Notes: generated by a model not told the origin, from the letters alone. DNA of 64,000 nucleotides from Neoechinorhynchus agilis (GCA_051530055.1 CM121341.1:1612001-1676000); one strand, 5' to 3'; positions 1 through 64,000 are shown, counted from the stretch's first letter. Made by a program: numbers and translations.

Positions 1-239
1 ATTTTTGCATTTCTAAAAAATTAATGCCTATTTTGTTGGCGTCGTTGAAAGTTTTAAACATACGCAGGCAAAATTTTGTTCATTTCTTTTGTGATACATT
101 TATCGAAATTGATCAACAAATCATTGTAGTTTACAACACTATTTTCTCAAAAAATCAGTGAATTGAGCTGCTAGTGAAAATTAAGCCTTTGAATTTTGTT
201 ATTTTAGATACACTAGAGTAATATTGGATAATTTTTCAA

Positions 240-3200
240 ATGGCTAATAACGAAGCGGATAAGCTTGATTGGGAATCGTTACCTTATCATCAAAAGATTC
301 AGCACAAATCGTGGCAAGCACGAGTATCTGGCTACGAAGAACTTACCAAAATTCTGTCATCAAAGTCCCAATTAACGGCTGAAGCTCTTAGTCGCTACTC
401 ATCCACTTGTCAATCCTTTCCATTGGAAACGATTGAAGTAGTGAAATCTAAGGCTCTTGAGGCTCTTTTGGTCTTGCTTGATATTCATTTTTCTAGCGTC
501 AAAAGAGCTGTTGGGGACATAGCCACAGGGGTTGTCAATAAATGCTTAGCGGGAAAGACGAAGACCCGAGAATTAGCATTCAAAATCCTGTGTACATGCA
601 TTGAAATTGAACAACATGAAGTTACACTTGATGCTCTCTACACTGGAATGGAAAACAAGCAACCAAAAGTTGTGTTGGCCTGTGTGGAGTGTGTCCGGAT
701 TAATCTACATGATTTTGGAATTAAAGTCGTAGCACCAAAGAAACTCATGTCGAAAATCACCAAAGTGCTCGATCATAAAGATGCTTCCGTTCGCAAAGAA
801 GCAAAATTGTGCATGTTGGAGTTGTTTCGATGGGTCCCAGACCACTCTACAGTGATCGCCAGTGTTCAACAGAACATAAAAAGCGTTATTTTAAGTGAGT
901 TAGAAAACGATTGGACTGCTTTGAAAGCGGAAGGGGAATTCGTTGGTGTGCCGACAAAATATTTAAGATCTCAACGGCCACTCGATAATGATGGCTTCGA
1001 CTTAGATGGAGTTACTGCGTCCGTCGACGAAGAAAAGGATGATGAACTAACTGACGAACTTGATTTAACGGAACCTACAGATCTTAAAGTTCCTGCAGAT
1101 TATTTTACTCGAATTATAAGTTCAAAATGGCAAGATCGAAGGGACGCTCTTTCTTCGTTAAAAACACTTCTTCCATCTGAACGAATGGATATTTTTCTTC
1201 TTTCCGACAGTATGGATTATTCTCAGCTGATTAGATCTCTTCATAAAGTGATCACGACTGATACAAACGTTATACTAGTCGTCGCAGCTGCTCAATGTCT
1301 TGAACCTATTGCTTATGGACTTAAAAACGGGCGAATGAATCGATCTTTAATGCTTCAATGTATTGAAGGATGTCTCGAACGTAGTCGAGAAAAGAAAGCG
1401 AATGTAGTGGACGCACTTCGTAAGACGGCGAATGCTGTAATGTCCACAGATCTTCAACAATTCGAAGTTGTGCTCACTGAGGTTCTCAATAATTTAGCAG
1501 ATAATAAAGTGCCTGGGGTAAAACAGTCTGTTCATATTTTAATACGTCAAACTCTTAGTGAATCTCGAGTTAAAGTGAACAAGAAACTGGGAAAAACTGT
1601 AGCTGATGTACTTCTGAAAAACGTTGGGGTTGCCGATAGTGGCGCTAGAGACAGTGCATTTCAAGCCCTTGCCCAACTGATTACCAAAGTTGGAGATGGA
1701 GTTATTGATTCTCAACTAAGCACTCTTGACTCAACGAAAATGGCTAAAGTTGAAGGTTATCTCAATGAGTATAAATCAGTCGCTCCAAAAGTAACGGCTA
1801 AAGTAGTTAAGCCCGCAACGCCAGCTCCCGTAGTAGCTGCTAACACGGTGAAGAAACCTCAACCGCCTAAACCAACAAAAGGAAAACCAGCTAAGAAGAT
1901 AAAAGCAAGCAATACAGCGCCATCGCAAATTCCTTCATCAGTATTGGCAAAAGAATCTCCATTGGAATTAGAGGCGGCTGAGACTATTGCAGAAGGGATT
2001 GTCGGTACGGAATGTTTTTCCAAATTGTCTGAGACAGACTGGAAAGTACGTTTGGAGGCTGTCAGTAGCTTTATTGAGAAAGTAAAAGCAGCATATGATC
2101 AAAGGAAAGACAGTGTTGATGTTCAGGCCCTTGTATTAACGATATGTAAGAAGAAACCAGGGATGAAGGAATCGAATTTTCAAATAATGCGTGCACGCAT
2201 GGATTTGATTGGTTTTCTTGCTCATAATTTCCAGTTTGGAAAATGTAGTTTAGACGCTTGTGTCAGTGATTTAATCGATAAGCTTGCTGATGTTAAAAAT
2301 TCTCAGTCTTCACGTGAAACCCTTCTTTTCCTCTGTGAGTCCACGTCTCCTTTTCTACTTCTCAATGAATATGTTATAAAGCAGCTTGTAGGAGCTAAGA
2401 ATCCGAAATTGGTTCAAGCAGGAGCTGATTTTGTTTGTCAAGTGATCGATTCGTTCGGCTGTAAACAATGTACTCATGATGCTGGATCTGCTGCTACATT
2501 TCTTCGTCTTATCGGCCAATTGGTGAAAGGATGTGCTTGTAATACGACCAGTCAAGTCCGCGGGTGTGGTGTTCTATTATCCAAATGTTTGAGTCGGCAT
2601 TTCGGCAGTCAGCAGGTGAAAAGTCTTTTAAGTGGATTAGATATTCCCACAAATGGAATGCAATTGATTGAAAGTGAACTTGATAAATCTAAAGAAGAAG
2701 AAGTGGACAAACCCACCAGAAAAGTCAGATCATTCAGTTTGGTAAGTAATGCAGTGGAGAAGGTCTTTGAGGATGCAGATGGTCGAGAAGAAGACGGGGA
2801 TGAAGTAGACGATGATTTGGTGCCTGTTCTCAATATCACTAATCACGACCTCATTGACAATAATCTCCTTTCGCAATTGTGCGATTCGGCTTCCTCGTGG
2901 AAAGTACGCAATGAAGCCGCACAAAAACTCATAGATATTTTTCAAACTCAACAAGGAATTCGACGTAAACTAATATTTGAACCGCCTAGTCTTTTCAACG
3001 ATTTGTTGAATGCTCTTAAATCCCGAATAAATGGGCAAGAACCCAATAAAGTTATCATTAGTTCATGTCTTCAAATAACAACAAATCTGATCAAACTTCT
3101 GATCGGCGGTGAACGTCGATTGAACTCAAATGATCTTCAATCAATCGGTCTTCTGTCATCTACACTTTTACAAGGAATTTGCAATCAACTAGGGGACTCA

Positions 3201-6200
3201 AAACCGACGATGAGGCAAGTTGCCGTTTCGACATTGTCATCTTTGGTAGGAGAAAAGAAATCGAGTGATCAAGTTTGGACTTTGGTTGACCCGTCGGTAT
3301 TGATGAAAATTCTACAGGGAAAAAGTGGAGTTCAAAAATGTGAAATGTGTGATTTTTTAGCTCACAATGCTAACCAATGGGTTCTTCAACTACGTCCCAA
3401 GTTCAAAACTGCTCAATCTCAAGAATGGACATTCCTAATGAAGCACGTAATTCAGTGTTTGGATGACAAGAATCAAGAAGTGCGACAAAAGGCTTTTGAA
3501 TGTGTTCGATCAGTTATACAGGCTATTGGATATGAGACTTTTTCCCGAGACTTTAACGAATCTTTGAGTTCTAGTACGTTGATCGATAAACTAAAGGCTC
3601 AATGTGGAATGATGGAAGGTGAAATTGAGAGCGTTCGACCCAAAGAAACCAAGAAGGCGAAAGTCGTGGTGGATAGGACGAAGGTTCTGAAGGAAAAACG
3701 CGTTTCGACTGCTTCAACCCCGCCTCCTCCGCCTCCACAACCGTCTACTCCCTCACCTCAGTCGACACCAATTGCACCGATAATTCCAACCGATCGAGAG
3801 AAAAGGTCAAAGTCAATGAAATGGCCATTCACATGTCCACAAGCATCACCGTCGGATCTACAGATACGTAAAGAAATGTACGAGGAACTTCGGCGTCAGA
3901 CAGAACCTGCCTTTTCTCAAAATCTCCATTCTCAATTGTTCAGTCAAGACTTTAAACAACATATTTGCGCCATGGGCGTGATGGAAAGTGCACTCACAGA
4001 ATTAGAACCTACATTGAGCAACATTGATCTTATCTTCAAGAGATTGAGCTTGTTTCTTAGCGATCAAATGACTCCTGCTTCGGTCGTCGTTCGGTGTTTG
4101 GAATATATTTTATGTTTAATCGAATTTCTTCATCGAGATGCACATAGACTTAGCCAAATGGACGCAAAACTTTTATTGCCGTTTGTTTGTTTGAGACTCG
4201 GAGATAGCAAGGAAAGTGTTAGACGACAAGTTAAACTCGTCTTATTGGAACTTCGACTCGTCGTGCCTCTTCCTTTTATCATCGAATATCTTCTCGAAGG
4301 ATGCCGATCCAAGTCTGGAAGTAAAAAGAAAATTGATTGCCTCGAACAACTCTATTCCTATGTACAAGACCGTGGACCGATTATGTTTAGTGAAAATAAT
4401 AGTGCGCTCGATGGGTCACCGTCTTCAAGTCTCGAAGAAGCGGTAAAAGTGATTGCACGATGTGTCGGAGATCGAGATCCAAATGTAAGATCAGCTGCAA
4501 TAGATCTTCTTGGAATTATTAGCGAGAAATCGAATCCTCAAGCAGCTTTCAAGTCTATGATAGCCGGAACTGGACTAAGTGATCGCGAAAAGCTAATGGT
4601 TGCTGATCGAGCGAAACGGCTAATGTCTTCTTCTTGTGCAAACGACAGTTACCGATCCAATGAACGAAACAGCACTAGAGTCAGTTTAGAAAGCGAACCA
4701 ACTACTTCTAGGCGTTCGATCGTTCTTCTTGAACATACCTTTTTAAAGGAAGTAAGGCGGACCAGAACTCCTGAACCGCCCAAGTCCAGTGTTAGCACCA
4801 ACTCTTTTACATGTATTGCTAATTCGCAAGATTGCGACGAAGCCATCAATGCAGTTGTGATGGGTATTGCTCATCGAGATTATGCAATGTCGCATGACGC
4901 TTCTGTTCAATTGAGATTGTTTGCTGAGGATTGTGAACTTAGAATGCTTTTAAGTCCTCATATGGAAAATCTAGTACAAACTTGTGTGGCTAAACTCAGG
5001 ATCACTATTGAAGCGAACCGATTGTACCATCGAGTCTTATTGTTTAGCCTAAATGGCTCAAATCTATGAAATTTCAAATACGAGATCTATAGACTACCAA
5101 AACGAATTAGTTGATGCATTTGAGGATGAGATAACCATTTTGCAGTGCCTTTACACTCACATCGATTGCTTAAAACTGCATAATTCCAAACGCCGGTTTT
5201 TAATTTTTTTTCACCGACTCATAAGCAATTTCTTTTATTCCGAATTCCCTAAATCCAGTTTTTATTTACTTGGATGGTACTTTATCATAAATTTAAAAAT
5301 CTCCAATATTCCAATAAGACGCTTTGGTAAAGACGAGTGTCTAAAAACTTCACGAACAAATGAACCTACCCAAATTCAGAATCTTATCGAAAGCATGGTT
5401 CGCCTTCTGTCAACATGTTATTCCATAGCGCCATTGGCTCAAAAGATCAGTCGTGAAGGAGTAAAGGAGAGTATAAAATGCATTCTTAGTGTTTTTGATG
5501 AACCTATGGTGTACGATTCTGAAGATCCTCGTCTTTGCCGCTGCCTTAACATTTGTACTCTTAACATAATCATGAACGCCACTCCAACATCCGTATACTG
5601 CTCGCTTCTTCGTCTTCTTAATGAATGCTGCATTTTGAATCAACAACAACATTCAAGTGGACGTCCATCTTTGATTGAACTCGTCATGAAGTGTCTTTGG
5701 AGACTACATCGATCCGCCCCTGAACCGAGTCCTCTTGCAAGTGTAGACATAAGACAGGTCCTGTCAGAAGTAGAGATCTTCGTCGAAAAATGCAAAGATT
5801 TTAGCGAACTCGCGACTTTGACCGTTAAAAGTATCATTGGTGATCTAGTGAAAATCCACGGTCGTGAAGTAACACTGGAAAATACGGCAAGCGCTAATGT
5901 TCGTCGATTAATTGAATCAATTTCAATGAAGAAAAGAAACTCACTGGTCGGCCGAAATTTGTCGTCGAGTTATACTAAAGAAACAAATCACGAAGAACTA
6001 GCTCGAATCTGTAATGGAGTCACCGATTTAATTAACACGGACAATGAAGAAGCTTTGAACAAGTCGCTTCACAGTCTTTACTCTTTCGCACTTGATAATC
6101 CAACAAGGGAAGTAGTTGCCAGTGTACAGCAATTGAACACTAATCTTCAAGATAGGATCGCTTGTGAGTCTTTTCATCGTCATAATGATGCATCTGATAA

Positions 6201-6675
6201 TGCTCTTATCGATTTCGACGATCTCAATAGTTCAAGCAAAGCGCTTGATTTCTTTGAAAAACGTATTAGATTGGCTGAGTCGACTTTAGGCGTCTATGAG
6301 AAGAGTTATGACGGTGAATCTCTTGAGACTTTTGAGAAAAATCTGGAAACGATTAAGAATAGACTGTCTTCTGGCACGTGCATTGACACGGCTCACCTTC
6401 TTTGTCCACTTGAAGATGATTGCACTCATCCGTCATTACGTGCAACTCAAACTTGTCCATTTTCTCCCGTTAAATCGCCCACAAAACATGAACCCGATGC
6501 AAGTATCAATCTGATTGATTTTAAAACCCCCAAGCCCCAAGAAAAGTATGAAGCTGATGAATACGCATTTTCAACTCCATTAATCAACCACCAAGATTCC
6601 TTTGATATTTCCTATGAAATGGATCTTCTAAGATCAAGACTTGCAAAAATCAAACTGTCCGCAACAAAGAAGTAA
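240..6675 (+). CDS. CKAP5: XMAP215/ch-TOG/Msps family microtubule polymerase, encoded across two ORFs (240-5069, 5053-6675) probably joined by one intron (candidate GT 5024..AG 5318)
   Basis: TOG-domain starts recognisable (HKSWQARVSGYEE, SSKWQDRRDAL, ETDWKVRLEAV, SSWKVRNEAA, LFSQDFKQH) with HEAT repeats and basic linkers. The C-terminal ch-TOG motif ELVMKCLWR lies in the second ORF. Intron 5024..5318 joins the frames in phase 2. AATAAA near 6751. Confidence 0.92.
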
Positions 6676-7683
6676 AGTGTCTATTGTGAACATTCACTGC
6701 GTGTATTATAGAAAAGATAGTAGTAAGCGTAAAGGGTTACACGGGGAAACAAATAAAAGTGCTCATTCGTCAGAGATTTGTATGATTGCTTTTGGACACC
6801 TTGCACAAAATCATTAGATCTTAATTGGTTTTATAAAGATATATAAACACTTTAATAAAATTACATGGCAGTACCGACAAAACGACGACCAATAAGGATG
6901 CAACTGTGATATGGCATTACATGCTTGTAAGAAATTGAGATTTATTATTTGATCCCAAGTTCACTATCGAACTGCGTTTTCTTAGTAATGTTTGCAGAAT
7001 GACATTATTCCTCGAGACTAACTAAACAAATGATATACTTACCATTTTATTTAACTTTTGTTTTTCTTTTCATTTCAACGCATTAAACACTTCAAGGTCT
7101 TTGAAATCGATCGCTCTTGATCGCAATCCAAAACGTTACCTTTAAGTAGTCGGTCGTTTTTGTAGCTGTCAATATCGTGGTGCCGTTCACTTGAATTTCA
7201 CTTATGAAAAAACCGGCACGATAATATTCAACCAAACATAAGTGAAGGGGCTCAGTGGCCGTGTTTTATTTATTTGGGTAAGGCGCTTACAAGACTCGAA
7301 CAACCATGTTATACTATCATCGTACTTGAGAGATGAGTTAATAGTCCATGCCCTTCAATTATTGCCTTATTTTCCTTTTGCATCGCATCCTGATCTCTTC
7401 CTATGACTGATCTCCGAGCCTAAGAGACCGGAGTACGATAATAAAAAATTTAAATAACAAAAGGAATATCTCCTGCGAGATTCTCCAGCGTATTCTGCAG
7501 CCTGTAAAGGTACAGGACTTCCCTTCCTTGCACCTGGCTAAATAGTTTGTAGCTAAATAACAAAACTATCCTAGAGAAGTTCATTTTTCATGGATATTAT
7601 AGAAAGAACAAACAAAAAGAAATAACGAACGGCTCTTAAAAATTTTTTCCTGCAATTGAGGCTATTTAGTTGATTTCACATCT

Positions 7684-10090
7684 TTAGTTAATCCTTATAA
7701 TTTTCCCATCTTTTGACGCCAACGATTGTAACATATTTGCAATTCGATCAAGTAGGATAACGCACCTGATTGCTAGGTTTTTAGTTGAATAAAGATTGGC
7801 AAAACAATCATTTAAGTTAATTATAAACTTCGCCGCATTATACTTTGAGTTGAAAAACCAGGCTTCAGTACAAAAATTCTCGCAAAAAAAAGAAATTAGG
7901 TTCGATTTTATTCCGCTCATATTTTCAAGCATCTTAGAAAACTTCTTGATAAAAATTTAAAGAACTCCAATCTCTGATTAGGTGGTCACCCTCTAGCGAA
8001 AAAACATAAAACTCCTGCGAAATAGGTTTTTAACGGACTGACCAGGCTTTTATCAGCTACCCCAATACGGGGAGCTCGCCGAATCAAAGAATTTAGTTTA
8101 TAAAAATGACTACTCAAGAAAGTATTAAAGCACGTTCGGCGACGAGTAGAAGGAAAATTTATCCCCAATACTCTTGTACAATATGCGATCCCAACTGACG
8201 ATAAACTAACATCAGCTTTAATTGCAACCTTTCCTGGAGCCAGCTGAATCATTGAGGGGGATTATAAAGGCTTATTTTTATTTATGTTTAAATTGGCTGT
8301 ACTAAGAATTGTTGATAATTTACTTATGATGTTTAATAAAATATCTCTCTTTTTATGATGACAAAAAATACATCGTCGCATATAACAGAGGATGCACGAA
8401 TTTTTGCTTAGGTAACAATTTAAATAAGAATACAAAAGTTAAAACAAACAGCGTGGGAGATAAAGGTGACCCTTGAGGAACACTCACTCTAGAGAAGAAC
8501 TTTGTTCGACCAAGATCAAGGACGAAAAAATAGGACTTTGACTCTAACAAGGCTTTAATTTTATCTTGAATATTTTTCGGTACTTTAAAATACCTTAGCG
8601 CCTCATAGATCACCTTACGATCTATGAATCGAAAGCCTTATTGAGATCCAGTTGCAACAAAACTTTGTTCGTAAACCCATATTTATTATTCATTTCATAT
8701 AGATCTGACAGGAGAGAGTGTACCCCTCTGCCTGCGATAAAACCGTGAAAGTAATTAAGAAAGCATTTTTTCTTGTTCGGAATTTCCGAGAGATTTCTAC
8801 TAACAACCTTCTCTAAAAAAGATATTAAGGGGTTTTGAATCGATATCATTCTGATATCCTAGGGGAACTGATCACTTTCTTCTTATTTTTTGGAAGAGTA
8901 ATTTTTTTAACAATATTAATATTTAACAGATCATGGAAATCAATTCGTCTCCGAAATTTAGTTAAAAACAATTCTTGATTCTCCTTGTCAACCGCGTTGA
9001 AGGTTTTGGGCGAACATGCGTGTGAATTATGGGCTTTGGAAGCAGCATATCTCCAATAAACCGAGCAATCGTTATTGGAAAGTCCCCAGTTCCATTTCTC
9101 ACAATCACAAAGCTCACCAGATGGCGAAAAAGATATCTTAAAAATGTGATTAGATAAAATATGTTCTACTACCACAGGATAAGAGACTTCACCTATCCAT
9201 TTCGCCGCCTTAAGCATCCAATCAACAAATTTCCTTTGAAGGACTAGGTCCCAGGATTGTTTCGACAAACCTACGACTCCTTCTAATCTCTTTTTGTCCT
9301 CACCAACCTGATCTCAATAGAGCTGCCTATAAAATTCTCCCCGTAGACTTTTAGCATATTCCATATCTTGATGAAGCTCCGCAATGACAACCTGCCTCAT
9401 CAACCTATTTGCTTCTTTGGACCTTATATGCTTTCTCACCAGCACCTTCTTTTTCAAACACGTTGAAGCCGCCTCAGATAAAATCGTATTAAAATCATTC
9501 AGGGAGACAACATTAGCGTTCCACAAACTAGATTTTATGGATTGATTGAAATTACTCACCGTTTTAGGACGGAGGAGAACACAATGAAATAATACCCCAT
9601 AACCGGCTGCACTTGAGTTTGTTTAACGGCCTTAAAAAATTATAGGAATGTCCTTTTTTACTACCAGCGCATCTAGATATGAATGCGACCTTCGTGTGTA
9701 ATGGTGAAAAGAGGGTTCCTCTGTTAAAAATATATTGTAGTCCTCAAAATGCGAGCGGAAACTGCTTAGTCCGTTAAAATCTCCGGCAACCATATATGGA
9801 GCCCAAAAGAGAAACCAAGACATCGTTTTCTTAAACAAAAGTCCTACTTTCCAAGGGGAAATGTATAGATTGCATATAATAAGATCTGAACCGTTTTCTA
9901 AAAATAGATTTTTAATCTTAATGAACTGAATTGCGTACTCCGCTAACTTTATTTGAAATAACATTTGGGACTTCCCGAAAAGCCTATATTGTTACTGTTT
10001 TGATTGAAAAGTGGCTGTTTGCGCCGCAATTCATTATAGGTTTATCAACCGTCTCCTGAAAAAAGATACATTTCAAGTCAAAATTCAGTA
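7684..10090 (-). mobile_element. Decayed APE-type non-LTR retrotransposon (LINE), with many stops and frameshifts
   Basis: Minus-strand fragments: APE motifs (QET near 10060, NLYISP, VAGDFN, SYLDAL in 9632-9964) and RT motifs (LQLDLNKAFDS in 8622-8849; VPQGSPLSPTLF and degenerate LYADD in 8353-8613). Boundaries approximate. Confidence 0.85.
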
Positions 10091-10139
10091 ATTGTTCAAG
10101 AGTTACTCTCGTTAGTTGGTAGCGGCCGTGTGGTGTGCG

Positions 10140-13100
10140 CGTTCATAATGCGCTCGATACGTCGAAGTTTCAACGCCACCAGTCGCTGGGTTCCACGGGA
10201 ATGCGAGGCTGCTGGAAGGGTGGGGGTCAGGTTTGAGAACACACATCGGTCCCAAAGGGGGGGTTGGCCCTGTTCCTTCGAGTGCGGCTAAGCGCCTCCG
10301 TTGTGCGCAAGTCAGCCGAAAGGCTCCAAAGGAATATAGCCGAAAGGCTCAAACGAAGATGTCGCAAGACCCATCAATTCAATCTATAGAACATAACCAT
10401 GCGTATGTCTGACTGTAAGGATAAATAAAATAAATAAAAATAAAGTGAAAAACCAACGTTTCTAGATGTTCAAATCGCCTACAATCGACGCTGCTGACGC
10501 AGACCCTCAGATCACCACTGATTCTATTTCGATACCTGATATCGTGCGGTTTCTGCTCAGGAACGTCCTGAAACGGATCCCTAAAGGCGCGCGATATCTG
10601 GTCGCCAAAGCATTTACGGGATTGCTCAACGATTGCCTTCAAAAGAACTGTAAGCCATCATGGACGCGGCTCTTCGCTTTCCCGCGCTTAGTCCTCTGCA
10701 CCAGCGGTGATTCTGGGGTGTCTTTGACATCAACAATCAAGGAAAGGTTAGCCTCCTTTGAACAAATATTTAACAATTTTGAAAGGAATCTCCGCGATGT
10801 TCGTAAGGGACGCACGATGGAAGAGTTTCGCTGCCGTTTTTCAAAGCGATCATTGACTGAACATGTCTCTTCGAAGCTTGCGGACCGAAATGTTCGGGGG
10901 GGGGCTGTTCGGTTATAGTCATCCTCTGACAGTTTCGCAAAAGGGACAGCGAGAAGCTACAAATACTCCGGTCGAAGCACCCATGTAGTAGCGGAAGTTT
11001 TGAAATTCCATCTCCTCCCATACAAGACAGGACGCCCACTCAAATTTCAGAGTTACAAAAGGCCACCTCATCTTTTGCAAATGGTTCGGGTCACGGGCTT
11101 GACGGACTAAGGCCTCAGCACCTAAAGGACATGATGTCCTTTACAACCGGTGAAGCAGCTCTCGCTAGAAAGTGCGCTTTCTAGAATAGTCGACCGCCTG
11201 ACTGGAGAGGACCTGAACCCCGCTGCAAAGGACCTATTTTTCGGAGCCTCATTGTGTGCACTCACAAAAAAAGAAGGTGGGATCCGTCCCATCGCCGTAT
11301 CTTCGACGATACGCCGATTCGCAGGAAAGATTCTCTGCAAACGTATTACAGAGAAAACCGGCCAGCAACTTCGTCCAGTCCAACTGGGCTGCTGCACATC
11401 CTGCGGGGCGGAAGCTATTGTCCACGCGCTCCTAAACTCTACTACGATGAGTTCAGAGCCGTTCGTGATTCTTAAGTGTGATTTTCGGAACGCCTTTAAC
11501 TCTCTCAATAGAGAAAACGCGTTCTGCGCTATTAGGGATCATGCCCCAGAAGCCTTCTAGTATTTTCTCAATGCCTACGGGACGGCGACTCCCTTGCTTT
11601 TCGAAGACCACCTCATTTGGTCCGAAATAGGAGTGCAGCAAGGAGATCCCCTCGGTCCAATGCGCATTCTCTCCATTCCAGCTTCAACGCTTGGTACTTG
11701 GATGACGCTACGCTCGGAGGTGATCCCTCCGTTGTACTGCGCGATTTGGAGACGCTGATTAGCGAGACCTCGAAGATGGACATTGAGCTCAATGCTGGAA
11801 ATTGTGAGCTCCTTGTATTGAATATTGGAGACGCCGCCAAAGTCAAAGAACTAATGGCTGGATTCGAGGCCGTAGCTCCAGGCCTGAAACTCGTGACTCG
11901 GGAGCAACTCAGCCTCCTGGGCAGTTGAGTCTTCGATTCAAATGTGGAAGATGAGATCGGCCATATCATACCGAAACTTTCGTTGCTGTGCGATAGGGTG
12001 AGTGCTCTCTCGGCTCATGAAGCCTTGTTTCTCATAAAGAACGCGCTCTTCATCCCCAAATTATTGTACAAGGTCCGCACAGCAACATTTTTCAAACATA
12101 AGGAAGGATTGGCTAAGCTCGACGGCAAGGTGAGGGCTTGTCTCGAGCGTATTTTAAATCTCCAGCTCTCAGATGAGGCGTGGCGAAAAGCTTCTTTGCC
12201 TGTGTCATCTGGGGGATTGGGAATTCGGGAACTAGTGGGCCTTGCTTTGCCGGCCTTTCTTGGATCGTTTGAGGGGAGCCTACCAGTATCGAAGAACATT
12301 TTGAAGGAAAAGTTCTGTCTTGACCGGGATTTCGTGGTGGCGGTTGAGGAATGGTGCCAGCCGACAGGCGCTAACCATGTTCCCGTGAATGGCCTCAGAC
12401 AGTCGATCGGGGACGGACCTCTTGTCGCGAGAGCTCACAGCTCTCTACTTTCCGGTTCTCGCGATGGGGTCGTCCGAGCTAGACTGGGGCGTTGGCATCA
12501 GTGGGAACTCTTCTTACTGACGAGGTAACGAGGATCGCAGTATCCTTAAGACTTGGTCTCCCGATATGCACGCCCCATGGCTGTCGATGTGGGTCTTTGG
12601 TTGATGCTTTCGGGCGACAAGGTCTCGTTTGCAGAAGGTCAGCAGGAAGGTTCTCACGTCATTCTGAAATCAATAACGCAATTTCTCGGGCGTTAAGAAC
12701 GGCGAACTTCCCGAACATCCTGGAACCCGCCCACCTTTGTCGACTAGACGGCCGTTGGCCCGATGGAATTTCGGTCTTCCCGTGGCGGGAGGGCAAATGC
12801 CTTCTCTGGGACGCCACGTCCCTCGCAGCCAGCAACATCCGCTACTCCCTCGAAATCGCGGAGGAAAATACGGAAATATATTCAGTTATCGAGGGCTCAC
12901 TATTTTGTCCCCTTTGGGGTAGAGACGTATGGAGTGCTCGGCACGTCGACACTCTCTCTGCTCCAGGATCTCTCGAAGAAATTGAGAGAGGCAACCGGAG
13001 ACTCAAGAGCAGGCGTATTCCTTCGACAAAATATCTCGCTGACAGTACAACGGGGCAATGCTGCCAGCGTGATGGCGACGGTCGAGGAAGGACAAAAACT

Positions 13101-13150
13101 AGAATTTGGCGGGAGGTGGCGAGTGTGCTTCAAACAGTATGTTTGAGTTG
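10140..13150 (+). mobile_element. CRE-clade-like non-LTR retrotransposon with RT and restriction-like endonuclease, fragmented by stops and frameshifts
   Basis: Zinc-finger remnant GLRTH (~10225). RT motifs GGIRPIAV, QLGCC..GAEAIVH, DFRNAFNS, GVQQGDPLGP, WYLDD, LPVSSGGLG. CCHC knuckle (CRCG..CRR..RHSEIN) and RLE motifs (PDG..WREGKCLLWDAT, FVPFGVETYG, QRGNAASV). 5' boundary approximate. Confidence 0.85.
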
Positions 13151-14164
13151 TTAAAAATATAAATCTATATCATTAAATTCTTTATATCTATTTTAAATGC
13201 ATCCACAAAATTACATGGATTTGAACAGATTATTTATCTCTTCAGTTCTTAATATATTGCGCTCAATCAAATATCACTTTTAATCGGAAACATAACTTCT
13301 GAATTCCTATCATGATTTATCTTCAATATTAAGCCGTATTTCGAACTATTTCAAGCGAAACTCATTTTTACAAATAGAATTTTTTCAACCAAAATCCCTT
13401 CGAATTTCTCGGTAAAGCTTTAACGAAAAGCGTGATGCTACTTAAAGAAACGAAAAGCACGAAGGGAACAAACTCTTCATAATACTTTTTTATAACCAAT
13501 TATCAAATAATTGATTTATTTTTATTCGATAATTTTCCGCCTTCGCGTAGGTCTTCTTCAGTCTATCTAAAATGCACCCAAGAAGCGCCATATTTCGTTT
13601 ATTCGTTGGTATCCACAGATTGTCGTCATAATAAACGTGATTGTTACTTTTTTCCATAGAAAATATCGATTAAAGGTTGATAATTTAGGAATTATTGCTT
13701 AGGTCTACTACACCCGGTAAATGATTATTAATTAAAGACGTTATAATTCCAATCACATTCGCCGCTATCTGACATATCGGCATTTCTAATTTTAAGGACA
13801 TTTTTCCTTCAGCTATTACAAACTTTAGAGACAATAAAATAAAGTCTATTAAATCATTAATGCTTAATTTTAATTCTTGGGAACTTTAATTCCTTAACAC
13901 AATCGTACAAATGAATATAAACTTCAGTTAAGGTCGACACCGAATTTAAAGTATACCAACGATACTAAACTATCCATTGTACATTTGTCTTCTAATTCGC
14001 ATATAAAATTCCACATCTTCCATTTTCCGCGTTGTTTACCGTTACAAAAACTTGTTGTTTCATAAAAAGCATTGCAATTCACGGTCTAATCAACGTTCGT
14101 TCGAGAGCTTAACATCACAGCTCAATCTAAAAGCTCATATTTCGATCACCTCTTTATTGAAATA

Positions 14165-14737
14165 ATGGTAAAACGAATGCCGGTTGAACTGAAGACTATT
14201 CAACAGATCTGCCATGAGCTGAACGAGTGCCTGGGAGACGGACGCTCCATTCGATATCATCCGTCAATCAACCAGAATTTGAGTGAACTTTTATCAAGGC
14301 CAATGGATTTCGATGAGATAAGAAAATGTAATATTGAATCAATTGTTAAACGCTTAAGTTGCTCTGAATTTGGAAAGTACTACTTCTGGTTTCCGGACTT
14401 CATGAACGAGAAAATTAAGAAATGCAAGGCTGAAGAGGCATCGAAACTTAAACCAAAAAGAAGGCCAAGTAAGAAAGTTGTAAGGGACGAAAAGAGACGG
14501 GCTATGTTGAATCGGAAATTCCAAATTGACGCCGAAAGCTCTAAACACGAAAAAGTTGATATTTTTGAACTTTATTGCCGGATCAGAGACAAAAGACAGG
14601 GATTGTCTAATGATTGTCGCCGTCAACTGTCGTGTCTCGCTGGACGAAAGCGGGCCAGAATTCATGATGAGGAATCCGAAATGGAGAAACAAACGAAGAA
14701 TCCGAGACTCGTTGACGAAAAAGAGAAGATCGCCTGA
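14165..14737 (+). CDS. Unknown 190-aa K/R/E-rich protein, copy 1 of 4; N-terminal helical region weakly resembles a TFIIS-N (LW)/Elongin A domain
   Basis: Intact ORF in four copies. Versus the 22501 copy I count 5 synonymous codon differences (AGT/AGC, CGC/CGA, AAG/AAA, GAG/GAA, AGA/AGG) and 3 nonsynonymous ones, supporting coding in this frame. The domain call rests only on LSELLSRPMDFDEIRKCNIESIVKRL. Confidence 0.6.
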   Translation: MVKRMPVELKTIQQICHELNECLGDGRSIRYHPSINQNLSELLSRPMDFDEIRKCNIESIVKRLSCSEFGKYYFWFPDFMNEKIKKCKAEEASKLKPKRRPSKKVVRDEKRRAMLNRKFQIDAESSKHEKVDIFELYCRIRDKRQGLSNDCRRQLSCLAGRKRARIHDEESEMEKQTKNPRLVDEKEKIA

Positions 14738-15196
14738 GAATCCAAAAGTAATCCTGGTCGATAGGCCGATCGCTTTTCAGGGGAGAGAACATTCTAGGTG
14801 AAGGATGAGGAAATGGAGGAGGATCCAAGGAAATGGAGGGCGATAAAATAGTGATCAATAATTGCTGTTTATTTAGTTTATTTATATTTTTTAACGTGCA
14901 GAATATATTCCTATCGCTCTGTTTATACTTTGAAAATAACGAAACGAAGAAACGACAAAGTACTTCTCACTTTTTTGGCTGAGATTTGACTCGACCAAAA
15001 TATTTATTATCGTTGCGTATCGATCCCTGAAGAGAACTGTGTTTGTTGCTGTAGTTTTAAAAAGGTGTTGTATTTACCGTCGCCGCGAACACATCTTTAC
15101 TTTTTAAACCTAAAAATTCCATTTATTATACAAAAATTACTTATAAAACCCGTTGTATTAATCTGCTGAATATACACATTTTTTATTTAAAGAAGA

Positions 15197-15255
15197 TTTT
15201 AAGCGTTCTGGTTTTGAGCTAATCGTTTCACTCAATTCCTTCATTTAGCCTAAAA
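15197..15255 (-). promoter_or_regulatory. SECIS element of the minus-strand SELENOW copy
   Basis: Reverse complement of the SECIS at 62090-62148, immediately 3' of the stop codon. Confidence 0.8.
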
Positions 15256-15263
15256 ACTCGACT

Positions 15264-15661
15264 TTACTCTGACGACATTTTTACAGCATCAGCAATCTTC
15301 TTTATATCCGCTGGTGTTGGGAACTTGCCCGTGTTCTTAAGACGTTTGATTAGAGATCCGAAAAGCACGTATCTATTTATCTCACATCTTTAGAGAACAT
15401 CAACTCGCCGTTCAATTTAACTTCGAACAAACCAGTGGGGAGCATAGTTGCCTCAGATGTCTAAACTTTCAATTTCAGTGAACCGCATTAATGTCAAAAA
15501 CCAACAAAGTTGACTTCTTCACTTTTCCCGACTTCTGATATAAGAGCTTTTTTCAATCTCTCATACAGATGTTCGTAACTTCAGACTCCACTAGAAAAGA
15601 CTATTTATTAAGCTTTATTTTGAACTCACCAATAAATAACGTGAACTTGCACTGGCGACAT
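15264..15661 (-). CDS. SELENOW: Selenoprotein W-like (Rdx family), 4 exons, 87 aa, Sec UGA at 15581-15583
   Basis: Mirror copy of 61684-62081, with the same CGVU motif, introns and SECIS. Confidence 0.88.
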
Positions 15662-17627
15662 AGAGAGAGTGCGAATTTTCGGGCTTAGTTTAGGATTCTT
15701 CGTACTAATGCGAAATCGAGTCATTTCAACTTTTCTTGTAGGTGTAATTTCTGATGAGTAATCCATGAATGACTGTGATTCACTTTAAAAAGTTGAACTG
15801 GTGGGAAATGCAATTTTTTGTTAGATTGGCGTTTTATTATATAATGCATTAAGCATGTTAATATTTATTCGGAATTTAACTATTCAGCGAAAATATTTTG
15901 ATGATTAGTTTTAATCCGAGGAATTTGCGGTTTGTTTTTACTTTTTAACATGACTGATTTTTGAAAACATCAAAGTAGAAAAAAATACTCCTCGAGAAAG
16001 ATTATATTTAAAATTTGAAAAATGCACTCGCTTTCTCTCGAAAATCGCGAAAATTTCGGAAATGCTAAAAAACGGATAAAACTGAACTTGCAAAAGCAAT
16101 ATAAACTTAGCAGATCGACGGTTCAAGAACATGTTTGCAATACACATATTTTCCCCCATTTCTGCAAAAAAACGATAAAAATAATTCTAATATTAGTGAT
16201 CCCAAAGCAACCAATGATGGAGCGCTTTTGCGATGCTCTTCGAAAATTCCAGATATTTTTTAAAACTGCCTTGATTTCACATCTTATTGAGAAAAACGAA
16301 AACAGAAATGACTTTTGTAATCGATAAGTAACCATTTAAATTTTTATCAGCACTAATGACACAAACGCCAATCAATCCTTATAAGTTATTGGAAAACGAA
16401 CAAATTTGCTTATTATACTTTTGGTGAAAATAATCCCGATCGTAGCATATTGGATTAATTTGAAATATTTCACGACATAACCTCGCCTCCTCTAACCCCG
16501 ATAAAATTTGCTTATAATCAACAAGAAATTTTTGGCTTTCTTGGAAATTCTTGTGAAACATATAATAAACTTTTATTAACAACGATCTCACAGTTTACAG
16601 CTGAATGAGAAGCTTGCTTGTTAAAATTAAATACGATCTTCAAGAATCTCCTTGCTTAAAAATCGATTGCACCACTCGCAATTCATTGTTTTAGCTGAAC
16701 ATCCGATTTGAATTTTTTCATATAAATTAACGCACCAATTAAAGCACATCAATAAGCACGATGCAAAGTAGCCACTTCGGAGCATCTTTATTTGTACTGG
16801 GCAGTTGAGAGAGGCAAGACTTACGAACTGTCTCTTGCTACATTACTCAAAGATCATATTTAAGGAGCAATATTTTCCCGATTTTGCAGATCATCAGCTC
16901 CGTCAAAGGTTTTTTTATACACATCGCAATGAACATCTCTTGTTCGCATGGAAAGTATCGTCAAGAATATTCATCCTTTTTTTCGATCTTTTCACAATCG
17001 TTTTGCATACCGCCACGCACGGAACGTATTCACAGTTAACCAGAAACGTTAACGTCTATTCCGATTTCAAATCGATTGTTGACAGGATAATGAAGTTTGA
17101 TTGGAACATTATGGAGGTCAACATCATAACGAACTATCAAACGCTAAGAAAAGCTTGTTTCATCAGAGTTGCGAGACCACTTAAAATATACTAACAAAGA
17201 TATTAAAGACGGCAAATTTCGATACTTTGCTCATCACCTCAATAAAATTTGGACGTTATATGCTTAAATAGAGTTTACTGCCATTGTATGAAGGAACAAG
17301 GAATCCTTTGCCTTGTTTAATGTACGATACCGTAGAACATTTGCCAAGAAATATGCTTAGAAGTTTTACAAAATACTTTTCCTACATCGTGACATGGAAT
17401 TTTTTCTATCAGCATTATAGATTTATAGTAAAAGAGAAACAAGAAGATTAGAAGGAAATCGTTTCGTACAAAATAAATTGTTTTTTCTTTTTTGGAACTA
17501 AAGTTACACATGAAATCATTCACACCACCGCTCTGGATTACTGAGCTGCCGTCCCGGTGTAACGGTCGAAAGGACGAATGCAGTGTTCCCTCTCGTTGCT
17601 TAGTTAGATTTATGTTTTGCAGGAGGA

Positions 17628-20600
17628 ATGCTCCTGCCCTCTCTCCTCAAAATAACTTTAATTTCACCATTCGTAGCCTCGCTCTTTCTTAACAGGGGAT
17701 ACAAACTCCTTCTCAACTTTCGTTTCGTATCTATCAACCTAAAAAACGCATCATCGAGTTTTTCTTCATGCCCTCCAAACTCAACCCAGAACTCATCTTC
17801 CCAATGTAACCCATCTCTCTTAGCAAAAACCCACGAACATCTTAAGCATCTCAAAAACTCGCAGAGTAAGCGACTCCCCAACTTCTGTTACTACGTGCAA
17901 ACACGCAGGCGCCCGAATAACAACAAAGGTAAATTTCCCAACCGTTCCACATTAAATACTATCTTTTTCCCGAATCAAGTAAATAATTATCGTTGTACCT
18001 CCACACGAAAACTCCATAAATCAGGCTTATCCACATGTAGTCTCAACCCGAAACGCGTTCCTATCACAACCAATCACTAACGCAAACACAAATTTTCGAT
18101 TCGCTTCCGGACTTCTCTCTTTGAGAAAATCAATCGTTTTAAATCAGCAACTTGTAACGATTCCTCCCTTAATTTATCAGACGCAACGAACAATGCAACC
18201 CCAATCTTCCTCACCTCCGCCGTCGATTCCATCCCAGATTTACCGAAATCCAAAAGTCCCTTACCCACCGTTTTCTACTCAAATACTCGTAGCCTCCTTT
18301 CTAAACAAGATGAAATTTCACTCATTTCATCCACCTCAAAAGCCGACGTAGTCATCTTAACTGAAAGTGTCAGCTATACTTCCCGGTAACTCTTCCTTCC
18401 ATACAAACCGTGAGGACTGTCCAGGAGGGGGTCTCAATTTACCTACGGCAATGGCTACCTTACTCTTTATCTCTCACAGACTCTCTTCGAAACTCCGATT
18501 TAGAATTCATCCCAGTCCATTTCATAGCTCCTCTGGGAAACGGAATTAGAAAATTCACCCCTACTTGAGTCCTCCTTGCTCCAAATTGATTCTATGATGG
18601 AGCTCATAAACTCCACAATCTCACACCATTTCTTAATTGCAGGGGACTTCAATAATCTATTTCCTCTTCTACCTTCTCCGAGTTCTATTTGAACTCTTCT
18701 ATTCGTCCTCTTCTATCGGAAATAGCTGGGCCAAAGAGCTCACGGCTGTCAGCGCCACCTGAACAGCCCGTACCCACCACGGTGATGAGCTTCGACTGAC
18801 GCTTTCGTTGCCTCCGGCGACAGTTTCTCTCATTTCGACGCTCAAGTCGTCGGCGAGAGCTACGACGCCCTCGCTTTTTCCCGTTGCACTGGTGGATTTT
18901 GTTGCCCCCGTTAGCTGCCGCATCACCAAGTGGAGCGGCACACCGACCCCACGTTGACTCGCTACTATCAGTAGCTGTCTGACTGCCAGAGCTCCTTCTT
19001 TTGCGTGACCGACACGAATCAGTAACATGAAGTCCGATCATCGTGAAAGAAAGTTAGGGACCTGAAAGAAAGAATCCCCAAGAAATGCTGCTCGGCAAAG
19101 GTGGAGGACTACAGAGTTATATCCTTGATGTCCATCGCGGCAAAACTTTTCAGCAGCATTTTGAGACGCCGAATTCAGCCAATCCTCGAACCGTTTCTAA
19201 GAATTGAACAGAACGGCTTCAGGAAAGGTCGAGGCACCACAGAGCACATATTGGCTTTGAGGAGGATCCTCGAGGGGGGACGAATTCATCAAACGGATGT
19301 GACGCTGGTATTTGTTGATTTCCGTCGAGCTTTCGATTCGGTAAATCGAACGATGATTGGCGGTATCTTAAAGGAGTATGGAGTGCCGCCGATCATTGTT
19401 ACATCCGTTATGGCATTATATAAAAACACAAGGTCCGCCGTCAAGACAGCTGACGGTTTGACAGAATACTTTTCCACTACTTCAGGTGTTCTGCATGGCG
19501 TCACATTGACTCCTTTCCTCTTCATCTTGGTGCTTGATTGGGTAATGAGATGGGCACTATCGAATGATGAAGATGGATTTCTTCGGTTGAGGAAAAGAGG
19601 TCGCAGGTATCCTGAGATACACGCCTCCTACATGGCATATGCCGACGACATCATGTTGATGTCCTCAACAGTCGAAGGAGCTCAACGCATGCTAAATAGA
19701 CTGTGCGAGAGGGCGAGTATGATTGGTCTGACGATCAACTCGAAAAAGACGGAATTCTTGACGATTCCGCATGTGGCGCATACGGTCTCTGGCGAAGGGC
19801 AGAATGGCGTTGGGCAATTAAAACAGATAGAGCGGTATGTCTATCTGGGAGCTGTCGTTCCTGAGGTGAGTGCGGATGTCAGCCGACGGAGAGCTATAGC
19901 TTGAAGAGCAATGGGGCAACTTAAACCACTGTTTGACAGTGAGTCTTTGCCAGACGAACTCCGCTCGAAGCTGTTCAGGACTCTAATTGAGAGCATTCTC
20001 TACTACAATGCAGAGACCTGGACACTGTCACCAACGGCGACGAGGCAGTTGGACCAAAATCATTCATCTCTCTTACGTGCGGCGTTCAAGCTCAGATGGT
20101 CAGTAAAGTGACCAACAAAGCACTGTATAAGAGAGCCGGAGTCCAACCGCCCAGCGAATATTTGCGCCGCAGACGACTGCAGTTCACGGGCAATATAATT
20201 CGGTCCGAGGCATCTTGCCCACAGGTCGTGCAACAGTTTCTTTTCTGGAAGCCAACGACATTGTATCGTAAAGGCAAAGGGAACTGTCGTGCATACGATG
20301 ACCTGATTTTAAGAGACGCGAATTGCCCGCATAACACGACTGCTGTCGCGTATTTTAGATCCCTTGCGGAGTCTAATTCTATTTGACGGGCTTATACCTA
20401 CGGTGCAACGTAGGAAAGTACCGTTGGGTACAATACAATTCTCCGAGTTGCTTCAACGTATTGACTTCCTGATTCGTCTTGATGTTCACCTCGACAAAGT
20501 GTTCACAAATATCGACGCCTACTCATCCGCCTCTAAACTCCCTCTCCCCGCGAACTCCACCATTTCTCTGCCCTTATCATTCCCTCCACCCCACCTCAGC

Positions 20601-22140
20601 GTATGAAATCTACCCGTTTACCCATCTCGGATAAACGTGATCATCACATCTACAAATGCGATATGTGAGGTACCGAGGAATATGATTAGAATTATTGTTA
20701 GAACTAATGATGAACCCGAAGAGGTTCGAAACGTCTTTAATAAATAATCATTTACCGGCTGCAGACCTAAACAATAATTCTACTCACATCTACAATTTTA
20801 TAAAATTGTTCAACTCAAATATTCGCACATTCCATTTTGGTAAAACAAATGACCCTTCCTTGTTCACGTCATCTCTAACTTCAATTAAAAAAATCCCTAA
20901 GTACGACAATTCCCAAGAAATTCATTAAAATCTCCAACCGTGAGAAACCTGGATAACCCCCATTTTGAAACTTCTTCAAAGGCAAGCTTCTAAGGACCAT
21001 CGCAATAACTCTCAAAACTTTCCCCGTTTAAAAAAAGAACTAACCAAATAATTGTTGCCCGCAAAAACTGGCTTTCCTTCAAAATTCGTTCAGATCGCAA
21101 TTGAACATGGTGGCGGGCCGTCAAGGACTCTATTGGTCTACTCAACCCTGATCCCTTCCCAAATTTGTTCCTTTTCTGAACTAAAACATGTTCTAGACTC
21201 CATCAATCAGAACCTCTGCCCTGACTCAAATTATAATCATTGTTCCACATCAAACTCTACCCAAAACTATAACTAATACAACTGACACTTTTGTCAACTC
21301 GCCGATACTCCCCTTAGTTTCGTCATATAAAGCACTACAGCGTCTCAAGAAATTATCTCGAAATTCGTCCTCTCAATTTGAAATCGCATACCGGGCTCTT
21401 CGCTACATCGTCCCCGAACTCATAGACCCTCTTACGCATATTATAAATCACAGCTTTTTATATTGCATCTACCCCTCTTGCCTTAAAACTGCCAAAGTTA
21501 TACTCGTTCCGAAAAAAGGGCATCCGATTTCCACCGAATCATTCCATCCAATATCCATTTTACCCGCTCTTTCAAAAATCATCGAAAAATGTTTTAAATC
21601 TCGCCTTCTTTCACTTTTCAATCAAAAGTTATCGCCCCTGAAATTCGGCTTCCGGCCAAAATTTTCTACAAACGATGTCCTATTTTGCATTTATAATACG
21701 CTTCTATGTAACTTCAACAATTATTCCTCCCACGTCACCGTCTCATTCAACTTGATTTATCGAAAGCTTTCGACTCAGTGGACCATTCAATCCTCGGGGA
21801 GTGCTCCGATTTATGTCTGAACTTAACGCAGATAAGCTGGCTCGCCTCTTATCTTCACAATCGCAAACAATACATTCACTGCCGATCTACTTCCTCAATC
21901 ATCAAATTTCTCACCAAAGGCCTACATCAAGGTGCTATGCTGTCACCACTTCTTTTTAATATTTTCCTAAACAACCACATTCCTCTCTCCTCTCACTTTG
22001 AACTTTTCTTAAATGCCGACGATATCACCCTCATCACCCATTCATCACCCCACCTCTCCTTCTGATTTTACATCCAGCAAAATACCCCTCCCGCCGAATG
22101 CCTTAATGAAATCATCATCAAAAAATCAAAACGCCTCTCA
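17628..22140 (+). mobile_element. Decayed APE-type LINE (CR1/L2/jockey-like), interrupted by an RTE insertion and truncated at the palindrome
   Basis: APE motifs (DVVILTES, GGG, IAGDFN before 18685; LDKVFTN after 20450). RT motifs (PSCLKTAKV, PISILPALSKIIEK, FGFRP, DLSKAFDSVDH, QGAMLSPLLFNIF, NADDITL) in 21400-22065. Confidence 0.85.
18685..20438 (+). mobile_element. 5'-truncated RTE-clade retrotransposon with an inverted 5' segment, (TACAA)2 tail and 11-bp target-site duplication
   Basis: RT ORF YRVISLMSIAAK..EQNGFRKGRGT..FVDFRRAFDSV..GVLHGVTLTPFLF..YMAYADD (19101-19904) plus C-terminal fragments. TTCTCCGAGTT at 18674-18684 and 20439-20449. TACAATACAA at 20429-20438. Confidence 0.88.
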
Positions 22141-22500
22141 ACCCTACCACGTCAAGGCCCTCTTTGTCCCAGCCGGCGCGGTGTCCTAGATGCCAATACG
22201 GGGAATCGCGGTTGGATTTCTCAATCTAGACGACGGTTATAGTTTTTACCAATTTACAAATTTAAGGTTTCAATTTAAATATTTATGTCACAACGACCCT
22301 TTTCTGTTCAATGTGTGACGTGAGTGAGTTTTTAGTGCCGCTTATTTCAAAATTCGAACCGTATCAACATCCCATATTTTCACTCTCGGAATTGTTTATC
22401 AAAAACATTGCAATTCACGGTCTAATCAACGTTCGTTCGAGAGCTTAACATCACAGCTCAATCTAAAAGCTCATATTTCGATCACCTCTTTATTGAAATA

Positions 22501-23100
22501 ATGGTAAAACGAATGCCGGTTGAACTGAAGACTATTCAACAGATCTGCCATGAGCTGAACGAGTGCCTGGGAGACGGACGCTCCATTCGATATCATCCGT
22601 CAATCAACCAGAATTTGAGCGAACTTTTATCAAGGCCAATGGATTTCCATGAGATAAGAAAATGGAATATTGAATCAATTGTTAAACGATTAAGTTGCTC
22701 TGAATTTGGAAAATACTACTTCTGGTTTCCGGACTTCATGAACGAGAAAATTAAGAAATGCAAGGCTGAAGAAGCATCGAAACTTAAACCAAAAAGAAGG
22801 CCAAGTAAGAAAGTTGTAAGGGACGAAAAGAGACGGGCTATGTTGAATCGGAAATTCCAAATTGACGCCGAAAGCTCTAAACACGAAAAAGTTGATATTT
22901 TTGAACTTTATTGCCGGATCAGAGACAAAAGACAGGGATTGTCTAATGATTGTCGCCGTCAACTGTCGTGTCTCGCTGGACGAAAGCGGGCCAGAATTCA
23001 TGGCGAGGAATCCGAAATGGAGAAACAAACGAAGAATCCGAGGCTCGTTGACGAAAAAGAGAAGATCGCCCGAGAATCCAAAAGTAATCCTGGTCGATAG
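22501..23100 (+). CDS. Unknown basic protein (TFIIS-N-like?), copy 2; probably extended by a 33-nt intron (23084-23116) and a further exon
   Basis: Near-identical to 14165-14737, but CGA replaces the TGA stop. Splicing GTAATC..TTTCAG gives ..IARESKRERTCEVKDEEMEEDPRKWRAI.. Confidence 0.6.
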   Translation: MVKRMPVELKTIQQICHELNECLGDGRSIRYHPSINQNLSELLSRPMDFHEIRKWNIESIVKRLSCSEFGKYYFWFPDFMNEKIKKCKAEEASKLKPKRRPSKKVVRDEKRRAMLNRKFQIDAESSKHEKVDIFELYCRIRDKRQGLSNDCRRQLSCLAGRKRARIHGEESEMEKQTKNPRLVDEKEKIARESKSNPGR

Positions 23101-24766
23101 ATCGATCGCTTTTCAGGGGAGAGAACATGCGAGGTGAAGGATGAGGAAATGGAGGAGGATCCAAGGAAATGGAGGGCGATTAACTCTAAAATTTTATTCA
23201 TAATTCTCCAACATGTAAATAATTTGCGATCATTTTACAAGAGCACATTTTATCTATTCATCGGCCGAAAGGGGATGAAATTTATCTCTGTTGTTTTATA
23301 GTGATAATAGGAGACTACTGCGTTTGTTCTTTAGGTTTTAAATTTTCAACATCAATTACAAATTATTTTACATTTAGGGCGCCGAACAATTTTGGTATTT
23401 TTCTTTAATATATTCAATTTATATTTTTGCAGATTGAACTATTCTTGCTTCACCACATAAACAAACATTCAATTTAGCACAAATATTTTACTCCAATACT
23501 TTTTTGATGGTTGCCTAGTAATAATGGGTATCCATTACTTTTATGATTTAGCAAAAGCAAAAAATGTCCACAACACCGCATTTGGATAAATTAGAAAATA
23601 TGCCACATTTTCAATTGATTGATGCAGTAACCAAAGAAATATTGGAAAGCACCGAAAATTTCGTACCTACAGAAAAGGTTTTCTTACGAAAAATACATTC
23701 TATATTTGTCATATTGAATAGAATCAAGAATGCAGAGATATAGTATTTGCAACAGTAATGGAACAATTCGCAATATTCGTAAGTATGCCAAGTTAGCGGT
23801 TGCATTTTCATCTTTAATTTGCAGCCGCAAGTATGTACAAATGATCTAAAAAATTGCATTGTAAATTTGTTAAATAAACAACATAGAATTTCAGCAAAAG
23901 AGAAACAAAAACATTAGAAGAATATCGTTTCGTTCAAAATAAATTGCGTTTTTTAATTTTGAAACTAAAGTTACACAGAATGCGATGAAGATAGATTTTA
24001 GAAATGCGAAAATTTAATATTTTCATGCAAAAAAAGTTAATATATTATAAAACATAAAGGGTTTCAATTATCCCCGAATCGCAATGCCGAATTCAAATCA
24101 TTTTTAATAGCACTTTAACATTAAATAATTAGTTTTTTGAAATTAATCAGTGCAGCATTGACTAATATAAAACGAGATTGAGTGATATCTTGTGATCTAT
24201 AGAAACATTAATGGAAATGCATTTAATTTCTTGCTCGTGATTTTTAAATACACAAGCCATTAGATTCATCAGATTTAAAATATACATTATATTAAACACA
24301 ATGAATAATCTTGTCATTACCATAGAGAATTTCACTTATAATTTCCAGAATGCCTTAAAGTATTGTAAGATGACTTAGGAATAACAAGGAAAATTATTTG
24401 AGCGATAGCGTTCAAGATTTAATGATTGCGGTGTCATTTTATTCAATACACTAAATTATCAAATGCTTACACACGTTATGTTTTCAGGGGAATTAATTAA
24501 ATATTTGTTGGATAATTTCTACTTATAGATCGATTGAGCATATCAGCATTTGAAGGAGTACTTTTTATAAAAATTATAATACCTAAAATTTCTATCAAAA
24601 AATTTCCTCCTTCATGTAGCGTAAAAATTCACGAATAACGGTCCTTCAAAATTTACTTCGACGATATCTTCTCCTTAATCGATTCAAGTTTAGTATTAGA
24701 AAATTTTCTTTGCCCCTAAATTAACACGTTATTTTCAGTATAATGAAAAACAAATTATTTATATTT

Positions 24767-25906
24767 TCATTCAAACATACTACGGGGATTATTTCCCTTG
24801 CGAATCCATTCTTCACATGTTTGAAATTCTTCGATTATATTTTCAAATTGTGCATCTTGGCAGACTGACTTGGCTACATTGTAAAGGTCAAAAGGCTCCT
24901 CGATGTTTATGAAAACCGTCAATCCGGGAAGGAGAAGATTGCGATAATCCTCTACATCGGCATCGATGATTCTGAATATATTTCCCTTGCGGACTGAAAT
25001 TACATTTGATTGAAAATCAAACGTTGAATAGTGGTATAAAAATAGAACAAACAGTTCTGCGATCGTCTTCGTATTATAAGGCACAAACGTGAGACCCTCC
25101 AAGGCTTTTTCCATGTCATCGTGCTCCTTATTAATTTCTTCAAGTGTTCGTTGTGTATCGAATAATTGAGGCATTATTTCATGAAGACATGGTAGCACAG
25201 GTGGTTTGCAAACGGTTTGAAGGAAGTTAATTGCCATCAAGCACAAAGCATAGCTTGAAAGAGTTCCTATACAAGGAGCGTTAATGTTGTACTTAGAAGC
25301 CCAGCGTTTTATGCAGAAGATTAAAGGAGTCACTCGCTTATCAATCGCCATATATGCATGAATCAAATGAGTGTTTCGCACACATGAGTCATGTGTCATA
25401 TTTAAATCAACTTGAAATCCAAAATCATTATCATCAATTGTTAAACTCGACCATTTAAAACGTAAAATCGGTACTCTGGCTTTGATTACGATCTGGCTTG
25501 TTGCTTGCGGAATATCATCCAAAATATACTTTATGGCATAAAGACAATTGATTGCAATATCTCGCTCCAAAGAAATTCCTGAATCACAAACGAGACACAA
25601 ATCAACATCACCGGAATTTCGCGAGAGCCCCGTCAGGGTGGATCCGGTTACATATAACTTTGTTCTTGGAAATAGCGACACCATTACAGCAGCTATGCAG
25701 TCGCGCATTTTTAATTTAATTTTTAAAGTTTCTGGAGTTGTTTTGTTCTGCGTATAGATTGAGGTCATGCAATGATTAAGAGCGATAAAGTCAATGTTTG
25801 CAAAAAAGGATTGTCGATATGACATTGACTGAAAAATCGTGCAATTATCGTCTCTTGTTGGCGGGGTAGCCAGAGTATATTTGAACGTTGGTTGCTTTAT
25901 TGACAT
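24767..25906 (-). CDS. GLD2: GLD-2/TENT2-like non-canonical poly(A) polymerase (terminal nucleotidyltransferase), 379 aa, intronless
   Basis: Pol-beta nucleotidyltransferase motifs GS..DVDLCL and QVDLN, RNTHLI, GTLSSYALCLM, PPVLPCL, and a PAP-associated domain (FDF..VISVR, IEEPFD..NVAKSV). Catalytic aspartates intact. Confidence 0.85.
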   Translation of the reverse strand: MSIKQPTFKYTLATPPTRDDNCTIFQSMSYRQSFFANIDFIALNHCMTSIYTQNKTTPETLKIKLKMRDCIAAVMVSLFPRTKLYVTGSTLTGLSRNSGDVDLCLVCDSGISLERDIAINCLYAIKYILDDIPQATSQIVIKARVPILRFKWSSLTIDDNDFGFQVDLNMTHDSCVRNTHLIHAYMAIDKRVTPLIFCIKRWASKYNINAPCIGTLSSYALCLMAINFLQTVCKPPVLPCLHEIMPQLFDTQRTLEEINKEHDDMEKALEGLTFVPYNTKTIAELFVLFLYHYSTFDFQSNVISVRKGNIFRIIDADVEDYRNLLLPGLTVFINIEEPFDLYNVAKSVCQDAQFENIIEEFQTCEEWIRKGNNPRSMFE

Positions 25907-26746
25907 CTATACAAAAATGTGAATTGTAGTAACACCTTTAGAGATATTTGTGGTAGAAAAGCGAATTATGCGACGAGGAGATCTTTTAGAGAAGACGATG
26001 TAATGACTTGCTCAACATGATGGGGTAATAATTTTATAATCACCTGATAATTTAGATGAACTGAACCAATTATATCGATCGTATTATTCAACTAAAGAAT
26101 GCACTGATTATAAAAACATTATTATGTAACAACCTATCAAAACGCAACAAAGATTACAATGCAATTTTTTTGCTTTATTAAGTTCATCTTCCAACAGAAA
26201 ATGCTATAAGTAGAAAATGATCATAGACTGCGAAAATAAATCAACGGTACGATTTTTAAGGTCGAAAATCTAACCAATAAGGTTACAAAGGATTTAGTAA
26301 GTTCGATTACTTCGAATCTGATTGGCTACATAATAAAGTTACAAAGGATTTAGTAATCGAGTACTTCGAACCTTATTGGTTAGATTTTCGACCTTAAAAA
26401 TCGTACCGTTGATTTATTTTCGCAGTCTATGATCATTTTCTACTTATAGCATTTTCTGTTGGAAGATGAACTTAATAAAGCAAAAAAATTGCATTGTAAT
26501 CTTTGTTGCGTTTTGATAGGTTGTTACATAATAATGTTTTTATAATCAGTGCATTCTTTAGTTGAATAATACGATCGATATAATTGGTTCAGTTCATCTA
26601 AATTATCAGGTGATTATAAAATTATTACCCCATCATGTTGAGCAAGTCATTACATCGTCTTCTCTAAAAGATCTCCTCGTCGCATAATTCGCTTTTCTAC
26701 CACAAATATCTCTAAAGGTGTTACTACAATTCACATTTTTGTATAG

Positions 26747-27886
26747 ATGTCAATAAAGCAACCAACGTTCAAATATACTCTGGCTACCCCGCCAACAAGA
26801 GACGATAATTGCACGATTTTTCAGTCAATGTCATATCGACAATCCTTTTTTGCAAACATTGACTTTATCGCTCTTAATCATTGCATGACCTCAATCTATA
26901 CGCAGAACAAAACAACTCCAGAAACTTTAAAAATTAAATTAAAAATGCGCGACTGCATAGCTGCTGTAATGGTGTCGCTATTTCCAAGAACAAAGTTATA
27001 TGTAACCGGATCCACCCTGACGGGGCTCTCGCGAAATTCCGGTGATGTTGATTTGTGTCTCGTTTGTGATTCAGGAATTTCTTTGGAGCGAGATATTGCA
27101 ATCAATTGTCTTTATGCCATAAAGTATATTTTGGATGATATTCCGCAAGCAACAAGCCAGATCGTAATCAAAGCCAGAGTACCGATTTTACGTTTTAAAT
27201 GGTCGAGTTTAACAATTGATGATAATGATTTTGGATTTCAAGTTGATTTAAATATGACACATGACTCATGTGTGCGAAACACTCATTTGATTCATGCATA
27301 TATGGCGATTGATAAGCGAGTGACTCCTTTAATCTTCTGCATAAAACGCTGGGCTTCTAAGTACAACATTAACGCTCCTTGTATAGGAACTCTTTCAAGC
27401 TATGCTTTGTGCTTGATGGCAATTAACTTCCTTCAAACCGTTTGCAAACCACCTGTGCTACCATGTCTTCATGAAATAATGCCTCAATTATTCGATACAC
27501 AACGAACACTTGAAGAAATTAATAAGGAGCACGATGACATGGAAAAAGCCTTGGAGGGTCTCACGTTTGTGCCTTATAATACGAAGACGATCGCAGAACT
27601 GTTTGTTCTATTTTTATACCACTATTCAACGTTTGATTTTCAATCAAATGTAATTTCAGTCCGCAAGGGAAATATATTCAGAATCATCGATGCCGATGTA
27701 GAGGATTATCGCAATCTTCTCCTTCCCGGATTGACGGTTTTCATAAACATCGAGGAGCCTTTTGACCTTTACAATGTAGCCAAGTCAGTCTGCCAAGATG
27801 CACAATTTGAAAATATAATCGAAGAATTTCAAACATGTGAAGAATGGATTCGCAAGGGAAATAATCCCCGTAGTATGTTTGAATGA
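26747..27886 (+). CDS. GLD2: GLD-2/TENT2-like poly(A) polymerase, second palindromic copy with identical protein
   Basis: Exact mirror of 24767-25906 in the ORF track. Confidence 0.85.
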   Translation: MSIKQPTFKYTLATPPTRDDNCTIFQSMSYRQSFFANIDFIALNHCMTSIYTQNKTTPETLKIKLKMRDCIAAVMVSLFPRTKLYVTGSTLTGLSRNSGDVDLCLVCDSGISLERDIAINCLYAIKYILDDIPQATSQIVIKARVPILRFKWSSLTIDDNDFGFQVDLNMTHDSCVRNTHLIHAYMAIDKRVTPLIFCIKRWASKYNINAPCIGTLSSYALCLMAINFLQTVCKPPVLPCLHEIMPQLFDTQRTLEEINKEHDDMEKALEGLTFVPYNTKTIAELFVLFLYHYSTFDFQSNVISVRKGNIFRIIDADVEDYRNLLLPGLTVFINIEEPFDLYNVAKSVCQDAQFENIIEEFQTCEEWIRKGNNPRSMFE

Positions 27887-29552
27887 AAATATAAATAATT
27901 TGTTTTTCATTATACTGAAAATAACGTGTTAATTTAGGGGCAAAGAAAATTTTCTAATACTAAACTTGAATCGATTAAGGAGAAGATATCGTCGAAGTAA
28001 ATTTTGAAGGACCGTTATTCGTGAATTTTTACGCTACATGAAGGAGGAAATTTTTTGATAGAAATTTTAGGTATTATAATTTTTATAAAAAGTACTCCTT
28101 CAAATGCTGATATGCTCAATCGATCTATAAGTAGAAATTATCCAACAAATATTTAATTAATTCCCCTGAAAACATAACGTGTGTAAGCATTTGATAATTT
28201 AGTGTATTGAATAAAATGACACCGCAATCATTAAATCTTGAACGCTATCGCTCAAATAATTTTCCTTGTTATTCCTAAGTCATCTTACAATACTTTAAGG
28301 CATTCTGGAAATTATAAGTGAAATTCTCTATGGTAATGACAAGATTATTCATTGTGTTTAATATAATGTATATTTTAAATCTGATGAATCTAATGGCTTG
28401 TGTATTTAAAAATCACGAGCAAGAAATTAAATGCATTTCCATTAATGTTTCTATAGATCACAAGATATCACTCAATCTCGTTTTATATTAGTCAATGCTG
28501 CACTGATTAATTTCAAAAAACTAATTATTTAATGTTAAAGTGCTATTAAAAATGATTTGAATTCGGCATTGCGATTCGGGGATAATTGAAACCCTTTATG
28601 TTTTATAATATATTAACTTTTTTTGCATGAAAATATTAAATTTTCGCATTTCTAAAATCTATCTTCATCGCATTCTGTGTAACTTTAGTTTCAAAATTAA
28701 AAAACGCAATTTATTTTGAACGAAACGATATTCTTCTAATGTTTTTGTTTCTCTTTTGCTGAAATTCTATGTTGTTTATTTAACAAATTTACAATGCAAT
28801 TTTTTAGATCATTTGTACATACTTGCGGCTGCAAATTAAAGATGAAAATGCAACCGCTAACTTGGCATACTTACGAATATTGCGAATTGTTCCATTACTG
28901 TTGCAAATACTATATCTCTGCATTCTTGATTCTATTCAATATGACAAATATAGAATGTATTTTTCGTAAGAAAACCTTTTCTGTAGGTACGAAATTTTCG
29001 GTGCTTTCCAATATTTCTTTGGTTACTGCATCAATCAATTGAAAATGTGGCATATTTTCTAATTTATCCAAATGCGGTGTTGTGGACATTTTTTGCTTTT
29101 GCTAAATCATAAAAGTAATGGATACCCATTATTACTAGGCAACCATCAAAAAAGTATTGGAGTAAAATATTTGTGCTAAATTGAATGTTTGTTTATGTGG
29201 TGAAGCAAGAATAGTTCAATCTGCAAAAATATAAATTGAATATATTAAAGAAAAATACCAAAATTGTTCGGCGCCCTAAATGTAAAATAATTTGTAATTG
29301 ATGTTGAAAATTTAAAACCTAAAGAACAAACGCAGTAGTCTCCTATTATCACTATAAAACAACAGAGATAAATTTCATCCCCTTTCGGCCGATGAATAGA
29401 TAAAAAGTGCTCTTGTAAAATGATCGCAAATTATTTACATGTTGGAGAATTATGAATAAAATTTTAGAGTTTATCGCCCTCCATTTCCTTGGATCCTCCT
29501 CCATTTCCTCATCCTTCACCTCGCATGTTCTCTCCCCTGAAAAGCGATCGAT

Positions 29553-30152
29553 CTATCGACCAGGATTACTTTTGGATTCTCGGGCGATCTTCTCTTTTTC
29601 GTCAACGAGCCTCGGATTCTTCGTTTGTTTCTCCATTTCGGATTCCTCGCCATGAATTCTGGCCCGCTTTCGTCCAGCGAGACACGACAGTTGACGGCGA
29701 CAATCATTAGACAATCCCTGTCTTTTGTCTCTGATCCGGCAATAAAGTTCAAAAATATCAACTTTTTCGTGTTTAGAGCTTTCGGCGTCAATTTGGAATT
29801 TCCGATTCAACATAGCCCGTCTCTTTTCGTCCCTTACAACTTTCTTACTTGGCCTTCTTTTTGGTTTAAGTTTCGATGCTTCTTCAGCCTTGCATTTCTT
29901 AATTTTCTCGTTCATGAAGTCCGGAAACCAGAAGTAGTATTTTCCAAATTCAGAGCAACTTAATCGTTTAACAATTGATTCAATATTCCATTTTCTTATC
30001 TCATGGAAATCCATTGGCCTTGATAAAAGTTCGCTCAAATTCTGGTTGATTGACGGATGATATCGAATGGAGCGTCCGTCTCCCAGGCACTCGTTCAGCT
30101 CATGGCAGATCTGTTGAATAGTCTTCAGTTCAACCGGCATTCGTTTTACCAT
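29553..30152 (-). CDS. Unknown basic protein (TFIIS-N-like?), copy 3
   Basis: Mirror of 22501-23100 with identical translation. Confidence 0.6.
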   Translation of the reverse strand: MVKRMPVELKTIQQICHELNECLGDGRSIRYHPSINQNLSELLSRPMDFHEIRKWNIESIVKRLSCSEFGKYYFWFPDFMNEKIKKCKAEEASKLKPKRRPSKKVVRDEKRRAMLNRKFQIDAESSKHEKVDIFELYCRIRDKRQGLSNDCRRQLSCLAGRKRARIHGEESEMEKQTKNPRLVDEKEKIARESKSNPGR

Positions 30153-30280
30153 TATTTCAATAAAGAGGTGATCGAAATATGAGCTTTTAGATTGAGCTGT
30201 GATGTTAAGCTCTCGAACGAACGTTGATTAGACCGTGAATTGCAATGTTTTTGATAAACAATTCCGAGAGTGAAAATATG

Positions 30281-30515
30281 GGATGTTGATACGGTTCGAA
30301 TTTTGAAATAAGCGGCACTAAAAACTCGCTCACGTCACACATTGAACAGAAAAGGGTCGTTGTGACATAAATATTTAAATTGAAACCTTAAATTTGTAAA
30401 TTGGTAAAAACTATAACCGTCGTCTAGATTGAGAAATCCAACCGCGATTCCCCGTATTGGCATCTAGGACACCGCGCCGGCTGGGACAAAGAGGGCCTTG
30501 ACCGCTAAGGTTGAT
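30281..30515 (+). ncRNA. Candidate HDV-like self-cleaving ribozyme
   Basis: L3 TCCCCGT (30449-30455) closed by P3 GAT/ATT. P1' GGCATCT pairs with GGATGTT (30281-30287, G1-U wobble). J4/2 GCTAA (30504-30508). P2 CAACC/GGTTG. Imperfections: 2-nt gap between P2 and P3, A before the P1.1 GG, weak P4. Confidence 0.3.
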
Positions 30516-30809
30516 GGGCAAGTCTGCCAAGAACCCTGAACATTAGAAGACAAATGGGGTACTGGTGGAAGTCTTCAAAGGTGATCTTGAATCAGCGAAG
30601 GAAGATTATGCCACTCGGAGGCTACAAAATGGCGGACTTCGACAAACTAAGACTCCGGAGACCACTAAAATCGTCGATCCTTACCTTCGTCTCAAATTCT
30701 AGTTTTGTCATGGACCAAGCTCAAATCCCAGTAACACTCGAGGGCGGCTTAGGGTCCATAATAAATCAAGATACGGCTAGGGCGTCCCCGGAATTCGATG
30801 CGAATTAAC

Positions 30810-32200
30810 GTCGTTAAGAAAGTTATTTTACCCAAAGGAAAAATCAAGAAAATATCTCGACCATCGGATGTCAACATTATAGCGGCAAAGAATCTCGGCT
30901 AAAACATCGAAATTACTGATAGCCAAATTAGGCAGTTGGTTGAAATAAAAACGTTTTTATGAGATCGATCACAGTAAAAGCAATTTTTTTAGCAAACATG
31001 GAGTGCCCCAACGATCTCCGCTTTCATTAACTCTATCCGCGATCGTAATGGCTTTCTTAATGAAAAATTTTCGGAAACACAAATTTGTTCATTCTTTGAT
31101 CTACGCGGACGATGTGTCCTTATTCACCATAAAGGGCGGAGATAGTTGCTAATACGACTAAAAGCTTTACGAATACCATGAACAATATTTTATCGAACGT
31201 CAAGCTGGCTGAAGTGTTTCGTGAAAGAGACTTTTAATCATGCTTCCAACAAAGTTTTGGGTAAAGATTTGCCCTACTAAGGGTCTCGGCGTGTAAATGA
31301 TACCCCTCTCCGAGGCTTCTTTTTCAAACTAAAAACTCTTACTTCAAGACAAATTTCTACATCTATTCTTAATAAAGGCATTCATCGGAGGGAAAAGCTT
31401 TTGGCTGTTACTTCATTAGAAACCATTGGAGAGTACTTGGAATGAAGAATTCACTTATATCTTTTTTGCTAAGAATCATGTTAGGTAAAATAGTAAGAGT
31501 TGTGTTCTTTATAGTAATAAACTTTTTTTAACTTTAGAATAGACATCACCAACTGGAAAACCTATACAAATTAGCGAGGACTCACAAGATTGGATATTCG
31601 ACATAATGTCAGGACTGGACAATAAGGGCAAACGATGGATAATTATCGACAGCCGAAAAGCTTTGCTATTTCTCCTTTAATTTTTCTTTTAAATCCATAT
31701 GAATGCTTAGTTTTCAAAGTCATTATTTGAGCAGAGTCTAATAAAGGCACAGCTAACGTTTAGGGTCAATTCATTTTTAGCCATTTGCATTATCTCAACG
31801 CCAAATTGTTCTATTCGCCTATAATCAAACCAACAATGGCGAGCAATTCCTGTGGTGTAAAATAAATATTTGTTAATAATCGATAGAGGGAAAATCAAAT
31901 TAGAATTGTTGTGAGCATGTACCCCAGGGCATGCCTTAAAAAATACTTGTGTCAGAGCGCTGATCATGTTGCATCGTAGAAGTTAACTAACTTCAAAGTG
32001 TCTATTACTAACAACCTCGATAAACGTGTACAAGATTGTGCTTTCGAAATCAATCGGAACCAATAAATCCTTTTAATTCTTAAGCCAGATACAAACATGA
32101 ACAATTCAATCTTCAAACACTAACTTCAAATTAACGACTCAATCATCTTAAACCGAAAGCTTATCGCGCTAAAAAACATTTCAGGAGTAGCGCGCCAGAG
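30810..32200 (+). mobile_element. Decayed LINE RT fragment with internal deletion, similar in style to the 7.7-10.1 kb element
   Basis: Remnants VILPKGK..YRP, NFFSKHGVPQRSPLS, IYADDVSL (~31100), LFYSPIIKP (~31810). Boundaries approximate. Confidence 0.7.
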
Positions 32201-32556
32201 GCTTTTGATCACAACGATTTTTTGGTTTGGTTTTATGGTAAACGGTAATGCGCGAAAGAACCTTTAATTTGAAATCAAGTAGACGTTTCAAGATTTTAAA
32301 ATGAACTCGACGAGGTTCGAAATGTTTTCAATCAAAAGTTATTTACTGGGTTGCGGCTACTAAACAATAATCTCGGAAGGTGTTTTCTTATCTTAAGGAC
32401 TTGACCTACAAAGCTCTGCTTCCTGTTTAAACTCCTTTAAAATGAATGTATTTGTAGTGATGTAGTAATATAACGATTGACGGTGTCGTCACATGATAAT
32501 TATTTGGCACTTGGTGCCGTGTTATAGTGTGAGCGTGTGTTCGTTGTTAAATATAT

Positions 32557-34319
32557 ATGCGTTCACCTAACACAGATCAGAGCACGACATTTGATGACGA
32601 GAGTAGGATTTCAATGATGCAGTCCCTCATAGAGAAGCAGGAACTAATGATTAAACAAACGGGACAAACAAAGCTGTACGAGAATAAAATCGAGCAAAAA
32701 CATAGAGATATACAAGTGTTTCGGTCTTTCGATCCTAATAGCGAGACTTGGGATGATTATGAGGTCAAAAGATTTAGAATCGTGCGGGGTTGAAACCTAA
32801 GACGTAATGCAGGCTTGCTTGTTGGCGTGGAGCAGTCCGCAGATTTACGCAAAGGTTCGGAAAAGTTTGGGCACGAGAAAACCCAGTGATTGCTCTTTCG
32901 AAGAGTTGAAAAATATCATATCGAAGTTATACATCCAACAAGTACACGAGGTAGCTGCACGATATCGTTTTAGTAAGACCCAAATGAAACCAGGACAAGG
33001 TTATAAGGATTGGATATCAGAGCTATGGGACGTGTCAATAGGATGCAATTTTTTTAAATCGGAAGTGCAGGATGTGCAAAAAGCTACCGAGATGCGGATT
33101 CGTGATACAGTAATATTAAACATCCCACACGAGCGAAATACGAAGATCTGCCTTCCAACATAAGAACCTGACACTCGAACAGCTGGGAACCATCATCGAC
33201 AGTTGTGAAGTTTCGAAAAAGGCATTAGAGATAGTACCAAGAGTGGAGAGTGTGGAGTCGTCCGTGGAGAAGATTCACGCCAATAATCCCAAACTGGAGC
33301 GTACACGAAACGAGTTCAAAGGAAGGTGCAAGTATTGTGCAGGGAAACATTAGGAGGGAAAATTGTGCTGGGCCAGAAACGCTAAATGTTTCAAATGTGG
33401 AAAAATGTGACACCTAGCTCGATGCTGTTCATCTGTCTCCAAGATCAATGTAATCAAGAATATTAACGAGGTTGAAGCAGTAAAAGGTGATGAATACAAA
33501 GATGGTGTTTACGGTGAAGTTCAAAGGCATATTTGTAGTATCCTCGGTAGTAAGAGGGCGGAAATTTCATTATTTATTGAAGGGGTGAGGGCAAGGATGG
33601 AGTTCGATACAGGAGCTGCGCAGTCAATAATCACACGCTTTTTATGGTTCCGAATCGGAGAACCAAAATTAAGACTAACAAATACGCTAAGAGCTTTTGG
33701 AGGAGCGGAAATCGAGAATCTGTGAAGATGTGAAATGAATGTAAAGTTGGGCAGGAAGTTGAAAAAAGTCGAAGCAGTGGTAGTGCCAGAGTCAGGCAGA
33801 TGTCTGTTTAGGCTACCATGGGTTTTGGAATTTGGTTTGAAGATTCCAGTGGAACTCGTAGAGGTGCACAATGTCGACTTGGAAAGAAGGGATAGAGGCG
33901 AAGCATTATGTTCGAAATTAAAGAAATCGTTCCCGTCAATGCTTAACAATGAACCGGAGCCTATGAGAGATTTCCAAGCAAGAATAGTTGTGAAAGAAGA
34001 CGCCAAACAACACATTTGTGGTGCGAGAAGGATTTCATTCGCGCCGCAAGATCCGTTAGAACAAGAACTTGATCGTTTATTAAAGTTGAAGATGTTGCCG
34101 CGTGTAGATGCGACTCAAGACGAAATAGAATGGGCCACGCCAATTGTAGTAGATAGGAAGACCAGAGGGAAGGTACGAATTTGTGAAGATTTCCGCGTAA
34201 CTCTTAATCAACATCTTCAAGTTGAATCATACTGCATGCCCACATTCGAAGAACTAACGCGGAAACTGGCGGGCGCCACACAATATAGCACCATTGATCT
34301 GAGGGACGCATATCTATAG
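32557..34319 (+). mobile_element. Decayed Ty3/Gypsy LTR retrotransposon (gag, protease, 5' half of RT), truncated; no LTR pair found
   Basis: gag remnants (FDPNSETWDDY; zinc knuckles CKYCAGKH..C and CFKCGK*H..C), protease MEFDTGAAQSII, RT WATPIVV..GKVRICEDFRVTLN..YSTIDLRDAYL. Confidence 0.88.
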
Positions 34320-34339
34320 AAAATTTTGTGACGTTATCA

Positions 34340-34510
34340 AAAAATGTTTGATGCCACTTTTTCAAAATCCACCTTGTGCTAGGTTGTTTGCTCAGCGAAC
34401 CGAATCTGAGAAGAAGACTGATTCTTGAGGCCATTCACATCCGGGGAAATCCAACGATGGAAGGCAACAAATCAAACAACACGCCAGTTCTGCCAAAGTT
34501 GCGTTGCATG
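34340..34510 (+). mobile_element. Penelope-like element fragment (C-terminus of GIY-YIG endonuclease)
   Basis: LLSEPNLRRRLILEAIHIR..PTME matches the typical end of the Penelope GIY-YIG domain. Confidence 0.6.
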
Positions 34511-35260
34511 ACAAACCAATTAGTCGGCAACAAACCGCAAGAGCGATGTGCAGATCGAACCCCGTACACTTCGAGTATTAGCTAACCCGCGGATCTGAGC
34601 TGCATCCAGACGTGACCGGCTGTGCATGCTGTTGATGTCATCTTCATTTTAGATAGAGACTGAAGAGGCAAGGAAAACCTTGCGAAATATTTCTCAAATA
34701 AATAAATGAGTAACGACAACACCGAGGACAGGATTCGCCAACGTACAATTTTTATTAAAGATTGCATTCGGGGGCTAGCCAGACTGTTTTATGCGCGTAA
34801 TTATGATCAATAAAATTGCAATTAATTTGAAATATTTTCCTTTACAATTTCTTAGTCTTTTCTAAATATTCACTGTTAAATTCATTTAATATAACCAAAC
34901 CCAATATTACATACTAATACGTTATGATTGTTCGGCAGCTTCCTTGATGGCCGCGGCATTGCCGCGTTGGATTGCCGCGCTGATTCGCTGCATCAGGAAG
35001 CTGTTGGAGTGCATGTCGCCGGTTGCATGTTTTAGCATCTTTGCCAGTCGAAAAAGGAAATAATCGGTTTCTTTTCCGAGGTAGTTTAAAAATCGTGCGC
35101 CCTGTGTTCAATGAGCGATCACCCGGCCGAATTTGCTACCACCTGCGGTTGGAAATTCGAACTGAACAACAGCGATTTTTCTTGGGGGCCAGTGTCATGA
35201 ATGCCGTTTTCAAACTCGCTTCACCGCGAGGACCCTTTTGGTGATCTGTTGGACGATTTA

Positions 35261-35333
35261 TGGAGATGCCGGGTATCGATCCCGGTGCCTCTCGCATGCT
35301 AAGCGAGCGCTCTACCATTTGAGCTACACCCCC
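35261..35333 (-). tRNA. trnA: tRNA-Ala (anticodon AGC)
   Basis: 73-nt cloverleaf GGGGGTG..CATCTCCA, anticodon loop TTAGCAT, T-loop ATCGATA. One variable-loop difference from the plus copy. Confidence 0.95.
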
Positions 35334-35501
35334 TCAGTGAAGCTGCAATTCGTCCAAATTTAAATTTGAGTAAAGACAAATCAATGCCTAAGCACATTTT
35401 GCACACATTCAATCTTTTTTCACGGATTTGATAACTCAAACAAATAAAAAATGCATAAGGTATAACAGTGTTTAAATTTCTGCATTTTAAGGCCGGCAAT
35501 T

Positions 35502-35574
35502 GGGGGTGTAGCTCAAATGGTAGAGCGCTCGCTTAGCATGCGAGAGGTACCGGGATCGATACCCGGCATCTCCA
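35502..35574 (+). tRNA. trnA: tRNA-Ala (anticodon AGC)
   Basis: GGGGGTGTAGCTCAAATGGTAGAGCGCTCGCTTAGCATGCGAGAGGTACCGGGATCGATACCCGGCATCTCCA folds as a cloverleaf. T8 terminator at 35623-35630. Confidence 0.96.
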
Positions 35575-35817
35575 AACGCCGCACTTCGCGCCGCGTCGCC
35601 CGCATTGGGCAAACACTTCTTGTTTTTTTTACGTCTGGGTGTCCACACAAAACAAATCTCGTTTCACCCAACAGTAATAATGAATGACTTCTTGTTTTCT
35701 GAATGGAAACAGCATTACACGTCGTAAGACTTTACTTTTAAATTCTTTCGGATAATGAGCGCACTTGCACATTGTTCAGGACATTTCTCCGGTCATTTGT
35801 GAACAAATTCATTACAA

Positions 35818-38800
35818 ATGTGGACAACGTTCAAGGAAGCGTGTAGCCGTTCAAAAGAGATTCTTTCCGGACATTGCTCAGAGTCGACTATCCATGATTT
35901 TTTTGATACGTTAGACCATAAGAATATTTTCAGTCTTCTGCGTTCGCCACTCGCGGATGTTGAACGCTCTGATCGTGACTACCAGGCTTTGTTAAAGGCA
36001 AACACTAACAAAGTGAGTTTGTGCGATCAAATGGAACCTCAATTATTTTCGCGTACGTTCATAAACGAAGCCCTTGCATTTGTACAGCTCTACTCAATGA
36101 ATGAAATGGACGCTTTACGACTCGTGTACAGTGCTTACTGCATTCAACATCACTATCCAGAAATGTCAAGAGGATTGGTTGCTGTTTTGCTCTACTACGA
36201 TTCCAAAGTGCAACTTCTTTGTTTGCTTCTGAATCTAATGGAGATAAAGACAATGGAGAACGTACGAGACAGACGACTGAATTCTCTATTGGATGATTCT
36301 GCAGCTGATGTTTGTGGACATCTTTTAAAAATCAGGCACAGATAGCAATTCCTTTCATTAGCTAAAATATCGTATTTTGATTCTAGGTCTCATTTTAATT
36401 CGCCAATATCGTAGATGCTTGTTTGTGGCTGCCTATCGTTTCTTTTTTTCAGGTGGCTCCAGTGGAAATTGTACTAGATTCACCAACGTTTTCGATAATA
36501 AAATTATTGTAAGAACGGAAAGCGGATCAAAAGAATAATTTGAAAAGATTTTTATAGTAGACAAATGTGGCGACCCAAAAAATTAATCTACAGTACTAAG
36601 CGAGTCAACTTTCTGAATTTTTTAGCTTAAATTCATTGCTGTTTATTCCGCATAGAATAATGCGGTTTCTGTTGACAAGATAACCGACAATTAATTGTAG
36701 TTTGAAATTGAAAAGCAGAGCTTCTAATTCATTTTAAGTTATCTGTTACTGAGTGTACAACAATGTTTTTCTGCTGATAAATTCGAGTTCAAGACGGTGT
36801 TCAATGCACTCTGCTCCGTCCACGGCGTCGGCGATGCCAGTCACATTCGCGAACTCAAGCAGTCGATATATCAAATCCTACAATTATCCGGTCAATTGAT
36901 TTGTGTTTTAGCTGGCCGTTCATCAGATCGCATCGGTCGCTCAATCTTTCGAAGCCTCGCAGTTGTGAAACTCCCTTTGAATGCATTTACATACCGACTC
37001 GTTTTATCCGGGATGTACATTCTAAACGGAGGAGTAACGACTATTCAAGAAATTGAAAACGCATCCTTCCCTGCGGTGAATGTAAATGTTCTACGACTTC
37101 TACAGCAAGAATTTTTAGACCGACCTGATTCATTTGAGTGCAAACAAATCTGCGGTATGTTATGCTTCGTTTATGGACTGAGCCTTAGATATTTCTCGCG
37201 GTCGTTGGTGATGCAATTAGAAGCAGCGGGTGAAGATTATGTTGACTTTGGCATTGATAGAGACGCATTCTCGATGCTTACAATCATGTGTAAAGATGAA
37301 CAAGTAAAAAGTTCTTCCAACATTTCACAGACCCTTCATGCGTTAATCTTGACCTATATTACACTCATGCCCTTCCATTTTGAAGTGGTGTTTGCACAAA
37401 ACTCAAAGGCATTTAAACAACTGGCCGAATGTATGCAGTGTCTTTACGATCGATTCCCACTTCTTGCAAACGATTATTGGCTTGGATTGCGAATTCCCAG
37501 ACAAGATTTCAATGAAGAAGTCGGTTGGATTTTCACTGCTACTGGTATTATTGAACATATTGCTCAAAATGTTAATAGTAAGAACGTGTGTATTGTTGCT
37601 GATACTTTAAAGGTTATTTCTCGGACTTCACCCGACGCCGCCAACCACCTTCTGACTTCTCTCGATCCACTTCACAATCTTTTAGCCCGCGATAGGGTCA
37701 TTTATGCACTTGTCCTTTAAAACACGGTTTATCGGCTATATAAGTGGAATATTTCCAAGGTAGTCGTGAACGTTTGATAGTGGAACTATTGCAGTCGCCA
37801 AAATCAGTATTTCAGTCATATACAGTCGATTCCGGTTAATCGGGCCAAATCGGGACGATTAACCACGTTTGACCGTATTTACAACCGTTGCGTTTTTCCT
37901 GCGAATTTTTAAGAGAAAGCAAAGCTAAGAATAAAGATGCTAGAGAGCAAAGTCTAAAAAACGTAGCATAAGAAATGAAGTTTATATCAGGCAATCTAAG
38001 TTCATGAAACTCGTTTTTTCTATTATGAACAGATAACGAATTTCCTAATTTAATAATTCTTCAATTTTAAAGCACCGATGAACCGTGCATTATAAAAAGG
38101 AAGCAGAGTCCAGCACGAACGGCAAGACACGAATGTCTATTCTTCCTCAAGAATGCCATGCTTTGTGTTCAGTGACAGACCTTCACGCTGAACTATCCCG
38201 CTTGCAGCGACTTTCGGCTCAAAGTGGAGAATGGAACAGTATGGAAATTGGTGAAGTAATGGTAACGCTGCTGTGTTTCCCTCCCTCGTATATTCCAAAC
38301 GATTTAAAGATCTCGTTGATTGGTTTCCTTGAGGGTCTGATGACTCATTCATCAGTCGCACAATCCCTTGCTCCACAAGTCCAACACTTTCTAAAAGAAT
38401 GCTATCCTAGTATTCCGTTAGCTTTCGATCGAAACGAATGTTTACTGGATGAAAAAAGTTCCTGTCTGCTTCGGGGTGTATTGGAACTATGTACAGCATC
38501 GGTTGGATCATTAGAAAGGTCATTTGTTTTGGAATTCGTGCGCAAGATTAGTGTTTGTCTTTTTGTACAAAATCGAATGAAGATATGGGTTTTTGAGGAA
38601 GATGAACGATCATGGAAGATTTATGAGGTGAATTTGCGGCTTCTTAAAAGAATTGTAGACATCGCGTGGGTGGACCCGAGTATTTACGGCTATGTTCAAA
38701 TGTTAGTCGAGTCGACGGTTGATTGTATTGCGAATATTGCAAGCTCAGCACTTGATCTCATTTGGACTGATTCTTTAAAATTTAATCCTAAAAGTGTTAC

Positions 38801-41800
38801 CGATTGCATTCGCAGTGCGTTTTCATTTTTCATTAGATTGATACAAGCCCAGCGACTTTCTGAGGTTATTACAAGTGTCGAAGAGATGATTATAATGCAA
38901 GGAATGGATGATGCGGCGGTTTTGATTGTACGGATGATCCGATTTCTGGAGCTGTTTGAAGAGTATCCACGTGAGTGCCACTGCATTGTGGATTTACTTG
39001 CCTATTTCATCGAAAGCGATTGCTGTGAAATCTCGATTATGCAGGCGATTGACAAATCAAATATTTCATCCAGACTTAGGAACTATCTAATCAGCGTCTG
39101 TGAAAGTGGTGAGTTCAAAACACAGAAGCGAATGCTCGATTGTCTACTTAGGAGTCTATGGAAACAATCAAAGTCACCTGACGTTTCGTTTGGAGTATTT
39201 ATGATGAACGCCGTTCGTGAAAGTGACGACAATTGGGTCATTCATGAAGTCGGTCATAGCCTTAATTCGAGAAGTATATGGCATTTCATCAGAGATGGAG
39301 TCGTAATGCCCATGATGGCAAACGAAACTAATTCCGTTTCCGATGAAATACTGCACCTTGCATTTCAAATCCTCGAAACAATGTCATCTTTTCCTGTTCT
39401 AAAATCAATCGCCTTACATCAATGTCGTCTTATGTTTAATGCACTCGTTCAGTTTTGCACCAAAAATGAATATTCTTCACGTGGAGAATGCATTTCTTCT
39501 GCTATGAGACTCATTGGTCGGGTAATCAACTTCGTAACTGAATCGGGATTCGACCATGAAGCTACCCTAAAAGCACGGGATGTTCTTACATCTGGATTAT
39601 GCTTTGATCCACTGAATTCTGCAGTTGGCTTATCGTCAATAGACGCTGATTTCGAATTTAAAAAGGATTTGGACGATTTGGTAGTTGTTAGACGGGAGGC
39701 AATCTCACATCTTCTGAATGATTTAACGATTTTGCCATCAAGGACATATATAGATAAATGCTACTCTCCAATCGTATATAATCTTTATGAACTTTCCGAT
39801 AAAGCACTCGAGGACAACATAAAGAATCGATTGAGCACCATAAAGGACGACATTCCTATCGAGAATTTACAATCTGACCAACAACGGATTTCGAAAGCTG
39901 TCGAGAAGCTGTTTCATTACAAGAAGCGGTGTTTTGTACACGTTCATTTATTGTCAGGTTGGTGCCACGTTATTGACGCTATGAGTTTCGCTACTGGAGT
40001 TAACAAATCCGGCGATTTGAAGATTCATTTTAACTTGTTAAGTAGTATTTTGAACATTTTGAAAGCGGGAATGGAAGGACTTCGATGCGGAGAATATGAT
40101 GTTAGGTGTCTCGTGATTGCAGGAATTGAGTCTCTTGCTATATTGCAGCGGGTTGTTCATTATTGGATGTGAGGCTTTGATAAAACTAATCAATTAAGCG
40201 TAGGCGATTTTAAAATTGCTGAAACCCACCGCAGTGTGGCCACGATTTAAAAATTTACAAAAAAAACGGTTGTTTCCTAATCACCATTGCATCCGCTTGG
40301 TTATTTTGATTTTTTTAGTATTTAAGAAAAGTAGATTATGGGCAATTAGTACTCTGAATGTTTACTTCAAATATCAACTAGTAGTTCAGTATCGTTTTTA
40401 AAAGTGCACCTTTATGTGTTTTGAATTAAATACCTAAATTTAAATGGTACGACTCGCTGCGAAGTGTAAGCATATACGACTTAGTTTGCAAAGATTGCGT
40501 GCAATCAAGTTCAACGACGGAGAAAACGTTGGCATCCTATCAGCTTTTGTCAGAACGAGCACTTGAATCGGTAAAATTAGTGGCTCGACTGGGAAAATCG
40601 GACGAATCGATGAACCCGTCACCTTTTTTTCGGGAACGCTTCTATTCTACCCTTCTCACGCTCATTAATATTTACGACAAAACGACTGTTATGTGGCATC
40701 GGCAATCTAAGATATCCGCTCGTAAAGAAACAGATCAGAAATTAAGAGAACTTTCCTCACTTTTACCCAATAGTGACTTGTTCGAATACTCCAACATTAA
40801 ATGCCACATCCAATGTATTAGTCTGTACTCACGGTTATTCAATCTGGCTCCTTCACTCATATCTGTGTTCATACGAAGTGGCCGATTATCATCACTGATA
40901 TCTCTAATCGCTTCAAAAAGAGACGAACTGGAATATCATCTATATTTGGCTCATGTACTACTCGTATCTCTATCTAGACAACAATCGTCCGTAACAAACC
41001 TCCTTCCAGACGTATTTGAACTTTTTAAACTCCGAATATTATCCCGAGGACTAATGAGGAAACCGCCATCGTCTGCCAAAAGTCTTATTTCAACGTATTG
41101 GCAAACAATGACATCAGCGTGGATTCTAGTAATGCAACCTCTTAACTTACCAGTTGCTTTAAGCACTTCTCACCTTATTAATTGGATTAATGATAATGAA
41201 GACGGAATATTAAATGAACTGTTAGACCTCAATTCAAAAAATGCACCTCTTATTTGTACAATGATCCACGTGATGATCACCAGTGCGAAAGACGATAAAC
41301 TAAAAACCAGAGTACTAAATCTTCTCGAAGAGATCATGAGAGAATGCTTCAGTAAAGACTCCGCAAATAAACTAGTGTTCAATGAGCAGATATTGAGCGC
41401 TATAATGATGTTTGCATATCATCTTCAAAGTCGAGACTCCCTTTCGGTTTCCTTGCTTCAACGACTAAGCAAGCTGATTATAAGAGTATGCGACTCATGG
41501 AGCTTAAATGATCGACCAGCATCGAGTTTAAAAACAATCGAGAATACGCCAAGGAATCGTGAAGTCAGTGAATTGAAAATATCCAATCACTCAAATCGAT
41601 ATCGAAGATTATGCCTGGAGCTCTATTTTGCGACATTATGGAAATGGCAGCGCTCCTTGAGCACATTTAAACGAAGTGTTGCGACTCAGATGCAGGAAGC
41701 CGGTATAGGAGAATCCGGGTTAGTTCAATGCATCAATGCATATAAAGCGATCGCAGACCAAAGTAAGGGAACAAACTGGGACTGTAAGACGCCTCTTTGT

Positions 41801-41875
41801 CTAGGAGAATATCTGATCAAACGATCGACAGACGGAGATGACGATCGAATTATTGGAATTGGTTTGTTCGCATAA
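35818..41875 (+). CDS. NUP205: Nuclear pore complex protein Nup205/Nup192, four large coding blocks separated by about three 300-450-nt introns (exact junctions uncertain)
   Basis: N-terminal Nup205 signature FINEAL..QHHYPEMSRGLVAVLLYYD. Co-oriented alpha-solenoid ORFs 35818-36345, 36797-37720, 38085-40172 and 40499-41875. GTGAGG donor at 40169. Confidence 0.85.
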
Positions 41876-42208
41876 AACAGGACTGTATCCGGTTTTTAGA
41901 GCGTTCCCGCGTCAAAACATAATTCCAACAGAAAAAACGGAACAAAATAGTTCATCAGATCACTTCCAAATAACGCAACAAAATTTTGCCATCATTGCAA
42001 GAAATGTACGTTTTTAAAACAAAAAAAAATTGTCAACACTAAGAATCCAAAAATAATACCACAAATCGACGATAAATACGGAAACCAGAAAGAAAAATGC
42101 ACAAAAACAATATTCTGCCAACCCTGCGTATGTCTCCTTCATTCTTCCATTTTAGTGAAAGTCATATTAATTCCCATTTTTAACAACACGACAAAAGAAG
42201 CAATCCAA

Positions 42209-45200
42209 CGTTTGTTATTAATCGGTCTTTTGGCCAAAGTCAGCAAGATAAACCATGGAATTTATAAGAGAAGTTTTTGTACCACCGTCCCGATCTTTTT
42301 TTAAGAAGAGAGGACTGCGTTTTTTATGCATGACCATTTCATTGCCATGTAAGCGCAGGTGTAAAAATGTATGGATCCATATTCCGTTTCTTACTGATCG
42401 GTCTGTTGGCCAAAGTCAGCAAGATAAACCATGGAACCTACAAATAATCAACTTTTGGTTTATAAGAGAAGTTTTTGTACCACCGTCCCGATCTTTTTTT
42501 AAGAAGAGAGGACTGCGTTTTTTATGCATGACCATTTCATTGCCATGTAAGCGCAGGTGTAAAATGTATGGATCCATATTCCGTTTCTTACTGATCGGTC
42601 TGTTGGCCAAAGTCAGCAAGATAAACCATGGAACCTACAAATAATCAACTTTTTGATTTATAAGAGAAGTTTTTGTACCACCGTCCCGATCTTTTTTTAA
42701 GAAGAGAGGACTGCGTTTTTTATGCATGACCATTTCATTGCCATGTAAGCGCAGGTGTAAAAATGTATGGATCCATATTCCGTTTCTTACTGATCGGTCT
42801 GTTGGCCAAAGTCAGCAAGATAAACCATGGAACCTACAAATAATCAACTTTTTGATTTATAAGAGAAGTTTTTGTACCACCGTCCCGATCTTTTTTTAAG
42901 AAGAGAGGACTGCGTTTTTTATGCATGACCATTTCATTGCCATGTAAGCGCAGGTGTAAAAATGTATGGATCCATATTCCGTTTCTTACTGATCGGTCTG
43001 TTGGCCAAAGTCAGCAAGATAAACCATGGAACCTACAAATAATCAACTTTTTGATTTATAAGAGAAGTTTTTGTACCACCGTCCCGATCTTTTTTTAAGA
43101 AGAGAGGACTGCGTTTTTTATGCATGACCATTTCATTGCCATGTAAGCGCAGGTGTAAAAATGTATGGATCCATATTCCGTTTCTTACTGATCGGTCTGT
43201 TGGCCAAAGTCAGCAAGATAAACCATGGAACCTACAAATAATCAACTTTTGGTTTATAAGAGAAGTTTTTGTACCACCGTAATTTTTTAAGAAGAGAGGA
43301 CTGCGTTTTTTATGCATGACCATTTCATTGCCATGTAAGCGCAGGTGTAAAAATGTATGGATCCATATTCCGTTTCTTACTGATCGGTCTGTTGGCCAAA
43401 GTCAGCAAGATAAACCATGGAACCTACAAATAATCAACTTTTGGATTTATAAGAGAAGTTTTTGTACCACCGTCCCGATCTTTTTTTAAGAAGAGAGGAC
43501 TGCGTTTTTTATGCATGACCATTTCATTGCCATGTAAGCGCAGGTGTAAAAATGTATGGATCCATATTCCGTTTCTTACTGATCGGTCTGTTGGCCAAAG
43601 TCAGCAAGATAAACCATGGAACCTACAAATAATCAACTTTTTGGTTTATAAGAGAAGTTTTTGTACCACCGTCCCGATCGTTTCTTTTTTTTTAAGAAGA
43701 GAGGACTGCGTTTTTTATGCATGACCATTTCATTGCCATGTAATGCGCAGGTAAGCGCAGGTGTAAAAATGTATGGATCCATATTCCGTTTCTTACTGAT
43801 CGGTCTGTTGGCCAAAGTCAGCAAGATAAACCATGGAACCTACAAATAATCAACTTCTTGGTTCATAAGAGAAGTTTTTGTACCACCGTCCCGATCTTTT
43901 TTTAAGAAGAGAGGACTGCGTTTTTTATGCATGACCATTTCATTGCCATGTAAGCGCAGGTGTAAAAATGTATGGATCCATATTCCGTTTCTTACTGATC
44001 GGTCTGTTGGCCAAAGTCAGCAAGATAAACCATGGAACCTACAAATAATCAACTTTTTGGTTTAATAAGAGAATCTTTTTTTGTACCACCGTTTTTTATG
44101 ATCCATTTTTTAAAAATGTAGAAGAGAGGACTGCAAATAATCAACTTTTTTTATAAGAGAAGTTTTTGTACCACCGTGATCTTTTTTAAGAAGAGAGGAC
44201 ATGACCATTTCATTGCCATGTAAGCGCAGGTGTAAAAATGTATGGATCCATATTCCGTTTCTTACTGATCGGTCTGTTGGCCAAAGTCAGCAAGATAAAC
44301 CATGGAACCTACAAATAATCAACTTCTTGGTTCATAAGAGAAGTTTTTGTACCACCGTCCCGATCTTTTTTTAAGAAGAGAGGACTGCGTTTTTTATGCA
44401 TGACCATTTCATTGCCATGTAAGCGCAGGTGTAAAAATGTATGGATCCATATTCCGTTTCTTACTGATCGGTCTGTTGGCCAAAGTCAGCAAGATAAACC
44501 ATGGAACCTACAAATAATCAACTTTTGATTTATAAGAGAAGTTTTTGTACCACCGTCCCGATCTTTTTTTAAGAAGAGAGGACTGCGTTTTTTATGCATG
44601 ACCATTTCATTGCCATGTAAGCGCAGGTGTAAAAATGTATGGATCCATATTCCGTTTCTTACTGATCGGTCTGTTGGCCAAAGTCAGCAAGATAAACCAT
44701 GGAACCTACAAATAATCAACTTTTTGATTTATAAGAGAAGTTTTTGTACCACCGTCCGATCTTTTTTTAAGAAGAGAGGACTGCGTTTTTTATGCATGAC
44801 CATTTCATTGCCATGTAAGCGCAGGTGTAAAAATGTATGGATCCATATTCCGTTTCTTACTGATCGGTCTGTTGGCCAAAGTCAGCAAGATAAACCATGG
44901 AACCTACAAATAATCAACTTTTTGATTTATAAGAGAAGTTTTTGTACCACCGTCCCGATCTTTTTTTAAGAAGAGAGGACTGCGTTTTTATGCATGACCA
45001 TTTCATTGCCATGTAAGCGCAGGTGTAAAAATGTATGGATCCATATTCCGTTTCTTACTGATCGGTCTGTTGGCCAAAGTCAGCAAGATAAACCATGGAA
45101 CCTACAAATAATCAACTTCTTGGTTCATAAGAGAAGTTTTTGTACCACCGTCCCGATCTTTTTTTAAGAAGAGAGGACTGCGTTTTTTATGCATGACCAT

Positions 45201-48200
45201 TTCATTGCCATGTAAGCGCAGGTGTAAAAATGTATGGATCCATATTCCGTTTCTTACTGATCGGTCTGTTGGCCAAAGTCAGCAAGATAAACCATGGAAC
45301 CTACAAATAATCAACTTTTTGATTTATAAGAGAAGTTTTTGTACCACCGTCCCGATCTTTTTTTAAGAAGAGAGGACTGCGTTTTTTATGCATGACCATT
45401 TCATTGCCATGTAAGCGCAGGTGTAAAAATGTATGGATCCATATTCCGTTTCTTACTGATCGGTCTGTTGGCCAAAGTCAGCAAGATAAACCATGGAACC
45501 TACAAATAATCAACTTTTTGATTTCATAAGAGAAGTTTTTGTACCCGTCCCGATCTTTTTTTAAGAAGAGAGGACTGCGTTTTTTATGCATGACCATTTC
45601 ATTGCCATGTAAGCGCAGGTGTAAAAATGTATGGATCCATATTCCGTTTCTTACTGATCGGTCTGTTGGCCAAAGTCAGCAAGATAAACCATGGAACCTA
45701 CAAATAATCAACTTCTTGGTTCATAAGAGAAGTTTTTGTACCACCGTCCCGATCTTTTTTTAAGAAGAGAGGACTGCGTTTTTTATGCATGACCATTTCA
45801 TTGCCATGTAAGCGCAGGTGTAAAAATGTATGGATCCATATTCCGTTTCTTACTGATCGGTCTGTTGGCCAAAGTCAGCAAGATAAACCATGGAACCTAC
45901 AAATAATCAACTTTTGATTTATAAGAGAAGTTTTTGTACCACCGTCCCGATCTTTTTTTAAGAAGAGAGGACTGCGTTTTTTATGCATGACCATTTCATT
46001 GCCATGTAAGCGCAGGTGTAAAAATGTATGGATCCATATTCCGTTTCTTACTGATCGGTCTGTTGGCCAAAGTCAGCAAGAGATATGGAACCTACAAATA
46101 ATCAACTTCTTGGTTCATAAGAGAAGTTTTTGTACCACCGTCCCGATCTTTTTTTAAGAAGAGAGGACTGCGTTTTTTATGCATGACCATTTCATTGCCA
46201 TGTAAGCGCAGGTGTAAAAATGTATGGATCCATATTCCGTTTCTTACTGATCGGTCTGTTGGCCAAAGTCAGCAAGATAAACCATGGAACCTACAAATAA
46301 TCAACTTTTTGATTTATAAGAGAAGTTTTTGTACCACCGTCCCGATCTTTTTTTAAGAAGAGAGGACTGCGTTTTTTATGCATGACCATTTCATTGCCAT
46401 GTAAGCGCAGGTGTAAAAATGTATGGATCCATATTCCGTTTCTTACTGATCGGTCTGTTGGCCAAAGTCAGCAAGATAAACCATGGAACCTACAAATAAT
46501 CAACTTCTTGGTTCATAAGAGAAGTTTTTGTACCACCGTCCCGATCTTTTTTAAGAAGAGAGGACTGCGTTTTTTATGCATGACCATTTCATTGCCATGT
46601 AAGCGCAGGTGTAAAAATGTATGGATCCATATTCCGTTTCTTACTGATCGGTCTGTTGGCCAAAGTCAGCAAGATAAACCATGGAACCTACAAATAATCA
46701 ACTTCTTGGTTCATAAGAGAAGTTTTTGTACCACCGTCCCGATCTTTTTTTAAGAAGAGAGGACTGCGTTTTTTATGCATGACCATTTCATTGCCATGTA
46801 AGCGCAGGTGTAAAAATGTATGGATCCATATTCCGTTTCTTACTGATCGGTCTGTTGGCCAAAGTCAGCAAGATAAACCATGGAACCTACAAATAATCAA
46901 CTTTTGATTTATAAGAGAAGTTTTTGTACCACCGTCCCGATCTTTTTTTAAGAAGAGAGGACTGCGTTTTTTATGCATGACCATTTCATTGCCATGTAAG
47001 CGCAGGTGTAAAAATGTATGGATCCATATTCCGTTTCTTACTGATCGGTCTGTTGGCCAAAGTCAGCAAGATAAACCATGGAACCTACAAATAATCAACT
47101 TTTTGGATTTATAAGAGAAGTTTTTGTACCACCGTCCCGATCTTTTTTTAAGAAGAGAGGACTGCGCGTTTTTTATGCATGACCATTTCATTGCCATGTA
47201 AGCGCAGGTGTAAAAATGTATGGATCCATATTCCGTTTCTTACTGATCGGTCTGTTGGCCAAAGTCAGCAAGATAAACCATGGAACCTACAAATAATCAA
47301 CTTTTTGATTTATAAGAGAAGTTTTTGTACCACCGTCCCGATCTTTTTTTAAGAAGAGAGGACTGCGTTTTTTATGCATGACCATTTCATTGCCATGTAA
47401 GCGCAGGTGTAAAAATGTATGGATCCATATTCCGTTTCTTACTGATCGGTCTGTTGGCCAAAGTCAGCAAGATAAACCATGGAACCTACAAATAATCAAC
47501 TTTTGATTTCATAAGAGAAGTTTTTGTACACCGTCCCGATCTTTTTTTAAGAAGAGAGGACTGCGTTTTTTATGCATGACCATTTCATTGATGTAAGCGC
47601 AGGTGTAAAAATGTATTCCATATTCCGAAGAGAGGACTGCGTTTTTTATGCATACCATTTCATGCAGGACTGCGTTTTTTATGCATTTCATTTCATTGCC
47701 ATGTAAGCGCAGGTGTAAAAATGTATGGATCCATATTCCGTTTCTTACTGATCGGTCTGTTGGCCAAAGTCAGCAAGATAAACCATGGAACCTACAAATA
47801 ATCAACTTTTTGATTTATAAGAGAAGTTTTTGTACCACCGTCCCGATCTTTTTTTAAGAAGAGAGGACTGCGTTTTTTATGCATGACCATTTCATTGCCA
47901 TGTAAGCGCAGGTGTAAAAATGTATGGATCCATATTCCGTTTCTTACTGATCGGTCTGTTGGCCAAAGTCAGCAAGATAAACCATGGAACCTACAAATAA
48001 TCAACTTTTTGATTTATAAGAGAAGTTTTTGTACCACCGTCCCGATCTTTTTTTAAGAAGAGAGGACTGCGTTTTTTATGCATGACCATTTCATTGCCAT
48101 GTAAGCGCAGGTGTAAAAATGTATGGATCCATATTCCGTTTCTTACTGATCGGTCTGTTGGCCAAAGTCAGCAAGATAAACCATGGAACCTACAAATAAT

Positions 48201-51200
48201 CAACTTCTTGGTTCATAAGAGAAGTTTTTGTACCACCGTCCCGATCTTTTTTAAGAAGAGAGGACTGCGTTTTTTATGCATGACCATTTCATTGCCATGT
48301 AAGCGCAGGTGTAAAAATGTATGGATCCATATTCCGTTTCTTACTGATCGGTCTGTTGGCCAAAGTCAGCAAGATAAACCATGGAACCTACAAATAATCA
48401 ACTTTTTGAGAAGTTTTTTTATAAGAGAAGTTTTTGTATTGCCACAGGTGTAAAAATGTATGGATCCATATTCCGTTTCTTTTTTAAGAAGAGAGGACTG
48501 CGTTTTTTATGCATGACCATTTCATTGCCATGTAAGCGCAGGTGTAAAAATGTATGGATCCATATTCCGTTTCTTACTGATCGGTCTGTTGGCCAAAGTC
48601 AGCAAGATAAACCATGGAACCTACAAATAATCAACTTCTTGGTTCATAAGAGAAGTTTTTGTACCACCGTCCCGATCTTTTTTTAGAAGAGAGGACTGCG
48701 TTTTTTATGCATGACCATTTCATTGCCATGTAAGCGCAGGTGTAAAAATGTATGGATCCATATTCCGTTTCTTACTGATCGGTCTGTTGGCCAAAGTCAG
48801 CAAGATAAACCATGGAACCTACAAATAATCAACTTCTTGGTTCATAAGAGAAGTTTTTGTACCACCGTCGATCTTTTTTTAAGAAGAGAGGACTGCGTTT
48901 TTTATGCATGACCATTTCATTGCCATGTAAGCGCAGGTGTAAAAACGTATGGATCCATATTCCGTTTCTTACTGATCGGTCTGTTGGCCAAAGTCAGCAA
49001 GATAAACCATGGAACCTACAAATAATCAACTTTTTGATTTATAAGAGAAGTTTTTGTACCACCGTCCCGATCTTTTTTAAGAAGAGAGGACTGCGTTTTT
49101 TATGCATGACCATTTCATTGCCATGTAAGCGCACGTGTAAAAATGTATGGATCCATATTCCGTTTCTGCATTGATCGGTTCATATACAAAGTCAGCAAGA
49201 TAAACCATGGAACTTACAAATAATCAACTTCTTGGTTGGATAAGAGAAGTTTTTGTACCACTGTCCCGATCTTTTTTTAAGAAGAGGGGACTGCGTTTTT
49301 TATGCATGACCATTTCATTGCCATGTAAGCGCAGGAGTAAAAATGTATGGATCCATATTCCGTTTCTTACTGATCGGTCTGTTGGCCAAAGTCAGCAAGA
49401 TAAACCATGGAACCTACAAATAATCAACTTCTTGGTTCATAAGAGAAGTTTTTGTACCACCGTCCCGATCTTTTTTTAAGAAGAGAGGACTGCGTTTTTT
49501 ATGCATGACCATTTCATTACCGTGTAAGCGCAGGTGTAAAAATGTATGGATCCATATTCCGTTTCTAACTGATCGGTCTGTTGGCCAAAGTCAGCAAGAT
49601 AAACCATGGAACCTTCAAATAATCAACTTCTTGGTTCATAAGAGAAGTTTTGGTAACACCGTCCGGATCTTTTTTTAAGAAGAGAGGACTGCGTTTTATA
49701 TGCATGACCATTTCATTGCCATGTAAGCGCAGGTGTAAAAATGTATGGATCCATATTCCGTTTCTTACTGATCGGTCTGTTGGCCAAAGTCAGCAAGATA
49801 AACCATGGAACCTACAAATAATCAACTTCTTGGTTCATAAGAGAAGTTTTTGTACCACCGTCCCGATATTTTTTTAAGAAGAGAGGACTGCGTTTTTTAT
49901 GCATGACATATTCATTGCCATGTAAGCGCAGGAGTAAAAATGTATGGATCCATATTCCGTTTCTTACTGATCGGTCTGTTGGCCAAAGTCAGCAAGATAA
50001 ACCATGGAACCTACAAGTAATCAACTTTTTGATTTATAAGAGAAGTTTTTGTACCACCGTCCAGATCTTTTTTTAAGAAGAGAGGACTGCGTTTTTTATG
50101 CATGACCATTTCATTGCCATGTAAGCGCAGGTGTAAAAATGTATGGATCCATATTCCGTTTCTTACTGATCGGTCTGTTGGCCAAAGTCAGCAAGATAAA
50201 CCATGGAACCTACAAATAATCAACTCTTGGTTCATAAGAGAAGTTTTGGTAACACCGTCCGATCTTTTAAGAAGAGAGACTGCGTTTTTTTATGCATGAT
50301 TATTTGGCTGTCATGTAAGCGCAGGTGTAAAAATGTATGGATCCATATTCCGTTTCTTACTGATCGGTCTGTTGGCCAAAGTCAGCAAGATAAACCATGG
50401 AACCTACAAATAATCAACTTCTTGGTTCATGAGAGAAGTTTTGGTAACACCGTCCGGATCTTTTTTTAAGAAGAGAGGACTGCGTTTTTTTATGCATTAT
50501 TATTTCATTGCCATGTTAGCGCAGGTGTAAAAATGTATGGATCCATATTCCGTTTCTTACTGATCGGTCTGTTGGCCAAAGTCAGCAAGATAAACCATGG
50601 AACCTACAAATAATCAACTTCTTGGTTCATAAGAGAAGTTTTTGTACCACCGTCCCGATCTTTTTTTAAGAAGAGAGGACTGCGTTTTTAATGCATGACC
50701 ATTTCATTGCCATGTAAGCGCAGGAGTAAAAATGTATGGATCCATATTCCGTTTCTTACTGATCGGTCTGTTGGCCAAAGTCAGCAAGATAAACCATGGA
50801 ACCTACAAATAATCAACTTTTTGATTTATAAGAGAAGTTTTTGTACCACCGTCCAGATCTTTTTGAAGAAGAGAGGACAGCGTTTTTTATGCATGACCAT
50901 TTCATTGCCATGTAAGCGCAGGTGTAAAAATGTATGGATCCATATTCCGTTTCTTACTGATCGGTTTGTTGGCCAAAGTCAGCAAGATAAACCATGGAAC
51001 CTACAAATAATCAACTTCTTGGTTCATAACAGAAGTTTTTGTACCACCGTCCCGATCTTTTTTTAAGAAGAGAGGACTGCGTTTTTTATGCATGATTATT
51101 TCATTGCCATGTAAGCGCAGGTGTAAAAATGTATGGATCCATATTCCGTTTCTTACTGATCGGTCTGTTGGCCAAAGTCAGCAAGATAAACCATGGAACC

Positions 51201-54141
51201 TACAAATAATCAACTTCTTGGTTCATAAGAGAAGTTTTGGTAACACCGTCCGGATCTTTTTTTAAGAAGAGAGGACTGCGTTTTTTTATGCATGATTATT
51301 TCATTGCCATGTAAGCGCAGGTGTAAAAAAGTTATGGATCCATATTCCGTTTCTTACTGATCGGTCTGTTGGCCAAAGTCAGCAAGATAAACCATGGAAC
51401 CTACAAATAATCAACTTCTTGGTTGATAAGAGAAGTTTTGGTAACACCGTCCCGATCTTTTTTTAAGAAGAGAGGACTGCGTTTTTTATGCATGACCATT
51501 TCATTGCCGTGTAAGCGCAGGTGTAAAAATGTATGGATCCATATTCCGTTTCTTACTGATCGGTCTGTTGGCCAAAGTCAGCAAGATAAACCATGGAACC
51601 TACAAATAATCAACTTCTTGGTTCATAAGAGAAGTTTTGGTAACACCGTCCTGATCTTTTTTTAAGAAGAGAGGAGTGCGTTTTTTATGCATGACCATTT
51701 CATTGCCATGTAAGCGCAGGTGTAAAAATGTATGGATCCATATTCTGTTTCTTACTGATCGGTCTGTTGGCCAAAGTCAGCAAGATAAACCATGGAACCT
51801 ACAAATAATCAACTTGGTTCATAAGAGAAGTTTTTGTACCACCGTCCCGGATCTTTTTTAAGAAGAGGGGACTGCGTTTTTTATGCATTACCATTTCATT
51901 GCCATGTAAGCGCAGGTGTAAAAACGTATGGATCCATATTCCGTTTCTTACTGATCGGTCTGTTGGCCAAAGTCAGCAAGATAAACCATGGAACCTACAA
52001 ATAATCAACTTCTTGGTTCATAAGAGAAGTTTTGGTAACACCGTCCGGATCTTTTTTTAAGAAGAGAGGACTGCGTTTTTTTATGCATGATTATTTCATT
52101 GCCATGTAAGCGCAGGTGTAAAAATGTATGGATCCATATTCCGTTTCTTACTGATCGGTCTGTTGGCCAAAGTCAGCAAGATAAACCATGGAACCTACAA
52201 ATAATCAACTTCTTGTTTCATAAGAGAAGTTTTGGTAACACCGTCCGGATCTTTTTTTAAGAAGAGAGGACTGCGTTTTTTATGCATGACCATTTCATTG
52301 CCATGTAAGCGCAGGTGTAAAAATGTATGGATCCATATTCCGTTTCTTACGGATCGGTCTGTTGGCCAAAGTCAGCAAGATAAACCATGGAACCTACAAA
52401 TAATCAACTTCTTGGTTCATAAGAGAAGTTTTGGTAACACCGTCCGGATCTTTTTTTAAGAAGAGAGGACTGCGTTTTTTATGCATGATTATTTCATTGC
52501 CATGTACGCGCAGGGGTAAAAATGTATGGAACCATATTCCGTTTCTTACTGATCGGTCTGTTGGCCAAAGTCAGCAAGATAAACCATGGAACCTACATAT
52601 AATCAACTTCTTGGTTCATAAGAGAAGTTTTTGTACCACCGTCCAGATCTTTTTTAAGAAGAGAGGACTGCGTTTTTTATGCATGACCATTTCATTGCCA
52701 TGTAAGCGCAGAGTAAAAATGTATGGATCCTCCATATTCCGTTTCATACTGATCGGTCTGTTGGCCAAAGTCAGCAAGATAAACCATGGAACCTACATAT
52801 AATCAACTTCTTGGTTCATAAGAGAAGTTTTTGTACCACCGTCCAGATTTTAAGAAGAGAGGACTGCGTTTTTTATGCATGACCATTTCATTGCCATGTA
52901 AGCGCAGGTGTAAAAATGTATGGAACCATATTCCGTTTCTTACTGATCGGTCTGTTGGCCAAAGTCAGCAAGATAAACCATGGAACCTACATATAATCAA
53001 CTTCTTGGTTCATAAGAGAAGTTTTTGTACCACCGTCCAGATCTTTTTTAAGAAGAGAGGACTGCGTTTTTTATGCATGACCATTTCATTGCCATGTAAG
53101 CGCAGGTGTAAAAACGTATGGATCCATATTCCGTTTCTTACTGATCGGTCTGTTGGCCAAAGTCAGCAAGATAAACCATCGAACCTACAAGTAATCAACT
53201 TTTTGATTTATAAGAGAAGTTTTGGTAACACCGTCCGGATCTTTTTTTAAGAAGAGAGGACTGCGTTTTTTATGCATGACCATTTCATTGCCATGTAAGC
53301 GCAGGAGTAAAAATGTATGGATCCATATTCCGTTTCTTACTGATCGGTCTGTTGGCCAAAGTCAGCAAGATAAACCATGGAACCTACATATAATCAACTT
53401 CTTGGTTCATAAGAGAAGTTTTTGTACCACCGTCCAGATCTTTTTTAAGAAGAGAGGACTGCGTTTTTTATGCATGACCACTTCATTGCCATGTAAGCGC
53501 AGGTGTAAAAATGTATGGATCCATATTCCGTTTCTTACTGGTCGGTCTGTTGGCCAAAGTCAGCAAGATAAACCATGGAACCTGCAAATAATCAACTTCT
53601 TGGTTCATAAGAGAAGTTTTGGTAACACCGTCCCGATCTTTTTTTAAGAAGAGAGGACTGCGTTTTTTATGCATGACCATTTCACAAGCCATGTAAGCGC
53701 AGGTGCAAAAATGTATGGATCCATATTCCGCGTTTCTTACTGATCGGTGTGTTGGCCAAAGTCAGCAAGATAAACCATGGAACCTACAAGTAATCAACTT
53801 TTTGGTTCATAAGAGAAGTTTTGGTAACACTGTCCCGATCTTTTTAGAAGAGAGGATCATGTTTTTTTAAGGCATTTTTGACCATTTCATTGCCATGTAA
53901 GCGCAGGTGTAAAAATGTATGGATCCATATTCCGTTTCTTACTGATCAGTCTGTTGGCCAAAGTCAGCAAGATAAACCATGGAACCTACAAATAATCAAC
54001 TTCTTGGTTCATAAGAGAAGTTTTTGTACCACCGTCCCGATCTTTTTTTAAGAAGAGAGGACTGCGTTTTTTATGCATGACCATTTCATTGCCATGTAAG
54101 CGCAGGTGTAAAAATGTATGGATCCATATTCCGTTTTTACT
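42209..54141. repeat. Tandem satellite array, ~199-bp monomer, about 60 copies
   Basis: Period 199 measured at ATGCATGAC 42722 to 42921. One BamHI, one NcoI and one NsiI site per consensus monomer, plus several T-tracts. Confidence 0.98.
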
Positions 54142-54175
54142 TGCGCGTAACTGAATTCCCTTGCTGTTTTTGCAG

Positions 54176-55865
54176 ATGCGTTTAGTTTCTTGTCTTGCGT
54201 GGGTTCCCAAAGGTAGGGCGGTGGAATTTCCTGCAAAGGTATAAATATTTTCCTTTTCTTCTTTTCTGTATTTCCAATTTTTGTAGGTGGATGCTATTCA
54301 CCCCCGGGATCTTGTTGCCGACGGTGACAATATAGGATTCCTTAATCCTCTTGAAATGATCGTCGATGACCCGTTATTGGCCGAGAACGGTTGTGAAGTT
54401 GGTTTTGACATTTCTGTTTTTCTTGAGGTCAATTCCCCGCGCATCAATAGTTTGATTCCGACGATGAAGATTTGATTATACAACCAACGGACAATGTGTT
54501 ATTGGCTGGTTCGATTGATGACGATTTTAGCCAAATTCATGCATACGGTTGGTTTATTCTTTTTTTCTGAATTTTAAAGTTGTTCAGTCTACAATGAAAT
54601 GGATATGTACATTCACCACGACATAAGCCTTGACTGTATTTCAAGTGCTCTTGAGTACCTTCCAAGCTCGAATGGATTGAATTATATTGTTGTTGGCAAT
54701 ATGGAAGGCCGTATTGATTTGTGGAACTTGGATATTGTTGATGTTTTTGAACCAATTTGTTCTTTAAAACGTGAGAACGAAACGATGGATGCGCACTCGA
54801 AATCCGTTGTGCATCTTGCGAATAGTCCATTGTTAGAGAACATCATGGCGAGTTGCGGTGCCGATAAATCGATTGTTATTTGGGATATTGATAAACTTAC
54901 TGATGTTGACGTTGCAGTTGTGCACAGAGAAAAGGTACGATTTAATGACAGAAATTATCCGCCACTTATCTTGTAAAATTAATAATCACATCGAATTTAT
55001 GGATATCTTTCGTTAATTTTTTGTTATTTTAAACGATAGTTTCGAAAAGTAAAAGCTAAACCTCCGAATTTCGTTACTAATTTGATCTCGACAACGAACT
55101 TTTATTGGTTACGTCGCTTACACATCTATTTATTGCACACAACACCTAATACTATACTTTTCGATGGTTATGAGAATTATACGTAGGTGAATATGGCTAA
55201 ATTCAATAAATTCGAAAAATCCATTCTCTTGTCATGCTCCAGCGACAGGTAAGTACTTTAATTCGTGTTCTTCGTGTATTACGTTTTTATTTAGTCGAGC
55301 TATCCTTCATGACTTGCGATGCGTTGGAATGTCTTATAAAGAGTTCACATTTCCAGCAGGGATCGAAAGCATTGATTGGTTATTGTCGAAAAACGGATCA
55401 ACGTCGTACTCCTTTATGGTTTAAATACCAAGCAAAATGAATCTTCCATCAAACGCACTTTAGGGCTGCTGCGAAGATGGAAAAGTCTATGAGTTTGACT
55501 GCAGAGGCGACAAATGCATTCCAATGCGATCCCAATTGGTATCCGACTCGAATTGTGGTCCCGGTAACTAATTTTGCCATTTACTTATCTCTACACTGAT
55601 TCAAGAGATGTGCATCAGCTCGCGTATTCCTGGATTGATGGTCACAGTAGGTGGGTCAAGTGACGGATCTCTATCAAAGAATACCGTGGAACAGCTAAAA
55701 ATTTGGGACTATAGTAAACACGAAATAGAACTCAGGAAAACCAAGGATCTTAAAGTTGGAACTGCGATTTGTATCGCAGAGAATCCGGATCATGGAGGAA
55801 TATTCGCCATTGGCAGCTGTCGTATCCGACCGAGGATCATAAATACGTCTATTTTTTTATCCTAA
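54176..55865 (+). CDS. PWP1: Periodic tryptophan protein 1 (WD40, ribosome biogenesis), 8 exons
   Basis: Exons joined by GT-AG introns (54239-54286, 54398-54450, 54548-54587, 54935-55186, 55249-55294 and two more) give MRLVSCLAWVPKG, PTDNVLLAG, MYIHHDI, YIVVGNM..IDLWNLDIVDVFEP, MASCGADKSIVIWD, CEDGKVYEFDCR and LKIWD, collinear with PWP1. Confidence 0.92.
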
Positions 55866-56150
55866 AATATGACTGGTTATGTGCCTCAAGTTTCTATTTA
55901 AGTAATATTTTTTAAAGAAAGCAATTTTGTTTATTTGGAAAGGGCTTTAAATTGGGATTGATGGTGGCTCTCAATTATTTATTTACACAACGAACTTTTA
56001 CCCCAATTTTAATATCAGCTGGATATAAAAGCACCGAAAATAGTGGTAAGTCCGTTTATTTTTGATGAACTTTTGTTTTCGAAAATTGACACTTGGCCTG
56101 TTGTAATGATAGAATCCTTCTTTGATTGTATTCGTGGGAATGAAATTATT

Positions 56151-56313
56151 AATTGTTCTGGCAATTTTACTCTTAATCTCCCCGATATTGATTGATTTAT
56201 TTTAAATTTTTGACCGCATGAGGTCAATGTCTGAAGATTACCGCATGCGGTCGAAAATTTACAATAAATCAATTAATATCGGGAAGGTTAAGAGTAAAGT
56301 TGCCATAACAATT
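56151..56313. repeat. 163-bp fold-back (MITE-like) hairpin: ~73-bp imperfect arms, 17-nt spacer
   Basis: AATTGTTCTGGCAATTTTACTCTTAATC..GACCGCATGAGG pairs with CCGCATGCGGTCG..TAAGAGTAAAGTTGCCATAACAATT. No target-site duplication found. Confidence 0.75.
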
Positions 56314-56339
56314 GATAGAATCTTTATTTCCGAGCTTTA

Positions 56340-56700
56340 ACCGTCTTACGGCTTCTTCAGGAATCTACAAAGGCGCGTGTTACGGAAACGACATTGAAGT
56401 GTAGAAAGTTCGTCCCGTCTGTTGTGCAGTTCTGGGCTTTGCCAAGCTGATGCCCTGAGCTATCAGTCGCATTGTCTGCGGGCGTCGGCAATAGAGTTCC
56501 ACCGGGTCCTTGACCGCAAGCCTAACTCGTGCCGATAGTTTTCCCCGTCGCTATGAAACTGAGTTGTGCTCTGCACATGATGTAGCCATGATTTTGCGTC
56601 CGGATTAAATGCGTTTCGAACCGGTTCCATCATACGTTGACGCAGAGACCGTTCAGTTTTCCCCATGTAGATGACCCCGTGATTGTCATCGGCCAACATC
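56340..56700 (-). mobile_element. Penelope-like element GIY-YIG fragment
   Basis: VIYMGKTERSLRQRMMEPVRNA matches the YIGxTxRxLxxRxxEH motif. Confidence 0.7.
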
Positions 56701-56784
56701 GTTCGCGGTCATCTCGTAGACCACGTTGTTTCGAGTGCAAATCGACTCTTGTCTTTCATTTGTACATATCAAGGGTGACCTGAC

Positions 56785-58130
56785 ATGATTTCCAAGTATG
56801 ATGTCCTCATGCTTCTTCAGAAACTACCACGCAAATCATCCCCTAACTCTTCCATTCCCAACTGGGCTCTACGCTTTATCATCCCAGATTTAATTTATTT
56901 ACTTACCCTTATAATCGACCAAAGTTTCAAGACCGGAATCTTCCTTAATTGCCTTAAAACAGTTCGGGTAGCCCTGCTCCCGCAAGCAGGTAAACTTATT
57001 TCCACCTCAAGTTCTCGACCCATCTCTATCTTACCTTCCACTCTAAAATCTTAGAGAGATGCTTTAAAGCACACCTTCTGCCAATCCTCAATCGAAAAAT
57101 TTTACCCATTCAATTCAATTTCCGGCCCGGTTTCGGTTCTCTTCTTCATAATCTCTATGCACAACCTTTATTCATCTCTCGACTCATTCAAATCGACATT
57201 TATAAAGCTTTTGATTCCTTCGATCACAATCTTCTCCTTGATACATGCTATAAATTTGGTCTTGCCGCCTGGCAAATCAAATGGTTGAAATCTTTGCTAA
57301 ACAATAGATTACAATTTATCGAAATAGGGAGCATCGCCTCGAACACCTTATCAATCAACAAGGGAGTTCCTCAAGGGACTGTCCTCCCCCCACTCTTTTC
57401 AACATTTTCCTGGGCGATCTTATTCCATCTTCTTATTCTAAATACTTTTTGTATGCTGATGATCTGACAATCATTACGCATATACCGGCTCCCCTCTAAC
57501 TCTCAATTACGTCTAACGAGATTCTCACATTCAAGCATTTTGCTTCTCTAAATGTCTTACCCTTAACTTAACTAAGTGCTTTGATATCGTCCCCTCAATC
57601 TCAAATAGCCCTTTCGTATACTTAATCTTCATTCCCAGAAAAATTTAAAGCGGGACAAGCACACATCAATTTCGTTGCACAAAGGGTCCACTAAGCTCTA
57701 TCTTCTTAAACGCCTCCGATTCCTTGGGTTATCATTCAAAGACCTTAAGTACTTTTATAACATCGCCATCCTACCAACGCTCGCCTACGTGCATATCCAA
57801 CATTCTGCAATTTTTCTTCTAAACTTTTCAGAAAACTTAATACATTTCACAAGAGAATTGCGCTCTAACCTGCTCCTCCGAACTCCCGCCCTCAGAAAAA
57901 CACCTTTTTCTAATCTTTCAAAAGCACTCAAAGCACCTTCATTCTCTTCCTCCTCAATTTCTACCACACATTTCTCCTTTTACACTTTCAATACTCGCGT
58001 CGCCCCAATATTTCCCATCCTTCAGTTCCTCGCACAAATCTTTACCTCAATTCCTTTTCCCCATAGCTCAATCCTCCAAATGCGAATTGATTCGAATCAA
58101 AGCACGGAAAACAACAACCCAACAACTTAA
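56785..58130 (+). mobile_element. Decayed LINE RT, apparently the same family as the 21.3-22.1 kb RT
   Basis: GIFLNCLKTVRV, SRPISILPS, DIYKAFDSFDH, KGVPQGTVLPPLF, MYADDLTII. Confidence 0.85.
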
Positions 58131-58699
58131 TCATCCAAAATCAAATAAATCAAAATCAACTAACGAACCAAAAGCAATTCTACAACAAAAGCGAAACAAC
58201 GTTCGAGATCTGTTTGGACATCAAAATTTAGATTGTCATGAACTGGAGGAAAGACACAACCTCACAATCTCTCCTGCGCATTAGAATGTTCGGAGGACCC
58301 GTGTTATTATTATTATGTTTCCGGCGTTTCTTGACATCCAGTGATTGTCAAGATTCGCCGGTTTAAGCGCGCTTCGAACGTCACTAGTGAACTTTCCATT
58401 GATATATTTTTAACTCGAGAACCGGTTTTCCTCCATATCTATTCCGTGACCGCTGCTAAACCGCATGATCTCGTTACGTTTGTATCGATTATCCACGACA
58501 ATTGCGTTAACTCTATCGCCAATCGTTTCTCCGTTATTGACGATGAGCAAATCAGGGGCGTTCCCCTGCATCTCAGCATAACTTGCCTGTTTCTTTACCC
58601 AAAGGGATTATGGGAATCTCGATGCATGACTATCCTTTTACGGCACTGTTCGCGATACCAACTGAAATCAGTGACCTGATTAACTTTGAAACACAAATT

Positions 58700-59610
58700 G
58701 AGGAACGGTAGATAATCAGGTGGTTTGTCTCGCGTCACCTAAATCCCTCTAGTAAGATCCAAAGAATTCTACTTCTCCGTGTCGTCGACCTCACAAACCT
58801 CTCTGCCGGTGAATAGCACATCATCCACATAACGGAGGTAAATTCGGCTCGACATTAAATGTGCGAAGATACACTGCTTTTACAAATCATCGAAGAAAGT
58901 CATATCCAATACAGTAGCAAGGCTGCTTCCCATTGACAGTCCACGGATTTGTATATAAAATCGATCGTTATATCGAATGAAGTTGCATTCTAAAAACACT
59001 CGAAAGTCAAATCACGTCCGTTAGTAGCACTCCGAAATAGGTTTAATTTCGCTCTGCTCTCATTTAGCGGCTTCTCGAGTGCTCGTACCACCCCCCTCAT
59101 TCTCGACGTTCGTATAGTTCGAGACAAAATCAATATTCTTATTTCATTGAGTGATAAAGGCGGTGACCGAATTTCGATCGATAAAGGTGTAGAAGCGATC
59201 ATGAGATGGATGAATTAATGCGAGATCTGACTACGTATATGACGAATCAAAAGACCATTGCAAATTGAGGCGCAAAAGGTTGAACGGCATCTTTCGCAGC
59301 CCAAAATGTCAATTTTATTGAAAGCTGGAGGATTGATGTGACTGTAAAACTGAGTAAGGAACTTTCTAATCTTGCATTCACTTGAGTTTTGCACGATGAA
59401 TTGTGAAATCAAACAAAAAATGGTAGGGAAAGCGGGGATCCTTGAGGGACACTTTTAATAGGATAAAAGAACCTCTTTAGCGGATAGTCCTGGAAATAAA
59501 AGTACTTTGATCTCGGAGTATTACATACCCCGGTTATTCAAAGTCGACGTTATCGTTGGCTTTCGCAATATCGAAATTGATTGAAATGTTCGTTGATCCA
59601 GTGTTGCAGA
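58700..59610 (-). mobile_element. Penelope-like RT fragment
   Basis: Minus strand reads SINFDIAK..NV (~59580) and FYIQIRGLSMGSSLA..IYLRYVDDVLF (~58820-58960), a Penelope-type RT signature. Confidence 0.75.
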
Positions 59611-60260
59611 TAAAATTATGAATGATATCTCTTATTGCAGTGTGCATTGATTTGTTCGAAATAAAACTGTGGCATCGATGATCAATGCAGTTGTGCTCAA
59701 AAACGAAGTCCAAAATTGGAGCTTTTCTATCTATCTTAACGACAATAATCAAGGTTTTACAATAATAAAGCACAAAACGTGCAATCACCACCGCCCCCAA
59801 AATTGGAGCTTCTCTCCTTCCTCGGCTGTCGCTACCACTCTTTGTTTGTACCAAAATTCCGTTTAATTGAGCCAAGAAACGCGAGAGCCAATAGGAAACA
59901 GAAGCCACAGGTCGGCCGCGTAGTGCCGAATCATTGAACAGCGAACATAGCAAATAAAACAACAACAGCAAATCCCATCTTTAAGCTAGATCAAGATTCC
60001 GAAACGAAATATTATTATTTTGTCTTGTTCCTGCCTTCGGAACCGAAACACCAAGGTTTTTAGATAGCGCTTTATACAGTGAACTGTGTACGTGTCTTGT
60101 TTCCCTTGTTGAAATGCAAAGACGAGACCCTGAAAAAATTGGTTTCAAGCGTTGGTTGGTCGCTTAACTCGAACGTTACGATTATGAAAGCTGAAAACTC
60201 ATCAGTTGCAATTAAGAAAAAGAAAGCATAAACGATTCTCCTCCCTCATTTAAAATTTCG

Positions 60261-60359
60261 AAAAAAGATCTGGACGGTGGTACAAAAACTTCTCTTATAA
60301 ATCAAAAAGTTGATTATTTGTGGGTTCCATGGTTTATCTTGCAGACTTTGGCCAACAGA
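60261..60359 (-). repeat. Orphan half-monomer of the 199-bp satellite, inverted
   Basis: AAAAAAGATCTGGACGGTGGTACAAAAAC..GACTTTGGCCAACAGA is the reverse complement of the monomer with a few substitutions. Confidence 0.93.
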
Positions 60360-61683
60360 GCGAGTGTATAAATTACGGAGTGATATTGTTCTTAGGGCCA
60401 CGGGAGATCATCGCAAAGTTCCCTCAGAGAGTTGATCCAATGTGTGGGAGATTTAATTTTGCTAGTGTTTCCTCCTCTAAAGTTGAAGAATTTAGTTTCT
60501 TGGACTTGGATTAAGAAGAGTTTTCTTATCCAATCTTATGACTATCAAGAATACGATAAATAACATCATTGGGACAGTCAGCATATTTCTTCTTTTCGGC
60601 AGTACGAGCTGATTGTGACCAACTTCACCTCTTACCATTAATAAGCTTCCTATTACTAGATTAAAATTTTTGAATCAATCGCTGAATCAGCTCCCAAACA
60701 AACGATTCAGCCTCCAATTCCACGTGATGCTAAGCTGGATGAAGAAACCATAACTGGGATAAGCAAACTAAAACGATGACGCCTTCGTACATGTGAACCA
60801 AAAAATATCAAAATTAGACCATTCCGCATTATCCGATTATTAGGACTAAACCGACCGTATTGGATATTATCCTATAGATAGACAAAGGGTGATTCGTATG
60901 GTTTCTCAGTATCAAAATATATTATTAACGCTAACCATCGAATATTGTTGCATCCTAATGTCCGATTGCACAAGGCCAAAAGGGAAGACCTAAACCGATT
61001 AATACTAACAAAAGATCTCAAGCATGAGTCTCTCCTTTAAACTCGATCTTTGTCCTTTCTAAATGAATTCAAAGCACCGCCTTTCGGACGTTGTATTGTT
61101 TAGAAACGAAACAATCACTGTGAGTCCTAATTTTATAAAGGACAAGATGATCACTGGATAATCTGGCGGTGCTGCTCTTTTTTTGCAGAAATGGGGGAAA
61201 ATATGTGTATTGCAAACATGTTCTTGAACCGTCGATCTGCTAAGTTTATATTGCTTTTGCAAGTTCAGTTTTATCCGTTTTTTAGCATTTCCGAAATTTT
61301 CGCGATTTTCGAGAGAAAGCGAGTGCATTTTTCAAATTTTAAATATAATCTTTCTCGAGGAGTATTTTTTTCTACTTTGATGTTTTCAAAAATCAGTCAT
61401 GTTAAAAAGTAAAAACAAACCGCAAATTCCTCGGATTAAAACTAATCATCAAAATATTTTCGCTGAATAGTTAAATTCCCAATAAATATTAACATGCTTA
61501 ATGCATTATATAATAAAACGCCAATCTAACAAAAAATTGCATTTCCCATCAACTTTTTAAAGTGAATCACGATCATTCATGGATTACTCATCAGAAATTA
61601 CACCTACAAGAAAAGTTGAAATGACTCGATTTCGCATTAGTACGAAGAATCCTAAACTAAGCCCGAAAATTCGCACTCTCTCT

Positions 61684-62081
61684 ATGTCGCCAGTGCAAGT
61701 TCACGTTATTTATTGGTGAGTTCAAAATAAAGCTTAATAAATAGTCTTTTCTAGTGGAGTCTGAAGTTACGAACATCTGTATGAGAGATTGAAAAAAGCT
61801 CTTATATCAGAAGTCGGGAAAAGTGAAGAAGTCAACTTTGTTGGTTTTTGACATTAATGCGGTTCACTGAAATTGAAAGTTTAGACATCTGAGGCAACTA
61901 TGCTCCCCACTGGTTTGTTCGAAGTTAAATTGAACGGCGAGTTGATGTTCTCTAAAGATGTGAGATAAATAGATACGTGCTTTTCGGATCTCTAATCAAA
62001 CGTCTTAAGAACACGGGCAAGTTCCCAACACCAGCGGATATAAAGAAGATTGCTGATGCTGTAAAAATGTCGTCAGAGTAA
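61684..62081 (+). CDS. SELENOW: Selenoprotein W-like (Rdx family), 87 aa; exons 61684-61715, 61755-61839, 61885-61959, 62010-62081; Sec UGA 61762-61764
   Basis: Spliced product MSPVQVHVIYCGVUSYEHLYERLKKALISEVGKSEEVNFTSEATMLPTGLFEVKLNGELMFSKDNTGKFPTPADIKKIADAVKMSSE has the SelW YC-x-x-U motif and G.FEV..NG.L..SK. Three GT-AG introns of 39, 45 and 50 nt keep the frame. SECIS follows. Confidence 0.9.
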
Positions 62082-62089
62082 AGTCGAGT

Positions 62090-62148
62090 TTTTAGGCTAA
62101 ATGAAGGAATTGAGTGAAACGATTAGCTCAAAACCAGAACGCTTAAAA
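62090..62148 (+). promoter_or_regulatory. SECIS element
   Basis: Helix I TTTTAGGC/GCTTAAAA. Core ATGA (62101) with GA (62137-62138). Helix II GG..TTGAG/CTCAA..CC. Unpaired AAA 12 nt after ATGA. AATAAA at 62158. Confidence 0.82.
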
Positions 62149-62607
62149 TCTTCTTTAAATAAAAAATGTGTATATTCAGCAGATTAATACAACGGGTTTT
62201 ATAAGTAATTTTTGTATAATAAATGGAATTTTTAGGTTTAAAAAGTAAAGATGTGTTCGCGGCGACGGTAAATACAACACCTTTTTAAAACTACAGCAAC
62301 AAACGCAGTGCTCTTCAGGGATCGATACGCAACGATAATAAATATTTTGGTCGAGTCAAATCTCAGCCAAAAAAGTGAGAAGTATTTTGTCGTTTCTTCG
62401 TTTCGTTATTTTCAAAGTATAAACAAAGCGATAGGAATATATTCTGCACGTTAAAAAATATAAATAAACCAAATAAACAGCAATTATTGATCACTATTTT
62501 ATCGAACTCCATTTCCTTGGATGCTCCTCCATTTCCTCATCATTCGCCCAGCATGTTCTCTCCCCTGAAAAGCGATCGATCTATCGACCAGGAATACTTT
62601 TGGATTC

Positions 62608-63180
62608 TCAGGCGACTTTCTCTTTTTCGTCAACGAGTCTCGGATTCTTCGTTTGTTTCTCCATTTCGGATTCCTCGAAATGAATTCTGGCCCGCTTTCG
62701 TCCAGCGAGACACGACAGTTGACGGCGACAATCATTAGACAATCCCTGCCTTTTGTCTCTGATCCGACAATAAAGTTCAAAAATATCAACTTTTTCGTGT
62801 TTAGAGCTTTCGGCGTCAATTTGGAATTTCCGATTCAACATAGCCCGTCTCTTTTCGTCCCTTACAACTTTCCTACTTGGCCTTCTTTTTGGTTTAAGTT
62901 TCGATGCTTCTTCAGCCTTGCATTTCTTAATTTTCTCGTTCATGAAGTCCGGAAACCAGAAGTAGTACTTTCCAAATTCAGAGCAACTTAAGCGTTTAAC
63001 AATTGATTCAATATTACATTTTCTTATCTCATCGAAATCCATTGGCCTTGATAAAAGTTCACTCAAATTCTGGTTGATTGACGGATGATATCGAATGGAG
63101 CGTCCGTCTCCCAGGCACTCGTTCAGCTCATCGCAGATCTGTTGAATAGTCTTCAGTTCAACCGGCATTCGTTTTACCAT
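62608..63180 (-). CDS. Unknown basic protein (TFIIS-N-like?), copy 4
   Basis: 190 aa, four residues different from the 14165 copy (H/D, K/R, D/F, I/V). Confidence 0.6.
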   Translation of the reverse strand: MVKRMPVELKTIQQICDELNECLGDGRSIRYHPSINQNLSELLSRPMDFDEIRKCNIESIVKRLSCSEFGKYYFWFPDFMNEKIKKCKAEEASKLKPKRRPSRKVVRDEKRRAMLNRKFQIDAESSKHEKVDIFELYCRIRDKRQGLSNDCRRQLSCLAGRKRARIHFEESEMEKQTKNPRLVDEKEKVA

Positions 63181-64000
63181 TATTTCAATAAAGAGGTGAT
63201 CGAAATATGAGCTTTTAGATTGAGCTGTGATGTTAAGCTCTCGAACGAACGTTGATTAGACCGTGAATTGCAATGCTTTTTATGAAACAACAAGTTTTTG
63301 TAACGGTAAACAACGCGGAAAATGGAAGATGTGGAATTTTATATGCGAATTAGAAGACAAATGTACAATGGATAGTTTAGTATCGTTGGTATACTTTAAA
63401 TTCGGTGTCGACCTTAACTGAAGTTTATATTCATTTGTACGATTGTGTTAATGAATTAAAGTTCCCAAGAATTAAAATTAAGCAATAATGATTTAATAGA
63501 CTTTATTTTATTGTCTCTAAAGTTTGTAATAGCTGAAGGAAAAATGTCCTTAAAATTAGAAATGCCGATATGTCAGATAGCGGCGAATGTGATTGGAATT
63601 ATAACGTCTTTAATTAATAATCATTTACCGGGTGTAGTAGACCTAAGCAATAATTCCTAAATTATCAACCTTTAATCGATATTTTCTATGGAAAAAAGTA
63701 ACAATCACGTTTATTATGACGACAATCTGTGGATACCAACGAATAAACGAAATATGGCGCTTCTTGGGTGCATTTTAGATAGACTGAAGAAGACCTACGC
63801 GAAGGCGGAAAATTATCGAATAAAAATAAATCAATTATTTGATAATTGGTTATAAAAAAGTATTATGAAGAGTTTGTTCCCTTCGTGCTTTTCGTTTCTT
63901 TAAGTAGCATCACGCTTTTCGTTAAAGCTTTACCGAGAAATTCGAAGGGATTTTGGTTGAAAAAATTCTATTTGTAAAAATGAGTTTCGCTTGAAATAGT

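Follow-up and report, generated by a model that had tools for sequence, protein, structure and literature searches.

The stretch of DNA analysed here (the window) covers 64,000 nt of the chromosome-scale contig C1 of Neoechinorhynchus agilis (Acanthocephala), whose assembly comprises 46 Mb. It contains a near-perfect palindrome, in which a left arm (22151-26284) and a right arm (26369-30502) of 4134 nt each are separated by an asymmetric spacer of 84 nt (26285-26368). A repeat search and a direct comparison of the arms both gave exactly three substitutions and no indels (99.93% identity, 0.07% divergence), confirming the palindrome that had been described in an earlier note on this DNA. The substitutions pair 22325 with 30328, 23181 with 29472 and 23247 with 29406. 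All three are non-coding; their distances to the outer end are 175, 1031 and 1097 nt, which places them within the outer 27% of the arm, in agreement with the note's remark that mismatches are restricted to the outer third; for three uniformly placed sites, the probability of such clustering is (1097/4134)^3 = 0.019. No insertion, deletion or arm-specific transposon was found in either arm. In the direct comparison, the complementarity ended sharply at both outer ends, and no target-site duplication or direct repeat was present there, supporting the earlier view that the palindrome is not a clean insertion. The spacer is not palindromic and does not occur a second time in the assembly. An older, larger inverted repeat of 96.5% identity encloses the palindrome. 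The window contains no N characters; gaps may have been closed by TGS-GapCloser. The expectation that such arms should be very unstable was overstated, given that fork stalling at Alu inverted repeats is gone in eukaryotic cells when the spacer is 52 bp, and that wild-type yeast stably maintains 6-kb Ty inverted repeats whose spacer measures 280 bp (PMC7999016).

Each arm carries two convergent genes including their upstream regions. One of them is a single-exon gene for a GLD-2-like nucleotidyltransferase of 379 aa, located at 24767-25906 on the minus strand in the left arm and at 26747-27886 on the plus strand in the right arm; the two proteins are identical. As had been claimed, both of these ORFs (379 aa) and both basic ORFs (199 aa) are intact, and the two polymerase copies point away from each other, their start codons lying 840 bp apart. 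The NCBI gene models at these copies encode 352 and 313 aa, compared with 379 aa in the ORF. The nucleotidyltransferase palm domain is present (PF22600, 5.5e-24, plus PF01909), and the PAP-associated domain PF03828 was found at residues 282-343 (5.7e-07, above its cut-off). No further Pfam domain, such as an RNA-recognition domain, was detected in the 379 aa, and the catalytic core spans residues 44-364. GS (88-89), DVD (100-102) and VDLN, which includes D167, have aligned counterparts in C. elegans GLD-2, and neither S89 nor D167 varies in the alignment with GLD2-named and URT1-like proteins. The nucleotide-recognition motif IEEPFD-LY-N-VAKSV has an Asn at the nucleotide-selecting position, as in GLD2-named proteins, whereas URT1-like proteins have a His there; work on Cid1 and the TUTs has shown that uridine is selected by a His in this motif. 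The best solved relatives were worm and rodent GLD-2 (1e-36 to 4e-33, with C. elegans GLD-2 the best at 1e-36), ahead of TUT4/7, and the best named database matches were all GLD2-like. In the tree, a 100/100 split separated URT1-like proteins from the GLD-2 side, where the protein sat on a long branch; it represents one of three N. agilis lineages that lack introns and evolve fast. It thus groups with metazoan GLD-2 proteins and not with TUT/URT1, mtPAP or TENT4. The two domains, the closest solved relative and the Asn bear out the earlier identification as GLD-2-like. The palindrome gene is a GLD-2-type nucleotidyltransferase, predicted to be an enzyme. It shares with GLD-2/TENT2 the Pol-beta-type domain, the PAP-associated domain, the GS...DxD...D residues and the lack of an RNA-binding domain. 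However, it has only 379 aa without the long N-terminal extension, and is only 33-38% identical to the GLD-2 proteins of other animals. The supplement of the N. agilis genome paper is silent on both GLD-2 and palindromes, and neither it nor the main text refers to mRNA adenylation by such an enzyme in the germline (PMC12690905).

The other gene lies in a 790-bp cassette, which was found in five copies with a pN/pS of about 0.2-0.4 among them. The left copy (22392-23183, plus strand) and the right copy (29470-30261, minus strand) bear a 199-aa basic orphan ORF at 22501-23100 and 29553-30152, respectively. This ORF had no Pfam or NCBIfam match and no usable ESM Atlas match, and a word search revealed no relatives beyond the N. 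agilis genome. A single-sequence AlphaFold model was all-helical and unreliable (pLDDT 53); the ORF also contains a motif that we take to be reminiscent of TFIIS-N-terminal-type helical domains. An 82-aa ORF with no Pfam match is present once in each arm (23611-23859 and 28794-29042).

A third, partial copy was found on C1 at about 1,797-1,799.5 kb, 157 kb from the palindrome. It matches 28619-30291 with 99.3% identity and 30338-30658 with 98.8% identity, passing the right outer boundary at 30502, and the alignment extends to 30801. At all three positions where the arms differ, the right-arm base is also that of the third copy and of the remaining cassette copies, and therefore the left arm is derived at all three sites. 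Because the third copy runs across the right boundary, the right arm and its flank represent the older context and the left junction is novel. This suggests that the left arm is the new copy and that the right arm served as its template. The divergence from the third copy is 0.8%, compared with 0.07% between the arms, which fits the very recent origin that had been proposed.

The outer flanks of the two arms are unrelated in sequence. The right flank has no counterpart on the left, either next to the left arm or beyond the retroelement relic; a counterpart beyond the relic would have indicated a longer, interrupted arm. The left flank contains reverse-transcriptase relics at 19101-19904 and 21778-22065 (Pfam RVT_1), the nearest of which is a truncated fragment 52 nt from the left arm. 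The first ~2 kb of the right flank are unique except for ~300 bp beyond the boundary that recur at the third copy; farther out, dispersed repeats begin at about 32450 and NUP205 at about 35818. Thus, of the claim that both flanks are retroelement relics, only the part concerning the left flank was confirmed.

The centre is spanned by a tandem pair of units (26276-26385, plus strand), 56 and 54 nt long with 88% matches. Unit 1 begins within the left arm and unit 2 finishes within the right arm, and the spacer forms part of this 56-nt tandem duplication. The start of unit 1, AATAAGGTT (26276-26284), is the reverse complement of AACCTTATT (26369-26377), which lies within unit 2, giving an inner microhomology of 9 nt. 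Because 26276-26284 is also identical at 8 of 9 positions to the start of unit 2, in tandem register, the inner match probably predates the duplication. At the distal junction, 22133-22150 in the left flank matches the reverse complement of 30503-30519, just beyond the right arm, at 12 of 18 positions. This microhomeology is only moderately significant, since 14 of 2000 random 30-mers from the window matched equally well (an empirical frequency of 0.7%). The locus has the head-to-head arms, the asymmetric loop and the bordering short inverted repeat of an inverted duplication, with one arm continuous with the original flank and the other at a novel junction. The derived left arm, the microhomology at both junctions, the five-copy cassette and the enclosing older inverted repeat had been overlooked in the earlier note.

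We consider that the palindrome probably arose very recently in evolutionary terms, when a 4.1-kb segment of C1 was duplicated in inverted (head-to-head) orientation by snap-back or by two template switches. The ancestral order would have been left flank, tandem unit 1, tandem unit 2, GLD-2-like gene, repeat debris, basic-ORF cassette and right flank. A nascent or broken end terminating in the first 9 nt of unit 1 may have annealed to the reverse complement 84 nt away in unit 2, as a snap-back or a first template switch with the spacer as its loop, and the segment would then have been copied backwards for 4134 nt. A second switch, ~17 nt beyond 30502, would have used the imperfect match of 12/18 positions where the left flank ends to return to the original template. 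The expected product runs from the left flank through the inverted new arm, the 84-nt loop and the old arm to the right flank, with both genes doubled and the GLD-2 copies divergent around a common upstream region of 840 bp. While the anatomy, the microhomologies and the polarity of the arms are shown, we infer that the events occurred in this order and in vivo. The near-identity of the arms would then reflect recency, and the three left-arm changes could be later mutations or errors of repair synthesis, replicative repair being error-prone. The assembly contains no alternative contig with an un-duplicated centre, and the centre and the spacer are unique in it. The older inverted repeat around the palindrome is a further point in favour. 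Palindromic duplications are known to arise by snap-back at inverted repeats of 5-9 bp, with spacers of 3-12 nt cited for yeast (PMC7999016). The 84-nt loop is wider than these spacers, a point against the proposed snap-back.

The least improbable alternative, although still an unlikely one, is that the locus is single-copy and that its mirror image came from the library or the assembly, through a fold-back chimera, whether from a snap-back extended at end repair or from a template-complement Nanopore read, through the closing of a gap with a chimeric read, or through a misplaced haplotype copy. The near-identical arms without indels would fit such an artefact, and a snap-back at a 9-nt inverted repeat can occur in vitro too. 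In the MaSuRCA hybrid assembly, the k-unitigs underlying both arms derive from Illumina data on some 50 pooled worms (PMC12690905), and therefore the three arm differences could be allelic polymorphisms of the pool and do not prove that two copies physically exist. The assembly procedure also included TGS-GapCloser, applied to the scaffolds, and instaGRAAL (PMC12690905). There is also a precedent, because published palindromes of the rotifer A. vaga (AV13) were later shown to be assembly artefacts (PMC8494291). However, a fold-back chimera accounts for the central junction only. The far end of the copy meets unrelated DNA at 22150/22151; this junction has a microhomeology of its own and would need a second, independent chimera in the same molecule. 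There is no N at either junction. The assembly was made from unamplified DNA; its 4.17 Gb of Nanopore reads, each 5 kb or longer, correspond to about 90x of a 46-Mb genome and were combined with ~17 Gb of Illumina data (PMC12690905), and at such a depth one odd read should not win the consensus. Template-complement Nanopore reads fold at the fragment end, without an asymmetric 84-nt loop, and a misplaced haplotig would have the same distal flank, whereas the flanks here differ. An assembly artefact is therefore less likely than a real duplication.

Mis-scaffolded haplotypes of the AV13 type would be expected to leave scaffold joins or gaps at the arm borders and to give both arms identical outer flanks; the window has no N characters, although gaps may have been closed by TGS-GapCloser, and the outer flanks are unrelated. 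The palindromes of the 2013 A. vaga draft resemble the present case in belonging to Rotifera sensu lato and in an assembly from heterozygous material (PMC8494291). In contrast to them, the N. agilis palindrome has no scaffold gaps, an 84-nt spacer, unlike distal flanks and microhomology at both junctions.

It is likewise unlikely, and slightly more so, that the palindrome is real but older, its arms being kept near-identical by recurrent arm-to-arm gene conversion as in sex-chromosome palindromes. The restriction of the differences to the outer 27% of the arm (p about 0.02) fits conversion that is strongest near the centre, and the cargo comes from a family with known germline roles. However, the crisp junction microhomologies, the intact spacer and the absence of indels and arm-specific transposons are explained more simply by recency. 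The drift of the enclosing older inverted repeat to 96.5% indicates that homogenisation is not general here. The ampliconic palindromes of the primate Y and X share with the N. agilis palindrome near-identical arms (99.93% here), intact paired genes and cargo from a family that has germline functions in other organisms, but sex-chromosome arms are 10 kb to Mb long with spacers of kilobases, compared with 4 kb and 84 bp in N. agilis. The main text of the N. agilis genome paper gives no sex-chromosome assignment or karyotype data (PMC12690905).

A speculative and improbable reading is that the palindrome persists because it is useful, either as a small ampliconic locus (autosomal or sex-linked) in which arm-to-arm conversion would protect a doubled, lineage-specific GLD-2 enzyme of the acanthocephalan germline, or as the source of a 4-kb hairpin RNA for an endogenous small-RNA pathway acting on GLD-2 paralogues. 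For the latter, read-through from the inward-facing basic-ORF genes over the centre would produce the hairpin RNA. If either version were true, inverted duplication would be a recurrent mode of gene-family evolution in a parasite genome that is very compact and rich in duplications.

We rejected as very improbable a foldback-type transposon or an inverted repeat formed by self-priming Penelope-like reverse transcription with capture of host genes, even though a reverse-transcriptase relic adjoins the left arm, the palindrome genes are intronless and Penelope-like elements of A. vaga move host genes and produce inverted repeats in head-to-head orientation (PMC3846280), because neither the 8.35-kb unit nor its GLD-2 part has another copy in the 46-Mb assembly, where only the two arms and one partial copy that includes host flank exist; no target-site duplication, poly(A) tail or pseudo-LTR was found; no hammerhead or any other Rfam family was detected in 21000-31500 even at E<=1; each arm comprises a convergent gene pair together with the upstream sequences, and passes without a break into the older right flank on that side; and the adjoining relic is truncated and lies 52 nt from the arm.

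If reads confirm the young inverted duplication, the locus will be a natural case of unusual clarity for interstitial duplication by fold-back or template switch, in which both junctions and the template and copied arms can be distinguished. The copy would be so young that an allele without the duplication may still be segregating, and the locus would show the expansion of a fast-evolving, intronless GLD-2 family in the small (46 Mb) genome of N. agilis.

This kind of rearrangement is already known, and the N. agilis locus would be an interstitial natural example of it; the Tetrahymena rDNA palindrome is a further case of palindromic duplication by snap-back. Replicative template-switch events (FoSTeS/MMBIR; PMC2621351), which include inverted duplications at human genomic-disorder loci, likewise show two junctions with microhomology or microhomeology and an inverted copy beside its template without sequence loss. 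A further likeness may be seen in the base changes of the new N. agilis copy, 175-1097 nt from the distal breakpoint. The snap-back duplications of yeast and CHO models and the fold-back inversions of tumours have the same head-to-head arms, a short non-palindromic loop with bordering inverted microhomology, and one arm contiguous with the original flank (PMC7999016). Unlike these, the N. agilis duplication is interstitial, spans only 4.1 kb and is closed by a second junction instead of running to a chromosome end or forming a dicentric, and it is found in a germline-transmitted reference genome rather than in a tumour or mutant.

The repeat search and a base-by-base comparison revealed a left arm at 22151-26284 and a right arm at 26369-30502, each 4134 nt long, with a spacer of 84 nt between them. 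The arms differ by three substitutions and no indels, at 22325/30328, 23181/29472 and 23247/29406, which measured inwards from the outer arm end are positions 175, 1031 and 1097, respectively. All three sites lie outside the ORFs; under uniform placement, the chance of finding three sites so near the outer end is about 0.019. Arm complementarity ends abruptly at either outer end, and direct sequence comparison found no direct repeat (target-site duplication) there. With the ORFs also found intact, the inverted repeat is exactly as an earlier note had described it in arm length, spacer and mismatches, and the lack of a target-site duplication stated in that note was borne out. Its interpretation held in part: a very young origin is supported, whereas published data temper the claim that such a palindrome should be very unstable: in eukaryotic cells, a 52-bp spacer suffices to stop Alu inverted repeats from stalling forks, and wild-type yeast stably keeps 6-kb Ty repeats spaced by 280 bp (PMC7999016).

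Each arm carries an intact 379-aa ORF (24767-25906, minus strand; 26747-27886, plus strand) with domain matches to PF22600 (5.5e-24) and PF03828. Among proteins of solved structure, C. elegans GLD-2 (1e-36) and rodent GLD2 score best, with TUT4/7 and Cid1 behind, and the GS and DxD motifs as well as the third Asp align with C. elegans GLD-2. The best named database relatives are all GLD2-like proteins from molluscs and arthropods (33-38% identity). The nucleotide-recognition motif has Asn as in GLD-2 proteins, whereas URT1-like uridylyltransferases have His. The domain matches, the C. elegans hit and this Asn agree with the GLD-2-like identity given in the earlier note. Three GLD-2-like lineages without introns are present in N. 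agilis, namely the palindrome gene, a C3 gene (43% identity) and a C2 gene (39%), which form one clade (100/100) within the GLD-2 side of a maximum-likelihood tree; this placement is provisional because of long branches. The C2 paralogue, 438 aa long, is present in two copies of gene size (~1.8 kb), which lie 123 kb apart in opposite orientation (L017, C2:10,215,203-10,216,168; L018, C2:10,338,952-10,339,917) and share 98.9% identity at the DNA level and 98.4% at the protein level. The NCBI models differ between the identical arms, one having 352 aa after removal of an in-frame 81-nt GT-AG intron and the other 313 aa from Met67. The intron (27600-27680 and its left-arm mirror) lies inside the PAP-associated domain and may be either an exitron or annotation noise. 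Elsewhere, a 116-bp, 98% copy of the 5' piece of the GLD-2 gene was found on C3 (950409-950524; L008:1501-1616). It comprises the 99 nt upstream of the gene plus 17 nt from the start of the coding sequence (MSIKQP), and its reading frame runs on into a fragment similar to a ubiquitin-conjugating E2 domain, as if small duplicated pieces had been patched together.

The second gene of each arm is an intact 199-aa basic ORF (22501-23100, plus strand; 29553-30152, minus strand). No relatives were found in family searches or the Atlas, nor beyond the N. agilis genome by a word search, and the predicted structure was unreliable. Residues 1-110 resemble the repeated domain of a multi-copy family of ~670-aa ORFs (BLASTP 2e-09), located in two other segments of the assembly (L033:2226-4238, minus strand; L034:3556-5568, plus strand) and at least 10 further places. 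In these ORFs a helical domain of ~60 residues is repeated several times; it also makes up the N-terminus of the basic ORF, and the family has no Pfam match. Together with an upstream region and a short tail, the basic ORF forms a 790-bp cassette with sharp boundaries, present in five copies: in the left arm (22392-23183), in the right arm (29470-30261), at 14055-14847 and 62498-63290 (outer copies), and at a third locus (L013:7906-8697). The five copies share 97-99% identity in unrelated surroundings and are without poly(A) tail, terminal inverted repeats or target-site duplication. The pN/pS among them is ~0.2-0.4, based on few changes, and the outer two have a TGA nine codons early in the ORF.

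The third locus is a partial copy on C1 at about 1,797-1,799.5 kb, which aligns with right-arm positions 28619-30291 at 99.3%, crosses the right boundary of the palindrome (30338-30658 at 98.8%) and continues to 30801. Right-flank sequence to the left of the palindrome was not found anywhere. As the third copy spans the right boundary, comparison of the copies indicates that the right arm and right flank are the older contiguous context and that 22150/22151 is the novel junction. The third copy has the right-arm base at all three differing sites, and the remaining cassettes also side with the right arm at 23181, indicating that the three changes are derived in the left arm. Divergence is 0.07% between the arms, ~0.8% between the arms and the third copy, and 2-3.5% to and among the outer-repeat copies. 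The third copy also contains two extra stretches absent in both arms (L013, about 7416-7875), one of ~108 bp and one of ~330 bp. The latter is flanked by 11-nt direct repeats (TGTTCAATGTG), has 90% identity to 10121-10371 of the window, and looks like a young short interspersed element.

An outer inverted repeat encloses the palindrome (11020-16172 versus 61178-66378; 5.2 kb, 96.5% identity), with a second block at 10501-11337 versus 67905-68735 (93%). Its right arm passes the window end at 64000 and reaches 68735 in L012, the segment that continues the window rightward. The outer arms are ~45 kb apart, with NUP205, a 12-kb satellite and the palindrome in between, and the two structures are not concentric. 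CKAP5 lies at 240-6675, and a truncated RT relic beside the left arm ends 52 nt before it. To the right of the palindrome are an older ~1.8-kb repeat family (about 32450-34300) and a ~357-bp dispersed repeat (34393-34750) that has dozens of copies at 86-91% identity, often beside a 42-nt inverted piece.

At the palindrome centre, a 56-nt tandem duplication was found (26276-26385, 88% matches). Unit 1 opens with the 9 nt that end the left arm on its inner side, and these agree with the start of unit 2 at 8/9 positions. Their reverse complement forms the inner 9 nt of the right arm and lies within unit 2. The 8/9 register of the tandem units suggests that this 9-nt inverted repeat, 84 nt apart, was very probably present in the pre-duplication sequence. 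Across the distal junction, the 17 nt directly past the right arm, once reverse-complemented, agree with the final 18 nt of the left flank at 12/18 positions, a score reached by only 14 of 2000 random 30-mers from the window.

All readings as a real structure taken jointly, the palindrome is quite likely to be real, and an assembly or library artefact is unlikely. The assembly of this acanthocephalan (46.2 Mb, 102 contigs), in which the window spans C1:1,612,001-1,676,000, was made from 4.17 Gb of Nanopore R9.4 reads from a pool of ~50 worms (reads ≥5 kb retained), 17 Gb of Illumina reads and very little HiFi, using unamplified DNA, a hybrid run of MaSuRCA with Flye followed by purge_dups, instaGRAAL scaffolding (10-N junctions) and finally TGS-GapCloser (PMC12690905). 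MaSuRCA assembles both arms from pooled Illumina k-unitigs, and the three differences are no proof of two physical copies; the scaffolds also went through a gap closer. However, the window contains no Ns, the DNA was unamplified and Nanopore coverage is ~90x. A fold-back chimera accounts for the centre alone, whereas the left junction is a second, independent one with its own microhomeology, and template-complement reads would leave no 84-nt asymmetric loop. In the 2013 A. vaga assembly, the scaffolding of phased haplotypes had given rise to artefactual palindromes (PMC8494291), but a haplotype copy put in the wrong place would have the same outer flank, and in N. agilis the outer flanks are unrelated. 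Furthermore, a read artefact could not have produced an enclosing repeat whose arms are down to 96.5% identity, and therefore the region truly makes inverted duplications.

Slightly less probable than an artefact is an older palindrome whose arms have been kept alike by gene conversion. A mobile element or a product of Penelope self-priming, as described for A. vaga (PMC3846280), takes only a small remainder and is unsupported: further copies of the unit are absent from the assembly, there is no target-site duplication, no hammerhead or other Rfam family was found at the palindrome even at E≤1, and the neighbouring RT relic is truncated, 52 nt short of the arm.

On balance, the locus is most likely an inverted duplication of very young age, made by fold-back or template switching. 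In the simplest model, two template switches would set an inverted copy beside its template without sequence loss. The 9-nt inverted repeat would serve the snap-back or template switch at the centre as the first step; an older inverted repeat spaced in this way is what such an event requires, and would explain the asymmetric loop. The model predicts an ancestral allele with 22150 joined to 26276. Replicative repair is error-prone near breakpoints. The three new-arm changes near the distal end could be such errors, and the palindrome may thus be even younger than the 0.07% divergence suggests. Through it, a GLD-2-type gene specific to the lineage and an orphan gene are each present twice, and the rearrangement is most likely of a kind already known. 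The MMBIR model is outlined in PMC2621351, and yeast offers documented cases of snap-back primed by inverted repeats 5-9 bp long (reviewed in PMC7999016), a size range that includes the 9-nt inverted repeat at the palindrome centre.
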